A stretch of 64,000 nucleotides of DNA from a bacterium (GTDB lineage: Bacteria > RBG-13-61-14 > DATKZS01), in assembly GCA_963674965.2 (NCBI GenBank), contig CAXXFL010000006.1, positions 288,001 through 352,000 on the forward strand, read 5' to 3'. Under the pieces are notes generated by a model. The model was given only the letters and a program-made list of their open reading frames with translations. It ran no database searches and was not told the origin of the DNA. Within the stretch, counting starts at the first letter, position 1. Every line of letters starts with the position of its first letter. Position numbers and translations under genes: made by a program. Of the stretch, positions 1 to 64,000 are shown piece after piece.

Positions 1-359
1 TTGGTAATCGCGGCGGAATAGGTGGTATTGGGGGCAAAAGGGGCGTCCGGTGAAAAGGTGATCATTTTGGCGTCCACATCATTGGTGACTTTTCCGTTGA
101 CGTTGGAATGGTCCGATCGGGTTAGAATAAAGAGTCCTTTGGGCATGGGCGCACTGAAGCTTGCGGTGATATTCTTGGCGACGGACACATCGACGGCGCC
201 ATTGTTGGGGCTGACGAAACATTTTGTGATGGCGGGCGGCGGCGGGTCCGAGGCCGCACCCGCTTCGCCATTTCGGCCATTCCACTCGCACCCGGCGGCC
301 ACAAAAACGGCCCAGAGCGCCACCGTCGCTAAAATCGCATAGTTTCTAAATGATCTCAT
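1..359 (-). CDS. Lipoprotein with Ig-like (Big_5/SbsA-type) domain, 3' part runs out of the window
   Basis: Read manually on the minus strand: MRSFRNYAILATVALWAVFVAAGC (signal peptide, lipobox AAGC), then VSPNNGAVDVSVAKNITASFSAPM...ITFSPDAPFAPNTTYSAAI, typical of Big_5 repeats. Confidence 0.7.
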   Translation of the reverse strand, partial: MRSFRNYAILATVALWAVFVAAGCEWNGRNGEAGAASDPPPPAITKCFVSPNNGAVDVSVAKNITASFSAPMPKGLFILTRSDHSNVNGKVTNDVDAKMITFSPDAPFAPNTTYSAAIT

Positions 360-475
360 TTTTAATGGCCTCATTTATTTCTCTCCTCTTTTTTTCTTTG
401 TAATTTGCTTTGCATTAAATTAACCTGTTCCCCTTTCCAGGACCTCAAAATCAGTGGTTCGAATTACCCGCCGTC

Positions 476-703
476 TTATTCAAGAATGACGGTAAACAAT
501 ACTCTCCGGTTGGCCTGGGCGGCCCGTGACTCGATGTTCTCGGGGTCCCGCTCAATCACAAAATCCAACTCCTTGTCGGTGGATAAAACGATAGATGCCA
601 TGGCCGAATGCTCATCTTTGTCGCCGGGGATAATGACCCCTTTAAGTAGTAATTCTTTTCCCCTTAATCCCGCTTCCAGTATCTTATGCTTATCGTTGTT
701 CAT
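476..703 (-). CDS. Small hypothetical protein (75 aa) just downstream of a sigma54-type promoter
   Basis: ORF with AAGGA upstream; homologous sequence at 3408-3662 and start-less fragments at ~3840-3905 and ~16640-16735. Confidence 0.5.
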   Translation of the reverse strand: MNNDKHKILEAGLRGKELLLKGVIIPGDKDEHSAMASIVLSTDKELDFVIERDPENIESRAAQANRRVLFTVILE

Positions 704-1082
704 CGATCTTTTTCGTTGTCCTTAGTTATTACTATTCATACATCATGCCAATTATCTAAGTACCTGATATTTAAACATTAACTGAACACCATGGACCATG
801 TCTTGGAACCAGGAATTCCGATTTACCCATGCGTTGCGGTTCTCAAAGGGGGTGTTAAAGATGGAAAAGGCAAAGTTTGCCAATACCGCGCCTTCCCGAG
901 TTCATCTCCGACAGGGGAAAGGGCCTGAATCATTTAACATATTACTCAAACTTAAATGGAAAAATCAGCAGAGGCATGAAAAGAATTGGAAAGGCTGAAC
1001 GAGAGGTTTTGAACCTTAGAGTTCCGATTCTTTCTTTGTGCTCTTACGACGGGTGGATTTGTATTCGGTTTTATCTATTTTA
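603..1082. repeat. Regulatory cassette copy 1 (regulator 3' end, UAS-like sites, sigma54 promoter, small ORF 5' part)
   Basis: Aligns by eye with ~3837-4270 and ~16638-17098; its right end encodes KIDKTEYKSTRRKSTKKESEL*, versus [21 protein letters not shown] at the end of the 4203-5648 regulator. Confidence 0.85.
735..751 (-). promoter_or_regulatory. Putative sigma54 (-24/-12) promoter
   Basis: Minus strand TTGGCATGATGTATGAA matches TGGCAC-N5-TTGC spacing, with GA instead of GC at -12; identical in all three cassette copies. Confidence 0.6.
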
Positions 1083-1149
1083 TCGGGGATTACTCCATCG
1101 AGGGGCATGAAGATTCCGTGGCGATGTTTTTAACGTGCCGCATAACCAG

Positions 1150-1196
1150 TCAAAAAGGCCGGAGACCAACAATAATGTTAGCCCCGGCCTTTTTGG
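1150..1196. terminator. Rho-independent terminator, potentially bidirectional
   Basis: AAAAAGGCCGG...CCGGCCTTTTT hairpin downstream of the glgC-gpmA-small ORF unit. Confidence 0.7.
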
Positions 1197-1249
1197 TCTG
1201 TGTTCATGCTATTGTTCGCAATCTTTCAATTCTCATTCTTAAATCTGGC

Positions 1250-1396
1250 TTACTTTTTGGTTTTTTCCTTGATTCCTTTCCTTCCTCCTGTCATTGGACC
1301 TTGACCAGGGCTATTGCCCTTACCCTTACCCTTACCTTTACCATGACCGTCTTTCGGTCCCTGACCTTTTGGTCCAGTTCCATCTTTATCTGGCAT
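1250..1396 (-). CDS. Small Gly/Lys-rich protein (48 aa), DUF5320-like
   Basis: Not in the ORF track. MPDKDGTGPKGQGPKDGHGKGKGKGKGNSPGQGPMTGGRKGIKEKTKK with strong RBS AGGAGGTGA; the MPxxDGTGPxGxGP motif is typical of DUF5320. Confidence 0.7.
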   Translation of the reverse strand: MPDKDGTGPKGQGPKDGHGKGKGKGKGNSPGQGPMTGGRKGIKEKTKK

Positions 1397-1482
1397 ATTA
1401 ATCACCTCCTTCCTGCTGGCGAACGATAGCGACCGCTAATTTGTCGTCGCCTGAATCCGCCTTATTGGCTGATCTTACCTTT

Positions 1483-2253
1483 CTATCGTGGTTTACCTTG
1501 GTCCGCTACAGCCTTCGTTGCTTGCGCCACAGATTCTGAATTCCCCAAATAGTAATGTTTGATAGGCCGCAGTTCCTTATCCAGCTCATACACCAGCGGT
1601 ATTCCAGTAGGAATATTCAGAGTAACAATGTCTTCGTCTAAAACATTGTCGAGATACTTCACCAGTGAACGTAGACTATTGCCGTGAGCTACGATGATCG
1701 CTCTCTTCCCCGCTTTTACGGCAGGTGCAATAGATCCGTGCCAATAGGGCAAAAAGCGCTCGGTCGTGTCTCTTAAACATTCTGTTACTGGCAAATCGCG
1801 AACATCCAATTCCTGATAACGCGGATCATGGACCGGATATCGTTCATCCGTTTTCGCCAAAGCCGGGGGCGCTATATCATAGCTTCTGCGCCAAAGGAAT
1901 ACCTGATCCTTCCCAAAGCACTTTGCGGTCTCCGCCTTGTTCAAGCCTTGCAGAGCCCCATAGTGCCGCTCATTCAGCCGCCACGAACGCTCGACAGGAA
2001 TCCACATTGGGTCAAGTTCATCCAGCACAATCCAAAGTGTGCGTATGGCGCGTTTCAGCACTGAGGTATAGGCTATATCGAAGTAGTAGCCTTCAGATTT
2101 GAGCGTCTTGCCAGCTTCTCGAGCTTCGATCCTGCCATGACCAGAAAGATCGACATCCGTCCACCCCGAAAAACGATTTTCCTTATTCCACAGGCTTTCA
2201 CCGTGCCGCAAGAGAACCACTTGACGGAGATCGCATTTCGCTTTATCTTTCAT
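1483..2253 (-). CDS. gpmA: 2,3-bisphosphoglycerate-dependent phosphoglycerate mutase
   Basis: [40 protein letters not shown] motifs. Confidence 0.95.
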
Positions 2254-2313
2254 CAGGGTATCTCCCGGTTTTGAGTTCTGCCACTTTCACAAGCAGGCCA
2301 AGCTTCGAGCGCT

Positions 2314-3468
2314 TCATGCACGCGCACCAAAGGGAAAATGAAGCCCCCAGATGATGTCGGGCCTGGAGAACCAACCGGTGCCAATGCCGACGTAAGGCTC
2401 CACCAACGCGTTATCGAGTTCCACGTGTTTCTTAACAAGAGCCCCGTCCATGAGCACCGACTTTAGCACCACGGCGCCTTCCTCAATCCGCACATCCGGA
2501 CCTATGATCGAGTCCTCGATGACGGCCCCTGCAATCCGGGCCGAGGACGAAATCATGGAATTTTTTATGCGCTGGTGGCCGTTAACGTAATCGCGGACGA
2601 TTTGCTCTTGGGAGAAGGGGATGCGCTTTAGCCCGGACAAGTTGTCGAAATTAAGCTCTTGGCCGTGCCCGTTCAAGACTTCCATGCTTGTCTCCATGTA
2701 AGCCCGAAGTTCCCCGATGTCGCGCCAATAGACCTGGCCGCCGTTTTCGTTCTTACAAGAAAAAGCCCACGCCTCTCCTTGCCTAGCCAGCCTCGGCATT
2801 ATGTCCTTGCCGAAATCATGCGAGCTCTCGCTCCGATTTTCATCGAGACAGTCGAGGAGAAAGCGGGTGGTGAAAACATAGATGCCCATGGAGGCGAGCG
2901 GATTTTTATCCGGGGGGACGACCGCATCGAGGCTTTGGGGTTTTTCGTGAAAGCTCTCGATCTTCCCGTCCTCCCGAACCTTGACGATTCCGAAGCGGTG
3001 AGACTCGTCTCTTTCGCATTCGACCGCTCCGACCGTTACCGCGCCTCCATGGGCCTGGTGGAATTCGATCATGGGGTTGTAATTCATCTTGTAGACGTGG
3101 TCTGCGGCCAGGACCACGGTGTATCGCGGAAGCCGCTCCCTCCTAGATAAAACCTGCCACACCGCGTTCGAAGTGCCCATGTATCTCCCCAGCGGAGATT
3201 TGTCGGAGGGCATGATTTCCAGGCGTCTGCCTATCGCCTCATACGATCCTTTCCAATTGACGCGAAGGAAGTTGTCCAAAATGTCCGAAAGGTACTGGGT
3301 AAGCACTAGGCAATCCCCTCCCATCGAGGCTTGGCAGTTGTAGAGGGTGAAGTCAATGATCCTTCCCGAAGCCCCGAACCGGACCAGGGGCTTGGGCCGA
3401 TTCGAGGTCAAGGGCATGAGCCGCTCTCCACGGCCGCCCGCAAGCAGACAGTACAGTATGTCAGGCAT
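2314..3468 (-). CDS. glgC: Glucose-1-phosphate adenylyltransferase family protein
   Basis: LAGGRGERLMPLT..RPKP, RIIDF, ADHVYKMNY, FHEKP, SMGIYVF, HDFGKDI, YWRDIG; C-terminal left-handed beta-helix repeats. Confidence 0.88.
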   Translation of the reverse strand: MPDILYCLLAGGRGERLMPLTSNRPKPLVRFGASGRIIDFTLYNCQASMGGDCLVLTQYLSDILDNFLRVNWKGSYEAIGRRLEIMPSDKSPLGRYMGTSNAVWQVLSRRERLPRYTVVLAADHVYKMNYNPMIEFHQAHGGAVTVGAVECERDESHRFGIVKVREDGKIESFHEKPQSLDAVVPPDKNPLASMGIYVFTTRFLLDCLDENRSESSHDFGKDIMPRLARQGEAWAFSCKNENGGQVYWRDIGELRAYMETSMEVLNGHGQELNFDNLSGLKRIPFSQEQIVRDYVNGHQRIKNSMISSSARIAGAVIEDSIIGPDVRIEEGAVVLKSVLMDGALVKKHVELDNALVEPYVGIGTGWFSRPDIIWGLHFPFGARA

Positions 3469-3662
3469 GCCATTCCTCTTTTGCCCATGGAAAAGCAGCC
3501 GGACATGCCTATGCCGCGGTCAGGGCTTTCCTGTTCACTATTGGTATCGATCACGGCGGCGGCGGAATACGCATCCAACTCACCGGCCACGACAATCCCC
3601 TTGAGTAATACTTCTCCTACGCGTAATCCCGGTCTCTCAATATGGTTACTGGTTTTATTCAT
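3408..3662 (-). CDS. Diverged homolog of the 476-703 small protein, possibly degenerate (overlaps glgC start)
   Basis: MNKTSNHIERPGLRVGEVLLKGIVVAGELDAYSAAAVI versus MNNDKHKILEAGLRGKELLLKGVIIPGDKDEHSAMASI. Confidence 0.4.
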   Translation of the reverse strand: MNKTSNHIERPGLRVGEVLLKGIVVAGELDAYSAAAVIDTNSEQESPDRGIGMSGCFSMGKRGMACLTYCTVCLRAAVESGSCP

Positions 3663-3836
3663 CGTTATTTTCCTGTAGTCCATCAGCCCGACATAACAAC
3701 ACTCCAGCCGCCCGCTGTCCAGTTTATTAAGGATCTTGAGGCCGACCAGAAATTGGTAGGGGTCAGCGGAGGGCTGCGGGCGGGCAACGCACCAGTACAC
3801 TTGAATCGGAACTTGTTCCATTTCGCATGAACTGGG

Positions 3837-4270
3837 CAACGACCCCTTTAAGTAGTAATTCTTTTCCCCTTAATCCCGCCACCAGTATCTTATGCTTATC
3901 GTTGTCCCTGGTTATTACTATTCATACATCATGCCAATTGTCTAAGTGCCTGATATTTAGACATTCACTGAAAACCATGGGCCATATCTTGGAACGAGGA
4001 ATTCCGATTTTTGCGTGTGTTGTGGTCCCCATAGGTGGTGAGAAATATGGAACCGGAAAGGCTTGTCGGCGCCGCGCCTTCCCGAGTTCATCTCCGACAG
4101 GGGAAAGGGCCTGAATCATTTAACATATTATTCGGTTTGAATTGGAGGAATCAGGAGAGGGACGTATAAAGGATTGAAAATTGCGAACGAAGGGTTTGGA
4201 CCTCAAAGTTCCGATTCTTTCTTCTTAACCTTGCGGCTGGAGGGTTTATATTTGGCTTTATCTATTTTAT
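3837..4270. repeat. Regulatory cassette copy 2 (upstream of glgC-gpmA, overlapping the regulator's 3' end)
   Basis: High identity to copies 1 and 3; sigma54-type motif at 3921-3937, palindromes at 3991-4005 and 4198-4212. Confidence 0.85.
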
Positions 4271-5648
4271 ATTTTGTCAACAGCTTATTCAGTTGGCGGA
4301 CCCCGATCCCCGCCGTGGACGCGGTCTCGTCGATTTTTCCTTTGTATTCGGCCAACAGTTGCTTCAGGTATTGGCGTCGGACGCTGTCGATCGCATCCTG
4401 GGTGACTGTGGCCAGGGGAAGCGAGGTGTTGAGGTGGATTTGAGCCGTACTGCCCCCTGAAAAGAGTTCGGACGGAAAGCTCTCCGGGGTGAGTTCGCTG
4501 GACTGCTCCACAATATGTGCCCTCTCGATCAGGTTCTCCAACTCGCGGATGTTGCCGGGCCAGTGGTATCTTAGCAGGGCTTCCATGACGCTTGGATGGA
4601 TCGAAAGAATTTTCTTGCTGTGTTCGCGATTGCACTTGTCCAGGAACTCCCGCACCAAAATCTCGATGTCCTCGACCCGCTCCCGCAGAGGCGGGACCTC
4701 GATGGGGAAAACGTTCAAGCGGTAATAAAGGTCCTCCCTAAAACTACCATCGTTGATCGCGGCCTGCAGGTCGAGATTGGACGCGGCGATGACGCGCACG
4801 TCCGCTATAATCGTCGTTTCCCCACCGACGCGGGAATAGATTTTTTCCTGCAATACCTGCAAGAGCTTAACCTGGATGGACTGGGCTACGGTCCCGACCT
4901 CGTCGAGAAAAATCGTTCCGCCCTGGGCGATTTCGAACTTGCCCAGTTTCCTGGAGATCGCGCCGGTGAAGGCTCCTTTCTCATGGCCGAACAGTTCGCT
5001 CTCGACCAGGGTCTCGGGGATGGCGCCGCAATGGATGCTAATGAATTGATTGTCGCTGCGGCTGCTGTGCCGATGGATGAGCTTGGCCATGACCCCTTTG
5101 CCCGTCCCGGTCTCTCCGGTCAAAAGGACGGTGGTCAAGGTCGGGGCCACCGACCGGATCTGGTCGATGACTTTTTGCATCACAGGGCTTTGGGTGCGGA
5201 CAATGGCGCCGGATTCGTCTTTCCAGAACTGGTCGCGAAGGTACTCCAGTTCCGAATAAGTTCTAATGGTCTTCGTCATGTTCTCCATTACCAGGCGCAC
5301 TTCTTCCTGATCGATCGGAGAAATGAGGTAATCGTTGGCGCCTTCCTTCACTGCCTGAACAAGTTCACGGACGTTGTTCTGAGGCGACATTACTATGATC
5401 GGAGTCAGGGGAAAGACTTTCTTAAACGGTTGGAAGGCCTTGTTGTAATCGACCTTGGAGCTGGACTGGCCAGGCGTAGCCAAAATAGTTAGATCAATGA
5501 AAATGATTGAACACTGCCGTTTGAGAAACTTGGCTAGACCTGATTTCCGGTCTCCTGCTATCTCAAAGATATACTCTTCTTCTCCCAAATATCTCTGGAG
5601 AGAGGAGGCCATGGCATCATCTTTGGTGACGATAAGAATAGTGTTCAT
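4203..5648 (-). CDS. Sigma54-dependent response regulator (NtrC/AtoC-type enhancer-binding protein)
   Basis: N-terminal receiver-like domain, GETGTGK Walker [41 protein letters not shown]-terminal HTH. Confidence 0.95.
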
Positions 5649-6384
5649 CTAAAAGTGGACAATATCACACATCCGAACTTAATACCACCAATAAACGAAC
5701 AGACTTTCGTTAAATTGGAATTCCAAGTTCCAATAGATAGCGCCGCTACATATTTTATAATTAAATATCAGATAGTTAGATAGCTGGCATTAACAATGGC
5801 CAGCACGTGCGTTCCCATTGTCAAAAAAGTGCTCTAATTTGGTAGAGTACCGAATGGTATAGCCATCGCAAATTCCATTTAACTCACCTTATTCAAGGTC
5901 ATGCAGTAAAAGCATGATTTTGCTTGCCGGTCGTTGGCAATGACACTATATGTATGACGTAATTATGTGGCATCCCGCCCTTCATAAGATTTTCAGTAGC
6001 TTGATCCATTGATCGCCTACCATCGCTGTATGCCCGCTGTAATGGAACTAGCCCTAAAGTTCTTTTTCATCGAGTTCCCTTATTTTGTCGAGGATACTTT
6101 TCGCCGATCCCTCGTCCGCGATTTCGAAAATTCCGTTCATGCGGTACTCTTGTTTTGTGTCAACGATCAGAATTCCTTAACAAACCCCTGAGAATGGTTA
6201 AACACCACGGACCACCTCGAACTAAACCAGTGGGATATTTCCATCTTTCTCATAACGATTTCAACCTGGCCAGCTTCATATCGGCAAGAGCCTTGTCGAA
6301 TTCCTTCCAGTCATAATGTCCTGCCTCAGTTGAAAATGGAGAACGCCTCCGCGAGGATAGTTATATCGAGAAGGAGGCGGGACG

Positions 6385-6693
6385 ATGGAAGGGAGACGAA
6401 GAAGATTTACGGCGGAGGAGAAGGTTCGGGTGCTGAGGCGGCACCTGGTTGACAAGGTGGCAGTGTCGGAGCTTTGCGAGCAGGAGCGGATTCAGCCGAC
6501 CCAGTTCTACAACTGGCAGAAGCAGTTCTTTGAAAACGGCGCGGCGGCCTTCGAACGGCAGCCCTCCCGGCCGGAGCGGCGCGAGGCAGAGCGGATCGAG
6601 GCGCTGGAAGCCAAGCTTCGGAAGAAGGACGAGGTGATTTCAGAGCTGATGGAGGACCACGTCAAGTTAAAAAAAGAGCTTGGGGACCTCTGA
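6385..6693 (+). CDS. IS3 transposase OrfA (HTH)
   Basis: RRRFTAEEKVRVL...FYNWQKQF, leucine-zipper-like tail, RBS AGGAGG. Confidence 0.9.
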   Translation: MEGRRRRFTAEEKVRVLRRHLVDKVAVSELCEQERIQPTQFYNWQKQFFENGAAAFERQPSRPERREAERIEALEAKLRKKDEVISELMEDHVKLKKELGDL

Positions 6694-6728
6694 GGGCCGC
6701 ATGGGTCCCCCCCGACACGCGGGACGAG

Positions 6729-7685
6729 GTGGTTGACTACGTCGGCTACTGGCTTTCCCGCGCGGAGCTTCCGGCGGCCCGTCTGATCGATTGGCTGGGG
6801 ATATCGAGCTCGAAGTACTACGACTGGAAGAAGCGCTACGGCCTGGCCAACGAGCACAACGGCAAGGTCCCTCGGGACCATTGGCTTTTGGATTGGGAGA
6901 AGCAGGCGATCATCCGCTATCATTTCGATCACCCGCTGGAGGGTTACCGCCGGCTGGCGTTCATGATGCTTGATGAGAATCTGGTATGCGTGTCTCCGGC
7001 GAGCGTTTACCGGGTGCTGTCGGAAGCGGGTTTGCTGGGTCGGTTTTCGGGCCAGCCGTCGCTGAAGGGCACGGGTTTCGAGCAGCCCGAAAGGCCGCAT
7101 GAACACTGGCACATTGACGTGAGCCACATCAATATTTGCGGGACGTTTTATTACCTGTTCAGCGTGATTGACGGCCAAAGCCGCTACCTGGTCCACTGGG
7201 ACATTCGAGAGAGCATGAAGGAGTGGGAGGTTGAAGTGATCCTGGAGCGGGCGAAGGAGAAGTATCCGGCTGCTCGGCCTCGCATCATCTCGGACAATGG
7301 GCCGCAGTTCATCGCCCGGGATTTCAAGGAGTTCATCCGAGTGAGCGGGATGACGCATGTTCGGACCTCGCCGTACTATCCGCAAAGCAACGGCAAGAAG
7401 GAGCGGTGGTATCAAACGCTGAAGAAGGAATGCATCCGTCCGAAGACGCCGCTTAGTTTGGATGAGGCCAAACGGATCGTGGGCGAGTATGTGGAGCATT
7501 ACAACAACGTGCGGTTGCACAGCGCGATCGGTTACATTGCGCCGGCGGACAAACTGGCTGGCCGGGAGGCGGAGATTTGGGCGGCTCGGGACCTGAAGCT
7601 GGAAGCGGCGCGGGAAGAGCGGAAGCGGCGGCGGATGGTCGAACGCGGCGGGCTTGACATGGCGTTGGCGGTTGGAGTAGCCTGA
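6729..7685 (+). CDS. IS3 transposase OrfB (DDE integrase core)
   Basis: WHIDVS, SDNGPQF, SPYYPQSNGKKER, YNNVRLHSAIGY; -1 frame relative to orfA. Confidence 0.92.
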   Translation: MVDYVGYWLSRAELPAARLIDWLGISSSKYYDWKKRYGLANEHNGKVPRDHWLLDWEKQAIIRYHFDHPLEGYRRLAFMMLDENLVCVSPASVYRVLSEAGLLGRFSGQPSLKGTGFEQPERPHEHWHIDVSHINICGTFYYLFSVIDGQSRYLVHWDIRESMKEWEVEVILERAKEKYPAARPRIISDNGPQFIARDFKEFIRVSGMTHVRTSPYYPQSNGKKERWYQTLKKECIRPKTPLSLDEAKRIVGEYVEHYNNVRLHSAIGYIAPADKLAGREAEIWAARDLKLEAAREERKRRRMVERGGLDMALAVGVA

Positions 7686-7972
7686 GCTTGCCGGGTGAAA
7701 CAGAGGCGGGCACTGCTGGAGAGCAACCCGCCGAGGGATAGCCCGGCGGGGCTCATCGCGTTGATGAGAGGGCGTTGGGGAACACCCTCAGCGCCCGGCC
7801 TAAACTCATCAAACGATAGACCCCCAATGCCTTCTTAAAACTCCCGCCCGAAGGGCGGAATCTTGAGGGTGAGTGCGAAGGCCGTACTCACTTAGCAAAA
7901 GCGGGGGTACTCCATTTCCCGCTGAACCAGGACAATAAGAGCGAAGTCGATCACAGCATCAATCCTCGCCCA

Positions 7973-9181
7973 TCAATAAGCATCATCCAACTTCTGGCCT
8001 TCACGTATCTGGTCAAAAAACGGTGTGCTCCGTTGCTCCACGCATATGGCGGAATATAGATACATCGCAGCCGACCATGACTGCCAATCGACTCCGCGAG
8101 GAGCACCGTCCTGCGCCCGAAACCACTCGTTAAAGCCGAATTCGACCTCTGCTTCGCGTGCGGGGCGCACCAGATCGGTCAAGGCCATAAGCTTCTTCTC
8201 CGCCAGGCGGAACCTTCCAGTGGCCACGATCGCGGCCACGTAGAAGCCGCAGACAAAGGGCCAGATTCCACCATTATGGTATTCCCCAGGCATATTGTAC
8301 CGTTTGTATCTAGGTCGCCAATCTGGATCCTCGGGCTGAATGTACGGGAAGTAGTTGGGGGGAAGGTCCAACGCCAAAAGGCCCTGTTTCCGTAGGCTCT
8401 TGGACTCGCGTTCGATCCATGAAACAATGGACTTGGACCGCGAGGGGGAAGCCAGGCCGCTCAATACCGCCAAGCTGTTCCCTAATAGATCGAACCGTTC
8501 ATCGCTTAAGACCTTGTATGACCACGTTGCGAAGTAAGGCTTGTGCGGCAGAGATAACCCCTCATGGACGTGCCGGTTCTGGACTTCCCCCCGGATGGTG
8601 AAACGGCCCATTTGATTTTCCAGGCGGTTGGCTTTTTCATGTTCGCCGAATAGACGGAGATAACTGTACACGATCGTGTTCACAAACAGCCCGTGACCCA
8701 AGACCCACTGTTCATCGCGCCAGTCGCTGGTCGGCAGTTGCTGCACGATAACCCTGTCCGTTGGACTCTGATATTCCATCCAGGTCATCGACTTTTTTAG
8801 GGCGTCCTCAAGGAAATCATTTTCTCCAGTCGCCTTTTGAAAAATGCCTACGCTCAGAATGAATAGAGGAGTGGTGTCGCTGGCTCCGCGATCATCTCTG
8901 TCGTGTACCAATCCAGGAATATGTCCCAACCGACTCTGGTTTTTGGCAAGGGTCAGCAGTACTCGCCGCAGACTTTTGATGAGCTTCTGGTTTCCACACG
9001 CCAGGAACCCGAGCCCGCATATCATGAGATCACGGGTGTAGGGCTCTGGATATCCGAATCCGGCAGTTCTTGGAAGTGAACGATAGGGTCCGCGTGAATT
9101 TTTGAGCAGAACTTCCAGGGCCGCTTGCTTAGCTTGTTCCACCCGGGCTTTGTTTTTAGCATTCATTTTATGATATTCCAA
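7973..9181 (-). CDS. (alpha/alpha)6 glycoside hydrolase (GH100 invertase / amylo-alpha-1,6-glucosidase-like)
   Basis: YTRD, DTTPLF, FDLLGN, YHNGGIWP, FNEW, QSWSAAMY motifs. Confidence 0.8.
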   Translation of the reverse strand: MEYHKMNAKNKARVEQAKQAALEVLLKNSRGPYRSLPRTAGFGYPEPYTRDLMICGLGFLACGNQKLIKSLRRVLLTLAKNQSRLGHIPGLVHDRDDRGASDTTPLFILSVGIFQKATGENDFLEDALKKSMTWMEYQSPTDRVIVQQLPTSDWRDEQWVLGHGLFVNTIVYSYLRLFGEHEKANRLENQMGRFTIRGEVQNRHVHEGLSLPHKPYFATWSYKVLSDERFDLLGNSLAVLSGLASPSRSKSIVSWIERESKSLRKQGLLALDLPPNYFPYIQPEDPDWRPRYKRYNMPGEYHNGGIWPFVCGFYVAAIVATGRFRLAEKKLMALTDLVRPAREAEVEFGFNEWFRAQDGAPRGVDWQSWSAAMYLYSAICVEQRSTPFFDQIREGQKLDDAY

Positions 9182-10310
9182 GCCTCTCTGAAATTATCTG
9201 CAGGAATCTTTTGGCCACCAATCTGTAATCATAATTCTCAACCACTCTCTTCCTGCCTGCTTCTCCCAAGTTTCTTCGCAATTCTGGTTTTTCCATCAAA
9301 TCAATCAGGTATTTTGCTATATCATAAACACTAGCCCGATATTCGACCGTACGGGGAGTTTGAAATACCACACGATGACCTTTTTCCCAGCCCGACTCTT
9401 CTCCAACCACCGTTTCCCTGCTGACAACCTCCGTGGCAACGGAGGCCAGCAAGGCGGTTTCTCCATGCACCAGCGTGTCCATCATGGCCATGGCATTCAT
9501 GCTGAGGACCGGTTTGCAGCAAGCTCCGGCCTCCACTTGGGGCATGCCGAATCCTTCCAGGCGTGATGGCGCGGCGTAAATGTCACACGCATTTATCAGA
9601 TAGGGTATGAAGTTCCTGGACACAACATTGGCAACATATACAACATTTTTATCAATTCCCAGAGAACTCGCCAGTTTAAGATCGATCAGGTTCTGTTCAA
9701 TCGTTCGCGGCTGGGGCCACACCTTGCAGATGTATTTCCAGGCCGGGGCTTTGGCGTGAATGGTTGCAAGGCCCTGCATCACTTCCTGGGCTCCCTTGGA
9801 GGCGGCATCACCACCAATGGTGAGGATTATAATGTCGTCAGGCGAAACTCCCAGCGCTTCGCGAATGCAGGATACTCGGGGATCGCTCTTGTCACGCGGC
9901 TTGAACGAATCAGTGTCAACGCCTACCGGCAGAACATCGATATTCTCGCCGTTGATCCCGTCCCGGATATATACATCCTTTACCCAATTGGAAGTGACTA
10001 GAATAAGGGGCAGATCGTTCAAAATTTCCTGAAAGTTGGCAATATAACCGTCGGCCACAAGCCAGGGCACGGCCTGGATCCCGTATTGTTGGGGATGAAG
10101 GACTAGATGGGGCAAATGTCCCCAGTAACCCACTCCGACCACAATGTCCGGCTTGAACCAGCGGTAGTACCATTCCTTTTCCTGGGGAGATTCAAAGTTG
10201 ACAGCATGGGCTTCAACTCCCAGTTCCAGAAGCCCCCTGTAGAGTAAATCTCCCTGGGTGGCCAACCCTCCCGGAGACGCCGGATAATCGTAGAGAACCA
10301 GTACCTTCAT
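9168..10310 (-). CDS. Glycosyltransferase family 4
   Basis: PVGVDTDSF, DIYAAPSRLEGFGMPQVEAGAC, LGEAGRKRV (GT-B signature). Confidence 0.9.
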   Translation of the reverse strand: MKVLVLYDYPASPGGLATQGDLLYRGLLELGVEAHAVNFESPQEKEWYYRWFKPDIVVGVGYWGHLPHLVLHPQQYGIQAVPWLVADGYIANFQEILNDLPLILVTSNWVKDVYIRDGINGENIDVLPVGVDTDSFKPRDKSDPRVSCIREALGVSPDDIIILTIGGDAASKGAQEVMQGLATIHAKAPAWKYICKVWPQPRTIEQNLIDLKLASSLGIDKNVVYVANVVSRNFIPYLINACDIYAAPSRLEGFGMPQVEAGACCKPVLSMNAMAMMDTLVHGETALLASVATEVVSRETVVGEESGWEKGHRVVFQTPRTVEYRASVYDIAKYLIDLMEKPELRRNLGEAGRKRVVENYDYRLVAKRFLQIISERLGIS

Positions 10311-10325
10311 GACCTCCTCCAGTGA

Positions 10326-10985
10326 TTATTTATATTTAGACCTATTGCAGGACTCAAGCCACCTATCATATTCAGCGAAAGAAGAAAATCGCCAGAACGA
10401 CTCCTGTTTCTGTGCTGCTAGAGATTCGTAGGAGTCAGGAGAAAAACCATAGATGTTAATGACTATTCTGCGTTTCTTCGCTAATATTTCTTCCGGCAGC
10501 CCGAATGTGCCGTGAGCGTTTTCGATCGGGAGGGGCGGATCGTCTTTTCCTCCCATTCCATTGTCGCAGTAAGCGAACATCCACAATTCGGAGACGCGCA
10601 CGGACTGTTTTTTCCATAGCGCGGCAACCGCAGCGCCTGTTTCTTCGTGCCTGAGGTGTCTCGTATATTCTCCGAACGGGCTGTGTGTGACAATAAGATC
10701 AAAACTTTTCGAGGGCAAAAGAGAAATTATCGCATTCTGGACATGCGCCTGGGAAAGAGGAGTCTGGTCAGGACGATCGTCCAGGTCCCCGATTATCGCA
10801 GTCGCCCCAAGCTCATTAGCGGCTTGCTGAAATTTAGGGCTCCTTTCCGGATCGCTGCCGCGGCAGAGCGAGACCACCGTCCAGCGCCATTGCTTGCGCA
10901 TGATGATCAAGCCCCCGGACCAGATGGTCTCGTCGTCGGGGTGCGCCACCACAACACAACCGGATAGAGAGTTTTGCTGTTTCAT
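10326..10985 (-). CDS. PIG-L/LmbE family de-N-acetylase
   Basis: VVAHPDDE and THSPFGEYTRHLRH metal-binding motifs. Confidence 0.85.
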   Translation of the reverse strand: MKQQNSLSGCVVVAHPDDETIWSGGLIIMRKQWRWTVVSLCRGSDPERSPKFQQAANELGATAIIGDLDDRPDQTPLSQAHVQNAIISLLPSKSFDLIVTHSPFGEYTRHLRHEETGAAVAALWKKQSVRVSELWMFAYCDNGMGGKDDPPLPIENAHGTFGLPEEILAKKRRIVINIYGFSPDSYESLAAQKQESFWRFSSFAEYDRWLESCNRSKYK

Positions 10986-11100
10986 GCAACCTTTCGTTGT
11001 TTCAAGTCTCTGTTGTTACAAGCGACCCCGGCGAAGAGTAAATAATGAACTTTTCACATTTTTCTTCCCGCAAAGGAGCAAGATGTAAAGCCCCCGACCG

Positions 11101-12579
11101 TCAGTGTGCCGGGCGCATGCAGTTGATTAAATCACTTACATTAACGGTTGCTATTTCAGATACGCTATCAGCAGTGGCGTAGGGAATAACCAACTTGTTA
11201 TTGTGGATGATTGCTCCGCAGGTATAAACAACATTGGGGACATAGCCCTCGCGCGTATCCTCATGCGGCGAAATAAGGGGCTCGTCCAGGCGCGCAATGA
11301 TTTTTCTCGGGTTTTCAAGATCAAGCAGCATGGCGCCAATGCAATACTGGCGCATGGGGCCGACCCCGTGGGTGAGCACTATCCATCCTTCATCTGTTTC
11401 CAGGGGCGAGCCGCAGTTGCCGATTTGGATAAACTCCCAGGGATGTTCGGGTTCCTGGAAGATTTCCGACTCCTGCCAGAAATAGATATTGTCTGAGAAC
11501 ATGATATGATTGTTTTCACCGTCCTGGCGAGAGAGCATGACGTATTGACCGTCTATTTTCCTGGGAAAAAGGGCCATCCCCTTGTTTTGTACAGCCTCGC
11601 CGTTGAGAGTTGTAACCTTGAATTTGATAAAGTTACTTGTTTCAATCAACTGTGGGAGAATATTAATATCGTTATAGGCCGTATAGGTCGCATAATAGGA
11701 AAACTCGCCGTTATCATCGATAAATTTCACGAAGCGGGCGTCTTCAATTCCCCGACTTTCATTTTTTGAAACGGGAAAGATGACCCGTTCGGATATCAGG
11801 CTGTCGGGTTCGAAATCCATACTGTAATTGGATTTCGCAAGCCAGAAAATGAGTTCGAAGGTTTCTATCGATATCGGCTCGGCGAAAACTAATTTAGCGC
11901 GAATCTTCGCGCTTATTTCTTTCAGTTCATTATAGGTGAAATAGTCCGGCAAATGGTCAAGAAGATTAGACGCCATCTCATTGTCCGCTTCCATTTCATT
12001 TAGCTTCAATAGAAAAGAATGCTTGTCGTAAACTGGTTTAATATGCTCTCGCGGGGTCTCGACATATTCGCTGATCGGGTCGAAAATAAAAGTGTTGAAT
12101 TTATCAATTATTCCGCTGCGAAACACGATCGAGGAAACGTGTCCTTCGCCGGTTGCCCTAAGGCTCATGATAAATCGAAGGCTGCCTTCGGGCAGGCCGC
12201 CTTGGTCGGGGTGGGGAACGATTGAAGGGTTAAAAAGCGCCGCTGATTCAATGGAATACTCAGAAGTGAAATAGGCCCCGATTAGCGCCCTTTTGGTTTC
12301 ACTTAGTACGGCGCCGGGCGGGACTAATGCCAACACCTTTTTCAGGTTGTGCTCAAAAATTCCCATTAGGTCCTTGTGCCGTTCACAAAAAATAAGTAAA
12401 ACTTGCGACAGAATATTTTCGGCTTTTTCTTCAGGCAGGTCTAATACGCGCTGAATGATGTTGCATATGCGATTTTTACCACCTGCATTATAGTACCTGG
12501 TAATGACGCGTGAACTGTCGCCTTTGATTCTTTTCTTTTTGCGTTTTACTTTTGGACAAGATAATTTATTTTGTGTCAT
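11101..12579 (-). CDS. Glycoside hydrolase family 130 (glycosidase/phosphorylase)
   Basis: ALFNPSIV, GIEDARFV, NKGMALFPRKI, GNCGSP, REGYVPNVVYTCG. Confidence 0.88.
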   Translation of the reverse strand: MTQNKLSCPKVKRKKKRIKGDSSRVITRYYNAGGKNRICNIIQRVLDLPEEKAENILSQVLLIFCERHKDLMGIFEHNLKKVLALVPPGAVLSETKRALIGAYFTSEYSIESAALFNPSIVPHPDQGGLPEGSLRFIMSLRATGEGHVSSIVFRSGIIDKFNTFIFDPISEYVETPREHIKPVYDKHSFLLKLNEMEADNEMASNLLDHLPDYFTYNELKEISAKIRAKLVFAEPISIETFELIFWLAKSNYSMDFEPDSLISERVIFPVSKNESRGIEDARFVKFIDDNGEFSYYATYTAYNDINILPQLIETSNFIKFKVTTLNGEAVQNKGMALFPRKIDGQYVMLSRQDGENNHIMFSDNIYFWQESEIFQEPEHPWEFIQIGNCGSPLETDEGWIVLTHGVGPMRQYCIGAMLLDLENPRKIIARLDEPLISPHEDTREGYVPNVVYTCGAIIHNNKLVIPYATADSVSEIATVNVSDLINCMRPAH

Positions 12580-12635
12580 AAGACATGACTCCTCAATTGA
12601 TGCAACAATTCATGATGACCCTGAGGTCTCCACTC

Positions 12636-13655
12636 TTATCGTTTGGTCTTTCCAATGACCGTTTCATAGACCTGAACATACTCGTCAACCATCCGGTCGA
12701 CGGTGAAATGCCGTTCAACGTGTCGACGGCAGCCCGCTCGGTCAAGATCATTGACGCGCGCCACGGCTTTGACGGCTTCGTCCACTGTTTCAACGAGAAA
12801 ACCGTTCTTTCCGTTTTCGATCAACTCGGGCATGCTGCCACGGTTAAAGGCGACCACTGGGGTACCGCATGCCATGGCCTCGATGACAGACAAGCCGAAA
12901 GGCTCGTTGAAGTTGATGGGATGCAAAAGAGCGCAGGACTTGCCCAGCAACTGGTTGCGCTCAGCCGGACCCACACTGCCGACATAGTTCGCCGGATCGG
13001 CATCCAAGTATGGTTTGACGTAACTTTGATAATACTCCTGGTCCTGGATGATTCCAGCCATGATCAATTTCTTATTGCAGGCTCTGGCGATTTCAAGGGC
13101 CTCGCGAGCACCCTTGTCATGGTGGATCCTTCCAAAAAAGATCAGATAGTCGTCAGGCTCCGAATTAAAATCGAACTGTTTGAGATCGATCCCATGATGG
13201 ATGGTTTTTATATAGTCAAGATCCAGGCAACGGTCGGCGTCGCTGATGGAAACATAGAAAGCTTTATTGTTGTATTTTTTATAAACCGGCAAGATCCTAG
13301 GCGAGGAGAACCCATGAATTGTGTTAATGATCGGGGTTGTGACCAGGCCGGAATAGGTCAAGGGCAGGAAGTCAAAATTGTTGTGAATAACATCGAAATT
13401 CTGGGCACGCTCAAACAATTCCGAAATGTGCAGGCACTCCCATACCTTTGGATCCAGGGATGGATCTTCTTCATATCCTTGCGGGCAGACAGCATGCAGT
13501 TTGCCGCTTGTCTCCGAATCACCGGTTGCAAAAAGGGTGACGTCATAGCCCCTCGAAACCAGTCCCTCGGTCAGAAGTGATACCACGGCTTCCCACGGAC
13601 CGTAGTGTCGTGGTGGCGTGCGCCAGGCGATCGGCGAGAGCATGGCAATGCGCAT
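12636..13655 (-). CDS. Glycosyltransferase family 4
   Basis: PPRHYGPWE, GRIHHDKG, EPFGLSVIEAMACGTPV. Confidence 0.92.
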   Translation of the reverse strand: MRIAMLSPIAWRTPPRHYGPWEAVVSLLTEGLVSRGYDVTLFATGDSETSGKLHAVCPQGYEEDPSLDPKVWECLHISELFERAQNFDVIHNNFDFLPLTYSGLVTTPIINTIHGFSSPRILPVYKKYNNKAFYVSISDADRCLDLDYIKTIHHGIDLKQFDFNSEPDDYLIFFGRIHHDKGAREALEIARACNKKLIMAGIIQDQEYYQSYVKPYLDADPANYVGSVGPAERNQLLGKSCALLHPINFNEPFGLSVIEAMACGTPVVAFNRGSMPELIENGKNGFLVETVDEAVKAVARVNDLDRAGCRRHVERHFTVDRMVDEYVQVYETVIGKTKR

Positions 13656-13670
13656 GACCGCTCCCTTATC

Positions 13671-15977
13671 CTAAGCGCTTGCAGGGGACGGCGGTTGTTT
13701 TAATACTTCATCATCGTAAAGCTTTTGCAGCGTCATCAGCGAAAGCAGCCATGCAAGCGTGGACTCAGCGCCTTCGTTCTGGTTGACGCCATCAGCCGTC
13801 AGCCCGTCACGGCAGCCACCGGTCTTGGGATCATAGAGCGGAATGTTGAGGTCGTTCTGTCCGAGAAACCAGTTAAAACACATGACCGCGTTTTCGATCC
13901 ATGTTTTATCCCGGGTTATGTTGTAGGCTTCCACACAGGCTTCGATTATGGCATTGGCCTCAATGGGCTGCTGGTCGAAACGGGTCTTGGCGCCTCCTTG
14001 TTCATACCATCCGTTGCTGCCTACGGGCGCAAAGTGACCGTTTTCGGTTTGGGTGCTGATAAGCCACGTGAGAGATTGGAGTCCCACATCTATCATGTCC
14101 TTTTGTTGCATCCAGTGGCCGGATAGCAGCAGGGCATGGGGCAGTTTGCCATTGGCATAGTTCAAAGAGTTTTCAAGCCAGGGCCAACCGTCTGTTTCAT
14201 TCTTTGTAAACTGATCAAAAAGTTTTTTTGCGAGAACTTCCTGGATCCTGCGCACCTCACTGTCGCCGGAAAATTTTTCCAGGTATGCATGAATTCCCAC
14301 CAGGGCAAAGGCGATGGCCCGGGGTGAATTAAAGTGCTCGACGGCTTTGAGCGTCTGGTTGAAGAGCGTCGCGCTGATAGCGAAATGTTCGGGGTTGCCG
14401 AGAAAACCCAAAGAGACGCCCAGGCACCAGAGTGTACGGGCGTGAGCATCTTCAGATCCCACCTCCGTAGTCCACTGACGCGGATAGGTCATAAAATCGC
14501 GAAACCGCCCATTTTCGATATTGAATGCGTACATCAGAAAACCGAGATACCGGCTGTAGAGGGAATCGAAAAAAACGCTTTCCTCGAGCAGGTATTTGCG
14601 GCCCATGGCCGCGACCATCAGCGCTCTGGCATTGTCGTCTACACAGTAGCCGTAGAGACGATTGGGGATGGTATAGGTGGCATGCTGCAATATACCCGTG
14701 TCGTCGGTAAGCGTTTTCAGGTGATTAAAATTAAGCTCCGGAAGCTCGAACTTGGTGATGGATTCAATGTTTTCATCATATGAGTGTCGAGGACGAGGAT
14801 GCCGGGAGCGGCTGATCTGGACCTTGCTGAAAACTTCGAGATATCTTCGGGATACCTCCTTCCAGATTGCCTCTCGACAAAATGTATAGGCCTTTTTGCG
14901 CATCTTTTGCAGTTTGACGTCGTTGTCCAGCAGGTCGTTGATTTGTTCAGCCATGGCGTCAGGGTTATTGAAGGGAACGATTATTCCCCTTCCTTCGGCA
15001 AGCATCTCGGCCGCATACCAATAGGGGGTCGAAATGACCGCTTTGCCCGTACCCATGGCATAGGCGAGCGTCCCGGAAGTGATCTGGGCTTCCTCAAGAT
15101 AAGGAGTCAAGTATAAATCGGCGGTGCCGAGAAACTCGCATAATTCTTTCAACTCTACAAAACGGTTTTGAAAAACCACGTGGTCGCTAATGTTGAGTTG
15201 GCGCACGAGTTGTTGCAGACTCAGACGGTATTCCTCACCGTGATGTTTAAAAATGTGCGGGTGGGTCGCTCCCAGGAGAATATAGGCAACGTCTGGATGT
15301 TTTTTGATGACTGCCGGAAGCGCTTTCAGGACGGTTTCAATGCCCTTATTGGGGGAGAGCAAACCGAAAGTAAGAAGCACTTTTTTGCCTTCCATGCCGA
15401 ATTGGTCTTTGTAAAAGCTGGGATCAATAAAAGGCGTATCTGGAATACCGTGATGGATAAAAACTATTTTCTCTTCCGGTACGGAATAGACATCCTGGAG
15501 GAGTTCAAAGGCCTTTCGGCTCATCACAACCAGTTTTTCAGACAGATTAGACAGCTTGCGCATGACTTCGCGATATTCGGGATCGGGGTCTTTCAAAACC
15601 GTATGCAGCGTTGTTACCACCGGCATGCGAAGATCTGCAAGCAATTTTAAGATATGGCTGCCGGCCGGGCCCCCGAAAATACCGTATTCATGCTGCACGC
15701 AGACAATGTCCGCATTGCTGATATTGAGATACTCCGATGCGACACTATAATCGGAAAGTTTTTTTTGGTTGATCTCAAATCGAACTTTTTCCGGATAGGC
15801 ATACCCCTCAGGTATGTCATTCATGGCCATCGCCCAGCAGTTAATATCAGGGGCCTCTTTCGACAAAGCCTCAACCAGATCAGTGGTGAATGTAGCAATG
15901 CCGCACCGCCTGGGTAAGTAGTTGCCGATTACGGCAACCGAGTCAATCCCTTCAAAATACCGAACAAGAGCATTCAT
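13671..15977 (-). CDS. Glycosyltransferase family 4 fused to a C-terminal (alpha/alpha)6 glycosidase-like domain
   Basis: YLPRRCGIATFT, QHEYGIFGG, SGTLAYAMG; C-terminal DDTGILQHA, GYCVDDNAR, FDQQP, NEGAESTL. Confidence 0.9.
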   Translation of the reverse strand: MNALVRYFEGIDSVAVIGNYLPRRCGIATFTTDLVEALSKEAPDINCWAMAMNDIPEGYAYPEKVRFEINQKKLSDYSVASEYLNISNADIVCVQHEYGIFGGPAGSHILKLLADLRMPVVTTLHTVLKDPDPEYREVMRKLSNLSEKLVVMSRKAFELLQDVYSVPEEKIVFIHHGIPDTPFIDPSFYKDQFGMEGKKVLLTFGLLSPNKGIETVLKALPAVIKKHPDVAYILLGATHPHIFKHHGEEYRLSLQQLVRQLNISDHVVFQNRFVELKELCEFLGTADLYLTPYLEEAQITSGTLAYAMGTGKAVISTPYWYAAEMLAEGRGIIVPFNNPDAMAEQINDLLDNDVKLQKMRKKAYTFCREAIWKEVSRRYLEVFSKVQISRSRHPRPRHSYDENIESITKFELPELNFNHLKTLTDDTGILQHATYTIPNRLYGYCVDDNARALMVAAMGRKYLLEESVFFDSLYSRYLGFLMYAFNIENGRFRDFMTYPRQWTTEVGSEDAHARTLWCLGVSLGFLGNPEHFAISATLFNQTLKAVEHFNSPRAIAFALVGIHAYLEKFSGDSEVRRIQEVLAKKLFDQFTKNETDGWPWLENSLNYANGKLPHALLLSGHWMQQKDMIDVGLQSLTWLISTQTENGHFAPVGSNGWYEQGGAKTRFDQQPIEANAIIEACVEAYNITRDKTWIENAVMCFNWFLGQNDLNIPLYDPKTGGCRDGLTADGVNQNEGAESTLAWLLSLMTLQKLYDDEVLKQPPSPASA

Positions 15978-16076
15978 ACCTACTCCTCAAGGGCTATTTA
16001 AGAGGACACCAGCTCTCTAAAACACTTCCCAAACAACTAATTATGCTTACTTATTAATAAACTGACAGGCCATCCG

Positions 16077-16595
16077 TCATTTCAAGACAAAGCGTCTAGT
16101 CCTTTGGTCCTTCGGTTCATAGGTCTCGATCTTTTGATCTTCGAAACGGATGGCCAGTGCGTGAGGATTATTCCAATCCCCGCCGGTTCTCGACTGCGGC
16201 TCCGCCTGGGCCCGGGTTTCCTTCTGCAAGACGACGATCGCCGACTCAATATGACTCACTAGAGCCGGCGTCGAAAAGGGCTTGGGCAAAAACGAGTATC
16301 CCCCTCGATCAATGACTGCTTGACTCAGGATAACTGGGTCATCCCCGGAAATTACAATAACCGGCAGTTTGGGGCGAAGACGACTGAACTCGCTCAACAA
16401 GTCCAGGCCTCTGCCGTCGTGAAGACCCACGTCCAGTATCGCGGCATCGGGAATATATTGGTTGTATATTCTGCGCGCTTCCGCCAGTGAGTGGGCGAGC
16501 ATGAACCTCCACTGGGGTCGGATTTCATTCATATACCGAGTGGCGGTCTTGACCAGGTCGATGTTGTCATCCAAAAATAGCAGCTTCGTGGGCAT
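16077..16595 (-). CDS. Single-domain response regulator (receiver with C-terminal tail)
   Basis: LLFLDD, AILDVGL, VISG, FLPKPF; start chosen at 16595 after RBS AGGAAGGAG. Confidence 0.85.
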   Translation of the reverse strand: MPTKLLFLDDNIDLVKTATRYMNEIRPQWRFMLAHSLAEARRIYNQYIPDAAILDVGLHDGRGLDLLSEFSRLRPKLPVIVISGDDPVILSQAVIDRGGYSFLPKPFSTPALVSHIESAIVVLQKETRAQAEPQSRTGGDWNNPHALAIRFEDQKIETYEPKDQRTRRFVLK

Positions 16596-16637
16596 GATAG
16601 TTACTCCTTCCTGTGTTGAGGGCATTTCCCGCGCCTG

Positions 16638-17098
16638 ACCGAATGCTCATCTTTGTCTCCAGGGATAACGACCCCTTTAAGTAGTAATTCTTTTCCCCTT
16701 AATCCCGTCACCAGTATCTTATGCTTATCGTTGTCCCTGGTAATTATTATTCATACATCATGCCAATTGTCTAAGTACCTGATATTTTGTCATTCACTAA
16801 CACCATGGGCCATGTCTTGGAACGAGGAATTCCGATTTTTGCGTGTGTTGCGGTTTCCAAAGGTGGTGAGAAAAATGGATAGGGGAAAGTTTGCCTGTAC
16901 CGCGCCTTCCCGAGTTTATCCCCGGCAGGCGGAAATGATTGAAAAAGTTAGCATTATATTCTGTCTTAATCCGTGGAATCAGGAGAGGGACGTATAAAGG
17001 ATTGAAAATTGCGAACGAAGGGTTTGGACCTCAAAGTTCCGATTCTTTCTTCTTAACCTTGCGGCCGGAGGGTTTATATTTGGCTTTATCTATCTTAT
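16638..17098. repeat. Regulatory cassette copy 3 (upstream of response regulator-glycosyltransferase cluster)
   Basis: Near-identical to copy 2; sigma54-type motif 16750-16766, palindromes 16819-16833 and 17026-17040; homology resumes after the IS at 18472-~18551. Confidence 0.85.
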
Positions 17099-18471
17099 GA
17101 GCCTCTTGCAAAAGTCTCAGTGATGATGATTTTTCCAAAAAATAAGCCGACTCTTCGTGGTAAAATATTTGGTGCAAGCCAAAATATCGACCACGGGAGC
17201 GGCTTAATGAATAAGATATCACAAGTATGGGGCCACATTCAATCCTCTTTGTTTCCTTTTCTCGAGGAAGAGCTCGACCCTCTGACCGAGAAGCAAAAAA
17301 AGCTCGTGGCGATCCTCGAGATGATCCGCATCGAGGACTTCCTGCCCCCTCGCTGGTGGCATCGGGGCCGACCGTCCAAGGACCGCGTCGCCTTGGCGAA
17401 GGCCTTCGTGGCCAAGACGGTTTACAACTGCTCGGCCACCCGCGAGTTGATGGACCTTCTCGCGTCGACGCCGAACCTCCGCCGCCTTTGCGGCTTCGAG
17501 AGCGTACGCGCCATCCCGAGCGAGGCGACCTTCTCCCGCGCCTTCGCCGAGTTCGCCGACAACTCGCTCGCGGCCCGCGCCCACGAGGCCTTGATACGAA
17601 CGTATCATGGCGAACGTTTGGTCGGCCACATCAGCCGCGACGCCACCGACATCGAGGCCCGCGAGAAGCCCGCTCGCAAAGCCAAGAAGCGGCCCCAGCC
17701 GAATCGCAAGCGCGGCCGGCCCCGGAAGGGCGAGGAGCGGCCGGCGCCCGAGCCGACCCGGCTGGAGCGGCAGGAGTCGATGGACCTCGGCGAGATGCTG
17801 GCCGATTTGCCCGCGGCTTGCGACTGGGGCGCGAAACAAAAAAACGGTAGAGTATTTCATTGGAAGGGCTACAAGCTGCACGTGGACTGGGCCGACGGCG
17901 AGGTCCCGGTGAGCGCGGTTTTAACTTCCGCTTCCGTTCACGACAGCCAGGTCGCGATCCCGCTGGCCGAGATCAGCGCCGAACGGGTGACGAGTTTGTA
18001 CGACCTGATGGACTCGGCCTACGACGCCGGCCTGATCAAGGCGCACTCGAAATCGCTGGGCCACGTCCCGATCGTGGACCCCAACCCTCGCGGCGGCCGG
18101 AAGATCGAGATGGCCCCGGCGGACAAGCGCCGTTACGACGAGCGTTCGACGGCGGAGCGCGGTTTCTCGATGTTGAAGGAGAGCTTCGGCGGAAGGAATG
18201 TCCGTGTTCGCGGGCACGGCAAAGTCGAGGCCCACCTTATGTTCGGGCTTTTGGCTTTGGCGGCGGAGCGATTATTGAATTTTCTGATGTAAATGTGGGA
18301 GAAAAACCGGTGAATTTGGAGAATTGACGGACGAGCGCGCCCGAATTTTGGGTCCGCTTCGAGGAACGCGGAAAAATTTGGTCGATAACATGCAATCTCG
18401 ATGAAAACCGTCATGGAGATTCAAGGCGAGGTCCCCGACATGGCGGTCCGAAAGGTTTTTGCAAGAGGCTC
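17099..18471 (+). mobile_element. IS5/IS1182-like insertion sequence
   Basis: Terminal IRs GAGCCTCTTGCAAAA / TTTTGCAAGAGGCTC; single DDE transposase; target duplication ambiguous (TTAT/TAAT). Confidence 0.88.
17207..18292 (+). CDS. DDE transposase (DUF772 + DDE_Tnp_1 type)
   Basis: LRRLCGF..IPSEATFSR, SRDATDI, GYKLH, LMDSAYD, RSTAERGFSMLKE. Confidence 0.9.
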   Translation: MNKISQVWGHIQSSLFPFLEEELDPLTEKQKKLVAILEMIRIEDFLPPRWWHRGRPSKDRVALAKAFVAKTVYNCSATRELMDLLASTPNLRRLCGFESVRAIPSEATFSRAFAEFADNSLAARAHEALIRTYHGERLVGHISRDATDIEAREKPARKAKKRPQPNRKRGRPRKGEERPAPEPTRLERQESMDLGEMLADLPAACDWGAKQKNGRVFHWKGYKLHVDWADGEVPVSAVLTSASVHDSQVAIPLAEISAERVTSLYDLMDSAYDAGLIKAHSKSLGHVPIVDPNPRGGRKIEMAPADKRRYDERSTAERGFSMLKESFGGRNVRVRGHGKVEAHLMFGLLALAAERLLNFLM

Positions 18472-18546
18472 TAATATTTTGTCAACAGCTTATTAAGTTG
18501 GCGGACCCCAATCCCCGCAGCCAGAGCAGATTCATCGATTCTTCCC

Positions 18547-18837
18547 TTGTATGCAGAATTGATAAATGTACGGCTTCAACTACTCCGTCTTATCCCCGGA
18601 ATCAAAATTGAACTGGTGGGAGGTGGCTGTTGCGGCATGGGCGGAACCTTTGGCGCAAGGAGCAAAAACTACGAAACCTCCATGAAAATCGGCGGCCCGG
18701 TTTTCGACGAAATCTTAAAAGCAACCCCTGACCTTGTAGTCACTGATTGTCTCGGTTGCAAACTCCAGATTCAGCACGGCACGTCCATTAAAACCACGCA
18801 TCCGATCTTGATCTTGAAACAGGCTTATGGGCTATAA
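18547..18837 (+). pseudogene. C-terminal CCG-domain fragment of a GlpC/HdrB-like Fe-S oxidoreductase
   Basis: CCGMGGTFG, VTDCLGCKLQI, HPI; 5' part replaced by regulator-remnant DNA. Confidence 0.75.
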
Positions 18838-18864
18838 TTAACAAACATGAAAGATAAACAGAAA

Positions 18865-20213
18865 GGGTCTTCCCAAGAATCTGTGGGTGTTCTTTGACAT
18901 AGTTTAGTTGAAAAGCACGGTCGTTTCAGGCTAATAGGGTTATGCGAAAACAATCCTGAAGCCTGAAGGAGTCGACCGTGCTTGTAGAGAGTCTTGTACG
19001 AGAAACGCTTGGCGTCAAGGATCACAAGGTTAAGAGCGTCAGCGGAGACGCGGCGGGGCTTACGGTTCTTATGGATCGCAAGAAGCTTCGGAAGCTCACC
19101 TGCTCTTGTTGCGGCTCTCGATCTTGGGTTTACGACACGCTTGCCGAGAGGACCTGGCGTCATGTTCCGTTGTGGGGCATCCCCGTGACCATCGTTTACA
19201 GCCCGCGCCGGGTGAACTGCCCAAATTGCGGCGTCAAGGTCGAGCAGGTCCCGTGGGGAATGGGCAAAAGTCGGCTCTCCCTGCCGCTGATCATCGTGCT
19301 CGCCGCCTGGGCCAGGCTCCTGGCCGTCGGCGTCGTGGCCGACCTTTTCGGCTTGAGTTGGTCCACGGTGGGGGCGGCGGTCAAGCACGCGGTGGCTTAC
19401 GGCCTCGAACACCGCGACGTTTCCGGCGTGCTTTACATCGGGATCGACGAGGTCTCTCGCAAAAAAGGCCACGTCTATCACGCCCAGGTTTACGAGATCG
19501 GCAAGAGGCGGCGTCTTTTGTGGTCCGGAGAGGGGCGCAAGAAAGAGACCCTGGAACGTTTTTTCGATGAACTTGGCGAGGAGGGGGTTGCCGCCATCCA
19601 GGGCGTCTGTTGCGACATGTGGGCGCCTTACGTGGACGTCATCAAGGAGAAGGCGCCCAAGGCGGTCCTTGTTTTTGACAAATTCCACCTTGTCCGCCAC
19701 TTGAACGACGCCGTGGACAAGGTGAGAAAAAAGGAAGCCGAGAAGCTCAAGGAAAAGGACCCGGAGCTTTTGAAGGGCACGAAATACATCTGGCTTAAAA
19801 ACCCCTGGAACCTGACGCCCAAACAGAAACAGCGGCTTGGTTACCTGGAGAGCATGAACCTTAAGATCAACCGCGCTTACCTTCTCAAGGAGAGCTTCCG
19901 TGAATTGTGGTCCTATCAGAGCAAGGGTTGGGCCAAGCGTTATTTGGACAAGTGGTTCTGGTGGGCGACCCACTCTCGCCTGGAACCGATGCGTGATTTT
20001 GCCTGGCTTCTTCGCCGTCATGAGGAAGACGTCCTTAATTGGTTCAACGTTCCGATCGATAATGGGGCGGTGGAGGCAATGAACAACAACGCCAAGGCCA
20101 TCAGTCACCGAGCCAGAGGTTACAGGAGCGAAAAATGGTTCACCCTGATACAATTACATTGCCTGGGTCAAATGCCCATGCCGGAATCCACCCACAGATT
20201 TGCGTGAGGAGCC
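18865..20213 (+). mobile_element. ISL3-family insertion sequence
   Basis: IRs GGGTCTTCCCAAGAATCTGTGGG / CCCACAGATTTGCGTGAGGAGCC; 8-bp DR AACAGAAA (18857-18864 / 20214-20221). Confidence 0.93.
18978..20207 (+). CDS. ISL3 transposase
   Basis: Zn-finger CSCC/CPNC, GIDE, CDMWAPY, DKFHLV, NGAVEAMNN, RGYR. Confidence 0.92.
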   Translation: MLVESLVRETLGVKDHKVKSVSGDAAGLTVLMDRKKLRKLTCSCCGSRSWVYDTLAERTWRHVPLWGIPVTIVYSPRRVNCPNCGVKVEQVPWGMGKSRLSLPLIIVLAAWARLLAVGVVADLFGLSWSTVGAAVKHAVAYGLEHRDVSGVLYIGIDEVSRKKGHVYHAQVYEIGKRRRLLWSGEGRKKETLERFFDELGEEGVAAIQGVCCDMWAPYVDVIKEKAPKAVLVFDKFHLVRHLNDAVDKVRKKEAEKLKEKDPELLKGTKYIWLKNPWNLTPKQKQRLGYLESMNLKINRAYLLKESFRELWSYQSKGWAKRYLDKWFWWATHSRLEPMRDFAWLLRRHEEDVLNWFNVPIDNGAVEAMNNNAKAISHRARGYRSEKWFTLIQLHCLGQMPMPESTHRFA

Positions 20214-21082
20214 AACAGAAAAATCAGGTAGAAGATCTGACAGCCTTCGGCAAAGACGATAAATGCATTGAACATTTCGACGTGGAAATATCAAGTTCAG
20301 GCGCTAAAGAAATAATCAGTCTCCCCATAGTCACCGAGTCCCTCGTCGTACTGTCAATTAACGGGCAGGAATTGGTGACCATCCTTTGCACTCCGGCAAA
20401 TATAGAGGAGTTGATCGCTGGTTTTCTCTGGAATGAAGGGGTCGTGAAAAGCCCGGATGAAATTCAGTCAATCGATGTGTCCGCCGATGGGCAAGTTTCC
20501 GTTTCGATCCCCACGGCCAGGATTGATGTAGATTTCAAAAACTACAAGCCCTCCTTTACTTCTGGCTGTGGCAGGGGGACGGTCCTTCACGATTCAACCG
20601 ATCATAAGAGGCTTAAGCCCAGAGAATTCGACGTTACGATTACAGAAGAGATCATCTATCAGCGGATGATGCAATTACTCCAGGAGGCCCGTTTGTATAA
20701 CGCCGCTGGTTCAATCCATTGCACCGGCCTGGCGGATATGAAGAAGCTACTCTTCGCCTTCGAAGACATCGGAAGACATAACGCCGCTGATAAAGTGATC
20801 GGGAAAATTTTTCTGGATCGTTTGGATGCGAGCAATATGTTGATGCTCACTACCGGCCGCATGTCATCCGAGATCGTAGGTAAGGCCGCCCGTGCGGGAA
20901 TACCCATACTGGTGTCTCTTTCCGGCCCGACGAATCTCGCGGTGGAGGCCGCATGTTACTACAACATGACAATGATCGGATACGTCAGAAAGACCGTTTT
21001 CCGCGTTTATGCACACGCTGAGCGGATTTTGTGATTATGAATGAGATTAATAGCATTCAATCAATTTAAAGGAAAATGAACC

Positions 21083-21517
21083 ATGGGACATCAAGACGCT
21101 CCAAATTTTTCGCGAAAACATCCGAGTGATGAAAAGCCTGACCAGGCCATCGCAGACGCTGTGAAAAAATCAGCCAACAAGGACGGCATCTCCTGCGCTT
21201 CCGCCTTCAAGATAGTGGCAAACCTTGATGTCAGCGCTGCTGAAGTCGGGAAAACAATCGACCTCCTCGACCTCAAGCTGATGAAATGCCAACTGGGCCT
21301 CTTCGGGTACGCTCCTGAAAGGTCAATCCTAAAACCTGTTGAATCAGTCCCCGCCGACCTCGAAAGCGCGATCAAGAACGCCATGAAGGATGGACGACTC
21401 TCATGCCTCAGCGCCTGGGAGATTGCTAAGACTATGGATCTAAAAAAGCTGGACGTGGCCTTCGCCGCCGAATCAATGGGTATCAAAATCAAACCCTGCC
21501 AACTCGGTGCTTTTTAA
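21083..21517 (+). CDS. Hypothetical protein with two internal repeats (SCxxAxxI...CQLGxF)
   Basis: ISCASAFKI...KCQLGLF and LSCLSAWEI...PCQLGAF; RBS AAGGA. Confidence 0.75.
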   Translation: MGHQDAPNFSRKHPSDEKPDQAIADAVKKSANKDGISCASAFKIVANLDVSAAEVGKTIDLLDLKLMKCQLGLFGYAPERSILKPVESVPADLESAIKNAMKDGRLSCLSAWEIAKTMDLKKLDVAFAAESMGIKIKPCQLGAF

Positions 21518-21532
21518 TTTCCCAGTTTGTCT

Positions 21533-22042
21533 GGAAGGCCCCACAACGGTTGGGATGTGGTACCTTCCTGTCATTCTTCCTTTGAGATCTGAATAGACAC
21601 AACAGGAAATGAAGAATCAGACAGGGTCTCGCAAAGGACGTACGATCTTTTCGAGTACCTATCAACCCTCAATCAACAAAAATCTCTTGACACAAATTTC
21701 AAGTCTGTGAATAAGCGCGCCGCCTACTTCGCTCCATGCCATCTCAAGGCCCAGGGTGAAAACTTGATATACCTACGTCTCGAACTGCTCCGTCTTATTC
21801 CTGAAATGAATGTTGAGTCGGTAGGAAGTAGCTGTTGTGGCATGGGGGGAACCTTCGGCGCAAAGAGCAAGAACTACGAAGCATCAATGGAGATCGGCAG
21901 GCCGTTGTTCGAGGAAATCAACAAGGCAAATCCGGACATCGTGACGACGGATTGCCTTGGATGCAAACTCCAGATTCAGCATGGCGCATCCATAAAAGTC
22001 ATTCATCCGATCCTTCTTTTACGGGATGCCTACCGTTTGTAG
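21533..22042 (+). pseudogene. Second GlpC-like CCG-domain remnant
   Basis: Frame WDVVPSCHSSFEI*...YDLFEYL...YFAPCHLKAQG...CCGMGGTFG...TDCLGCKLQI; internal stop and no 5' part. Confidence 0.7.
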
Positions 22043-22266
22043 CCTATGTCATGAAGGCCCACAACGGTTTGGGATTTGGTGCTTTCCTATCATGCATCCT
22101 TTGAGTTCAGAATGGACACAAAAACTCTGTCAGTTTTTGCAAAATACTCAATGATGGAAAATTTTAAACCAATGATTCCATATGGTTGGCAGAAGACAAA
22201 ATTTAAGGCTGTGGGATCATACCCGCAGCCCAATTTGCGATAAGTGCTTGAATTAACTCAATAAAA

Positions 22267-22289
22267 TGGAGGCGGCGGGAATCGAACCC
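22267..22289 (-). other. 3'-end fragment of tmRNA (ssrA)-like gene; probable att site at an island border
   Basis: Minus strand GGGTTCGATTCCCGCCGCCTCCA = T-loop, T-stem, acceptor 3' strand CGCCTCC and discriminator A; U70 fits the G3:U70 Ala/tmRNA identity element. No 5' part nearby. Confidence 0.7.
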
Positions 22290-22583
22290 TCTGAAAACAA
22301 AGGGAAATTCCGGACAAAAGGCCTCCACTCCACCTTCAAAAAACGACAAAACACCTTCAGAATCAGACCCCTCTAAAAATGGTGAGGGCACCTCTGAAGA
22401 CACTTTCCTGGCACAGCATAAACACAATCCCCAAGGTTCATTACAGGAAATCTGTGCCCTATGTGTGCCCCAGCCCTCAGACCAGCTTCAGCCAGAACTG
22501 AAGATTGTCATTGAGTCCTGGGCCGATCTCTCAGAAGAGATTAAGAACAAAATCATTCAGCTAATTTTTCAGGAGGAAAAAAA

Positions 22584-22886
22584 ATGAAAATCAAAAACGT
22601 AACACCAAAAGCCCATCTTTGTCCCTATGGCGCATGCCCCGCTATCTATGAAACTGACCGAAACTCATTCTTGGTTGTGGGTAAAAAGGTTACTTTCTCG
22701 GCTAATGTTCTTCAGGGCAAAGTAAGCCCTGATGAGACGGTTGTAGAAATCCCCATAGGCCTTCTTAACGATTTCAGCCAATCAAATGAAAGGGAACCGC
22801 AAAATGTAGGTGAAAAGTACACCGGGGGGACACAAAATCAACTTAATAAGGGGAAAATAATATGGCTGAACAAATCAACATCATAA
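22584..22886 (+). CDS. Small hypothetical protein (CPYGACPAIYETD motif)
   Basis: Strong RBS AGGAGG; overlaps the next gene. Confidence 0.65.
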   Translation: MKIKNVTPKAHLCPYGACPAIYETDRNSFLVVGKKVTFSANVLQGKVSPDETVVEIPIGLLNDFSQSNEREPQNVGEKYTGGTQNQLNKGKIIWLNKSTS

Positions 22887-24022
22887 CCCGTAATATGGTT
22901 GCGCTGCTTCTTTGGCTTGCGATCATGGCCATAAGCATCGTAATTCACAGTTGTGTCGTTTTTGCGAATTACATGGCTTCCGCGGCGGCTTTTGAACTAC
23001 TCGGATATGAGGATAAACCTCTCAGCGCGGATGCCCTCCTGGGAGCTTACATGGGTGCCTTTCTAGGGAAATCGACCCTGGCTCACCTTTATGCCCTATC
23101 TCTCTCCGTGACCCTAGCGTGGAGTTTCTTCATGGTTTTTCATCTCGGATTCAGAATCTTTGAGATGATTTTCGATCGACGCACCTATATCGAGCAGGGC
23201 GACGAAGCCAGCGCACGCTTGGCGAGCCGGCTCATTATCCGCGACTTGGCCCTAATCGTTGCTTTCGCAATTCCACTGGCTTTTGCGCTCTATTGGGACC
23301 TCGAATTGTTCAGATTCAGGTCGGTTTGCGGAGCATTGCAGATTACTGACCCGTCTGTAGCAACGTCCTCCATCAGCAATTGGAGCCTCCAATTCCGAGA
23401 ACGGTCACATTTGTTCACCTGGGTGATCGCAAAGATTGGAGGGTGGGGTTACCTTGCTGTAACCGCTTTGGTCTGTATTGCTCTTGAGTTTTCGTTCCAT
23501 AAAATTGGGGAGTCCTGGGCAAGACTGCTCTCCGGCTTTCAGGGAATTATCGAGCCAGGAGCAAGCGCCGACCGAGAATTGGAGTTGTACGGGTACGATG
23601 AAAACGGCCAGCCCGTTTACCATCCGGACGGAGATGTAGTCTATGGCGTAAACGGGAATCTCTTAAGACGGCCTTCTGAACAGTATCCCACCGAAACGGG
23701 CGTGGCCAGCGGGGATCAGTCACCCGAATTTCTGGCATCGCCAATGGAAAGACCCGAGGTTCAACCTGCCACAACCTGTTCCGGCAATGATCAACTTGAT
23801 GAAGGGGTCGAACCTTCAGGGCGTCGTTGTGGGCTTGATGACGATCAACGCCAAGAGGTTATCGCGTCGCCGACAGACGAGCGCCTGACTTTCGCCGAGG
23901 CCCAGGCGAACCGCGACCTTTACCACGTTGATATAGCCAACCGGCAGATATGGTGGCGGCAGTATTGGGTGCATATCCATGAACAAGCCTCTGAATCGTC
24001 GGATACCGCTCAGGCGGCTTGA
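22862..24022 (+). CDS. Multi-pass membrane protein with acidic, low-complexity C-terminal region
   Basis: About four hydrophobic segments in the first ~215 aa; RBS AAGGGG. Confidence 0.8.
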   Translation: MAEQINIITRNMVALLLWLAIMAISIVIHSCVVFANYMASAAAFELLGYEDKPLSADALLGAYMGAFLGKSTLAHLYALSLSVTLAWSFFMVFHLGFRIFEMIFDRRTYIEQGDEASARLASRLIIRDLALIVAFAIPLAFALYWDLELFRFRSVCGALQITDPSVATSSISNWSLQFRERSHLFTWVIAKIGGWGYLAVTALVCIALEFSFHKIGESWARLLSGFQGIIEPGASADRELELYGYDENGQPVYHPDGDVVYGVNGNLLRRPSEQYPTETGVASGDQSPEFLASPMERPEVQPATTCSGNDQLDEGVEPSGRRCGLDDDQRQEVIASPTDERLTFAEAQANRDLYHVDIANRQIWWRQYWVHIHEQASESSDTAQAA

Positions 24023-24038
24023 GAGAGGAGAGATACTC

Positions 24039-25001
24039 ATGAAACACTCCAGAGCGGCATTTTGTATAATGCTCGTCTTCGCGGTTCTCGTGAGCCCTGT
24101 TGCCGTCGCAGAGATAATTCAGCCAAGGAATGAAATAGTCATCATCGTCGATGCCAGCGGCTCATTCAGTTCACGCCAAGCCGAGGCCGTTGAGCGCACT
24201 GTAGAGCTGCTCGACGGCATTGCCGGACAAGAACTGCGCCGATGGGAGGAAAATCGGGACCGGGTGGTTATCATCAGCCTCGACGCTCTCCCCGAAGTCG
24301 TCTGGTCTGGCAGTCTTCGGGACCTCAAGGCGGCGGAGACCACCTCGTGGGCGGAAAGGTTTCGCGCACGCACCGATTATGCAAACTGTACAGACGTAGG
24401 AGCGGCCTTCCGGCTTGCCACGAACTATCTCGACGGAGACCCACGTGAAGTCAGCCGTTACCTGTTTGCTTTCAGTGACATGATCAACGAGCCGCCCACC
24501 ACCTCAATTCGGCAATGCCGTCCTGCCCAGATACCCTCGCCTCCACCAGAAGATTTCCCTTGGGATGTTTTGCGGGGAGTTGCAGTCAATATTTTCTGGG
24601 TACCCGCTGATCAGAAATTGATTTGGACCAGGGTCGCTGAACAACATGGATTGAAAGGTGCATTTGCCATGTTCACGTCATCTGAGTCGGAGGTGGTCCC
24701 GATTATGGCTCCCGCCCCTGCCCAGCTTGCCACGGAAATAATTGAAGAGCATCGTCAGGAGACGACCCAACGAGCAAAAACTTTTGGCAAAAGGATATTT
24801 ACATGGGCAGGATGGGGGGTAGGTTTTATCTTCTTGCTGCTTGCGCTCGCTATATTAGGAGCCTTTCTTTCTTCTCGAATTCGCTCAAATCGTAGAGAAG
24901 TGGCTGTCAGTCGAAGGGTTAATAGACCGGTACCGCCGCTGAATCGTGCGGGCCATCAAAGAGCTTCCTTTCCTTCTCCTGGCAAAGGTGGCCAGCGTTA
25001 G
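24039..25001 (+). CDS. Exported vWA-domain protein with C-terminal transmembrane anchor
   Basis: Signal peptide MKHSRAAFCIMLVFAVLVSPVAVA; MIDAS residues IIVDASGS, TD, FSDM; TM GWGVGFIFLLLALAILGAFL; RBS GAGGAG. Confidence 0.8.
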   Translation: MKHSRAAFCIMLVFAVLVSPVAVAEIIQPRNEIVIIVDASGSFSSRQAEAVERTVELLDGIAGQELRRWEENRDRVVIISLDALPEVVWSGSLRDLKAAETTSWAERFRARTDYANCTDVGAAFRLATNYLDGDPREVSRYLFAFSDMINEPPTTSIRQCRPAQIPSPPPEDFPWDVLRGVAVNIFWVPADQKLIWTRVAEQHGLKGAFAMFTSSESEVVPIMAPAPAQLATEIIEEHRQETTQRAKTFGKRIFTWAGWGVGFIFLLLALAILGAFLSSRIRSNRREVAVSRRVNRPVPPLNRAGHQRASFPSPGKGGQR

Positions 25002-25030
25002 GACGCATAGTTTGAAAAGGAGTAAGAGTT

Positions 25031-26590
25031 ATGATCGGAAACGGCGCATGTGGTCACGGAGCCTTTCCTTGTGACCTTGGACGGGTGATTCTGGCAAGTA
25101 GTAAAGCGCGTGACACTCGCTCCGTGCTGGTACTCACACACGACCGGGGACACGCAATGGGAACCATCAAGCATGTCGTAATGGATGTCGAGCAACCTCT
25201 CTATCATTTCACCGTCTCTGGCCGGAGAAGGTGGAGCAACGAAAAAATCCAGTGGGAGAACATAGGCAACGGTAATTCCAATGCTCACAACCTGCTCCAG
25301 GCGGCTTATGAATTGCGGAGCGGAGGCATAGTGGTTATGGAGGACGTGATGCCGTTCCTGCGCGATGAAAATGGTGATCTCCTGGCCAGGGACATGATGC
25401 GGACCATGCTTTCGTCCGAGCCCCGACAACACGGCCTTGTGCTTGTTTTTCTTGAGCCGCCGGAGTCAGAGGGTAGCTTGCCTTCGATCCTTGCAGACCG
25501 CTTCGTAAGGCTCAACGTGCCCCATCCCCGGACAAACGAACTCGAAATCATAGCCCGCGAGGAAATTGCCAAGGCAAATCTGGGGTCTGGAAATCGTGTT
25601 GATGGGGACACCATCCGTGAAGCGGCCCGAAGAATGGGAATTGAACTCGTAGGATTGACTCAGAGCGCAGCCCGAGACGCTGTCCACGACGCTCTTGCAC
25701 CGGATCCGATGGATTTCGATTCAGCTTACCAAGTACTTCGGAAAAGAAAATCCAAGCTATTTCAGCGCGAACTGTCGATGCGTGTATTAGATGACGATGA
25801 GGAGACGCCTATTGGCATACCCTATTTAATGAATTACATAAAACTGCAGGCTCCGCGCATGCGCTTGTCGGGGACCAACCGCGCTCGGGGCATCCTTCTA
25901 GTCGGACCTCCCGGCACCGGCAAGACGATGTATTCGAAGGCCATCGGAAGACAGGTTGGATTGCCCGTCGTTGAGTTCCGAATCAGCTCGCTGATGAATT
26001 CCCTTCTTGGCGAGACCGAACGGCGGTTTGCCAAGGCGTTTGCGACACTGGAGGCAATGGCCCCCAACATAACTTTCATAGACGAAATCGAAAAGGCTTT
26101 TGGTGAAGGAGGCGAAAACGACGGCGGCACGATGATGCGATGCACGGGGAGTCTCTTGACCTGGCTTTCCGACAACCCCAGCCCCAACTATATCGTTGCG
26201 ACCTGCAACTCCCTCAAGAGGATGGGAGAGATTGGGAAAACCATGACAAGGAGTGAACGCTTTGATGACGCTTTTTTCGTGGATGTCCCCAACATTGATG
26301 CAAGGCGAGAGATGCTCGAACGATGGCTTAAAACGCATGTGCCTGATCCAGCATCCTGCGCACAAGATATCGCATTGATCACGGAGAAGTTTTCCGGGGC
26401 AGACCTGCGAAGCCTGGTGAAACACGCCGTCGCCCAGGCCGAGCACGAAGGTAGAGACGTTACCCTGGATTTGCTCAAGGTTGAGGCAGAGCGAAGGCGG
26501 ATGCGGGCGATTGCTCTTTACGATGAATTTATGGAACTACGCAGGTGGGGCCGGATGTACTGCGAGCTGGCTGGCCCCGTTGACAATTAA
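25031..26590 (+). CDS. AAA+ ATPase, Ycf46-like
   Basis: Degenerate N-terminal AAA-like region; GPPGTGKT, FIDEIEKAF, LLTWL, ATCN, RSERFD, FSGADL, LRRWG pattern typical of Ycf46. Confidence 0.85.
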   Translation: MIGNGACGHGAFPCDLGRVILASSKARDTRSVLVLTHDRGHAMGTIKHVVMDVEQPLYHFTVSGRRRWSNEKIQWENIGNGNSNAHNLLQAAYELRSGGIVVMEDVMPFLRDENGDLLARDMMRTMLSSEPRQHGLVLVFLEPPESEGSLPSILADRFVRLNVPHPRTNELEIIAREEIAKANLGSGNRVDGDTIREAARRMGIELVGLTQSAARDAVHDALAPDPMDFDSAYQVLRKRKSKLFQRELSMRVLDDDEETPIGIPYLMNYIKLQAPRMRLSGTNRARGILLVGPPGTGKTMYSKAIGRQVGLPVVEFRISSLMNSLLGETERRFAKAFATLEAMAPNITFIDEIEKAFGEGGENDGGTMMRCTGSLLTWLSDNPSPNYIVATCNSLKRMGEIGKTMTRSERFDDAFFVDVPNIDARREMLERWLKTHVPDPASCAQDIALITEKFSGADLRSLVKHAVAQAEHEGRDVTLDLLKVEAERRRMRAIALYDEFMELRRWGRMYCELAGPVDN

Positions 26591-26628
26591 GGTGAACGAA
26601 AAACCAACCAGATCAGGAGGAATAGCCA

Positions 26629-27408
26629 ATGAGTAATACAAGTGTCGTCACGCCCTATGCTCCGCCGCCATCTCCACCGCCGCCCGAATTGGCAGAGGCC
26701 ATCCAGAAGGGGCTATCGGCGATGGCAAAATGGCTGACGGATATTTCAGAAGAAGAACAAATCGCCTTGGATAATTTAAAGGATGTAAAAAGAAAGGAAC
26801 GTCTCGCTCGAAGCACTGCGAACTGCCTGGACGCACCCAGGGCATCATGTGCTTCTGAGATTTCCTCCGTTTCACTGCACCTGAAAAACGTATCCAGCCT
26901 CATGGAGTCGGCCCAAAAACTTGGATACCAGAAAGTCCTCTCGTCTCATTCGGACCCAATTTCAGGGGAAAATACTGTTCTCTTGCAAAATGGTGACAGC
27001 CAACGACTTGCTATCCAAGTTGGACTGAACGGTCAACTTACCCTGTATGTCTCTGGGAACCAGCAAAGATTGAAGAGCCTGGTCCGGCAACATACCCTGG
27101 ACCGGACCTTGGCGCATCTTACTGCCAAGGGGATGCAGGTGGAGACCCGATCCAGCAGAGGAGGAGAGGTGGAATTAGTTGCCACTGAGCCTCATGATGT
27201 TCATGGAGATGGTAGGGCTGAGGTCAGGGCGAAGATAAACGACGAAGGCCAGATTCAGTTGGATGTCGGCAATATAGAGGGGCCTCGTTGTCAGCAGATC
27301 ACCGAAAGCCTTGCAGAAGCGGTCAATGGAGAAATTTCCCGAGACAAGAAGAAGGACGTCTATTGGCGACTGCCAGGCAATTCAAACCGAGTGAAGCAGA
27401 GAATTTGA
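26629..27408 (+). CDS. Hypothetical protein, possible DUF1257 (Ycf35)-like region with C-terminal DUF2997-like domain
   Basis: C-terminus INDEGQIQLDVGNIEGPRCQQITESLAEAV resembles DUF2997; follows the Ycf46-like ATPase; RBS AGGAGG. Confidence 0.6.
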   Translation: MSNTSVVTPYAPPPSPPPPELAEAIQKGLSAMAKWLTDISEEEQIALDNLKDVKRKERLARSTANCLDAPRASCASEISSVSLHLKNVSSLMESAQKLGYQKVLSSHSDPISGENTVLLQNGDSQRLAIQVGLNGQLTLYVSGNQQRLKSLVRQHTLDRTLAHLTAKGMQVETRSSRGGEVELVATEPHDVHGDGRAEVRAKINDEGQIQLDVGNIEGPRCQQITESLAEAVNGEISRDKKKDVYWRLPGNSNRVKQRI

Positions 27409-27411
27409 ACC

Positions 27412-28521
27412 ATGTCCAAAAGGTCGGAGCGAATTCGAGTTTTGGACGATGGCAGGTTGGAAATTATTGACCCGACCTTCAGCGATGTCCCTCTCCTGCG
27501 AGAAATCAATCCCGATTTCAAAATCGAAACCGCGCCACTCTTGAATTTTTCGTTCCCCCGTTTTCAGCGTTCTCGACAGCTGGGGTGTGGATTCTCTCAG
27601 GAGGAGCTTCGGTGTAAGGGTGATGATTGGCTTTGGGCCTTGCATGATCAGATTTGTTGTGACGGCCCCACTGGTCTGCGCAAGAATGGCGAGGTATCCC
27701 TGCTTGACCTCAAAATAGAACTGGCCCGACGCCAGTTGATGAACTGCAACCTATGCGCTCACCGCTGCGGGGTTAACCGCCTTAAGGGCAAAACAGGGGT
27801 CTGTGGCCTTGGCCCTGAAGCCCATGTTGGAGATTGTTTCCCTCACATTGGGGAAGAAGCACCCATCAACCCATCTTATCTTATCAGCCTTTACGGATGC
27901 GGGTTGAGGTGCCAGCATTGCCAGCAATCACAACTGCTCGATATATCATCGTTGATTGGAGACCCATTGATGTCTATTTCATGGGAGGATGTCATGGGTT
28001 GCCCGGTCAGGTCAATATCATTCGCCGGTGGCAATCCGGATGAAAACCTATATGGCATCCTGCAATTTATGAATTCCGCTCCCGAATCCTTCATGCTCCC
28101 GATCGTTTGGAATTGCCATGGTTACTCCACTTCAAATACTATCAAACTGCTTGACGGGGTTGTAGATGTTTATGTCCCTGACTTCAAATATTGGAAAAAT
28201 GACTGCGCTCAAAAGCTGTCCTCTGCTCCATGCTATGGAAAAATCGCATTGTCCACCATAAAGCAAATGTTGACCCAAAGTGTGCCCGTCATTGTGAGGA
28301 TACTTGTGCTTCCGGGGCATGCTGATTGCTGTCATCTTCCAACAATTGATGCCTTACGAAAAATCATGGATGATAATTTGTTGATTTCGATACGTAATCA
28401 ATACTCTCCTGGTTCTCTTGGTCTTTGGGTGGGTTCAAATAATTCTTTGCTCGCAGCAAGGCCCATGGAAAAAGATATTAAGGCCGTGAAAGACAGTTTG
28501 CTCGATTTAAATTATATTTAG
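27412..28521 (+). CDS. Radical SAM protein, PflX-like
   Basis: CNLCAHRCGVNR..GVCG, CGLRCQHC (CxxxCxxC), GGNP, DVYVPDFKY, IVRILVLPGHADCC. Confidence 0.85.
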   Translation: MSKRSERIRVLDDGRLEIIDPTFSDVPLLREINPDFKIETAPLLNFSFPRFQRSRQLGCGFSQEELRCKGDDWLWALHDQICCDGPTGLRKNGEVSLLDLKIELARRQLMNCNLCAHRCGVNRLKGKTGVCGLGPEAHVGDCFPHIGEEAPINPSYLISLYGCGLRCQHCQQSQLLDISSLIGDPLMSISWEDVMGCPVRSISFAGGNPDENLYGILQFMNSAPESFMLPIVWNCHGYSTSNTIKLLDGVVDVYVPDFKYWKNDCAQKLSSAPCYGKIALSTIKQMLTQSVPVIVRILVLPGHADCCHLPTIDALRKIMDDNLLISIRNQYSPGSLGLWVGSNNSLLAARPMEKDIKAVKDSLLDLNYI

Positions 28522-31272
28522 ATTAAGAGCTAGACTAATTGCAGCTTCCTCTGGAAATGGAAGTCGTTCTGCCATCTTGTCTGTCGTACGAACATCGGTA
28601 CGATACTTTTCGCCCATTACCACCTTGAACCATCTCTCACGGTCTATAACGACTCTATACATTTTTTCGTCTTGGGTCGCTGATATATAGGGCAGATAGA
28701 CCGTTATCGGCAGGCCACAACGCTCAACCTTGGCTCCGATTCGGTCTATTCTTCCTGTTCGTTGCTCCAGTGTAGAGGGATTCCAGCAGAGATCATGATG
28801 TATCACATGTCGGCAATTAAGGTGAAGGTCAACTCCTTCAGCCATGATCATTGAAGCCACGAGTATCTCTGGATAGAACGGTGTATTGAAGGTCAACATA
28901 AGCCGCTGCCGGATCGCATTCGAAGTTCCGCCATTGGCCAGCCTTACCTGCCCACCGGTGGTTTGAATAGAGTCGAGCGCTTCCAGGTAACGGTTACGTT
29001 CATCGATTCCACACTGTTCAACCAGGAATTTGAAAAAATCCTCCAGCAACGATTCTAGGGTCATGCCCGATGCATCCGTACGTTTAAGGGCGACAAATGC
29101 CATTTCCTCAGTCATTCGTGATTCGCCAAGAGGGAAATATCTCGCCAGGAATGAGCGCGTGCGGGCATATCTGCGCACGACATCAAGAATGGATTCCCGG
29201 TGTCCACTCAGTTCCTGATATTCCGCGCGATCAAGTATCTGCGACACCGCCTTGTCGAGTCCTCTTCGAATGGGTGACTCTTTTTTGTTAAAAAGCTCTC
29301 CCACCCTCTCCAGTTCAACCCCTGCTTCTTCATGGCTTGCTCCCAGCTTAGTAGACGCCAAGTGAGTAATCTCCTGATGAATGGCTCGTGAGATACCCTT
29401 CTCAAGAATCGATCCGGTTGCTAGATAATGACAGAAAACCAAAACTTTTTCCCCGTTTTTCCATAGGTCAACGGTCTTGTTAATGGTCGCGTTCACTTTC
29501 GGATGGGCTTCAACAGCCTTCATCGAATCGGACCCGAGAATTTTATCAAGTTTTTCCAGGTACCATCCCGCATGTCCATCACTTGCCGAAGGTGTTACCG
29601 CTTCATCATCCTCATCGGTCGCCGATGACGGAGCGGAGGCGTTCGCCTTCTCTGCGCGCTGGGATCTAGTATCCAGAAATGCTGAATAGCTGGACGCTAA
29701 ACCTTCGGCGAAAACAGGCCTGGCATCCGGATTGAGAGCGGTCACCCTTGCCGCGAGTAGGAATGGGAGCAAGGCTTCGCCTTCAATATCAATTCCAAGT
29801 TCCTCCTCATTCTTCGCGGCCTCATCAATTATCGAACGTCCGGAATGTCTAATCCTCCTCGTCTTTTTTCCAAGCTTCCCAAAGTCGATTGTCTGGGGAC
29901 GAGTATGCCTGATGACGTACTTCATCAGGATTTCCTGGGCGTATTGCATCCTAGACCTAGTCTGGTTGAAGCGGTCAATAGCCACCTGTCCTTTTGCGGA
30001 AAGATGCCCTCCCATTAGCGCGACCTTCCACCATTCATCGATTTCATGAACGGAATAGATTTTCCCTTCCGCGACGAGATCATCCGCTTTTAATTGTCCC
30101 CAATGGGCGTCAAGTCTGACCGCCGATTCCTGAGCTGCATTCAGTCTACTTCTGATAGTTTCCAAATCCAGCTCGTATCCATCTCGACCAAATCGTGGGG
30201 CTCGCTGTCCTTTCCACGAAATACCCCTGAATCGCTCTAGGACGTTACACAATTCATAGTGGCCAAGTTGAAATGGAGTGGCCGTGAGAAAAAGCATCCG
30301 CTCGAAAACTTCCGCGAGCGGACCTTTTAATTCTTCCGCGTCTGCCTCCGCCTCCTTTGAATGGAACAGGGATGCCAATTGGGTTCTTGCATTTTTAAGA
30401 TGATGGGCTTCATCAAGAATCAACAGCGGCAGTTTAAAGCTAAGTGACCTGATGCAAGTATCCCATAAATTGGTGATTTCCTGATTTACTGCCTGTCTGG
30501 CTTCCTTGAGCCTTTCGGAGATATTTGGCCCTGTTCGCAACGGCATTTTGGCGTTTAAGGTATTGTAGAAGTCGGTTAGATCCATTTCTCCGAGAGCATT
30601 GACGATTGCTTCAGGTACTGGATCGTCTCCATCGTCAGGTTCAGAATCATACTGTCTGAGCAATTCCAGCCAATGATCGGGACTGGATTGAAGCAGGTCC
30701 CACCAAAGATCTTCACAATAGTGATAGTTAGATTTGAGTCGAAGGAGGTCAGGCAAATACCTGCACAGAGAACGTTTCAGCGCCCCTGTATCATGCCTGC
30801 GATACAAAGCTCTTTGAATCAACGCCAGTTTTACCCACCGGTCCTGCATTTTTTTTTGCGGACTCATTGCGCCATGAGTAATGAAGATCAGGGACACTCT
30901 ATCCGCCGGTTTATCGTCCAGGAGTTTTAGAAAATCAACAGCATTTTCAACGGATTTACAAGCCAGATTCAACTTCAGGCATTTTTCGGTGAAAAGTTTA
31001 AAATCTTTGGGCCACTTCTCACGTAGCGAAGGGGGGACCATGACTACCACCGGTCGTCGGTCTCGATCACCAAGAGCCACGGAACAGGCGACCGCAAGGG
31101 CAACGAAGGTCTTGCCCATTCCCACTTCATCGGCCAAAATCAGGCCGGGAAGCTCCTCAAGGCGTCCAAGAATGGCCCTGGCTGTCTCCGCCTGGCGGAT
31201 GGCATCTTTCTCGGAAATTCTGCCAGGCACATGCAAATTGATTGACTTATTGAACTCATAAGACCAGCTCAC
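28507..31272 (-). CDS. SNF2-like superfamily 2 helicase (Azaca ZacC-like)
   Basis: LADEVGMGKT, DEAHH, TATP, AEGVDL, WNPSTLEQRTGRIDR. Confidence 0.88.
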   Translation of the reverse strand: MSWSYEFNKSINLHVPGRISEKDAIRQAETARAILGRLEELPGLILADEVGMGKTFVALAVACSVALGDRDRRPVVVMVPPSLREKWPKDFKLFTEKCLKLNLACKSVENAVDFLKLLDDKPADRVSLIFITHGAMSPQKKMQDRWVKLALIQRALYRRHDTGALKRSLCRYLPDLLRLKSNYHYCEDLWWDLLQSSPDHWLELLRQYDSEPDDGDDPVPEAIVNALGEMDLTDFYNTLNAKMPLRTGPNISERLKEARQAVNQEITNLWDTCIRSLSFKLPLLILDEAHHLKNARTQLASLFHSKEAEADAEELKGPLAEVFERMLFLTATPFQLGHYELCNVLERFRGISWKGQRAPRFGRDGYELDLETIRSRLNAAQESAVRLDAHWGQLKADDLVAEGKIYSVHEIDEWWKVALMGGHLSAKGQVAIDRFNQTRSRMQYAQEILMKYVIRHTRPQTIDFGKLGKKTRRIRHSGRSIIDEAAKNEEELGIDIEGEALLPFLLAARVTALNPDARPVFAEGLASSYSAFLDTRSQRAEKANASAPSSATDEDDEAVTPSASDGHAGWYLEKLDKILGSDSMKAVEAHPKVNATINKTVDLWKNGEKVLVFCHYLATGSILEKGISRAIHQEITHLASTKLGASHEEAGVELERVGELFNKKESPIRRGLDKAVSQILDRAEYQELSGHRESILDVVRRYARTRSFLARYFPLGESRMTEEMAFVALKRTDASGMTLESLLEDFFKFLVEQCGIDERNRYLEALDSIQTTGGQVRLANGGTSNAIRQRLMLTFNTPFYPEILVASMIMAEGVDLHLNCRHVIHHDLCWNPSTLEQRTGRIDRIGAKVERCGLPITVYLPYISATQDEKMYRVVIDRERWFKVVMGEKYRTDVRTTDKMAERLPFPEEAAISLALNLNII

Positions 31273-33344
31273 GACATGGCCTCCTTGCGTGCTTCTTTAA
31301 TGTACCCCTTTAATGAGGGCGTAGCATGATCGGCGAAATGGGAGGCTTTTGCCAACAGATCGCCTACGATGGTTCTGATTTCAGTTTGGACGGTTTTAAC
31401 GGGCAGAAAACCCGGAACGGTGCGTGGAGTCGCCCTTGATATTTCGAGGGCGAGTTCTGTAAGCAGAAACGAACTTTCATCACCTCCACGAGATTCCTTT
31501 AAAATTGCATCGGCAACCGCCTGCACCCCTACCGGTCCCCTGAGCCTCCAGTCAAGAGCGTCCATCGACGAAACGGGGCGTTCTAACCTTTCTCGCAGTC
31601 CCCGCAAGGCTAAAGAAACCCGCCTGGTCTTTTGAAGAAGAAATCCCGAGGTCTGTATTCGTTTATGGGGATCAAAGGGGTCTACATAGCGTTCCTGGTC
31701 TTTGGAGCCATCCTCCCTAGTTTTTAACCATCGCTTCATCGTCTGGTATATGGGCCTAGCGCTGGTGAGAATATTTATCAGCACCTCCAAGGGAAGGTCC
31801 TTCAACTCCTCAGGGGGAGGTAGGCTGGCGGATTTGTCGACGTTGACCGGCCACCAAGCGCTCATAGCGGCTCCCTTCCAAGAAACTTCGAAGCCGGAGG
31901 GGGGACGATCATGAAGCCATTTGAAGGTCATGGTCTCCGGGTTGCCCAATTGATCCCAGGCTATGCTGTCCAGCAAAATATCGTTTTCTCCCAGAGTAGT
32001 TCTCACAGTCCAGTCCTGGGGAGGAGTTCCGGAAATCATCAAATCTACCATCGGACCTTCTACATCCAGGCGGTAAACGGCTTGTCTGAAAGCATCCGGC
32101 AACTTAGAGGCGTTCAGAGGTGCTTCGTCATCACTCTCTCGCTTGGATTGGAGCCATTTGACCTCTACATTGTCGTCAATTATATCTCCCACTATACAAC
32201 CGCTAAGGAGTTCCCTGGCCATTTTTCGGTTCACCTCGCGGTGCACTAGGTAAAACAAATTGGCCTCCACATTGGGCGTTTCCGACAAACCAGTTCCTGC
32301 CGACGTAAAATTGCTCGACCCGATCAAGGACCCCAACCACTCGTCGTTAATCATCCTCATATTTTTCAGGTGGAGCGGTCGGAATGAACCTTCCTTATCG
32401 TCGAATTGCTCATTAATTCTTCGAACCAAAGTCTGGGTTCCGCTACGAGACGATGGTTGAGCTTCAACAATTTCTCTTGGAGCATGGATAAGAATGGTAT
32501 CGTCCTCACCCTGAATGTCTTCAGCAGTTGTCATGTAGGTAACCGTGGCTGGCCCTCTTAATCTCAAGATAGACCATAACTTTTCAGCGGGCACATTGGG
32601 TTTTCCTGGCGGATCAAAAAATGGAGAGACAATCTCAGACTCTTCAATGGGATAACCAGGCCATAATTTCGATATTTGATCGAAAACGGATTCCCTCTCT
32701 GGGCCGGTCATTACCGGGAAAATGCGGAGATCATTTCCCCCTCTATATTCTCCCTGCCAGCCCCAGTCTTTGGCGGCCTTACGAACTCCGGCAATTAAAT
32801 CGATACAACGTCTTCCGGCTGGAGAATCGGTTTCCTTGGTATGACCCACAATCTCATTTAGGAATTTCAAGGTCTCCATCAGGCATACCAGGGGAGTCGA
32901 GCTTTCCGGGTAATAGTCCATAATTCCGAAAATTTCCTGGTTCTTTCTATATCCTCCCTTGGTGAGATTTGCTGAGGCAATGATTACTCTCACAAGATTT
33001 CTCCAATAAAGAAGCGAGATTTTTGCATGAAGGATGGCGCGGGGGACTCTTGCAGAAAGCATGTCCCATCTTAAGCTTCGATCACCTTTGCAGTTGGTTG
33101 AATCCACAAGGAGAGAAACTTGAACCCCGGCCAACTTTTCCTCGCGTTCAATAATATAGATAGGGCCGTCCTCCACCGAGTCACTTTGCAACTGCAGGTA
33201 ACGCCCGAGGCACTCTTCCTCGAAAAAAACCGGATCAAAAGTAAAGGTGGTCGCTATACAGCCGATTGGATCGCCCGCTTCCTCGGGAGGGGTCCAGGCA
33301 TCGAGTAATCTACCTGTCCTCAATTTGTCCTGTGTGTCACTCAT
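31269..33344 (-). CDS. Phospholipase D-fold nuclease-like protein with two HxK half-sites
   Basis: ATTFTFD, LHAKISLL...ASANLT, SPFFD, LHLKNM...GSSNFT; 4-nt overlap with the helicase gene. Confidence 0.8.
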   Translation of the reverse strand: MSDTQDKLRTGRLLDAWTPPEEAGDPIGCIATTFTFDPVFFEEECLGRYLQLQSDSVEDGPIYIIEREEKLAGVQVSLLVDSTNCKGDRSLRWDMLSARVPRAILHAKISLLYWRNLVRVIIASANLTKGGYRKNQEIFGIMDYYPESSTPLVCLMETLKFLNEIVGHTKETDSPAGRRCIDLIAGVRKAAKDWGWQGEYRGGNDLRIFPVMTGPERESVFDQISKLWPGYPIEESEIVSPFFDPPGKPNVPAEKLWSILRLRGPATVTYMTTAEDIQGEDDTILIHAPREIVEAQPSSRSGTQTLVRRINEQFDDKEGSFRPLHLKNMRMINDEWLGSLIGSSNFTSAGTGLSETPNVEANLFYLVHREVNRKMARELLSGCIVGDIIDDNVEVKWLQSKRESDDEAPLNASKLPDAFRQAVYRLDVEGPMVDLMISGTPPQDWTVRTTLGENDILLDSIAWDQLGNPETMTFKWLHDRPPSGFEVSWKGAAMSAWWPVNVDKSASLPPPEELKDLPLEVLINILTSARPIYQTMKRWLKTREDGSKDQERYVDPFDPHKRIQTSGFLLQKTRRVSLALRGLRERLERPVSSMDALDWRLRGPVGVQAVADAILKESRGGDESSFLLTELALEISRATPRTVPGFLPVKTVQTEIRTIVGDLLAKASHFADHATPSLKGYIKEARKEAMS

Positions 33345-34663
33345 CAGCGATCCTCCAGCATCTTTAAATCAGATAAGAACGACAATAGGGACCAAGTACG
33401 GTAGGTGTGAACATATTCTTCGGTACGTTGTCCCGGTTCGTCTCTTTTATAACCAGCCCGCACCACACAACTTCCATCATCCATCCTTTCAAACCAAGGA
33501 TTCTTTCCATTAGGCGGCTTATTTTTTTGGTTGCTAATATGATGCTCAAGTAGATGTTCGACGAAATTCGTTGAGTCCGTCCTTTCCGAGACCTTTGCAA
33601 AGGTATTGACAAAGCGCACGGTCTCGTTGAAAGGCTCAAGCCGATCAGAGACCTCACCGAAAAGATCCGGGACCTTTCCGTGGGCCAGGACACAAGCCGG
33701 CTCTCTGGCTAATTCCGAAGGTTTTACCGGACCTCTTTTCACACTCATCAAATACAGACAGTCTTCGAAGGCGTCCTGCAGAACCCGACAGAAGATTTCG
33801 TAGGAAAAGATTGCATCCAATAAATCACCTGTATCTTTGTCGACTTCAAGTCGCAGGGCCTTATGAAAATCGCGTTCAGATTGCGTTGCTAAGAAAATGT
33901 CCTGTCCGGTTTTGGTTGACAAATAGCGCAGAAGTTGAGACCTGGGTGAGTTATTATCTGCAAACAGGACTTTTGCAATCAGGCCGGCTTCAAGCGGCGG
34001 GATCAGGTTGGGGAAAAGATGTTCACCGAAGAATTCCCACTCTTGCCAACTCGGACTTCTACCGACTGCTCCTTTTTTAAGGCCGTCTTGAATAGCGGCC
34101 TGGATGTTGGTGCGGTGGGATAAGCCAGGGCCTTCTCCACTGACAAAGCCTCTTAAGCCCTGTTCTTGCTCCCATACAGAAATGAGCTCATATCCTGAAT
34201 CGCCCAACATCCCTTCGTCCGTGATATCAAGTCCAGAAGATAACACTTTATAAACCCCATGAAGTCCAAATACCGAAGCTGTTTTTAGGTACCTCGATGA
34301 TGAAATGGGGACCCCGTCTCTTATTGCGTCCCGCGCTTTTTGAATTCCGGGAAGTCCTTGCAAACCTGAGTCCTGGTCTCGGCTTCGGACCAGGCCTTCA
34401 ACTACATGCCATTCATAAACGATCGTAGGGTCGCTTTCTCCATCCGCAGCCAGAACATCCTCACCTAGGTAATCCTTGGTCAGATAAGACCCTACCGCCA
34501 TTGCGGTTAAATACCGAGGATGGGACATTCTCTCTCTAACATCCGGTACTAATTTTCTCGCCAAGGAATCGCCAATAGCATACATTCCCAACGGGTCCAA
34601 GGCTCCTTCGGCGGAAGTCTCTGGATCATAAGCAGACAGAGTTGGCAACGCTTTTTCGAACAT
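33344..34663 (-). CDS. DUF6361-like hypothetical protein
   Basis: N-terminal LDPLG...LVPDV...RY and GVYK motifs; translationally coupled to the PLD gene; start chosen at ATG after TGGAG. Confidence 0.6.
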   Translation of the reverse strand: MFEKALPTLSAYDPETSAEGALDPLGMYAIGDSLARKLVPDVRERMSHPRYLTAMAVGSYLTKDYLGEDVLAADGESDPTIVYEWHVVEGLVRSRDQDSGLQGLPGIQKARDAIRDGVPISSSRYLKTASVFGLHGVYKVLSSGLDITDEGMLGDSGYELISVWEQEQGLRGFVSGEGPGLSHRTNIQAAIQDGLKKGAVGRSPSWQEWEFFGEHLFPNLIPPLEAGLIAKVLFADNNSPRSQLLRYLSTKTGQDIFLATQSERDFHKALRLEVDKDTGDLLDAIFSYEIFCRVLQDAFEDCLYLMSVKRGPVKPSELAREPACVLAHGKVPDLFGEVSDRLEPFNETVRFVNTFAKVSERTDSTNFVEHLLEHHISNQKNKPPNGKNPWFERMDDGSCVVRAGYKRDEPGQRTEEYVHTYRTWSLLSFLSDLKMLEDR

Positions 34664-34681
34664 GATAAAACTCCATTTCAA

Positions 34682-37600
34682 TCAGAGAGAGATAGTATTC
34701 ACCTTGAGCCCTTTAGCAAGATCAAGTAGGTGCCTATGATGTGTAAAAAATAGCACCTGGGTCATAGAGGCTAATTCGGAAAGTATCGAGAGTGCGGCCC
34801 GAGCTCGGTCATCATCGAATTGGATGAGGATGTCGTCGAAAAAGAGGGGTAAAGAAACGCCTTTGGAGACGTATTGCTCGATTGCGGCGAGGCGGAGGGC
34901 TAAAAAGAGTTGGTCGGCTGTACCGTCACTCATCGCGGCAACGCCAAGCTCGCTCTGGGCCGGGGTGTACCCCACAATGATCGGAGTATCCCTGTCAAAA
35001 GCGACCCTAAGCCCTTCATACCGGTCAAGAGTGAGGCGACGGAAATGTTCGCCCGTGCGAGCAAGGAGCGGGTCTTGGTTTTCTTTTCGGAATGCTTCCA
35101 TTTTACGAGCAAGCAGCATGGCGGCCAGCCGCGTTCGGAGGTAAATATCTGTCTGATCTCGCATCTCGGCCAATTTGGATTCTGCTCGTTCCTGCGCTTC
35201 GACTGCTGGTGAGGCATCGGATAGTTGTCTGAGTTCTCCCTCTCGCCTTTCCTCTTCGCGGACCAACTCTTCCCGGGCCTTTTCCTTGGTATCTTTGAGA
35301 CGTTGCAATTCCTCTATCTCTCCACCGAGACGATCCGGGTCCTGTTGCTCCAATTCAGATAACATCACGTCGAGTGTCATCTTGCCCAAAAGAGCGCTTC
35401 GTCGCAGCTCGTCCTCAAGCTCAGACGTCCGTTTCATCGCTGCTGATTTATCATCCGACCTCTTCTCAATTTCTTCCAATTCATCCACACTCTCAGCCCC
35501 AGCCTCTAACACCATCTCTCTCAACCGCCCTTCGAGGGCGCTTATTTCCTCTTCCGCAGCTTTGATACACTGGACTTCATCTAGTAATTGTCTCTCAATC
35601 TCCAGAAGCGCTTCCGCTTCCGCCCGGGATTGGATAAAGCTGCGGTTGAGCACCTCTATTCCGCTGGCGGGATTATCTAGACTAGCTTGTGCGTCTAGTC
35701 GATTGATCAGTTCTCTGGCATCGGTCTCGAAACGTACGATCTCGGTCTTCATGCCGTTGATCCGGCCCCGCGTGATTTGGGCCTTGTCCAGTATTATAAA
35801 CAACTCGTCATGGACATCGAGGATGCGGAGTGCTGCGGCTGGAGTTGAGTCACGCTGCATCCCAAGAGCCTTCACTCGCTGATGCCACCGATCCCTCTCC
35901 TGCTCGTGCTGCTGATGCCTTGCTGCCTGTTCAGCCTCTAACTGATCAATCTCTTCGGACAGTGAGTTTGCCCGATCCTCCAATTGCTTGCGATGGCTGA
36001 TTGCGTCAGTGATCGCCACACAGCGTTCCTCTGCAATTTGGCAAAGTTCAGAAAGGTTTGCTCCGCTAACCCGGTCATAATTTCCCGTGGCCGCAAGTTC
36101 TATTTCAAGCCTTGCCTGCACTTCTTTCCGCCGTGCTTCCCGGCGCTCCACGTCGCGTAATGTACGGTCCAATTCGTCTACAAGGGAACAAAGCTGATTC
36201 CGTCGTACAAGCCATGCCGACATCTCCGCGGGCGGTAGCGGCTCAATCAAGGAGGCGCTCCATAATTCCTTCCATTCCATGGTCAACGCGGCCTGACCCT
36301 GTTTCTCGCGTTCCACTTCCGAGCTAATCGTTTCCAGCTTCCGGCCGAGCGTTTCTTTGCGCACGGTTAGAACGGCTCGACGGTTGACTCGCTCGGCTTC
36401 CCGCCGGAGCCGATCTGCGATGTCATCCGCTTTCAAGGCCAGAGTCTCGAATCTATCCGCCAGCTCCACTCCTTTGCCAGCATCCAGCCCGCCGTGTTCA
36501 AGCGCATGTCGAATAAGCTTCCATTGCTCGTCCCTTTCTTCCCTCGCAACGGATAGTTCCTCCACGGAAGGAACCGCCTCAGAGAGCATCAGGGTTTTTA
36601 ACTCGGACTCTATACCTGCCAGTTCTTCCTTATGTTCCTGACACGCCAATTGTCCTTGTTCGACCTTTCTACTTGCCTGCTCCATAAGTTGCCTAAAACG
36701 GTCGATCGTTTCCGCCTCTGGCGCTGACGATGTCGCCAGTTGTTCGATGCTCCCACTTCTTGGACGAAGCCGGGCAAACTCCGATTCAGCTCGGAGACGC
36801 AGATCTTCTGCATGAGCAAGGCGATCATCGGTTTCAGATTGTTGTGAAAGAATTGACTGTGCTAAACGCAGGGCATCGGTCAGGCCCACCGGGTTGGCTG
36901 GCGATGGAGCATCTGCTAAGTTCCGCCTCGTCCGTTCAAGTTCCACTGTTTTCCGTTGCAGGTCTTTACTAGTAGATCGGCTTTCAGTGTCAAGACGTTC
37001 AAGCCGACCGCAGAGATCCTGGATTTCCTGCCGGACTGCGGCATGTAAGCGGAGACCACTAGCATTATCAAGCTCAAGCGAAGAATCGAGCTGGGCCAGA
37101 AGCGACGCCGCTTTCTGTTCCTCGCCAGCCAACTCTTTTTCTCGCTTGAGCAGGTCTTCGCAGTTCTTGCGGTACTTGCCGACCTCCGAGTGGATACGGG
37201 TAATGTTTGCTTCTTCATGGAGCAGGCCTTCACTGACCTTGAGCCCCGAGCGCCGCGCGAGAAGCTCCTCACGCTTGGTCTGGTACGAGAACAAGTCCTT
37301 TCTCACCTGCTCCAACCGTTCTGATATTTGCTCATGCCTACGGCTGAAATCATTGGAGAGCAGCGGGGAGTCTTTAAGCCGTTCGAGTTTGTTCCTTTCG
37401 ACTTGAAGATCAATGTACCAATTGATCGCATCGCGGTAGCGGGTAAGTTGATTGATTTGCCTATCCAGTTCCTGAACTTCAGATCGGGTCTGTGCGCTCT
37501 GCGTCCGTATGGCTTCCAACTCCCGGTTGGCTTTTTGCCACTTTGCCGCTGAAAGCGTACCCTCTTTGATTTCCTTCTGGGCTGCAGTATAGTCCCTGGC

Positions 37601-38149
37601 AAGACGATTGATAATTGTGGACGATGCGGTTGGGCGGAAGAGTTCGTTTGCACGACTTTCCAGCATCCCGAGCCGTTCGCGGATCTGCGTCATGCCGGTA
37701 CCGGCAGCAAAAAGACTGTGGTCCAACAATCCACCATGACAAAGGATTTCCCTACCTCCCTCTGTCAACCGCTCGTGGTCGAGTCCGAATAGCAACTGAA
37801 AAAGCCCAGGTTCTATACCTCCCAGCATGTCGCCTAATGCTTCCTCGGGCACTGGCTTGCCATCCTCGGTCAGTAACGTGTTCTTAGTACCCTTTCGGCG
37901 GTAAAACCAGATTTCCCTACCGCTGTCCGTCACTAGACATGCTCCTACTCGAAGGTCCTTTTTGGGATGGATAAAATCATCGGAAGAACGTGATTCGATC
38001 CCAAAGAGAAAAGATTCCAGCGCCCGCAAAGCTACACTTTTCCCCGCCTCGTTCGGCCCATAAATTAGGTTGACCTTGTTTCCAACCAAGTCGATGCTCC
38101 GGTCGGTGAAACACCCGAAGGCTTTAAGATGTAGCCGAGCGATCTTCAT
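34682..38149 (-). CDS. SMC/Rad50-like ATPase, YhaN (AAA_27) family
   Basis: GPNEAGKS, long coiled coil, MSDGT signature, FFDD, FTHH. Confidence 0.9.
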   Translation of the reverse strand: MKIARLHLKAFGCFTDRSIDLVGNKVNLIYGPNEAGKSVALRALESFLFGIESRSSDDFIHPKKDLRVGACLVTDSGREIWFYRRKGTKNTLLTEDGKPVPEEALGDMLGGIEPGLFQLLFGLDHERLTEGGREILCHGGLLDHSLFAAGTGMTQIRERLGMLESRANELFRPTASSTIINRLARDYTAAQKEIKEGTLSAAKWQKANRELEAIRTQSAQTRSEVQELDRQINQLTRYRDAINWYIDLQVERNKLERLKDSPLLSNDFSRRHEQISERLEQVRKDLFSYQTKREELLARRSGLKVSEGLLHEEANITRIHSEVGKYRKNCEDLLKREKELAGEEQKAASLLAQLDSSLELDNASGLRLHAAVRQEIQDLCGRLERLDTESRSTSKDLQRKTVELERTRRNLADAPSPANPVGLTDALRLAQSILSQQSETDDRLAHAEDLRLRAESEFARLRPRSGSIEQLATSSAPEAETIDRFRQLMEQASRKVEQGQLACQEHKEELAGIESELKTLMLSEAVPSVEELSVAREERDEQWKLIRHALEHGGLDAGKGVELADRFETLALKADDIADRLRREAERVNRRAVLTVRKETLGRKLETISSEVEREKQGQAALTMEWKELWSASLIEPLPPAEMSAWLVRRNQLCSLVDELDRTLRDVERREARRKEVQARLEIELAATGNYDRVSGANLSELCQIAEERCVAITDAISHRKQLEDRANSLSEEIDQLEAEQAARHQQHEQERDRWHQRVKALGMQRDSTPAAALRILDVHDELFIILDKAQITRGRINGMKTEIVRFETDARELINRLDAQASLDNPASGIEVLNRSFIQSRAEAEALLEIERQLLDEVQCIKAAEEEISALEGRLREMVLEAGAESVDELEEIEKRSDDKSAAMKRTSELEDELRRSALLGKMTLDVMLSELEQQDPDRLGGEIEELQRLKDTKEKAREELVREEERREGELRQLSDASPAVEAQERAESKLAEMRDQTDIYLRTRLAAMLLARKMEAFRKENQDPLLARTGEHFRRLTLDRYEGLRVAFDRDTPIIVGYTPAQSELGVAAMSDGTADQLFLALRLAAIEQYVSKGVSLPLFFDDILIQFDDDRARAALSILSELASMTQVLFFTHHRHLLDLAKGLKVNTISL

Positions 38150-38151
38150 GA

Positions 38152-39351
38152 TTAGCTTTCCTTACCCGCAATCATGGCGGCTGCGTCGGTGAATATTTTT
38201 TCAACTTCCTGGGTGGATTCGGGGTCAAAGTCCGTGGTGAAGAGGTCTGGCGCTTTTTCGCGTAACGGCTTTATGACATTTTCCTTCCACTCGGGGAGCA
38301 AGGCGTCGAGGTCGGCCTTTTCGACCGTGATAGTCCCCGAGGTTTCCAGACCATCCGGCGTAGTAGAGAAGATGATTTTTTCCAGCCAAAGCTGGTCAAG
38401 CCCCACATCGGTAGCTCGGCCGCGGAATTCATTGCGCCAGTACTCCCGGTTCGCGGTCATTTCAACATGGGCTGGCGTCGCACCCGATATTACCAGTCGA
38501 AGCGCCAATGGCCGATCATCGGTTTCGGCAAGTTCACTCTTCATTAGGGCTTCGGCACGCTCCACAACATCACGGGCATCGCCCGCGCCACTCGCATCAA
38601 CCTCGGCCACGGACCATCGCATTACATCCAGTTCCCGCCACTCGGCCGTGAGTTCAGTTTCGTCGCCGCTGACAATCAGGCAGCCCTTAGGACCGGTCTC
38701 CCGGATGTGTCGTCCCTGGATGCATCCTGGATAGGCGATAAGAGGATCGTGCGACAACTCTTCGCGGGTATGCACATGGCCTAGCGCCCAGTAGTCATAG
38801 CCTCTACGTACTAGGGATTCGACCGAGCAGGGAGCATAAGTGTTATGCGCGGAGTTGCCACTGGCGCTGGTGTGCAACAACCCGATGTTGATGAAGCCTG
38901 GCAATGGTGCGGGGTAACTCCGGACGAAGTCGGCATCGGTTTCGCGGCTGGCGAAGCTCCGTCCATGAACAGCCACCCTCAGATCGTTAAATTTTTTTGT
39001 GCTGGCCTGGCCTGACTCAAAGACATGAACATTATTGGGTAAAGACAAGCTACGGGTGATAATGCTGTCAGCGTCATGGTTTCCTTTTACGATGCAGACC
39101 GGGAGGCCGCCAAGACGCGATAGTTGCTTGTTCAGATAGAGGATGGTGTTGTAATCGCGCAAGGCACCGTCGTAGAGATCGCCTGCTATAAGCAGTAAAT
39201 CAACCTTTTCGGCATGGGCTAGATCAACCATATTCTCCAAGGCTCGTCGAGTTGCGCGTCGAACTTGGTCAACTGGTGCCCCTTCATATCTCTCTAGCCC
39301 CAAAAGGGGACTGTCGAGGTGGATATCGGCTGCATGAATGAACTTGATCAT
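38152..39351 (-). CDS. Mre11/SbcD-like metallophosphoesterase nuclease, YhaO family
   Basis: ADIHLD, GDLYD, GNHD, LHTS, LGHVH. Confidence 0.92.
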   Translation of the reverse strand: MIKFIHAADIHLDSPLLGLERYEGAPVDQVRRATRRALENMVDLAHAEKVDLLLIAGDLYDGALRDYNTILYLNKQLSRLGGLPVCIVKGNHDADSIITRSLSLPNNVHVFESGQASTKKFNDLRVAVHGRSFASRETDADFVRSYPAPLPGFINIGLLHTSASGNSAHNTYAPCSVESLVRRGYDYWALGHVHTREELSHDPLIAYPGCIQGRHIRETGPKGCLIVSGDETELTAEWRELDVMRWSVAEVDASGAGDARDVVERAEALMKSELAETDDRPLALRLVISGATPAHVEMTANREYWRNEFRGRATDVGLDQLWLEKIIFSTTPDGLETSGTITVEKADLDALLPEWKENVIKPLREKAPDLFTTDFDPESTQEVEKIFTDAAAMIAGKES

Positions 39352-39389
39352 CGTTTCCCCTCGTTTTTGATGTTGAACTTCATCAGCTA

Positions 39390-40358
39390 TTACTCACTAA
39401 CTGTCACTATATCACCAAAGCTCCTAATCCATGCTCTGATTTCCTCCGAGTCCGACACCTTCATGGTAAGCGTCACCGAGCCGTTCTTGTGAACTTTGCA
39501 CTTCTGCGACCGGTGCCACTGGCGGGAACATATGTAGTCGCAGAGCTCGGGCGGGAACTTGAGCTTGAAGGTCTTTTTCTCGCCGGTCGAGAAGATGCCA
39601 AAAGCCCCGTCGAGCAACTGCTCCGGATGGTACTTGGCCGGGTAGTCGAACTTCTCTTGAGTTACTTCAACCTCCCGGAGCCGCTCAATGTTGTAATAGA
39701 CGGGGCGCTCGTGATTCAACGTGCGGGCGACGAGATAGAGACCGCCCTTGTGGTACAGCAGCGTTAGAGGCTGGACAGTGTAGTCGCAAGGATCACACCC
39801 GCCGGGCTTGTAGTGGATATTGATGACATTCTGGTAGACGATGGCTTTGATCACGTCCGAGAGCATTTCGTCATGACCCGAGTAATCCTTGGGTGCCCAA
39901 GGCGCTGAGAAGAACTTTCTCGGCAGGTCCTTGATAAGGCCCCGGTGGGCACTGGTCAGCTTTTGCTCGACTTCCCTGAGCACGTCGTCAACCAGGTCCA
40001 CGAACAGGTTGTTGACCCCGAGCATCTTGAAAATCTCAAGCGACAGGTAGACCGAAATAAGCTGGTAGATGTTCGCCTGTGATTTGTCGTCGTACTTGGA
40101 CCGGCGCACTAGCCATTCCTCCCCGCCTTGTTTCTCCACCATGAACTGCGGGTCATCATGCTCCGTCACAAACTCCTCATTCAGGGCCTTGACGTAGCGC
40201 TTGACCGTCTGTTCGCTCACGCCCAGGCTATCGGCCACGGTCGCCAGTCTTTTGCCCAGCCCATGCCTTGGCATCTCGTCCACCAGCCGGGCCATGCGGA
40301 CCGCTGACGGATAGGTGGCCTTCCTGTATCCCTTGCCCTTACTTTTAATCTTCGCCAT
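39390..40358 (-). CDS. WYL-domain transcriptional regulator (wHTH-WYL-WCX)
   Basis: LGVSEQTVKRYVKAL HTH; VQPLTL...LYLVA...YNIERL; WIRSFG; RBS GAGGAGG. Confidence 0.9.
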   Translation of the reverse strand: MAKIKSKGKGYRKATYPSAVRMARLVDEMPRHGLGKRLATVADSLGVSEQTVKRYVKALNEEFVTEHDDPQFMVEKQGGEEWLVRRSKYDDKSQANIYQLISVYLSLEIFKMLGVNNLFVDLVDDVLREVEQKLTSAHRGLIKDLPRKFFSAPWAPKDYSGHDEMLSDVIKAIVYQNVINIHYKPGGCDPCDYTVQPLTLLYHKGGLYLVARTLNHERPVYYNIERLREVEVTQEKFDYPAKYHPEQLLDGAFGIFSTGEKKTFKLKFPPELCDYICSRQWHRSQKCKVHKNGSVTLTMKVSDSEEIRAWIRSFGDIVTVSE

Positions 40359-40410
40359 CCTGCATCCTCCTCGTTCGCTTCCGCTATTAATACTATTATA
40401 CACACAGCCA

Positions 40411-40425
40411 AATCAACGGCTGATT
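40411..40425. promoter_or_regulatory. Palindromic operator candidate upstream of the WYL gene
   Basis: AATCAACGGCTGATT, one mismatch from the perfect palindrome at 48127-48141; near a minus-strand TATAAT. Confidence 0.6.
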
Positions 40426-40535
40426 CAATAGGCTGTTATCTTGGCTTTTAATAAGCAAGCATGAGAAAAGGTTTTACTTAGCACGAGTAAGAGTAGTAAG
40501 CTGGCTAGATGCTGATATATTCGGATGGTGGTAGG

Positions 40536-41207
40536 TCAGTCTTTATGGTGCGTGACCTTGGTACCGTCAATGTATACTTCTCGACCACACGGGCAGATGT
40601 AGGAGTCTGCTATATTGGGAATGCCATAGGTCACGCCCAAAATTGGGCATTTGAAAACTTTATGCCCACCGAAGAGGTAGTCATAGCCAAGGTCATTGCA
40701 ATCCTTTAGGACAAAATCACTTCTAATTATCTTCTGTCCAGCATCCAAGATGCACTTCATTTTCTTATAGACTCCGGGGCGGGATCGGAAGGAACTGATG
40801 TTTCCTCTTTTCATGACGACCACAGCAAATGTGTCGGCAAAATCTTCTTCACTATCGAACCAAGCGTACCAGGAAATCCATTTGTTATCATCTAATATCA
40901 AATCGGGGTGATTTCTCCGATAATCCGCCAATTCGTTCCAAGGGTCCTCAAATCGCTTCTGATACTTAAAAAAGGAACGGTAGCCTCTTAAGGGCTTTTT
41001 CCTGCACCAGTAATCCTGGAAGGCATGTCCCATCTCGTGTGCTATCAGCTTTTCGGTGGTTCTGTTATTTATCATCGCCTTGAATAGACCTAATGGACCC
41101 TCAAGCTCATTCAGATTCCAAGCTACATCAACCCGTCCGGTTGCGCTGTTAAGGCTGGCAGCCGTTCTTGGCAGGGACAATGAGCAATGGACACCCGAGG
41201 AAATCAA
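40536..41207 (-). CDS. HExxH zinc metallopeptidase-like protein (start uncertain, may be 5'-damaged)
   Basis: AHEMGHA, SWYA...EEDFADTFA; C-terminal CP..CPC; no ATG start. Confidence 0.6.
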   Translation of the reverse strand: MISSGVHCSLSLPRTAASLNSATGRVDVAWNLNELEGPLGLFKAMINNRTTEKLIAHEMGHAFQDYWCRKKPLRGYRSFFKYQKRFEDPWNELADYRRNHPDLILDDNKWISWYAWFDSEEDFADTFAVVVMKRGNISSFRSRPGVYKKMKCILDAGQKIIRSDFVLKDCNDLGYDYLFGGHKVFKCPILGVTYGIPNIADSYICPCGREVYIDGTKVTHHKD

Positions 41208-41288
41208 ACAAAGGGCTTTGACAATTACTGAATGGTCGGTATCAACAAGATGGAATCTGGATGCTATCCTGCCGGAGTTTCTTTAGCT

Positions 41289-42257
41289 TTAACCAAGCCA
41301 GAATTTGGGATGATCAAAATCATGCTCTTTCAATAAGGTGCGGAGTTTATTTAAGTGGTTTATCCGGCCATTCTCCAATTCCTTTTTAGTGCCAATAATT
41401 AATAGTTCTGGTTGTTTCCTAAGACGAAGGCTATTTTGACATAGTTCTAGTATTTTTATCCCTTGAATGTTTTGGAATGATGTAAAGAATTTTTCTGGAA
41501 AAGCTTTTTGATGGATAAAATGCAAATAATTGGCGGCAACCAATTTGTAGGTTTCGATTATTTGGGATTCGTGCTGCAGAAATTCTCTGTAATGAATCAT
41601 CTGGGCAATTATCTCTGGTGGACTGTCCTTTTCTGCCTTGAGTCTAGAGTCCCTAACTAATTTTACTTCTGTAAGAACCAGATAAGGTAATCCATCAACC
41701 ATTTCAATACGGGCTAAATCGATCCTGTCTGCAACATATTTTCTTCCAGTCACTGATTTTATCCGTTCGTCTTCGGTTCTTCCACGCCGAAATGCAATTT
41801 CTAGATCGATCAAAAAAATATCTTTGTTTTTGAACATTGCACCAAGATATTTTTGAATACTTTCTTTCTCGCCAGAGATATGTCTTTGAGAAATGTACGC
41901 AAATGGATTCTCTAAGAGACCTGAAAATCTCCAACCACTTTGAGAAACCAAATCATTGCCATCATTCGAGAGCTTTAATTTAATATAGGGGTCCTTTCCT
42001 TCAAACTGATCGGCTTCACTGGCCAAATCTGTGTACTTGTAATGAATTCTAAACGGAGACTTTGAGTTGGGATGGTATCTAAGGACAGAGCAACCTTTCC
42101 AGTAGATATTGATGTAATTGTCCCTAATGCATATCTGATAATTATGAATCCCTTCAGCAAGTAATTTCTGCGCAATTAAGGTTTTAAAGAAAATATTGGC
42201 CCTCTCAAGAACTTTTGGATTCATACCCCTTTTAAAGGAAAATTCAGTGGCTTTCAT
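41289..42257 (-). CDS. Hypothetical protein with PD-(D/E)xK nuclease-like motif
   Basis: DLE...RIDL...LTEVKL..DSRL...QMIHY; RBS GGAGG; visibly AT-rich. Confidence 0.65.
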   Translation of the reverse strand: MKATEFSFKRGMNPKVLERANIFFKTLIAQKLLAEGIHNYQICIRDNYINIYWKGCSVLRYHPNSKSPFRIHYKYTDLASEADQFEGKDPYIKLKLSNDGNDLVSQSGWRFSGLLENPFAYISQRHISGEKESIQKYLGAMFKNKDIFLIDLEIAFRRGRTEDERIKSVTGRKYVADRIDLARIEMVDGLPYLVLTEVKLVRDSRLKAEKDSPPEIIAQMIHYREFLQHESQIIETYKLVAANYLHFIHQKAFPEKFFTSFQNIQGIKILELCQNSLRLRKQPELLIIGTKKELENGRINHLNKLRTLLKEHDFDHPKFWLG

Positions 42258-42856
42258 GAGAATAAACCTCCGTTTCTAAAACATAACATACTATCCAAAT
42301 ACAGTGAGAAAAGTATCATATCAACAAGTGTCCATCATCGGCATTTGATACATTTTTGAAAAATTTCTCGAAATGATCTGCGCTCTCCGTATGGACAGGA
42401 ACAAGCTTGCGTGCATTGATGGCCTCTGCAAACACTTTGAGCTGGTCGAGGTTCGCATGGCCGCTGGTATGAATGTAGTGGAATTTGATGGCTTTATCAT
42501 CTTGGAAGCCCGCCATCATTTCGGCCCCCTGCATACTTTCCCAACGACTTGGGTCAAGGTAACCGCGCCATTGTGAATAGATGATGTTGACCGGATGTTC
42601 TTTTCTGTTTCTGTAGGCGTCAACAACTTTGGCCCCAGACGTTCTTATCACGCTCAGGTAATTCTCGGGCCTTTTGTATATCTGGTTTTTATTTATCGCC
42701 CTTCTCTCGGATCGCTCCCAAAAGTCCCCGAAATATTCAGGATTAGCCTCGACCAAAGCAGGCGGCGTACCAGAAGACAAGACCCGCCCCTCTGTGCCAA
42801 CGTAGATGAGACACTTCCCCTATGTTAAATTACTGTAGGGCGGGGGAGGTATTAGG

Positions 42857-43396
42857 ATGTATAGAGAGATGGATGAAGACAGGAAGAAGGCAGGGATTGT
42901 TGGGGAGACGGAGGGAGCCCGTAGGGCGACCGGAGTCTCCCCAACCGGGACGGCCGAGCCGGAGGACACTCCTGCCAAGCGGCCCGAGCGGGTGGGGGCG
43001 CCGATCATTCTTCCCGAGCCGGAGGTCCCGGAAAAGCCCGCCCGGCGGCGCTTCACCGCGGCTTACAAGCTCGCAATCCTCGGGAAGGCCGACGCCTGCT
43101 CGGGGCATGGCGAGGTCGGCGCCCTGCTGCGCCGGGAGGGCCTTTATTCGTCGCACCTGACGGCCTGGCGCAAGCAGCGGGACGAGGGGGCCTTGAAAGC
43201 GCTTTCGCCCGTAAAGCGGGGCCGCAAGCCCAAGGCCAAAAACCCGCTGGCCGATGAAGTGGCCCGCCTCGAGCGCGAGAACCGGAAGCTCCAAAAGCGG
43301 CTCGAACAGGCCGAGATGATAATCGACTTCCAAAAAAAAGTTGCCGATCTGCTGGGGATACCCCTGGCCAAGCCGCCCGGCGAAGAGAGCGAATGA
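42857..43396 (+). CDS. IS3 OrfA
   Basis: RRRFTAAYKLAIL, LLRREGLYSSHLTAWR, coiled-coil tail. Confidence 0.88.
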   Translation: MYREMDEDRKKAGIVGETEGARRATGVSPTGTAEPEDTPAKRPERVGAPIILPEPEVPEKPARRRFTAAYKLAILGKADACSGHGEVGALLRREGLYSSHLTAWRKQRDEGALKALSPVKRGRKPKAKNPLADEVARLERENRKLQKRLEQAEMIIDFQKKVADLLGIPLAKPPGEESE

Positions 43397-44409
43397 TGGA
43401 ATCGGCAAGCACGGCCGCTCCCCGGGTCGGCGCCAAGGCCGCCTGCGAGGCCCTGGGCCTGTCGCGAGCAACGTTTAATCGTCGCGCTAAAATTCCCTTC
43501 GGGCCTCCGCCGCCGAGGCGCGCGGCCAAGCCGGCAAGGTCGTTGAGCGAGGACGAGCGGCGCCGGGTGCTGGACGAACTCCACTCCGAGCGCTTTGCCG
43601 ACAAGGCCCCCCGCGAGGTCTGGGCAACGCTCCTGGACGAGGGGACATGGCTGTGCTCGGTCCGCACCATGTACCGCGTCCTCGACTCGGAAAAGGAAGT
43701 CCGGGAGCGGCGCAACCAACTCCGGCGTCCCCGATACAAAAAACCCGAGTTGCTGGCCGAGGCCCCCAACCAGGTCTGGTCCTGGGACGTCACCAAACTC
43801 AAGGGACCGGCCAAATGGACCTGCTACCAACTCTACGTGATCATGGACATCTTCAGCCGCTGCGTGGTGGGATGGATGATCGCCGGACGCGAAAGCGCGG
43901 AGCTGGCCCGCCGCCTGATCGGGGACAGCATCCGAAAACAGGGGATCGAGCCGGGACAACTCACCATCCACGCCGACCGGGGGAGTTCGATGAAATCAAA
44001 GCCGGTGGCCTTCTTGATGGCCGACCTGGGCGTGACCAAGAGCCACTCGCGGCCCCACGTGTCCGACGACAACCCCTACTCGGAAAGCCAGTTCAAGACC
44101 ATGAAGTACCGGCCCGAGTTCCCGAGCCGGTTCGGCTCCATCGAGGACGCCAGGGCCTTTTGCGTGAAGTTTTTCGATTGGTACAACCGCGAGCATCGGC
44201 ACACCGGGATCGGCCTGATGACGCCCGAGATGGTCCATTACGGAATGGCGAGCGAGATCGTGGCCGCCAGGCAAAAAACGCTCGACCACGCCTATGAAAA
44301 AAAACCGGAGCGCTTCGTGAAAAGACCGCCGACGGCGCCGGAGTTGCCCGGCAAAGCGTGGATCAACCCACCGGCGAAACCGGAGGAAATAAACAGTTTG
44401 CCACACTAA
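43393..44409 (+). CDS. IS3 OrfB DDE transposase
   Basis: WSWDVT, HADRG, DDNPYSES, WYNREHRHTGIG. Confidence 0.92.
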   Translation: MMESASTAAPRVGAKAACEALGLSRATFNRRAKIPFGPPPPRRAAKPARSLSEDERRRVLDELHSERFADKAPREVWATLLDEGTWLCSVRTMYRVLDSEKEVRERRNQLRRPRYKKPELLAEAPNQVWSWDVTKLKGPAKWTCYQLYVIMDIFSRCVVGWMIAGRESAELARRLIGDSIRKQGIEPGQLTIHADRGSSMKSKPVAFLMADLGVTKSHSRPHVSDDNPYSESQFKTMKYRPEFPSRFGSIEDARAFCVKFFDWYNREHRHTGIGLMTPEMVHYGMASEIVAARQKTLDHAYEKKPERFVKRPPTAPELPGKAWINPPAKPEEINSLPH

Positions 44410-45268
44410 ATTCAGGAAAGGCGTGTCTCATTTTGCTTGACACATTCCGCGCATCCATTTCCATTCCATGCTCGGGACACCATCCGTCTTGAGCTTCATC
44501 TGCTCCAGAATCCAGGCGGTGTAGAGGTCGAGCACCATGGTCTTCTTGGCATCACGACAAGCCTTCCATGCGACAGTGAGCCTGTCCACATTCTGCCCCG
44601 AACAGACCAGGAAAGAAATATTCTTCTGGTCCTTGATGATGTTGTAAATTTCCCTGCCGATCTTTTCTTCGGTCTTTGCCGCGTTTCCGTCCCGACCGAT
44701 GTTGGTGCCTTCCATGATAAGGACATCTATGTCCTTGGGCGGGCGCTTCACAATCCGGTCAAAGAGCTTTCCCTTCTTGCCGTGGGAACGAAAGTCGCCG
44801 GAGTAGAAGACCCGCTTGCCTCCGGCCTCGACCAGAAAGGCAAAGGACTCCGGGGATGAGTGGTCCACAAGATAGGGAGTGATGGTAAAGCCGGCCACCT
44901 TGAATGGCTTCCGGTCGTCAATGTACTTGAACTCGCGGGACATAGGATCTCCCTTCCTGAAAATGCGAACCGCGTCGATCAGCCTCCTTCCGATCTCGCC
45001 TATGTAAATGGGCACGCCGGGAGCCAGTTCTTCCATCCGACCATAGTGGTCCTGGTGCGGGTGACTGATGATGAGGGCCTCCGGTTTGAAGCCCGTCAGG
45101 TCCACAGGCTTGGATTCGGGAGCAAGGGGCATCCCCAGTTCAAGCAGGATTGACCTTCCTGCATGAGAAAGTTCGATGCAGGTCCCGCCGATCTCATGAG
45201 AGCCTTTATGTATCTTGATCTTCATTGCAGCACTCTGCCCATAGTTTAGTCTTTCCGGAGTCGCGAAT

Positions 45269-47626
45269 TCAACCATGGGTCTCCATCCGCTCGTTGGCCC
45301 TCCTGAACTCATCAGGGTAGTTGGCCTTGAGGAATGCGCATCGGTAGGTGATTAGCGAGTAGGCCACAGCATGAGCCTTGTTGAAGGTAAATGAGATAAA
45401 AGCCCGAATTTCCTCAAGCAGGCCTTCCGCTTCATCTGTTGATAGCCCATTAGCCACCGCCCCGGTGATGAATCCATCCTCCAGATCAGACCTCTCGGGA
45501 AGTCGCTTAACGAGTTTCATTCTTAATGCATCGGCCTCCATGATGGACATGCCACCGATATCCATGCAGACTCTCAATACCTGCTCCTGGTAGACCCAAA
45601 CGCCATAGGTCTCGCTCAGGATTGGAGCAAGCTGCGGGACTGAGAAGTCAATGATGGCACTGTCATGCTTGGATGCGATCATTTGGTCCATAAAGCCTTG
45701 AGCCAACGGGCCGGGCCGATACTGCGCCATGACCGCGGCCAGGTCAGAGAAGCAATCCGGCTTCATCCTTGTCAACACCGACTTTGATCCCTCGCTTTCA
45801 AATTGAAACACGCCATCAGTGTCCCCCGCGCCAAGCAGTTCGTAGGCTCTACGGTCATTAAGCGGCAGCCTGCTGAGATTCAATTCAATGCCTTTCGTTC
45901 TGAGATCATCAAGGCAATAGCCAAACATGGTGACGGTCTTCAAACCGAGAATGTCAAACCTGACCAGTCCAAGACGCTCAACATCCTTCATGTCCACATG
46001 CACAATTGATTCCTGTCCACCACTAATATCTACTGGGGCGAGACTCTCCAATGACACATCCGAGACGACTACGCCAGCGGCATGCGTTGAACTATGTCGC
46101 AGTAGGCCTTCCAACTTCTCGGCAATTTTAAACAGATGATCGTATTTTGAATCTGTCTTTATCAAACGGGCCAATTCGGGAACTTCTTCCCGTGCTTCAC
46201 TCAGGTAGCTGTGAGGGGGGACCAGTCGTACTATCCTGTCGATTTCCTCTTGCCCTAATTTGAGGATTCTACCAATATCTCGTATAGCGGCCTTTGCTTT
46301 CATGGTTCCGAATGTGAGTATCTTGGCCACATGTTCTGGTCCTCCGTATTTCTCAATAATGTAGCTGATTACCTCATTCCTTCTTACGTCTCCGACATCA
46401 ACGTCGATGTCAGGAAAAACTGTCCGCTCCGGGTTAAGAAACCGCTCCGCGATGAGGCCGTGAGCCACGGGGTTTACATCGGTGATTCCCAGACAATAGT
46501 TCACTAGGCTGGCCGCCGCCGAGCCTCTGCCCGGGCCGACGGGTATGCTGTTGTCACGAGCCCAGTTCATATAGTCGGCAACTATCAGGAAATAGTCGGC
46601 CAAGTCGTGCTCAAGTATAGTGGCCATCTCATTTTCAAGCTGTCCCAGGTATTGAGGTTCACGAGAGAGGAATTCAGGATCGCTTATTTCAAAGTCCGTC
46701 CTTCTTTCCTTGAATCCTTCAGTAACTTGTTCCCTGAGCAGATCGGATGCACTTTTTCCCGAAGAAGTCCTGAAACTGGGAAGATGAATCTCATTAAGAT
46801 TGAAATCGAAGCAACATCTATCGGCTATCACGAGGCTGTTGTTGAGGGCATTGGGACAGTCAGCAAAAACCTCGGCCATCTCCTGGGCGGAACGAAAGTA
46901 GTAACCGGTCGCCAGGGGCGGGTCGCTCTTGGGAAAATCCGGCCAGGCTTGGCCCGACCTCATATAGAAAAGAACATTGTGGGCATTGGAATCTTCAGGG
47001 TCCAGATAGGCGCAGTAACCGGCGGCGACGACTGGTATGTCCAGTTCTTTGCCGAGCGCGATGAGACGCTTGTTGACCATCGTCTCTCCCGGCAATCCAC
47101 CATTGACCAGTTCGAGGTACAGGCGGTCTCCGAAAACATCCTTGTACCACTGGGCAGCCTGAGGAGCTTCTTCCTCCCTGCCGAATAAAAGTCCCGGCAG
47201 TTCACCATCCAAAAACCAGCCGGAAAGGGCTATCAGGCACTCGTTGTGTTTGGCAATCATCTCCTTTGTGACCAAGCCTGGGAACTGGCCGGAGCCTATG
47301 CTGGCCCTGGTCAAAATTTTGCACAAGTTTCTGTATCCGGCCTCGTTCTGACAGAGCAGTACCAGACTGTGACTTTCCGTCTCGGGATCACTGGCGTCAG
47401 TTGGGGCAACCTCCACCTCGCAGCCAATGATTGGCTTTATCCCGACACGTCTCGCCTCGATATAGAACTTCACAGCACCGGAGAGGGTCATGTAGTCCGT
47501 AATGGCCACGGCTGGCATGTTGAAATCTTTAGCCCGCTCCACCAGGTCCCGGACGCGAATCATGCTCCGAAGAAGGCTGAACTCGGTGCGAACATGAAGG
47601 TGTACGAATGAATTATTAGTGCGCAT
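45269..47626 (-). CDS. dnaE: DNA polymerase III alpha (DnaE)-like protein, C-terminally short, degenerate PHP domain
   Basis: GPGRGSAA, PDIDVD, FDILGL, GVFQFES, YRPGP, YQEQ, FNKAHAVAY; ends shortly after KANYPDEF. Confidence 0.9.
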   Translation of the reverse strand: MRTNNSFVHLHVRTEFSLLRSMIRVRDLVERAKDFNMPAVAITDYMTLSGAVKFYIEARRVGIKPIIGCEVEVAPTDASDPETESHSLVLLCQNEAGYRNLCKILTRASIGSGQFPGLVTKEMIAKHNECLIALSGWFLDGELPGLLFGREEEAPQAAQWYKDVFGDRLYLELVNGGLPGETMVNKRLIALGKELDIPVVAAGYCAYLDPEDSNAHNVLFYMRSGQAWPDFPKSDPPLATGYYFRSAQEMAEVFADCPNALNNSLVIADRCCFDFNLNEIHLPSFRTSSGKSASDLLREQVTEGFKERRTDFEISDPEFLSREPQYLGQLENEMATILEHDLADYFLIVADYMNWARDNSIPVGPGRGSAAASLVNYCLGITDVNPVAHGLIAERFLNPERTVFPDIDVDVGDVRRNEVISYIIEKYGGPEHVAKILTFGTMKAKAAIRDIGRILKLGQEEIDRIVRLVPPHSYLSEAREEVPELARLIKTDSKYDHLFKIAEKLEGLLRHSSTHAAGVVVSDVSLESLAPVDISGGQESIVHVDMKDVERLGLVRFDILGLKTVTMFGYCLDDLRTKGIELNLSRLPLNDRRAYELLGAGDTDGVFQFESEGSKSVLTRMKPDCFSDLAAVMAQYRPGPLAQGFMDQMIASKHDSAIIDFSVPQLAPILSETYGVWVYQEQVLRVCMDIGGMSIMEADALRMKLVKRLPERSDLEDGFITGAVANGLSTDEAEGLLEEIRAFISFTFNKAHAVAYSLITYRCAFLKANYPDEFRRANERMETHG

Positions 47627-48077
47627 GAATCCGCTCCCCAGGCTGGACAATCGCCTTGATTCCCCGGTCCATGAACTCCTCGAAATCTTCGAGGTTGCCG
47701 CTGAACTTTTCGCCGGACATCTTCTCCACCTGGGTGACTATGGACTCGATGATTTCCGGTACGTCCATCATTGTAGTGGGGTCGGGCATGAAGTAGGAAC
47801 CAGTGGTCCACCTGCTGACGCGATTGAACCAGCACAGCAATCTCCGAGGCAGAGCGTTAAGAATCCTCACCCAGAAAGGAGGAATCTGGCCGACATTCGC
47901 CTCGTCTTCAAACTTGACGACCGTTACCTTGACCCATCTGTTCATATTGAGAACTACGTCGCACTTTCCGCAATAGAGGAAATGGAAGGCTTTGGCCGGG
48001 TCGGACTCAAGCACGTATTGTTGAATCCCGACCATGACCTCTTCTTCGCACTTCGGACAGAATGCATACACCCCCAT
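47616..48077 (-). CDS. Small zinc-ribbon protein
   Basis: CPKC...CGKC; RBS AAAGGAG; overlaps the dnaE start. Confidence 0.7.
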   Translation of the reverse strand: MGVYAFCPKCEEEVMVGIQQYVLESDPAKAFHFLYCGKCDVVLNMNRWVKVTVVKFEDEANVGQIPPFWVRILNALPRRLLCWFNRVSRWTTGSYFMPDPTTMMDVPEIIESIVTQVEKMSGEKFSGNLEDFEEFMDRGIKAIVQPGERIHAH

Positions 48078-48126
48078 TGACTTGCTCCTTTGCAATGGTT
48101 TTTCTTCTAATAATACAACTAGGGTA

Positions 48127-48141
48127 AATCAACGGTTGATT
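48127..48141. promoter_or_regulatory. Perfect 7-1-7 palindrome upstream of the Zn-ribbon/dnaE operon
   Basis: AATCAAC-G-GTTGATT, followed by GGCTGTT as at the 40411 site. Confidence 0.65.
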
Positions 48142-48211
48142 GGCTGTTTGGTCCTTTGATAGGGGCCAGGAAGCGTGAGTATAATGGCTTTGGGCCGAGG
48201 AATATGTGAGC

Positions 48212-48524
48212 ATTCGGAAAGACAGCTTCCAACCTAAGCAAAAGAGTCGGCCAACACCTGATGCTTCTTGGTAGCGATGGTCTTATTCTGAAGCACACCG
48301 GCGGCGCGAAGAAGCTGAAGGCTCCAACAACCAGCTGCCAACTCCGGGCCGGCATCGAGCATCTATTCACGAGCCACACCAATACCCGCGCCCTGATTCT
48401 TGAGAATGTAGGGCTGTCATATGTGGTTCTTAACGGCGATGACCACGCCGCGAATCGGTTTTACTTGGAAGATATGGCCATCGGTTTGATGCGTCCCGCC
48501 TTGAATGTCGATATTGAGAGGTAG
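48212..48524 (+). pseudogene. C-terminal remnant of a GIY-YIG-like nuclease
   Basis: Frame FGKTASNLSKRVGQHL...RFYLEDMAIGLMRPALN; 5' part absent. Confidence 0.45.
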
Positions 48525-48586
48525 ATGGCCTAGGCTCCCACCTTGTCTGGAAGGCAACGTATTAAGGACGATTCATTGCCTTCGGG

Positions 48587-50038
48587 TCATGTTTTAATGG
48601 GAAGGGGAAGGCTCTTGAGCGTCATTGTTATCTCGTCCTCGCCTATGGTGATTCTTTCGATGATTGTCTCGATGATTTTTCGCTTCTCATCATCTGATAG
48701 GTTCGACCACCTTGATTGGAGTTCTTTTGATTCGCTTAGTATCTGCTTCTTGGTGAGCTGGCTGATTCTCAGGTAATCGAGTTCACCCTGTAGCTCTGGC
48801 AATTGCTTCTCGATGTTCTGAAACCTCTCCTCAAGCGGGTTGTAACGGCGTCCAAAACCTTTTCTTGGGATTTCTCCTTCATCGAGCAGCTTGAACAGCT
48901 TGCCCATTTCTCGCCAAGTTTTCTTCTGTTCTTCATGAAGCGTTTTTAGCAATGCTTCCTTGTCTTTCATCTGTTGTTCTGCTTCGCTCATCAATTGTGA
49001 TACCGGATTAGATGATTTCACGATTCCCTTTAGTTGGGTTCGGAATATCTCCTCTAGGTCTCCTTTCGGAATTTTTCTTCGACATTTTTGACAAATGTAT
49101 TTCGGTGAGTTTGATGGCATGTACATCTTGCCCCCGCATTGGCAGTAAACAATGCCCGTGAACAGCTTGACCTCCTTGCGAGTGGGCTTCTTTGTCCTTT
49201 TCTCGATTTCATCGAGAATCTGGTTGCACCTTCCCCAAAGCTCTTCGGAGACGACCGGTTCCACCTCGCTGAAGACCCACTCATCTTGGGACTTCAACTC
49301 CCATTGGTTTTCGTTCTTGAGGCTTCTCGTGTAATTCGCTCTCCGTACTCCTTTGGCGGTTGGGTCTCGGAGCAGCCTGGTGACTGTCGTATCGCTGAAC
49401 TTCGCTCCCTTCCTCGTGCGGTACCCTTGTTCGTTCAGGATGCGGGCAACGGTCTTCTTTCTTCTGTGTTCGAGGAACAGTTCATAGATGAGCTTTCTGA
49501 CCGGAGCCTCCTTATGATTCGGCGCCAGCTTGCCGTCCTTCCACTGATACCCGAAGCTGGCCTGGCCTCCTGTTGACTTGCCAAGTTTGGCGCGTTCAGG
49601 CACCGAAGCCTTCACCCGTTTGGAGGCCTCCTCTCGCTCCCACTGAGCCATGACCGGCACCAGGGTATGAAAGAGCTTCCCGGCGGGGGTTGAAGTGTCT
49701 ATGGACTCATCCAGGACTACCAGGTCGGCATCGTGGCTGGTAAAGTAATCCGAGAGATCCATCAGTTCCTTGGTGTTTCGGGCGAGACTGGCGAGACGAG
49801 TTGCGATGAGGCCGGTGATTCGGCCAGTCTTGATGTCCTTGAGCATTCGCTTGGCCTCTGGGTTATCCAGCACGCGCTCGCTTTCCATCGCCTCGAAGTG
49901 ATAGACCTCCCTGACGGTCCAGTCCTTGCCATTCGCATACTTACGAGCACGCGCCACCTGAGCCTCTGGGACGCCATCTTGGGCCTGGCCTCCAGAAGGT
50001 CCTTCAATCCAGATGCCGATATTTTTTACTCCCCCCAT
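48587..50038 (-). CDS. Large serine recombinase family protein with degenerate catalytic motif
   Basis: IDTSTPAGKL, AQWERE, FGY, recombinase domain, CQCG...CQKC Zn ribbon, coiled coil; N-terminus reads WIEGPSGGQ instead of xRVSTxxQ. Confidence 0.88.
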   Translation of the reverse strand: MGGVKNIGIWIEGPSGGQAQDGVPEAQVARARKYANGKDWTVREVYHFEAMESERVLDNPEAKRMLKDIKTGRITGLIATRLASLARNTKELMDLSDYFTSHDADLVVLDESIDTSTPAGKLFHTLVPVMAQWEREEASKRVKASVPERAKLGKSTGGQASFGYQWKDGKLAPNHKEAPVRKLIYELFLEHRRKKTVARILNEQGYRTRKGAKFSDTTVTRLLRDPTAKGVRRANYTRSLKNENQWELKSQDEWVFSEVEPVVSEELWGRCNQILDEIEKRTKKPTRKEVKLFTGIVYCQCGGKMYMPSNSPKYICQKCRRKIPKGDLEEIFRTQLKGIVKSSNPVSQLMSEAEQQMKDKEALLKTLHEEQKKTWREMGKLFKLLDEGEIPRKGFGRRYNPLEERFQNIEKQLPELQGELDYLRISQLTKKQILSESKELQSRWSNLSDDEKRKIIETIIERITIGEDEITMTLKSLPLPIKT

Positions 50039-50170
50039 GGTCAATCCTTTTGAATCGTATGAATGATATGGTAGAGGGCCACATAACCTAAGGTACAAGG
50101 TTGTGTTGCCTTGTCAACCTCTTCCCGAATCAGCCATAATTATTAAAGCTAGCCAAACTTAATAATCAAC

Positions 50171-50209
50171 TTGACTTGATGCACGCACTTTTATAGCATG
50201 ATATATCAT
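50171..50209 (+). promoter_or_regulatory. Sigma70-type promoter with overlapping palindrome upstream of the HTH gene
   Basis: TTGACT-17bp-TAGCAT (50171-50199); palindrome ATGATATATCAT at 50198-50209. Confidence 0.5.
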
Positions 50210-50274
50210 CTGACACATCGAGAATTAAATCTATTGAATCGTTCAGGTACTGCCTGAGCTTAAAGGAGTCGGAC

Positions 50275-50508
50275 TTGAGCAGCAATGTTGACATCCCGAG
50301 ACTAATCCGTGAGCTCCGGGAAATGACGGGACTCACCCAGGAAAAATTCGCCGCTAGGCTTGGCGTGACCTACCCGACCATCAACAGGTGGGAGAACGGT
50401 CGAGCCAAGCCGTCGCCCCTGGCCATGAAGCGGATCGAGGACCTGCTCCAGGATCTGGGAGCACAGGGTAGAGACCTGTATAAGGAGTACTTCGGAGAGG
50501 AGAGTTAA
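50275..50508 (+). CDS. XRE/Cro-C1 family HTH regulator
   Basis: LTQEKFAARLGVTYPTINRWENGRAKPS; RBS AAGGAG with TTG start. Confidence 0.88.
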   Translation: MSSNVDIPRLIRELREMTGLTQEKFAARLGVTYPTINRWENGRAKPSPLAMKRIEDLLQDLGAQGRDLYKEYFGEES

Positions 50509-50510
50509 GC

Positions 50511-50771
50511 ATGGTCCAATCTCAAAACCCTATGTATAGGGCCAGAGAAATCAGGGCCAACGTAAAAGGGACGACTTATCCAGAAATCAGCAAAGGACGT
50601 TTCCGCGAGATGTTAGACATCATGCCTTCATCAACAGTGATGAGGGAGTTTTCAAATCTTGTAATTGATATAATTACCCACGTAAGGCTTTTTAAAAATC
50701 AAATCGTCAAACTTCAACAGGCACGGGATATCCTTCTTCTACGTCTGATGTCAGGAGAAATCACATTATGA
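50511..50771 (+). pseudogene. hsdS: C-terminal fragment of a type I R-M specificity subunit (HsdS)
   Basis: GTTYPEISK...KLQQARDILLLRLMSGEI is the conserved HsdS C-terminal helix; only 86 aa. Confidence 0.7.
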
Positions 50772-52108
50772 AAAGGACAAGACCCCCAATGGTATCTGAA
50801 AGTGACGACTTAGGTGGAAGTGGTGGCATAAAGGGAGATACTAAGACCACCAGATCAACGGCTGGCACATTAAAGTTTCTCGCGCCAGGGAAAACAGATT
50901 GGCTTGAACTAGATCCAGATATTAAAGAAGACGACGAGAACGTGCAAGCGATAAAAGACCAAGCGAGCGAAGCTGCAAACACCATAAAGGAGGTCCTTTT
51001 AACATCCCTTCAGATGCCTAATATTATCGTCTTGTCCGGAAGCGGCACATCAATAGGCAATGGAATCGGGGGACCATCAATGGAGGACCTATGGGATGTT
51101 GCCATGAGCGATCATTCTTCTGAAACAGAAGAAGGTCGACAGTTACGAGAATTAGCCCAAAGAGTCATTAAAAAGGTGGGTTACTCTATAGAAGAACATG
51201 GGGAAAATATAGAGGCCTTTCTTTCGCGCTGTGAAGCTTACCTTGAAATAAGGCATCAAAAATATGTAGCCGATTTTGTAATAGAGTGTAAAAAAGCGAT
51301 TTTGGGACGATGCTCAAACTTTCTTTACAAACAAGCCACTGATGAATGGGATGACGATAAGCTTGATGGGCACAAAACTTTTCTTCACCGCCTTTCCCGA
51401 AGGCGAGTCCGAGATCCAAGATTAAAGGTATTCACTACGAACTATGATCTTTGCTTCGAAAGAGCAGCCGCTCTACTCGGTCTGGTTGTAATTGATGGCT
51501 TTTCTATCGGTCAGCCCCGCCGTTTTCGTCCGGACTATTTTGAATATGATATTGTTCGTCGATCATCTCAAGGAGCAGAGATTGGCGATCCGCTTGAAGG
51601 AGTTTTTCATCTTCTCAAGCTTCATGGTTCTGTAAATTGGGAACTCCAGGATGATGGTAACATTCTTGAAAAGCTGCCTCCCGAGCCGGAAAAGGCATGT
51701 ATGATTTACCCCGTAAGCGGTAAATACCAACAGTCTTACATTCAACCCCACTTGGAATTGATGGCTCAATTCTTAGCCTCGCTTCGAAAACCAAATACTT
51801 GCTTAATTGTAGCTGGCTTTGGATTTAACGATGATCATCTTTCAGAGCCAATTATATCGGCTATTAAATCGAATTCTCAACTGAGGGTCATAGTTGCGGA
51901 TTATAAAGCCGAGGACCAAATTGAGGGAGGAATGGAGAAAGTAAGCAAATATTGGAGACTGCTCTCCGATTTAGCAAAAACTGGAGAAAGCATTTGGTTC
52001 TTCAATGTATCCTTTGGGGATTTTGCATACCTTTTGCCAAACCTAAAAGCATTAACACCAGCACAGCAACTAGAGAAGGCGGTAAAGGGTTTGAATACAC
52101 CAAGCTGA
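50768..52108 (+). CDS. SIR2-family NADase of a Sir2-HerA defence system
   Basis: SGSGTS, FTTNYD, DGF, LKLHGSVNW, GFGFNDDH. Confidence 0.9.
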   Translation: MKRTRPPMVSESDDLGGSGGIKGDTKTTRSTAGTLKFLAPGKTDWLELDPDIKEDDENVQAIKDQASEAANTIKEVLLTSLQMPNIIVLSGSGTSIGNGIGGPSMEDLWDVAMSDHSSETEEGRQLRELAQRVIKKVGYSIEEHGENIEAFLSRCEAYLEIRHQKYVADFVIECKKAILGRCSNFLYKQATDEWDDDKLDGHKTFLHRLSRRRVRDPRLKVFTTNYDLCFERAAALLGLVVIDGFSIGQPRRFRPDYFEYDIVRRSSQGAEIGDPLEGVFHLLKLHGSVNWELQDDGNILEKLPPEPEKACMIYPVSGKYQQSYIQPHLELMAQFLASLRKPNTCLIVAGFGFNDDHLSEPIISAIKSNSQLRVIVADYKAEDQIEGGMEKVSKYWRLLSDLAKTGESIWFFNVSFGDFAYLLPNLKALTPAQQLEKAVKGLNTPS

Positions 52109-52120
52109 GGACTTAACACT

Positions 52121-53851
52121 ATGAGTGCAAATGATTCAGACAAAGGCCTTCTTCTTCCAAAGCTGCGGATGGGAGTGGTGTCTTCTGTGAATGCAAATAT
52201 TGCTCGCATTAATCTTAGGGACGCCGGATTCCCCAGTGGTACTTATTATGAGGCTAGCCGTTACGGTCTCGGTGAGGTCGGAGAGTTTGTTCTCATTGAA
52301 GGGCAACAATTCTTAATTTTGGGCCGAGTTATTGAAATACGACTACCAGAGGGCGACCGGAGGTCCATTACACAGGATTTCCCGGGGTCTTCTGGACTTG
52401 ACGCTATCGGAAGTATTCAACTTCTTGGTACCGTATCAATGACAGATGAATTGTCGGTTACCGCAGGTGTCGTAGCATATCCAAGACTCGGAGACCGAGT
52501 GTATGCAGCACCTCACCAATTTGTTGCCCTGATCCCGATATTGATCAAACAGTCACCGGATAAAAAGGATCCAGACAAAATTCAGTTAGATTTGGGGGCT
52601 GTTGGACCTGCAAAAGAAAGCAGTGTTTTTATACCTCCTGAAAAGCTCTTTGGCCGCCACTGCGCGATACTTGGAGCAACCGGCGGTGGTAAAAGTTGGA
52701 CAGCGGCAAGAATTATAGAAGAGTGCCTGAGGTATAAGGCCAAGATTATTCTCATTGACCCTTCTGGTGAATATCGTGGAATGAAGGGGGAAAAAATACG
52801 GCATTGCCACCTTGGGAATCCTATTGAGAAAGCGGCTAAATCGGTATCTTGCTCTTTACCATCAACCTGTTTTCAAGAATCAGATTTTATTGCCTTGTTT
52901 GAGCCTGCTGGAAAGGTGCAAGGTCCAAAACTTCGAGCTGCAATTAGAAGTTTACGTCTCGCCAAATTAAAGCCAGAAATAGCCCCAAATGGATTTATCG
53001 AAAAGATAAATAAAACCAAAGCCCCAATCACTAGCGCAGAAAATGAGTCTGGCATTTCAGAAAAACTTGATGATCCTACCCAAGAATTTGAGGTTGGTAA
53101 TCTTGTGAAGCAGATAGAACAAGAGTGTGTCTGGCCTGACGCTTACGGAGGTGATGGAAGTAAATGGGGCAAAGAAGACGGAAATTTTTCACACTGTCTT
53201 TCATTGGTCACTAGAATCAATGGTGTTTTAACTTCTACTGCGTTTGCTTGTGTATTTAGTTGTAGTGATGATCCTATCCTAATCGACCAAGTCCAAGAGT
53301 TCCTTGAAGGTGATCAACGGTTATTGCGAATATGTCTCAGTGGGATTGCCTATGAATTCAAAGCACGTGAAGTCATTGCCAATGCTATAGGGAGACACTT
53401 GTTAAACGAGGCACGATCAGGAGCGTTTAGAAATCAGCCCGTAGTCGTTTTTGTTGATGAAGCACACAATTTTCTTGGCAGGTCAATTGGTGGAGAAGAC
53501 ACTATCGCTCGCTTAGATGCCTTTGAACTCTTGGCAAAAGAAGGACGTAAGTATGGCGTGAATATATGTGTTGCTACCCAGAGACCTAGAGATATAACGG
53601 AAGGCGTACTTAGCCAGTTGGGGACTCTCATCGTGCATAGGTTGACAAACGACCGTGACAGAGAGGTTGTTGAAAGGGCCTGTGGAGAAATAGACCGCAC
53701 TGCCTCAGCATTTCTTCCTAACCTTAAAGCCGGGGAAGCTGCGATTATCGGTGTTGACTTCCCAATACCGCTGACAATTCAGATGAAAAAACCGACTCAT
53801 CGGCCTCAATCTGAAGGTCCTAACTTTCAAAAAAATTGGGATGTGGAGTGA
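52121..53851 (+). CDS. herA: HerA/DUF87 ATPase of a Sir2-HerA defence system
   Basis: N-terminal HAS-barrel-like region, RHCAILGATGGGKS, DEAH, KEGRKYG, ATQRP. Confidence 0.9.
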   Translation: MSANDSDKGLLLPKLRMGVVSSVNANIARINLRDAGFPSGTYYEASRYGLGEVGEFVLIEGQQFLILGRVIEIRLPEGDRRSITQDFPGSSGLDAIGSIQLLGTVSMTDELSVTAGVVAYPRLGDRVYAAPHQFVALIPILIKQSPDKKDPDKIQLDLGAVGPAKESSVFIPPEKLFGRHCAILGATGGGKSWTAARIIEECLRYKAKIILIDPSGEYRGMKGEKIRHCHLGNPIEKAAKSVSCSLPSTCFQESDFIALFEPAGKVQGPKLRAAIRSLRLAKLKPEIAPNGFIEKINKTKAPITSAENESGISEKLDDPTQEFEVGNLVKQIEQECVWPDAYGGDGSKWGKEDGNFSHCLSLVTRINGVLTSTAFACVFSCSDDPILIDQVQEFLEGDQRLLRICLSGIAYEFKAREVIANAIGRHLLNEARSGAFRNQPVVVFVDEAHNFLGRSIGGEDTIARLDAFELLAKEGRKYGVNICVATQRPRDITEGVLSQLGTLIVHRLTNDRDREVVERACGEIDRTASAFLPNLKAGEAAIIGVDFPIPLTIQMKKPTHRPQSEGPNFQKNWDVE

Positions 53852-53924
53852 GAAGTAGGCGGAAATGGTTTTTACTGGAGATACATTAGTACTGCAGACC
53901 ACGGTCGAGTACCTTGAGAAGAAC

Positions 53925-55586
53925 CCCTCTGTGCCAACGTAGATGAGACACTTCCCCTATGTTAAATTACTGTAGGGCGGGGGAGGTATTAGGATGTATA
54001 GAGAGATGGATGAAGACAGGAAGAAGGCAGGGATTGTTGGGGAGACGGAGGGAGCCCGTAGGGCGACCGGAGTCTCCCCAACCGGGACGGCCGAGCCGGA
54101 GGACACTCCTGCCAAGCGGCCCGAGCGGGTGGGGGCGCCGATCATTCTTCCCGAGCCGGAGGTCCCGGAAAAGCCCGCCCGGCGGCGCTTCACCGCGGCT
54201 TACAAGCTCGCAATCCTCGGGAAGGCCGACGCCTGCTCGGGGCATGGCGAGGTCGGCGCCCTGCTGCGCCGGGAGGGCCTTTATTCGTCGCACCTGACGG
54301 CCTGGCGCAAGCAGCGGGACGAGGGGGCCTTGAAAGCGCTTTCGCCCGTAAAGCGGGGCCGCAAGCCCAAGGCCAAAAACCCGCTGGCCGATGAAGTGGC
54401 CCGCCTCGAGCGCGAGAACGGGAAGCTCCAAAAGCGGCTCGAACAGGCCGAGATGATAATCGACTTCCAAAAAAAAGTTGCCGATCTGCTGGGGATACCC
54501 CTGGCCAAGCCGCCCGGCGAAGAGAGCGAATGATGGAATCGGCAAGCACGGCCGCTCCCCGGGTCGGCGCCAAGGCCGCCTGCGAGGCCCTGGGCCTGTC
54601 GCGAGCAACGTTTAATCGTCGCGCTAAAATTCCCTTCGGGCCTCCGCCGCCGAGGCGCGCGGCCAAGCCGGCAAGGTCGTTGAGCGAGGACGAGCGGCGC
54701 CGGGTGCTGGACGAACTCCACTCCGAGCGCTTTGCCGACAAGGCCCCCCGCGAGGTCTGGGCAACGCTCCTGGACGAGGGGACATGGCTGTGCTCGGTCC
54801 GCACCATGTACCGCGTCCTCGACTCGGAAAAGGAAGTCCGGGAGCGGCGCAACCAACTCCGGCGTCCCCGATACAAAAAACCCGAGTTGCTGGCCGAGGC
54901 CCCCAACCAGGTCTGGTCCTGGGACGTCACCAAACTCAAGGGACCGGCCAAATGGACCTGCTACCAACTCTACGTGATCATGGACATCTTCAGCCGCTGC
55001 GTGGTGGGATGGATGATCGCCGGACGCGAAAGCGCGGAGCTGGCCCGCCGCCTGATCGGGGACAGCATCCGAAAACAGGGGATCGAGCCGGGACAACTCA
55101 CCATCCACGCCGACCGGGGGAGTTCGATGAAATCAAAGCCGGTGGCCTTCTTGATGGCCGACCTGGGCGTGACCAAGAGCCACTCGCGGCCCCACGTGTC
55201 CGACGACAACCCCTACTCGGAAAGCCAGTTCAAGACCATGAAGTACCGGCCCGAGTTCCCGAGCCGGTTCGGCTCCATCGAGGACGCCAGGGCCTTTTGC
55301 GTGAAGTTTTTCGATTGGTACAACCGCGAGCATCGGCACACCGGGATCGGCCTGATGACGCCCGAGATGGTCCATTACGGAATGGCGAGCGAGATCGTGG
55401 CCGCCAGGCAAAAAACGCTCGACCACGCCTATGAAAAAAAACCGGAGCGCTTCGTGAAAAGACCGCCGACGGCGCCGGAGTTGCCCGGCAAAGCGTGGAT
55501 CAACCCACCGGCGAAACCGGAGGAAATAAACAGTTTGCCACACTAAATTCAGGAAAGGCGTGTCTCATTTTGCTTGACACATTCCG
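53925..55586 (+). mobile_element. IS3-family element, copy 2 (1662 bp), intergenic
   Basis: Same ends as copy 1; DR AAC; orfA 53994-54533, orfB 54530-55546. Confidence 0.95.
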
Positions 55587-55633
55587 AACCTGGGTTTTGT
55601 CGAAAACAATGCCTCCAACATGGAGAATGGATT

Positions 55634-58600
55634 ATGAGTGAAACAGTATTTACAAAAGTCGACTACGATCTAGGCACGCTAGTCAAATACATTGCTCTCG
55701 GAGAAATCGGCTTACCTGATATTCAGCGACCTTTCATCTGGAAGAACGTCAAAGTACGCGATCTCTTCGACTCCATGTATAAAGGTTACCCGGTCGGATA
55801 TCTATTGTTCTGGCAGAACGGCCTTGCGGCCGACTCACGAACAATCGGCGCTGAATCAAAGCAGAAAGCACCCCGCCTCGTTATCGTAGACGGCCAGCAA
55901 CGCTTAACTTCACTCTATGCCGTTGTCAAGGGCATTCCTGTTGTGCGCGAAAATTACGAGAGTGAAAAGATCCAGATCGCCTTCAATCCCCTTGAAGGAA
56001 AATTTCAGGTTGCGGACGCCGCAATCAAACGAGATAAAACCTACATCCCTGACATATCAACTCTGTGGCACAGCGATAGCAAGATCACTAAGATTATCAG
56101 GGAATATATTGAGAACCTTAAGGCCGCAAGAGATATTTCTGAAAACGAAGAATCAATAATTGAGGATGCGATTTTAAAGTTACAGAGTCTTCTAAGTTTT
56201 CCATTCACTGCCCTTGAACTCACGCCGAACATCTCCGAAGAAAACGTAGGTGATGTATTTGTCCGCATAAACAGCAAAGGTACTCCGTTAAATCAGGCGG
56301 ATTTTATTTTGACCCTGATGTCCGTTTTCTGGGATGAGGGACGGACCGAACTTGAGAGATTTTGTAGAGAATCGCGTAAACCAGTTAAAGCCGGCACTTC
56401 TCCGTTCAACTATTTTATAGAGCCCAGTCCTTCCCAGCTTTTGCGCGCAAATGTAGGCGTCGGCTTCAAGCGTGCGCCCCTCTGTGCCAACGTAGATGAG
56501 ACACTTCCCCTATGTTAAATTACTGTAGGGCGGGGGAGGTATTAGGATGTATAGAGAGATGGATGAAGACAGGAAGAAGGCAGGGATTGTTGGGGAGACG
56601 GAGGGAGCCCGTAGGGCGACCGGAGTCTCCCCAACCGGGACGGCCGAGCCGGAGGACACTCCTGCCAAGCGGCCCGAGCGGGTGGGGGCGCCGATCATTC
56701 TTCCCGAGCCGGAGGTCCCGGAAAAGCCCGCCCGGCGGCGCTTCACCGCGGCTTACAAGCTCGCAATCCTCGGGAAGGCCGACGCCTGCTCGGGGCATGG
56801 CGAGGTCGGCGCCCTGCTGCGCCGGGAGGGCCTTTATTCGTCGCACCTGACGGCCTGGCGCAAGCAGCGGGACGAGGGGGCCTTGAAAGCGCTTTCGCCC
56901 GTAAAGCGGGGCCGCAAGCCCAAGGCCAAAAACCCGCTGGCCGATGAAGTGGCCCGCCTCGAGCGCGAGAACCGGAAGCTCCAAAAGCGGCTCGAACAGG
57001 CCGAGATGATAATCGACTTCCAAAAAAAAGTTGCCGATCTGCTGGGGATACCCCTGGCCAAGCCGCCCGGCGAAGAGAGCGAATGATGGAATCGGCAAGC
57101 ACGGCCGCTCCCCGGGTCGGCGCCAAGGCCGCCTGCGAGGCCCTGGGCCTGTCGCGAGCAACGTTTAATCGTCGCGCTAAAATTCCCTTCGGGCCTCCGC
57201 CGCCGAGGCGCGCGGCCAAGCCGGCAAGGTCGTTGAGCGAGGACGAGCGGCGCCGGGTGCTGGACGAACTCCACTCCGAGCGCTTTGCCGACAAGGCCCC
57301 CCGCGAGGTCTGGGCAACGCTCCTGGACGAGGGGACATGGCTGTGCTCGGTCCGCACCATGTACCGCGTCCTCGACTCGGAAAAGGAAGTCCGGGAGCGG
57401 CGCAACCAACTCCGGCGTCCCCGATACAAAAAACCCGAGTTGCTGGCCGAGGCCCCCAACCAGGTCTGGTCCTGGGACGTCACCAAACTCAAGGGACCGG
57501 CCAAATGGACCTGCTACCAACTCTACGTGATCATGGACATCTTCAGCCGCTGCGTGGTGGGATGGATGATCGCCGGACGCGAAAGCGCGGAGCTGGCCCG
57601 CCGCCTGATCGGGGACAGCATCCGAAAACAGGGGATCGAGCCGGGACAACTCACCATCCACGCCGACCGGGGGAGTTCGATGAAATCAAAGCCGGTGGCC
57701 TTCTTGATGGCCGACCTGGGCGTGACCAAGAGCCACTCGCGGCCCCACGTGTCCGACGACAACCCCTACTCGGAAAGCCAGTTCAAGACCATGAAGTACC
57801 GGCCCGAGTTCCCGAGCCGGTTCGGCTCCATCGAGGACGCCAGGGCCTTTTGCGTGAAGTTTTTCGATTGGTACAACCGCGAGCATCGGCACACCGGGAT
57901 CGGCCTGATGACGCCCGAGATGGTCCATTACGGAATGGCGAGCGAGATCGTGGCCGCCAGGCAAAAAACGCTCGACCACGCCTATGAAAAAAAACCGGAG
58001 CGCTTCGTGAAAAGACCGCCGACGGCGCCGGAGTTGCCCGGCAAAGCGTGGATCAACCCACCGGAGAAACCGGAGGAAACAAACAGTTTGCCACACTAAA
58101 TTCAGGAAAGGCGTGTCTCATTTTGCTTGACACATTCCGCGCGTCTAAAATATGTCTACTCTATTTTGCGGGGTAAAGACCTTGAGACAGAACAGTTCAG
58201 TGATGAACGACGGGTTAAACAATTTGAACTGCTTAAAAATGCCCAGGAAAGGACTTTGAACCTGCAATACTGGCATGATTTCATGCACTGTATTCGACAA
58301 GCTGGTTTTAGAAGCAGCAAGATGATCAGTTCAGAAACGAACTTAATGTTCTCCTACACGCTCTATTTAATAGGACGCACTGAATACAAGGTGGATGAAT
58401 TCGTACTACGAAGAGTGATCGCGCGATGGTTCTTTATGTCCGCTGTAACAGGCCGGTTTACCGGGTCGCCGGAATCTGCAATGGAATTTGACCTGGCTCG
58501 CTTTCGCGAAGTTGATAAGGCCGAGGATTTTGTGGCTATTTTGAATCAAGTTTGTGAAATAACTCTTACCAACGACTTTTGGAACGTCACCTTACCCAAC

Positions 58601-59554
58601 GATCTCGCTACATCATCGCCTTCAAGTCCTTCGCTTTTTGCTTACCATGCGGCTCTTGTATTACTTGATGCAAAGGCGCTTTTTTCAAAAAACCGGGTTT
58701 CGGAGATGCTCGATCCAGCAATAAAAGCCAACCGGTCAGCCGTGGAACGTCATCATCTATTTCCCAAGGGGCACCTAAAGAAGAAAGGTATAACAAGCAC
58801 AAGGGATATTAACCAAATTGCCAATTACGCCTTCGTGGAATGGGGCGACAACACCAAAATATCAGACCAGGCTCCCGCTGAATATTTTCCTGAACTCAAA
58901 GCACGTTTTTCATCAGATGAGTTGTCGAAGATGTACAGATGGCATGCACTACCAGAAAACTGGGAACACCTTGAGTATAAGGAGTTTTTAGAGAAACGGC
59001 GTGAACTGATGGCCCAGGTGATAGCGGATGGCTACAGGACGCTTGTCACCAAGGAGGAAGAAGAATCGAAAATTGAGAAGTTTGATTTGAGCAAGGTCGT
59101 TCTCGATGGTGAATCAGAAAGCATTGAGTTCAAATCAACGTTGCGGACTAATTTGCATACCATGAATCAAGACCAACGAATTGAGCTTTCTGTTCTTAAA
59201 ACACTAGCTGGCTTTCTAAACACGAACGGCGGGACATTGGTTATTGGTGTATCTGATGAGGGTAATCCCGTGGGAATTGAAGTGGATGGATTTAAAAATG
59301 AGGACAAAATGAGCCTGCACCTTGTGAATATCGTTAAGAACAGAATGGGTTTACAGGCCATGACCAATATTCATTTCCACTTCGAAGATTATGAGGATAG
59401 CCGCGTTATGGTTGTCGGATGTAAGATGTCTCCCACACCAATTTTCACTAAGGATGGAGATGTCGAGCGCTTCTACATTAGGACGGGTCCGTCCACCACT
59501 GAGCTAAGCGCAAGTCAAACTCAAGAGTACATTAAGTATAGGTTCAAAAAATGA
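55634..59554 (+). pseudogene. DUF262 (GmrS-like) - HNH-like (DUF1524-like) - Schlafen AlbA_2 fusion, interrupted by IS3 copy 3
   Basis: LPDIQRPFIW, DGQQRLT, FVRINSKG; ERHHLFP..NQIANY; GESESIEFKS..AGFLNTNGGTLVIGV; removing the IS and one DR restores ...FKRARLKY... (751 aa). Confidence 0.88.
56478..58139 (+). mobile_element. IS3-family element, copy 3 (1662 bp)
   Basis: Same ends as copy 1; DR CGC; orfA 56547-57086, orfB 57083-58099. Confidence 0.95.
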
Positions 59555-59926
59555 CGGATTATACCGAGGGCCAACTTGTATAACAGACCACCGCAGAATA
59601 CCTGGAAAAGGTACTTGGTTTGGAACTCGTTCTATAACTACAACAACGAGGTTTTCAGTCAGACAGTGAGTCTTAGTCGGGCATCGAATCAAAAAGCTAT
59701 CATTAGCTGTTAGAAATCGGAGATATATTTTCAATGACTAAAGAAAGACAACATCTTGATAAAAAGTCCTTTCTGAGTCTTACGGGGAGTCGTCCGGACT
59801 GGAGTGAACTTGCGAAGGACTGCGTGTGGTTTTCTAATGCGCAGGATGGAAAAATACAGATTGGGAAAGGGAATGGAGAAACCGAGCCACCGAAGGGCCG
59901 GTGATTTCTCCAGATCTAATGGAGCT

Positions 59927-62900
59927 ATGACTTTCATCGCCTCTAGTAAACTCCCTGAGCCGGGAGATGTTGTCCGGGTTCGGACCCGAACCTACCTGGT
60001 TGAATCCGCCGAACGTGGCCCAGGCGGACACCGCATCGGTATGTCTTGTCTGGATGATGACGCCCAGGGCCAACCCCTTGAGGTTATCTGGGAGATAGAG
60101 CTCGACACGGAAATCTTGGATGAGGAAGCCTGGAAGTCCATCGGTGAGCGTGGCTTTGACACCCCCAGGTACTTCAGCGCCTATGTCCATACTCTACGAT
60201 GGAACTGTGTCACGGCCACCAATCCTCGTCTGTTTCAATCTCCGTTTCGTGCCGGCATCAGGATTGACGCTTACCAGCTCGACCCGCTCCGCAAGGCCCT
60301 GCTTCTCCCCCGAGTGAATCTGTTCATCGCCGATGACGTGGGCCTCGGCAAGACAATTGAAGCAGGTCTGATCGCAAGCGAGCTTCTTCTCCGCCGCCGA
60401 ATCAGTGAGATTGTTATTTCATGCCCTCCATCAATGTTGACTCAATGGAAAGACGAGATGGATACCCGATTCGGGTTGACTTTCGAAATCCTGGACCGGG
60501 CGTATGTGGAGAAGGTCCGGCAGGAACGCGGCTATGGCGTCAATCCGTGGACAACCTTCCCGAGGTTCCTCGTCTCTCAGCGGCTCTTGATTGATGAAAC
60601 CTACACCGCTCCGCTCCGGGACTGGCTGGACAATCTTAGACCCCGTACTCTTTTCATCCTGGATGAAGCCCACCATGCGGCTCCTTCCAGTGGCTCAAAG
60701 TACGCCATAGATTCTCGCATAACCAGAGCAATCCGGGACCTGGCCCCTCGCTTTGAACATCGCCTTTTCCTATCGGCGACGCCTCATAACGGGCACTCGA
60801 ACAGCTTCAGCGCTCTTTTAGAGATTCTTGATTCCAACCGCTTCACACGTGGCGTTAAGGTTCTCAAGAGCAACCTCGATGAAGTAATGGTGCGCCGAAT
60901 TAAGGACGACATCCGTGAACTTCAAGGCGGATTCCCCAAGCGTTGCGTCAAGCAGATAGACATTGAAGGGCTGCGCGATGATGCGCCCGAACTGGCTCTA
61001 TCCCACCTGCTGGATCAGTACCGGCAGGTAAGACAGCGCCGGGTCGAGGGTGAAAATAAGCGTAAGCAGGCTGAGGCCTCCCTGTTGATAACCGGCCTGC
61101 AGCAACGTCTCCTCTCCTCGATTGAAGCCTTCGCCCGGACTCTCAGCGTTCACCGTAGGACAATGGAAAGGCTTTGGGCCAAGGAATCGAAGTCTGGCCA
61201 AAGCGGTCAATCGGAAAAAGGTTCCGATGCGAGCAAGAAGCAGTTGTCCTTATTGGGCGGCAGTCTCGGCAACGATGACAGCCGTTCCGCGCTCCCGGAA
61301 GAAGAATTGCAGGCTATCGAAGATGTTCAATTCGAAACTTCCACTCAAAGAACCGCCGGGGACGAGGCCCGTGCTGATATCAAGAAAGAGAAGGAACTGC
61401 TCGACCTGATGCATGACATCGCTGACCAGGGGCGTGGGCTGCCAGACGCTCGGGTCAAGCTCCTCATCAAGTGGATTAACGAAAACATGTGCCCCGGTGT
61501 CCGGCTTCCGGGTGAAAAAAGTCCTCAATCCGGCGCGGCATGGAATGACCTGCGCCTCCTTATTTTCACCGAGTACGATGACACCAAACGCTATCTGGTA
61601 AGAACACTGGAAGCCGCCATCGCTGGGACGGAGCTTGAGGATTACAGGATTGAGGTTTACCACGGGCCAACGCCACTGGATAAGCGCGAGCAAATCAAAC
61701 GCGCTTTCAATGCGCCTCCCCAAAAACATCCGGTACGCATTCTCATTGCGACCGATGCGGCAAGGGAGGGCCTCAACCTCCAAGCCCATTGCTACAATGT
61801 TTTCCATTTTGATGTTCCTTGGAACCCGAGCCGCCTTGAGCAGCGCAATGGCCGCATTGACCGCAAGCTGCAACCATCGCCTGAAGTCTATTGCCACTAT
61901 TTTGTTTATGTACAACGGCCAGAGGACCGGGTACTGCAAGCATTAGTAAGGAAGACCAATACCATCCGCAATGAACTCGGCAGCCTTTCCCAGGTCCTGG
62001 ATGACCGCCTCGCCGATACCCTTCGCCTGGGCATCAGTCACCAGGACGTTGACAGCATGACTGACTCAATTGAGAACGCTGACATTGACCCGGAGAAGCG
62101 GGCCACCACCGAAGAGGAACTCGAAGCGACCCGCAAACGACAGGACGAACTGAGCACGGACATCACCATGCTTGAGCGTCGCGTCGATGAGTCTCGCAAA
62201 TGGATTGGCCTCGAAACGGAATCCTTCCAGGATGCTCTGTCTTGTTCACTGGAAATGCTCGGCAGTGAACCACTCAAGCCTGACGGCAAAGACGAGCCTG
62301 ACCAGCCCGACCGTTATATCTTCCCCAACCTTGAAACCAGGCAGGGAGGCGATCCTACGTGGTCAGCAACGCTCGACACTCTCCGGCAGCCCCCCGAACT
62401 GGGCGAGTCCGTGTTTCAATGGCGCAAAAGCGCTCCCATCCGCCCCGTCGTTTTCGACTCACCACCTGGCGTTGATGACAGTATAGTCCAGCTTCACCTT
62501 CAGCACCGGGTTGTTCAGCGTCTGCTCGGAAGATTCATGGCCCAGGGCTTTGTACATCATGACCTGTCACGGGCTTGCATTGCCCAGAGTCAGGACAACG
62601 TCACCCGTGTCGTGCTTTTGGGCAGGCTCTCGCTCTACGGCCCCCGAGCGGCGCGACTCCATGAAGAAATATTGTCGGTCACCGCTCGCTGGGTCAGCCC
62701 AGATAAGCGCAAGGGCAAGCTGGTGCCTTATGCCCGTGACACCGAGGCCCGCACCCTGGAGCTTCTGGAAAAGGCCCTCTCCCCGAGCGGGCAGAAAAGC
62801 CTGCCTAAGTCCGTGCAGGAGACCTTGCTTGCTTCCATCCCCATGGACATAGGCGAACTGCTGCCTCACCTGCAGGAACAAGGCCTGGCGGCTCGAAAGG

Positions 62901-63205
62901 ACGCCGAATCCGCTCTGTCCGCTCGCGGAAAAACCGAAGCCGACAACATGCGCCGTATTCTGGAAGAACAGAAAAAGCGAATCCTGGTCAAGCTGGACGA
63001 GCCCAAAGAAGTGCAGCTCAAACTTTTCGACGATACGGACGCAAAACGCCAGTACGAATCGAACCGACGCTATTGGAGGCGCTGGATCGAAAACGTGGAT
63101 GACGACCTCGAACGTGAACCCGCCCGGATTCTGGATTTCTACAAAGTGAACTCTTACCGGATCGAACCCGTGGGCATAGCCTACCTGCACCCGGGGAAGG
63201 AATAA
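59927..63205 (+). CDS. drmD: DISARM class I DrmD-like SNF2 helicase
   Basis: FQSPFRAGIRIDAYQLDPL, IADDVGLGKTIEAG, DEAHH, SATPHNG, TDAAREGLNLQ, QRNGRIDR; start chosen at ATG after GGAG. Confidence 0.82.
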   Translation: MTFIASSKLPEPGDVVRVRTRTYLVESAERGPGGHRIGMSCLDDDAQGQPLEVIWEIELDTEILDEEAWKSIGERGFDTPRYFSAYVHTLRWNCVTATNPRLFQSPFRAGIRIDAYQLDPLRKALLLPRVNLFIADDVGLGKTIEAGLIASELLLRRRISEIVISCPPSMLTQWKDEMDTRFGLTFEILDRAYVEKVRQERGYGVNPWTTFPRFLVSQRLLIDETYTAPLRDWLDNLRPRTLFILDEAHHAAPSSGSKYAIDSRITRAIRDLAPRFEHRLFLSATPHNGHSNSFSALLEILDSNRFTRGVKVLKSNLDEVMVRRIKDDIRELQGGFPKRCVKQIDIEGLRDDAPELALSHLLDQYRQVRQRRVEGENKRKQAEASLLITGLQQRLLSSIEAFARTLSVHRRTMERLWAKESKSGQSGQSEKGSDASKKQLSLLGGSLGNDDSRSALPEEELQAIEDVQFETSTQRTAGDEARADIKKEKELLDLMHDIADQGRGLPDARVKLLIKWINENMCPGVRLPGEKSPQSGAAWNDLRLLIFTEYDDTKRYLVRTLEAAIAGTELEDYRIEVYHGPTPLDKREQIKRAFNAPPQKHPVRILIATDAAREGLNLQAHCYNVFHFDVPWNPSRLEQRNGRIDRKLQPSPEVYCHYFVYVQRPEDRVLQALVRKTNTIRNELGSLSQVLDDRLADTLRLGISHQDVDSMTDSIENADIDPEKRATTEEELEATRKRQDELSTDITMLERRVDESRKWIGLETESFQDALSCSLEMLGSEPLKPDGKDEPDQPDRYIFPNLETRQGGDPTWSATLDTLRQPPELGESVFQWRKSAPIRPVVFDSPPGVDDSIVQLHLQHRVVQRLLGRFMAQGFVHHDLSRACIAQSQDNVTRVVLLGRLSLYGPRAARLHEEILSVTARWVSPDKRKGKLVPYARDTEARTLELLEKALSPSGQKSLPKSVQETLLASIPMDIGELLPHLQEQGLAARKDAESALSARGKTEADNMRRILEEQKKRILVKLDEPKEVQLKLFDDTDAKRQYESNRRYWRRWIENVDDDLEREPARILDFYKVNSYRIEPVGIAYLHPGKE

Positions 63206-63208
63206 GCC

Positions 63209-64000
63209 GTGGCTATCGATCCCGCGATAAAAGACCATCAAACCTGGATACACTATCTCCAGCCCGAAGGTCTGGTCGTGTCCCCGGCCGCCCTGGTTGA
63301 TTCCCAGGTGATGCTGGGCGTCAATTCCGCGCCTTTGCAGCAACGATTCCTCGAGTTCCTGGAAGAGGTCGAGCATCACGACGATGAGATAGGCGTGATC
63401 CGTGACCTGAACGAGTTTCTGAAGGACTTCCTGGAATGGCCGGAGGCTAACCTCGTCGGCAAGGGCACTGACAAACCGATACCCGAGGAGTTGAAAACAC
63501 CCCTGCGGGAATTCGGCGAGACCCTGGAGCCGGACCTGGCTTTTACCAATCCAAACCAGGAAGACCAGCCCTGGCTCTTGCTGGTGAGAGAATTGCCTTT
63601 TGAGACCGACCTCGACAGAGCGATTGAATCCGTCGAGGCGGGCTGGGCCGCGTCGCCCACTCAGCGCTTCGAGCGCCTGCTCCGTGAGACCGGCGTTCCC
63701 ATTGGGCTCATCACCAACCGCCGGCTGCTCCGCCTGATCTATGTACCCAGAGGCGAAAACCCCGGCACACTGACCTTCCCGGTCTACGCCATGGCCGAGG
63801 TCTCCGGTCGGCCTATCCTGGCCGCTTTCGAGATGCTTTTAAAACGCTACCGGCTCCTGGCCGCTCCCACCGAGGCACGTCTTCCGGCTTTGCTGAAAAA
63901 AAGCCGCGATTATCAGGCAAATGTCTCAAAAGAACTGGCGGAACAGGTCCTGGACGCCCTCTATGAGCTTCTGAGAGGCTTTCAGGCAGCCGATGAGCAC
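63209..64000 (+). CDS. N-terminus of a DrmMI-like (type IIG-type) DNA methyltransferase, runs out of the window
   Basis: GTG start 3 nt after drmD; WIHYLQPEGLVVSPAAL, QRFERLLRETGVPIGLITN, VSKELAEQVLDALYELLRGF; catalytic motifs not visible in the window. Confidence 0.65.
   Translation, partial: MAIDPAIKDHQTWIHYLQPEGLVVSPAALVDSQVMLGVNSAPLQQRFLEFLEEVEHHDDEIGVIRDLNEFLKDFLEWPEANLVGKGTDKPIPEELKTPLREFGETLEPDLAFTNPNQEDQPWLLLVRELPFETDLDRAIESVEAGWAASPTQRFERLLRETGVPIGLITNRRLLRLIYVPRGENPGTLTFPVYAMAEVSGRPILAAFEMLLKRYRLLAAPTEARLPALLKKSRDYQANVSKELAEQVLDALYELLRGFQAADEH

Follow-up and report, generated by a model that had tools for sequence, protein, structure and literature searches.

In our analysis of a 64,000-nt stretch of bacterial DNA (the window), we identified a conserved unit of five genes at positions 22862-28521, encoding a four-transmembrane (4-TM) protein, an exported vWA protein with a MIDAS, an AAA+ ATPase, a DUF2997 protein and a radical SAM enzyme. 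The cassette genes recur jointly in 31 loci from several phyla, and the five genes travel together. We propose that the cassette may be an envelope-sensing conflict system, a reading that we hold at a probability of roughly 0.4. The relevant features of the window are as follows:

22267-22289, minus strand: distal attachment-site repeat of 23 nt that duplicates the 3′ end of the tmRNA (ssrA) gene
22584-22886, plus strand: g1, 100 aa, good ribosome-binding site; lineage-specific and outside the conserved cassette
22862-24022, plus strand: g2, 386 aa, 4-TM membrane protein ending in a small conserved alpha/beta domain that follows a disordered linker
24039-25001, plus strand: g3, exported vWA protein with a signal peptide, intact MIDAS, C-terminal TM anchor and Arg-rich cytoplasmic tail
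25031-26590, plus strand: g4, 519 aa, classical-clade AAA+ ATPase
26629-27408, plus strand: g5, 259 aa, tagged partner protein with a C-terminal DUF2997
27412-28521, plus strand: g6, 369 aa, radical SAM enzyme, glycyl-radical-activase branch

Gene content, island setting and conservation

The initial annotation had described six co-oriented genes, overlapping or less than 40 nt apart. All six are present in the ORF list as uninterrupted plus-strand frames, and their junctions comprise a 25-nt overlap followed by gaps of 16, 29, 38 and 3 nt. The 16-nt gap between g2 and g3 assumes a g3 start at 24039; the frame is open from 23979 (23979-25001, 340 aa), which would give a 44-nt overlap instead. 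The start at 24039 is likely the true one, with a GGAG ∼9 nt upstream. The conserved unit is one gene smaller than had been proposed, as g1 never recurs in other loci: Pfam, PADLOC, NCBIfam and PHROG yielded no family for it, and a tblastn search of the cassette loci gave no match better than E 0.29. Like g1, the g2 protein has no Pfam family.

The cassette begins ∼295 nt inside the 23-nt repeat, which occurs once within the window and had 0 matches in 100 shuffles. Window positions 22267-22289 are 100% identical to G000:C6:382053-382075 in the source genome, where ARAGORN calls a tmRNA gene (∼382053-382408) that has these nucleotides as its 3′ end. This gene is intact and abutted by a Phage_integrase ORF (tyrosine integrase), so the putative attachment site of the initial annotation is real. 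Further copies of the repeat lie at C6:271838 and C6:247228. The cassette is the outermost operon of a tmRNA-integrated island of ∼72 kb that carries an integrase. None of 40 relatives of the source genome carries the cassette, which also had no match in 72,556 plasmid records or 50,697 phage records, and a viral contig scan returned 0 cassette loci. The five-gene cassette apparently is one functional unit that moves horizontally on genomic islands.

Carriers among the 31 loci are labelled Acidobacteriota, Gammaproteobacteria and Alphaproteobacteria, plus one MAG labelled Thaumarchaeota, and the cassette proteins share 24-56% identity across phyla. The distance from g5 to g6 is at most 200 nt in 21 of the 22 loci that extend 400 nt or more downstream, and g5 is preceded by g4 in 23 of 24. 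A vWA gene was present in all 13 loci in which the ATPase gene is complete and preceded by 700 nt or more of sequence. The 4-TM gene was detected in 7/8 loci with enough upstream DNA, and in the remaining locus, L019, its place is taken by a divergent multi-TM ORF. Gene order is kept in all loci except L004, in which the TM gene follows the ATPase gene. Chance grouping is excluded because the gene set recurs in 31 other loci; failure of the genes to co-occur elsewhere had been named as grounds for rejecting the operon, and the opposite was found across phyla.

We then considered the 14 loci with at least ∼3 kb of flanking DNA, in five of which recognised defence genes lie near the cassette. 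In the window, an SNF2 (PDC-M27C/DrmD/ZacC-like) and PLD pair abuts the cassette and SIR2-HerA is 22 kb away, which bears out its proposed position at the edge of a defence island. The other four flanks contain AbiEi/Eii (L002), Cas10/Cmr4/Cmr5/Cas6 (L004), Cas1/Cas2 (L005) and Cas6 with CARF/Csm6 (L029). No strong known defence gene was near the cassette in the other 9 of the 14 loci. A soluble TrwB/HerA-type ATPase (∼820 aa), homologous among nine loci, is encoded near the cassette and is absent from the window, L002, L004, L016 and L017. ABC transport genes flank L016 and L019, a recombinase gene adjoins L015 and parB is near L017. The anti-phage role suggested by the initial annotation therefore comes down to guilt by association in 5/14 loci, and the sensing/remodelling mechanism it sketched stays conjectural.

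Features of the encoded proteins

Hydropathy of g2 revealed four long helices with hydrophobic cores, and its AF2 model (mdf8044c9897d; pLDDT 72.9) has helices at residues 2-46, 73-111, 115-158 and 185-230, with no specific fold match. The C-terminal tail of g2 contains motifs that are conserved among homologues. The g3 protein matches VWA_2 (28.9 bits; cut-off 27), and its MIDAS residues D38, S40, T118 and D147 are invariant (alignment A4). All 13 aligned homologues of g3 have an N-terminal hydrophobic leader and a C-terminal TM segment followed by a basic tail, and by eye four of the 13 have a lipobox-like Cys. These features show a vWA domain predicted to be extracytoplasmic and C-terminally anchored, next to the 4-TM partner. 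In this genome's copies, g4, g5 and g6 are without a hydrophobic segment and are presumably cytoplasmic, in agreement with the suggestion that the vWA domain is outside and the ATPase inside. Extra small membrane proteins accompany the cassette in L002, L015 and L019.

The g4 protein consists of a conserved N-terminal domain of ∼270 aa, one active AAA module (86.8 bits in Pfam) and a lid. In profile comparison, its best solved relatives are Cdc48/VAT D2 domains (E 5e-44), and Walker A, Walker B, sensor-1 and the Arg fingers can be read from the alignment; on these grounds g4 is shown to have all catalytic motifs expected of a classical AAA+ protein. Phrog_8638 matches g4 residues 96-483 (2e-45). 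The N-terminal domain has no Pfam family, and comparison of the N-half with the AAA-half by hhalign was not significant (E 0.078). Classical AAA+ proteins usually have an aromatic residue in the pore loop at a position that in g4 and its homologues is mostly Leu, with Tyr or Phe in two homologues. This Leu may indicate remodelling rather than full threading, which counts against our preferred explanation.

DUF2997 (PF11211) matches g5 above its cut-off (25.9 versus 24.1 bits, residues 202-239; 28.6 bits in the genome scan) and was found in 17 of 19 homologues. From the alignment and an AF2 model (m5f8afca0a572), g5 starts with a decapeptide, continues with a helical hairpin and an alpha/beta core, and ends in the DUF2997 part, which has a conserved Gly-x-x-Cys. 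Of the DUF1257/DUF2997 likeness proposed for g5, the DUF2997 part is confirmed and the DUF1257 part is not, since Pfam gave no DUF1257 (PF06868) match even at E ≤ 1 and the profile match (hhalign) of g5 alignment A1 to the DUF1257 protein of the same genome was borderline (E 0.055 over 56 columns). DUF1257 is assigned to 12% of members of an ESM Atlas neighbour cluster, which we take as a lead only; the core is possibly DUF1257-like.

The g5 family has 251 cluster representatives, and the decapeptide is near-invariant among homologues (alignment A1). Among the 150 best representatives, 84 start with M-S-N-[TV]-[SA], 33 more have a generalised form of this tag, and 30 are untagged, 23 of these being fragments of <225 aa. 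All ten tag codons vary synonymously and there is an SD upstream of the g5 start; from this codon pattern the tag is judged to be under protein-level selection. Directly after the tag, 59 of 125 tagged homologues have a TM-grade hydrophobic stretch, which is missing from this genome's g5; this also counts against our preferred explanation.

In Pfam, g6 narrowly exceeds the Fer4_12 cut-off (22.4 versus 22 bits) and is below that of Radical_SAM (17.1 versus 29.5 bits). However, in an alignment of 25 sequences (A2) the cluster-motif cysteines of CxxxCxxC (C153, C157 and C160) are invariant, as are G196, G197 and P199 of a GGNP stretch, in which N198 is nearly so, and an HxxCCH motif. With CxxxCxxC and a glycine-rich SAM motif, g6 is by its motifs a predicted radical SAM enzyme. 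It additionally has a family-specific N-terminal domain of ∼95 aa and a CxxCxxxCx11C motif. Weak profile matches, all far under their cut-offs, were obtained for NrdG2 (25/25 members), PFLA (24/25) and AmmeMemoSam (TIGR04337; 9/25, best E 0.013), and the best solved relative is the PFL-AE 3C8F (E 4e-5, positions 160-308). These comparisons show that the nearest enzymes to g6 are protein-radical activases, whose substrates are proteins.

A paralogous operon and likeness to known systems

The source genome contains a second operon, on contig C3, with separate DUF1257 and DUF2997 genes, a paralogous AAA+ gene (34% identity to g4, confined to the AAA module) and a paralogue of g6 (31% identity, E 3e-25), a radical SAM gene whose product is without the N-terminal domain of g6. 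Its DUF1257 protein starts with a motif similar to the g5 tag (M-S-x3-V-V-T-P), and the operon also holds genes for PilT, TPR and signal-peptidase-like proteins. The link that had been drawn to the Ycf46/DUF1257/DUF2997 gene neighbourhood is thus upheld by an operon of the same genome. A radical SAM gene shares an operon with AAA+ and DUF2997 genes in 21/22 cassette loci and in the C3 operon, and the g4/g5/g6 trio represents one specialised version of a broader AAA+/DUF1257/DUF2997/radical-SAM module that is itself undescribed. We infer that the vWA and 4-TM pair is an input device specific to the vWA-cassette family.

In cyanobacteria, the ycf46 operon is described as stress-induced and of unknown function in the available text of PMC13683863, and a DUF2997-ycf35-fed7 cluster is listed in that of PMC4284462. 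Since the core occurs both in the C3 PilT operon and in cyanobacterial stress operons, it is not in itself an immune device. As in the Ycf46/Ycf35/DUF2997 set, a predicted AAA+ protein of ∼500 aa with a long N-terminal region adjoins a DUF2997 domain. In contrast to that set, the cassette has its DUF2997 as the C-terminal part of a larger tagged protein, Pfam DUF1257 is missing, the radical SAM enzyme, exported vWA and 4-TM protein are obligatory partners, and the cassette is island-borne.

We found no matching description in print. The nearest is the MoxR-vWA "FtsH ternary" conflict system predicted by Kaur et al. (2020, eLife; PMC7159879), which, in the available part of that paper, has a Memo/AMMECR1-type radical SAM enzyme and a peptide. 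Likenesses to that description include a divergent vWA, a classical AAA+ protein whose N-terminal region is apparently not catalytic, a radical SAM enzyme that may belong to the activase/AmmeMemo branch, and a putative substrate with a gene of its own. The g3 vWA is above its cut-off with an invariant MIDAS, but it is exported and TM-anchored, whereas the vWA in the same description is fused to a cytoplasmic helical domain. Of the inactive and active FtsH-type AAA+ domains in that description, g4 has an active classical AAA module, and its N-terminal domain is not recognisable as AAA. The paper's description further sets the two apart by a MoxR and a metallopeptidase, neither of which occurs in or beside any cassette locus (no MoxR-clade ATPase matched the six genes or the flanks of the 14 loci), and by a peptide in place of the 259-aa DUF2997 protein.

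Likeness to other families was also partial. Glycyl-radical-enzyme activases (PDB 3C8F) share the CxxxCxxC core with g6, and NrdG2, PFLA and PFLE matched 21-25 of the 25 g6 members, but at ∼21 bits against curated cut-offs of 131-425, and they differ from g6 by its extra N-terminal domain, CxxCxxxCx11C and HxxCCH. We do not place g6 in this family (PFLA 21 bits versus 231.75), and there is no glycyl-radical enzyme in the cassette or its flanks. Compared with Cdc48/p97/VAT, g4 has the same catalytic motifs in a related AAA module (5e-44 to Cdc48 D2), but a single active module, an unrelated N-terminal domain and the pore-loop Leu. PADLOC IetA models matched g4 (7.7e-23), as expected for IetAS (an IetA AAA+ protein with an IetS protease). 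This identity was also rejected, since the match covers the generic AAA domain, NCBIfam IteA_antiphage scored 71 bits against a cut-off of 510 and there is no protease partner. Zorya and Kiwa are envelope-sensing defence systems, found in defence islands, in which membrane components are coupled to cytoplasmic effectors. They resemble the cassette in concept, but their parts are entirely different: we saw no relation to them by sequence or by family, and PADLOC gave no match for g2 or g3. Indeed, none of the PADLOC v2 families matched g1, g2, g3, g5 or g6, consistent with the view that this is not a named system. Searches of the cassette against Pfam, PADLOC and NCBIfam detected no classical effector domain (nuclease, TIR, protease or pore former). 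This result, the nine loci without a strong known defence gene nearby and the lack of plasmid or phage matches weigh against an envelope-sensing conflict system.

Possible working and alternative explanations

As an envelope-sensing conflict system, the cassette would work in four steps. The periplasmic MIDAS site would bind an envelope cue (a peptide or protein), possibly a component of a phage or incoming element or an envelope lesion, and the signal would pass through the anchor and the cytoplasmic tail of the 4-TM protein to an AAA+ hexamer. The hexamer would engage g5, possibly by its N-terminal decapeptide, and the translationally coupled radical SAM enzyme would then modify g5, or remodelling of g5 would release or activate the enzyme. 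The output might be that growth stops or that the invader is impeded. It is doubtful, but conceivable, that this amounts to a new trans-envelope immune class, in which a periplasmic MIDAS receptor gates the AAA+ protein, a tagged DUF1257/DUF2997 protein is handed to the radical SAM enzyme and the radical-made modification is the alarm or the weapon.

Four other explanations were considered. A less probable but tenable one is that the core remodels or matures an envelope machine (a pilus, secretion apparatus or lipoprotein assembly), with upkeep or assembly rather than immunity as its role and the exported vWA as a structural, adhesin-like subunit or receptor. Many pilus-tip proteins and adhesins contain vWA domains, the C3 core shares its operon with a PilT-type ATPase, TPR and signal-peptidase-like membrane protein, and the nine TrwB/HerA-type neighbours, the extra small membrane proteins of L002, L015 and L019 and the hydrophobic segment in about half of the partner proteins fit this account. 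Its difficulties are the patchy, island-borne distribution (0/40 relatives), the fact that the commonest recognisable neighbours are defence genes, the lack of any pilin, secretin or secretion-system gene conserved beside the cassette, and the five loci, including the window, that are missing the TrwB/HerA-like gene. We consider it unlikely that the cassette is instead a maturation pathway, in which the radical SAM enzyme modifies the g5 decapeptide or Gly-x-x-Cys loop, the AAA+ protein unfolds or presents g5 and the membrane pair exports or docks the product. The invariant tag, selected at the protein level, the 3-nt gap and adjacency (21/22 loci) of g5 and g6, the nearness of g6 to enzymes with protein substrates and an N-terminal domain that could bind peptide would all suit this explanation, and the available part of Kaur et al. 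(2020; PMC7159879) predicts a peptide-modifying radical SAM enzyme in a vWA/AAA+ system. However, Pfam and NCBIfam detected neither SPASM nor RRE, nor a gene for a peptidase or transporter, a folded 259-aa protein is an unusual precursor, and the tag is also on the C3 DUF1257 protein, for which the radical SAM enzyme has no N-terminal domain.

Service to the mobile element itself is improbable. The cassette would then act in entry exclusion or in upkeep of the tmRNA island and other integrative elements, with the exported lipoprotein and the inner-membrane protein blocking related elements. Its place as outermost operon of an integrase-bearing island, the recombinase next to L015, ParB in L017 and the coupling-protein-like ATPases of nine loci speak for this, against which no plasmid or phage record carries the cassette, the viral scan found 0 loci and L004, L005 and L029 lie beside CRISPR–Cas rather than transfer genes. 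In addition, we know of no exclusion system that needs an ATPase or radical enzyme. Most improbable is that the membrane/vWA pair and the AAA+/DUF2997/radical SAM trio are unrelated and juxtaposed by chance. The trio does occur without the pair in the C3 operon and the TM gene is displaced in L004, but the vWA (13/13) and TM (7/8) genes accompany the trio across several phyla, at 24-56% identity and with order kept in all but one locus.

If the envelope-sensing reading holds, this would be, to our knowledge, the first defence-type system to take its input from an exported vWA receptor and to give its output through a protein-directed radical SAM enzyme. With its five genes, the cassette is a compact and transferable way into the AAA+/DUF1257/DUF2997 module, whose range runs from phages and soil bacteria to plastid ycf46/ycf35, and the decapeptide, MIDAS, Walker B and CxxxCxxC are four clean points for mutation. 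Even if it is not immune, a conserved system in which a tagged adaptor couples a classical AAA+ motor to a radical enzyme would be new biochemistry. If the trio is truly a version of the Ycf46/Ycf35/DUF2997 set, working out how it operates would give the cyanobacterial and plastid ycf genes their first mechanism.

Gene layout and conservation of a five-gene unit

The initial annotation described an operon of six genes, here called g1 to g6. An ORF listing agreed on the layout: six co-oriented ORFs lie on the + strand at 22584-28521 and overlap or are at most 38 nt apart. Family scans of the six proteins gave the following:

g1, 100 aa: no family
g2, 386 aa, membrane protein with four transmembrane (TM) helices: no family
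g3, vWA protein: VWA_2
g4, AAA+ ATPase: classical AAA domain and lid
g5, protein with a conserved N-terminal decapeptide (the tag): DUF2997 at residues 202-239
g6, start 27412 (+), 3 nt past the end of g5, radical SAM protein: weak Fer4_12/Radical_SAM signal and weak matches to glycyl-radical-enzyme activases

The g3 start is most likely 24039, as judged from a GGAG ∼9 nt upstream and a signal-peptide-like N-terminus, and homologue alignments of g6 begin at the same start as the window gene. Promoter and terminator scans of the locus performed no better than shuffles. PADLOC matched only g4 among the six proteins, via IetA models, but g4 is not IetA, since it scored 71 bits against the NCBIfam IteA model, for which the cut-off is 510.

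A word-indexed search with g5 returned 23 relatives, 19 of which were aligned (4 were omitted on no tag-related criterion). Scans based on this alignment found 31 loci, 6 in species-representative genomes and 25 in metagenome records. Viral contigs scanned in the same way gave 0 loci, plasmid and phage records searched with g5 gave no match, and plasmid records searched with g6 contained only distant radical SAM genes (∼30% identity). Synteny was then counted by tblastn of the six window proteins against the 31 loci. The radical SAM gene lies <200 nt downstream of g5 in 21/22 loci with at least 400 nt of downstream sequence; the one locus that differs, L021, is a remnant in which g5 is frameshifted and the radical SAM gene is missing. 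The ATPase gene is upstream of g5 in 23 of the 24 loci whose upstream sequence reaches 700 nt; in the remaining one, L013, only 377 nt separate the vWA gene from g5 and the ATPase gene is absent. A vWA gene is present in every locus where g4 is complete and the upstream sequence is 700 nt or longer (13/13), and g2 is present in 7/8 loci, the eighth (L019) having a divergent 448-aa multi-TM ORF at the g2 position. The order TM-vWA-AAA-g5-radical SAM is kept throughout, with the sole exception of L004 (vWA-AAA-TM-g5-radical SAM). No relatives of g1 were found at the cassette loci, which reduces the proposed six-gene operon to a conserved cassette of five, g2 to g6 (22862-28521). Two further loci, L031 and L032, have truncated ORFs and, with L013 and L021, are decayed or altered copies.

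The locus records carry the taxa Pyrinomonadaceae, Acidobacteriaceae, Thermoanaerobaculia, Contendobacter and Defluviicoccus, and one is a MAG labelled Thaumarchaeota. When 1.84 billion cluster representatives were searched with an HMM, without an index, g5 had 251 relatives at E ≤ 0.001. The g6 subfamily is larger than the g5 family, with 838 relatives at the same threshold; the 120 matches listed all had E < 1e-99 and 44-67% identity.

Extracytoplasmic and presumably cytoplasmic components

The vWA protein had been proposed to lie outside the cytoplasm. Each of the 13 homologues aligned starts with a hydrophobic leader and carries a C-terminal TM segment followed by an Arg-rich tail, which places the vWA domain outside the cytoplasm, as first suggested. 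A lipobox-like Cys was seen by eye in 4/13, and none of the MIDAS residues varies. A search for a longer, fused vWA protein gave none, which is weak evidence. Searches of PDB sequences with the vWA and g5 profiles gave nothing meaningful, and phmmer with g3 and with g6 gave no match. The membrane protein g2 is modelled as four helices of ∼40-45 residues with hydrophobic cores, followed by a disordered linker and a small conserved C-terminal domain. Fold comparison of this model gave no specific match; the best Z of 10.4 fell on the long helices and was too low to be trusted for a helical protein.

On the presumably cytoplasmic side, the AAA module of g4 is nearest to Cdc48/VAT D2. Walker A, Walker B, sensor-1 and Arg residues are kept in the 17 homologues aligned (by eye). 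Classical AAA+ proteins usually have an aromatic residue at the pore-loop position, which in these 17 is mostly Leu, with one Tyr and one Phe. The N-terminal domain (∼270 residues) is highly conserved and had no family match, and the phage family phrog_8638 covers residues 96-483. A comparison of the N-terminal half with the AAA half by hhalign gave E 0.078, which does not demonstrate a tandem AAA architecture. In g6, the motifs CxxxCxxC, CxxCxxxCx11C, a GGNP stretch and HxxCCH are all kept in the alignment, and its best relatives are protein-radical activases, with scores far below membership.

All 19 aligned g5 homologues start with M-S-N-T-S; Y10 never varies and P9 hardly does. Every tag codon varies synonymously among 29 DNA copies, with a Shine-Dalgarno motif ahead of the ATG; therefore, the constraint acts on the protein. 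As one of the locus-scan patterns was the tag itself, its frequency was re-examined in the index-free search. Among the best 150 of the 251 relatives, 84 start with M-S-N-[TV]-[SA], 3 have this motif behind a probably miscalled start and another 33 fit, at their start, the looser pattern M-S-x4-[VILMAT]-[TSND]-[PSL]-[YFVLI]. The tag was absent from the other 30, of which 23 are fragments of <225 aa. Each locus has one tag. A TM-grade Ala/Gly-rich stretch follows the tag in 59/125 full-length tagged homologues and none does in 46/125; the window protein has no such stretch and carries a Pro-rich linker there instead.

An AF2 model of g5 (pLDDT 73.8) predicts a strand at residues 3-8, then a helical hairpin and an alpha/beta core. 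Foldseek of this model against the PDB found nothing at E ≤ 0.001, and VIA-align matched it to the spermine synthase N-domain (Z 11.6, rmsd 2.3, 89 residues aligned), with KA1, AdoMetDC and TBP-like folds at Z 8-10. Such an alpha/beta arrangement is common, and we did not read function from these matches. The idea that g5 is a glycyl-radical carrier was also rejected, given that its conserved glycines are in contexts unlike the familiar glycyl-radical fingerprint and that DUF2997 occurs in oxygenic cyanobacteria. A predicted complex of g5 and g6 scored 0.00, a value that was obtained without controls and carries no weight either way.

Integration at tmRNA and the defence neighbourhood

The sequence at 22267-22289 duplicates, without mismatch, the 3′ end of the tmRNA gene located on the same contig (C6:∼382053-382408). 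A 448-aa Phage_integrase ORF, encoding a tyrosine integrase, abuts this intact gene. In total, four co-oriented copies of the tmRNA 3′ end are present on the contig (window 22267-22289, C6:247228, C6:271838 and C6:382053), and only the last is part of an intact tmRNA gene. Together with the integrase, these copies define a tandem array of tmRNA (ssrA)-integrated islands of ∼135 kb. The cassette is the outermost operon of a ∼72 kb tmRNA-integrated island. No g5 was found in 40 relatives of the host (same family 0/4, same order 0/6). The host lineage is sparsely sampled, as only 13 genomes represent its phylum in the collection searched, and the 6.5 Mb host genome is the largest of 41 compared.

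The region around the cassette contains the following features:

20135-22042: FdhD and two ORFs of 144 aa and 111 aa, the latter with a CCG domain; two transposase genes lie on one side and the att copy on the other
28507-34681 (−): SNF2 helicase, PLD-like protein and 445-aa protein without a family, convergent with g6
34682-40403 (−): 1155-aa AAA_27/SMC-like ATPase, Metallophos nuclease-like protein and WYL/WCX regulator
42830-44409, 53967-55546 and 56520-58099: identical set of ORF lengths
45269-47650: 793-aa DNA polymerase III alpha-like ORF
48587-50098: large serine recombinase gene
50768-53851: SIR2 (3e-87) and HerA (2e-154), directly after the recombinase gene

The SNF2 and PLD-like genes, the genes at 34682-40403, the serine recombinase gene and the SIR2 and HerA genes belong to the island that carries the cassette. 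The genes at 20135-22042 appear to be remnants borne by the neighbouring island. The threefold repeat of ORF lengths points to an insertion sequence in triplicate, whose first copy has a 338-aa ORF with rve integrase-core domains. The polymerase-like ORF lies near these repeats; DNA polymerase III alpha proteins are usually longer.

The SNF2 helicase matched PADLOC models PDC-M27C (1e-39), DrmD (3e-28) and ZacC (6e-23), and the PLD-like protein matched ZacB (1e-8). With these matches, 28507-34681, which is convergent with the cassette, resembles a defence operon of the Azaca/PDC-M27 type and is a candidate for one. The 1155-aa protein has weak N-terminal LmuB/AriA matches, and 34682-40403 may be another defence-type unit. 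The SIR2 and HerA genes match the PADLOC SIR2-HerA defence system. Strong known defence genes were found at 4 of the 13 other loci with flanks: AbiEi/Eii (L002), Cas10/Cmr4/Cmr5/Cas6 (L004), Cas1/Cas2 (L005) and Cas6 with CARF/Csm6 (L029). Weaker hints were present at L012 (E1-like, HerA-like, Macro) and L017 (Cas4-like nuclease, ParB, PP2C), and no defence genes or hints were found in the flanks of L006, L008, L015, L016, L019, L020 and L022. ABC transport genes flank the cassette in L016 and L019.

A soluble ATPase of ∼820 aa, homologous among nine loci (L005, L006, L008, L012, L015, L019, L020, L022 and L029), lies a few genes from the cassette, with no fixed position or orientation. Its matches are to TrwB_AAD_bind/DUF87 and PADLOC mad8 (1e-13 to 1e-20), and the one member examined for phage families, that of L029, matched phrog_5156 (4e-38). 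This TrwB/HerA-like ATPase, which was not found in the window, L002, L004, L016 or L017, may be accessory to the cassette or a system that accompanies it. In L005 and L012, Macro-domain genes come next. Among smaller genes, a pair encoding ∼125-aa multi-TM and ∼165-aa proteins in L002 (9956-10850) is homologous to one in L019 (3941-4804), and its ∼165-aa member is related to a 269-aa ORF in L005 (10367-11176). L015 (11860-12809) has a pair of similar size and place (149 aa multi-TM and 166 aa), for which no homology to the L002/L019 pair was detected.

A second operon and published systems

The host genome has a second, eight-gene operon on another contig (C3:∼38800-46600, − strand; locus L044, 4823-12550), in the order 408-aa protein, radical SAM, Ycf46-like AAA+, DUF1257, TPR, DUF2997, signal-peptidase-like membrane protein and PilT-type ATPase. 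Its radical SAM protein shares 31% identity (E 3e-25) and a CxxCxxxC motif with g6, and its AAA+ protein is 34% identical to g4 over the AAA module. The DUF1257 protein begins M-S-x3-V-V-T-P, similar to the g5 motif, followed by an Ala/Gly-rich stretch; it aligned to the g5 profile at E 0.055, and BLASTP with g5 gave no match to it. DUF1257 was found in 0/13 genomes of the host phylum at E ≤ 1e-5.

Within the literature library searched, no published description of the cassette was found. What comes nearest is the 'FtsH ternary' MoxR-vWA system that Kaur et al. 2020 predicted, in which a vWA protein is combined with a classical AAA+ of two parts, a radical SAM of the Memo/AMMECR1 type and a peptide (PMC7159879); the source data of that paper may list loci related to this one. 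Compared with that system, the cassette lacks MoxR and a metallopeptidase, and its vWA protein is exported. Cyanobacterial ycf46 operons are described as stress-induced and of unknown mechanism (PMC13683863; PMC4284462).

The analysis shows only the topology of the cassette, the integrity of its motifs, its synteny, its mobility and its neighbourhood, whereas a path for the signal, a substrate and an output we infer. In conclusion, the five genes form a single unit that has an external and an internal part.

Follow-up and report, generated by a model that had tools for sequence, protein, structure and literature searches.

A predicted minimal DnaE1-derived core encoded beside an RNase J-like gene points to an undescribed polymerase–nuclease module

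Family C DNA polymerases are known as replicases (DnaE1, DnaE3, and PolC) and, in the case of DnaE2 (ImuC), as part of a mutasome. DnaE2 retains the clamp-binding and OB domains, and an E. coli alpha construct covering residues 1–917 is reportedly active. Passages of one report describe the use of this construct for crystallography (PMC3666897). Passages of one family survey state that most DnaE2 proteins lack an intact metal site and that fragments lacking an intact active site were dropped (PMC3919608), and those of a second survey state that truncated sequences were thrown out ahead of tree building (PMC12926913). A full-text search of the literature, supplements aside, returned no description of a DnaE truncated past mid-fingers or of a cassette that pairs a DnaE with an MBL gene. 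Here, we analyze such a cassette in a bacterial genome. Judged by its sequence, its short DnaE is a real DnaE1-derived minimal polymerase core, extra to the full-length copy. The cassette is very rare and patchy, and it points to an undescribed polymerase–nuclease module that is probably disabled in this genome.

The short DnaE gene lies on the minus strand of the window, by which we mean the whole 64,000-nucleotide stretch of DNA analyzed. Counted from a TTG, its ORF spans 45269..47650; homologs support the ATG at 47626, which gives a 785-amino-acid product (45269..47626; database protein P0003) consisting of a PHP domain with a degenerate metal site, palm, thumb, and index and middle fingers. 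The Pfam models PHP (residues 17–181), DNA_pol3_alpha (304–569), and DNA_pol3_finger (574–735) all scored above their cut-offs, and neither HHH_6/HhH (PF14579) nor the OB fold (PF01336) was found by Pfam in the protein. By phmmer, residues 6–777 align with residues 5–785 of E. coli alpha (2HNH). The protein ends near E. coli residue ~785–793, which we take to be just after the middle finger in the alpha structure, leaving only the first half of the fingers. The tau-binding C-terminal domain is absent from the alignment, which ends at column ~810 of 1201, and full-length relatives run ~370 residues further. The sequence-only reading had described a minimal DnaE that lacks its C-terminal domains and stops just past YPDEF with no downstream remainder, and this description holds: the HhH/clamp-binding, OB, and tau-binding parts are all missing, the stop codon falls 11 residues past YPDEF, and a DnaE profile of our own that includes the C-terminal domains, searched against all frames of the window, gave no second DnaE-like ORF.

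The match to the TIGR00594 superfamily (802.7 bits, cut-off 434.35) places the protein among the C-family DNA polymerases. With the DnaE1 model NF004226 it scored 837.2 bits over model positions 3–779 of 1146, which is under the equivalog cut-off of 1002; with the error-prone model NF004225 it scored 490.4 bits, below both its score with the DnaE1 model and the cut-off of 939. Its AF2 model (pLDDT 89.3, pTM 0.86) gave query-normalized Foldseek TM-scores of 0.87–0.93 to the Pol III alpha subunits of E. coli, Thermus, and M. tuberculosis. Compared with DnaE1 (E. coli 2HNH/5FKV, Thermus 2HPI, M. tuberculosis 5LEW/7PU7), whose models are its best matches, the short DnaE has the same PHP-palm-thumb-fingers core and keeps the Asp triad, GS motif, and nucleotide-pocket residues. 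Missing from it are the remainder of the fingers, the HhH/clamp-binding region, the OB fold, the tau-binding end, and most PHP ligands.

Five other proteins share this end point. P0004 and P0005, which are 64% and 63% identical to the short DnaE, have a common tail, RxAxERMExxG, and the more distant P0257 (794 amino acids, 22-kb contig), P0325 (778, 13-kb contig), and P0328 (795, 8-kb contig) share the boundary, which is equivalent to residue ~789–791 of the full-length P0006. Thus, the closest homologs end where the window protein does, a check that had been proposed for the truncation. A truncation private to one genome, as expected of a recent deletion, is ruled out by the end common to the five other proteins. 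The ~790-residue form spans about 40% sequence divergence and long branches. In a quick tree of 53 rows, the short DnaE is sister (SH-aLRT 97) to the DnaE1 clade that contains the host's own enzyme, on a long stem branch of 1.0 substitutions per column. The genome studied here (G000) encodes a full-length DnaE1 (P0007) and a 1029-amino-acid DnaE2-like protein besides the short DnaE. Phage records that match the short DnaE number 1423, all less than 60% identical and the best 40%.

Gene neighborhoods could be seen for two of the six short proteins, in the window and at a second locus, L004, whose genome (G003) also has a full-length DnaE1. A proposed dN/dS comparison, run on this pair, indicates purifying selection: dN is 0.26 for the short DnaE, with dS saturated, and dN and dS are 0.13 and 1.27 for the small gene that precedes it and 0.12 and 0.98 for the MBL gene that follows. 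Since nucleotide identity between the two loci is lower for the DnaE gene (65%) than for the MBL gene (80%), the cassette may be a mosaic. Of the phylum's 13 genomes, two have a close form of the MBL protein (identical or 87% identical), namely these two.

Is the polymerase center still functional? PDIDVD and FDILGL are present, and D406, D408, and D558 align with E. coli D401, D403, and D555, confirming that the catalytic aspartates are intact. All six short proteins retain R367, G368, S369, D406, D408, D558, R637, P638, K750, and H752. At the nine PHP ligand positions given in Table 1 of PMC3666897, all 111 full-length reference DnaE1 proteins read H,H,D,H,E,H,C,D,H. For the window protein, the corresponding series is H,R,R,Y,E,S,W,Y,A, with two of the nine kept, as expected from the loss of metal ligands first noticed in its motifs; position 6 is ambiguous, since a His one residue upstream aligns with E. 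coli H83 in the phmmer alignment. We also scored the 245 columns with 97% identity or more among the 111 full-length DnaE1 proteins. The window protein retains 38 of 45 in the N-palm, 18 of 24 in the thumb, 17 of 20 in the C-palm, and 44 of 56 in the fingers, but only 45 of 69–70 in PHP, and the changes in the polymerase domains are mostly conservative. A changed fingers motif speaks against a working polymerase: RxAMGKK of full-length enzymes is RMKLVKR in the window clade, and P0257 lacks R702 and K707 of this motif. From the retained residues we tentatively infer that the polymerase center is still catalytic, in a clamp-free protein with a degenerate PHP metal site. A natural minimal DnaE with its active site would represent the smallest catalytic unit of the family kept by evolution, and a compact family C polymerase could be of practical interest.

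The E. coli alpha 1–917 truncation shows that Pol III alpha can fold into a stable core in the absence of its C-terminal domains. Unlike that construct, the short DnaE is natural, ends ~130 residues earlier, and has dedicated partner genes. Passages of a structural report place contacts of M. tuberculosis DnaE1 with duplex DNA around residue 860 (PMC8922275). Since the ring and little fingers and the HhH are missing from the short DnaE, including this duplex-contact region, DNA binding may be weak unless a partner supplies it.

Candidate partners are encoded on either side. In the window and at L004, an operon with the order small zinc-ribbon protein, short DnaE, RNase J-like MBL is conserved. 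The first gene (47616..48077, minus strand) encodes a 153-amino-acid protein with an N-terminal CxxC...CxxC and a helical C-terminal part, and at both loci the end of this gene, at its stop, and the start of the DnaE gene overlap by 11 nt. The protein is 78% identical (119/153) to that encoded by L004:6556-7017; C7, C10, C36, and C39 are invariant. It is present as one copy in the genome and has 12 relatives among 1.84 billion representative proteins. Its AF2 model (pLDDT 82) had no PDB match at E ≤ 0.001, its sequence had no match in Pfam, NCBIfam, or PADLOC, and profiles did not link it to the other small genes that adjoin MBL genes. A single-sequence search of viral contigs gave no relative. 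Scans of the locus for promoters and terminators yielded counts not above shuffled controls.

The third gene encodes a β-CASP, RNase J-like protein. In the window it is in two pieces on the minus strand, an N-terminal part (44450..45225; Pfam Lactamase_B_2 and Lactamase_B), 88% identical (254/288) to the intact 444-amino-acid frame of L004, and a C-terminal part (42316..42787; Pfam RMMBL), 70% identical (99/142) to residues 292–433 of the L004 protein. An inner ATG (MKIKIHKG) lies at 45225, and a further ATG at 45312 would give a longer frame overlapping the end of the DnaE gene; the inner start is favored because homologs have ~412–415 amino acids. The sequence-only reading was right that the MBL gene begins a short gap after the DnaE gene, but its 44 nt is 43 nt by our count from the stop codon, a spacer also found in L004. 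We considered a DnaE–MBL frameshift fusion and set it aside: the upstream overlapping MBL frame is conserved with L004, yet ~412-amino-acid homologs begin at the inner ATG. Among structures, the MBL profile matched 2AZ4 (hypothetical protein EF2904) with E 2e-25 and those of RNase J with E values between 1e-18 and 1e-9. Although it resembles RNase J and other β-CASP nucleases in these matches and in its Lactamase_B_2 and RMMBL domains, the protein is shorter, at ~415 amino acids, and scores 65 against a family cut-off of 400. The MBL protein has ~4400 relatives and is a member of a large, unnamed family, whose ~412-amino-acid proteins are paired with a second family, here given the working label X307.

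The window X307 member (41289..42257, minus strand, 322 amino acids) matched, at E 7e-39, a profile we built from 28 metagenome neighbors of MBL genes; X307 is the commonest family of MBL partners. The protein had no Pfam or PADLOC match and may be PD-(D/E)XK-like; its nearest named Atlas clusters, taken as leads, are REase-ARP/PDDEXK_13 (0.88), NucS_C (0.82), and SduA_C (0.76). Next come, on the same strand, a gene for a 223-amino-acid protein (40536..41207) with no Pfam, PADLOC, or NCBIfam match and a transcription-factor-like WYL-WCX gene (39390..40403; Pfam WYL and WCX, weak HTH_11), which is of the same family as WYL genes that adjoin MBL genes in L010 and other loci (our profile cl10, E 1e-41) and is probably the regulator of the locus. 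The expectation that short DnaE genes neighbor both RNase J-like and WYL genes was borne out for MBL at both loci that could be seen and for WYL near the window gene only; the L004 ORFs that were scanned included no WYL gene. A large serine recombinase gene (48587..50098, minus strand; Pfam Resolvase and Recombinase) lies immediately upstream of the cassette. The cassette, X307, and WYL-WCX genes are all within a defense island: SIR2-HerA, DrmD-like SNF2 helicases, and genes resembling GmrSD and MmeI are also found in the window. Elsewhere, MBL relatives adjoin restriction-modification genes, DarT-Macro, and other defense-type genes, and they also occur inside a Tn3-type element on plasmids. 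PADLOC 2.0 has no match for the short DnaE, the MBL protein (split or intact), the small protein, or the window X307, so it is the genomic context that suggests a role in defense. Among four MBL-downstream proteins of ~278–321 amino acids from other loci, one (L030, 320 amino acids) weakly matches the PADLOC candidate models PDC-S11 and PDC-S18, and one further MBL relative matches PDC-M37B at E 6e-4. The cassette would offer a handle on a common, uncharacterized MBL nuclease system of defense islands.

What might a polymerase core do in such company? The reading we favor, tentatively and at a little below an even chance, is that the short DnaE is a DnaE1-derived catalytic core that works outside the replisome, as a subunit of an operon-encoded machine with a nuclease, in a gene pool of defense and mobile elements. 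The machine would comprise the zinc-ribbon protein, the short DnaE, the RNase J-like MBL protein and, in the window, X307, and the locus would probably be under the control of the WYL-WCX protein. Without clamp-binding, OB, and tau-binding parts, the short DnaE cannot join the holoenzyme, and without PHP metal ligands it cannot proofread; short stretches of DNA, made with low fidelity and low processivity, would therefore be expected. Its synthesis may be coupled to MBL-mediated cutting or resection of foreign or damaged DNA, a form of nick or gap processing that would in outline resemble a polymerase with a 5′ nuclease. The repurposing for defense or repair that the earlier reading proposed is suggested by the gene context described above.

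DnaE-derived genes are not confined to this cassette. Among 80 metagenome loci found by alignment to the MBL protein, 11 carry a DnaE-derived ORF; by our own gene calls the count is 10 of 78, and 3 of the 15 loci that have 4 kb or more of flanking sequence on each side. From gene density, we would expect well under one by chance. The MBL relatives at these loci are 34–54% identical to the window protein, the close clade being absent among them. The DnaE pieces vary. Five loci (L013, L014, L040, L082, and L083) encode PHP plus half a palm, L047 has fingers and PHP as separate genes, L011 has half a palm and fingers without PHP, and L054 has a C-terminal piece that begins at the same ~780 boundary. 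Each piece is nearer to full-length DnaE1 (up to 57–62% identity) than to the other kinds of piece, which fits repeated capture. Catalytic residues are missing from the PHP-plus-half-palm pieces, the L047 fingers gene, and the L011 piece, and the PHP-plus-half-palm genes are nevertheless under purifying selection (dN/dS 0.23–0.30). With no GS-motif region or fingers and an incomplete Asp triad, these last pieces cannot polymerize, and the system can evidently make use of a DnaE piece that does not. The short DnaE resembles them in being DnaE1-derived, truncated, conserved, under selection, and adjoined by the same MBL family, but is their reverse in having kept the polymerase center and lost the PHP metal site.

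One possibility, which we regard as somewhat unlikely, is that a widespread MBL and X307 system, often with WYL-WCX, has repeatedly captured pieces of host replicases and that the captured piece here serves as a family C "immune polymerase." The core, its own zinc-ribbon partner, and the nuclease would then act on invading or replicating DNA, and the dead pieces in sister systems would be replicase mimics or adaptors that target forks. If this is true, it would be the first defense-type role for a DnaE-derived protein. A natural minimal DnaE that keeps its active site would also prompt a testable idea, that bacteria turn parts of their own replicase to use in conflicts with mobile DNA.

The main rival to our favored reading, although unlikely, is that the short DnaE is itself a non-catalytic mimic that serves the MBL/X307 nuclease, either as a decoy that senses phage proteins that bind or hijack Pol III alpha or as an adaptor to primer-template junctions, its active site being retained as a by-product of keeping the fold. 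The frequency of DnaE-derived ORFs beside MBL genes, their varied architectures, their closeness to full-length DnaE1, and the selection on PHP-plus-half-palm genes that lack catalytic residues all speak for a mimic, and the dead pieces suggest that the nuclease system may not generally need polymerase chemistry. However, six of six ~790-residue proteins keep the triad and nucleotide pocket across ~40% divergence, which would not be expected of a pure mimic, and the window clade, heavily altered at its PHP surface, is a less convincing imitation of the host enzyme. Since the PHP-plus-half-palm pieces keep all nine PHP ligands, they may simply be PHP nucleases, and a scan of 69 neighbor-cluster representatives found no other replisome-derived domain.

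It is improbable that the short DnaE is instead a DnaE2 analog, a damage-inducible mutagenic or gap-filling host polymerase switched on upon ssDNA by WYL-WCX, with the MBL protein trimming ends. Translesion polymerases normally require the clamp-binding region, which the short DnaE lacks. It does parallel DnaE2 as a second, non-essential C-family polymerase that has lost proofreading, PHP ligands, and the tau-binding end. WYL-WCX repressors are reported to sense ssDNA (PMC11662680), and a WYL-WCX gene does lie near the window cassette and near MBL genes in other loci, but none was seen at L004. The weaker fit to the error-prone model (490 bits, against 837 for DnaE1) and the lack of imuA/imuB uphold the initial judgment that this is not a typical DnaE2 cassette: Pfam found no RecA-like or Y-family domain in the large window ORFs scanned and no imuA/imuB-type domain among the L004 ORFs scanned. 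In addition, the genome already holds its own DnaE2-like gene, the cassette is rare and patchy, as the counts for the close MBL form (2 of 13 genomes) and the small protein (12 relatives) indicate, and its setting is one of defense genes and mobile DNA rather than a core repair locus.

The cassette could also serve the replication or repair of an integrated mobile element that brings its own minimal polymerase, which we consider quite improbable. The large serine recombinase gene directly upstream on the same strand, the IS-rich region, and the occurrence of MBL relatives on plasmids and on six viral contigs (33–35% identity) are in keeping with such an element. However, no serine recombinase was found among the L004 ORFs scanned, no DnaE-like ORF was found in the six viral and three plasmid MBL loci, the small protein has no viral-contig relative, and the cassette contains no primase, helicase, or initiator.

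Although the MBL partner is broken in a genome undergoing IS expansion, a functionless, decaying relic or an assembly artifact can hardly be entertained for an intact 785-amino-acid ORF with an end point common to five other proteins on other contigs, purifying selection, a confidently predicted fold, and unique flanks that match contigs from the strain's own sequencing run with 0 differences.

Finally, the break in the MBL gene, which the sequence-only reading overlooked, is due to an IS3-family insertion sequence of 1662 bp (42788..44449, plus strand) that carries HTH_Tnp_1 and rve ORFs and is bordered by a 3-bp target duplication, CGC; its ends and duplications were read from three copies. 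Since the MBL gene is split, the complete cassette probably does not function in this genome. None of the strain's own run contigs joins across the IS site, and they are thus uninformative on an IS-free allele. In-silico removal of the IS and the duplication restores an MBL ORF of 414 amino acids that is identical to the L004 protein at 336 of 415 positions. The IS has recently expanded in the genome, which contains 31 matches to it, 24 of them full length.

The short DnaE of the window is an extra paralogue of DnaE1, conserved and under selection, of which the catalytic core remains. Its operon also encodes a unique zinc-ribbon protein and an RNase J-like nuclease, and lies in a defence and mobile setting. 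The minus-strand open reading frame at 45269..47650 gives a DnaE-like translation, and the recorded gene call (P0003) begins at the ATG at 47626 and encodes 785 amino acids. Its Pfam domains are PHP (residues 17–181), DNA_pol3_alpha (304–569) and DNA_pol3_finger (574–735), with none beyond. In a phmmer search against solved structures, residues 6–777 aligned to residues 5–785 in Pol III alpha from E. coli, so that the C terminus lies about 8 residues beyond E. coli position 785, which we take to be the end of the middle finger in that structure. The remaining fingers, the HhH/clamp-binding domain, the OB fold and the tau-binding end, all present in full-length relatives, are absent, and a profile made from a DnaE alignment that included the C-terminal parts found no second DnaE-like open reading frame in any frame of the window. 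An AlphaFold2 model based on a 20-row alignment (pLDDT 89.3, pTM 0.86) gave query-normalised TM-scores of 0.87–0.93 against the alpha subunits of E. coli, Thermus and M. tuberculosis. An E. coli alpha construct comprising residues 1–917 is reported to be active.

The reference set for comparing individual residues was 111 full-length DnaE1 proteins among the best 120 of 7988 matches. All nine PHP metal ligands (H, H, D, H, E, H, C, D and H in Table 1 of PMC3666897) are kept by all 111 references, whereas the corresponding residues of the window protein are H, R, R, Y, E, S, W, Y and A, so that two of nine are kept (in the phmmer alignment, the assignment of position 6 is uncertain by one residue). 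The catalytic residues D406, D408 and D558, which align to E. coli D401, D403 and D555, are all present, as is the GS motif R367-G368-S369. Matched by motif, Q608, R637-P638 and H752 would correspond to Q638, R667-P668 and H787, named in PMC8922275 as nucleotide-pocket residues of the M. tuberculosis enzyme. Across the 245 columns that are ≥97% identical among the references, the window protein keeps 38 of 45 in the N-palm, 18 of 24 in the thumb, 17 of 20 in the C-palm, 44 of 56 in the fingers and 45 of 69–70 in PHP. One fingers motif is clearly changed, to RMKLVKR from the RxAMGKK of full-length proteins. The sequence-only reading had described a DnaE with intact catalytic aspartates, lost PHP metal ligands and no C-terminal domains, and on each point it was borne out.

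The truncation is not a private deletion of this genome. Among the best 120 of 7988 matches, P0004 and P0005 (788 amino acids; 64% and 63% identical to P0003) contain the same three domains only and end in the same tail, RxAxERMExxG; the next matches there are full-length DnaE1 proteins at ≤47% identity. When matches were scored by the PHP region only, those listed included three more distant three-domain proteins, P0257 (794 amino acids), P0325 (778) and P0328 (795), on contigs of 22, 13 and 8 kb, which end at the same boundary, 8–14 residues past a Y-x-x-(E/V)-F motif. All three keep the aspartate triad; they retain 5, 6 and 9 of the nine PHP ligands, and P0004 and P0005 retain three.

A quick maximum-likelihood tree was built from 53 rows: the six short proteins, 45 full-length ones trimmed to 830 residues (21 chosen and 24 random), the full-length DnaE of MBL-gene locus L062 and, as outgroup, the window genome's own DnaE2-like gene. 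The window clade has a long stem (1.0) and is sister to a DnaE1 clade (SH-aLRT 97) that includes P0007, the DnaE1 of the window genome; 35 of 38 P0007 30-mers were found in locus L001. P0257 and P0328 form a separate clade and P0325 lies elsewhere on a long branch, and the starred branches of this quick tree would imply, provisionally, that the short form arose at least twice. The window genome has three frames of the family, encoding a 1190-aa DnaE1, the short DnaE and a 1029-aa DnaE2-like protein, and a full-length DnaE1 is also present in G003, the genome with an intact cassette. Despite deep divergence, all six proteins of about 790 amino acids have retained the active site. This favours a reading that we hold tentatively, in which the short DnaE would be a polymerase that is active, independent of the clamp and unable to proofread, acting together with the nuclease on DNA that is foreign or damaged.

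The RNase J-like metallo-beta-lactamase (MBL) gene that the sequence-only reading had placed beside the short DnaE recurs in the 12.8-kb G003 contig (L004), where the small gene, short DnaE and MBL gene have the order and spacing seen in the window. In both, the end of the 153-aa gene overlaps the DnaE start by 11 nt and a short spacer separates DnaE from MBL. Identity between the two is 78% for the small protein, 64% for the short DnaE, and 88% and 70% for the N and C parts of MBL. Pairwise dN/dS points to purifying selection on all three genes (dN 0.13 and dS 1.27 for the small gene; 0.12 and 0.98 for MBL; 0.26 with saturated dS for the short DnaE). Since DnaE is more diverged than its neighbours (65% against 80% nucleotide identity), the cassette may be mosaic. 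Four cysteines of the small protein are invariant, arranged as two CxxC pairs, and its C-terminal part is helical; it matched no family, fold or defence model in Pfam, PADLOC, NCBIfam or a PDB fold search. A search of 1.84 billion representative proteins gave just 12 relatives, and the protein was not found in any other MBL locus of the set. The best solved relatives of the MBL protein are 2AZ4 and RNase J, and its Pfam domains are Lactamase_B_2 and RMMBL. An open frame at 45225–45312 (MSSGGPTSGW...), with an ATG start upstream of that of MBL, overlaps the DnaE tail and is conserved in L004; it could be an alternative MBL start or reflect mere conservation of the DnaE tail and spacer. Upstream of the L004 cassette (354–6482) lie genes for an ADP-ribosylglycohydrolase and a 1044-aa protein with a PD-(D/E)XK domain, and downstream is a 411-aa protein of no known family.

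In the window, the cassette is broken: an IS3-family element of 1662 bp (42788–44449), with a 3-bp duplication, CGC, interrupts the MBL gene. Two further 1662-bp copies, at 53925–55586 and 56478–58139, have duplications AAC and CGC, and the three differ from one another by 1–3 bases. Removal in a script of the element and one duplication gives a 414-aa frame, which is identical to the MBL of L004 at 336 of 415 positions. There are 31 matches to the element in the genome (24 full length, 18 of these at 100%), and its depth in the strain's own sequencing run is ~467, against 17 for the flanks. Because the copies are near-identical, multiplied and of high depth, the insertion into MBL is recent. 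That the short DnaE is intact in this genome is a poor guide to whether it can act alone. Expansion of the element is ongoing and has struck at least two defence genes in the window. A GmrSD_N (DUF262-type) gene, 55574–56518, ends at the third copy, and a Schlafen AlbA_2 open reading frame, 58127–59554, starts right after it; together they resemble a second defence gene that this element has split or rearranged.

A DnaE profile matched open reading frames in 11 of 80 metagenome MBL loci and also in L011 (G009:C314), from a genome of the window's order. By our own gene calls, 10 of 78 loci have a DnaE open reading frame, including 3 of the 15 with ≥4 kb on both sides; at 1–3 such genes per few-Mb genome and 0.68 Mb searched, we estimate that well under one would be expected by chance. 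Five loci encode PHP plus the C-half of the palm (476–490 aa), with all nine PHP ligands kept, D558 replaced and dN/dS of 0.23–0.30, indicative of purifying selection. L047 has separate fingers and PHP genes, L054 a C-terminal piece starting at the boundary where the short form ends, and L062 a full-length DnaE directly upstream of MBL. The L011 protein (436 aa) consists of N-palm and fingers, has lost D406, D558, R367, R637 and H752, and ends at ...FPGEFARA. Every kind of piece resembles full-length DnaE1 proteins more than it resembles any other kind. These dead pieces in sister loci suggest the main rival explanation, that the short DnaE is a non-catalytic replicase mimic or adaptor; with the active sites of the six short proteins on the other side, we consider it unlikely.

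The L011 piece, which lacks PHP and thumb and two of three catalytic aspartates and ends at the boundary of the window protein, lies with the MBL gene, a 235-aa weak relative of the X307 family (the commonest MBL partner) and a 152-aa protein of no known family (8156–12117). The L054 gene (81–1061, minus strand; 326 aa) adjoins MBL on a 3.8-kb contig and corresponds to DnaE from about position 780 onward (the HhH domain and beyond), precisely the portion missing from the short form.

The MBL family has 4386 matches, mostly of 412–415 aa and ~47% identical. In the MBL-alignment search its commonest neighbour, in 28 of 80 metagenome loci, was X307, an unannotated protein of ~307 aa encoded just downstream. 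The 322-aa gene at 41289–42257 of the window is a member (E 7e-39) whose nearest named Atlas clusters are PD-(D/E)XK-like, no more than a lead; the 411-aa L004 protein stands where this member would be. WYL-WCX genes recur near MBL loci, with one in the window at 39390–40403, and the short DnaE might be a WYL-controlled mutagenic polymerase serving the host, which seems improbable. The NCBIfam scores of the short DnaE (837 bits for DnaE1, 490 for the error-prone group, both under full-length cut-offs) group it with DnaE1 rather than with error-prone polymerases. Annotated plasmid examples of MBL lie beside restriction-modification genes and inside a Tn3-type element. The short DnaE as the replication module of an element is less probable again, and a relic, in a cassette under purifying selection, is highly implausible. 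In a Pfam survey of 69 neighbour-cluster representatives, no other replisome-derived domains were found.

That survey recovered DarT-Macro, REase-ARP, a pPIWI-associated nuclease, toxin-antitoxin genes, AAA ATPases and housekeeping genes. From ~22 kb to its end the window is a defence island with SIR2-HerA, GmrSD-like, two SNF2 helicase, PLD-like, SMC-like ATPase plus phosphoesterase, and MmeI-like genes; no PADLOC model covers any cassette protein. The SIR2-HerA pair (50768–53851; PADLOC SIR2 3e-87, HerA 2e-154) lies between two IS copies, beside the cassette. The minus-strand block at 28507–39351, probably another multi-gene defence system, encodes an SNF2-type helicase, a PLD-like protein, a 445-aa protein of no known family, a 1155-aa AAA_27/SMC-like ATPase and a calcineurin-like phosphoesterase (SbcCD-like), with weak PADLOC matches to PDC-M27C, ZacB/ZacC and LmuB. 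On the plus strand, 22862–28521 encodes a protein of no known family, a VWA domain, an AAA ATPase, DUF2997 and a second protein of no known family, a block with no system assigned. At 59804–64000, a DrmD-like SNF2 helicase (PADLOC DrmD, 1034 bits) is followed by an MmeI N-terminal-domain gene cut off by the window's edge; the two may form a helicase-methylase system, DISARM-like or of another kind.
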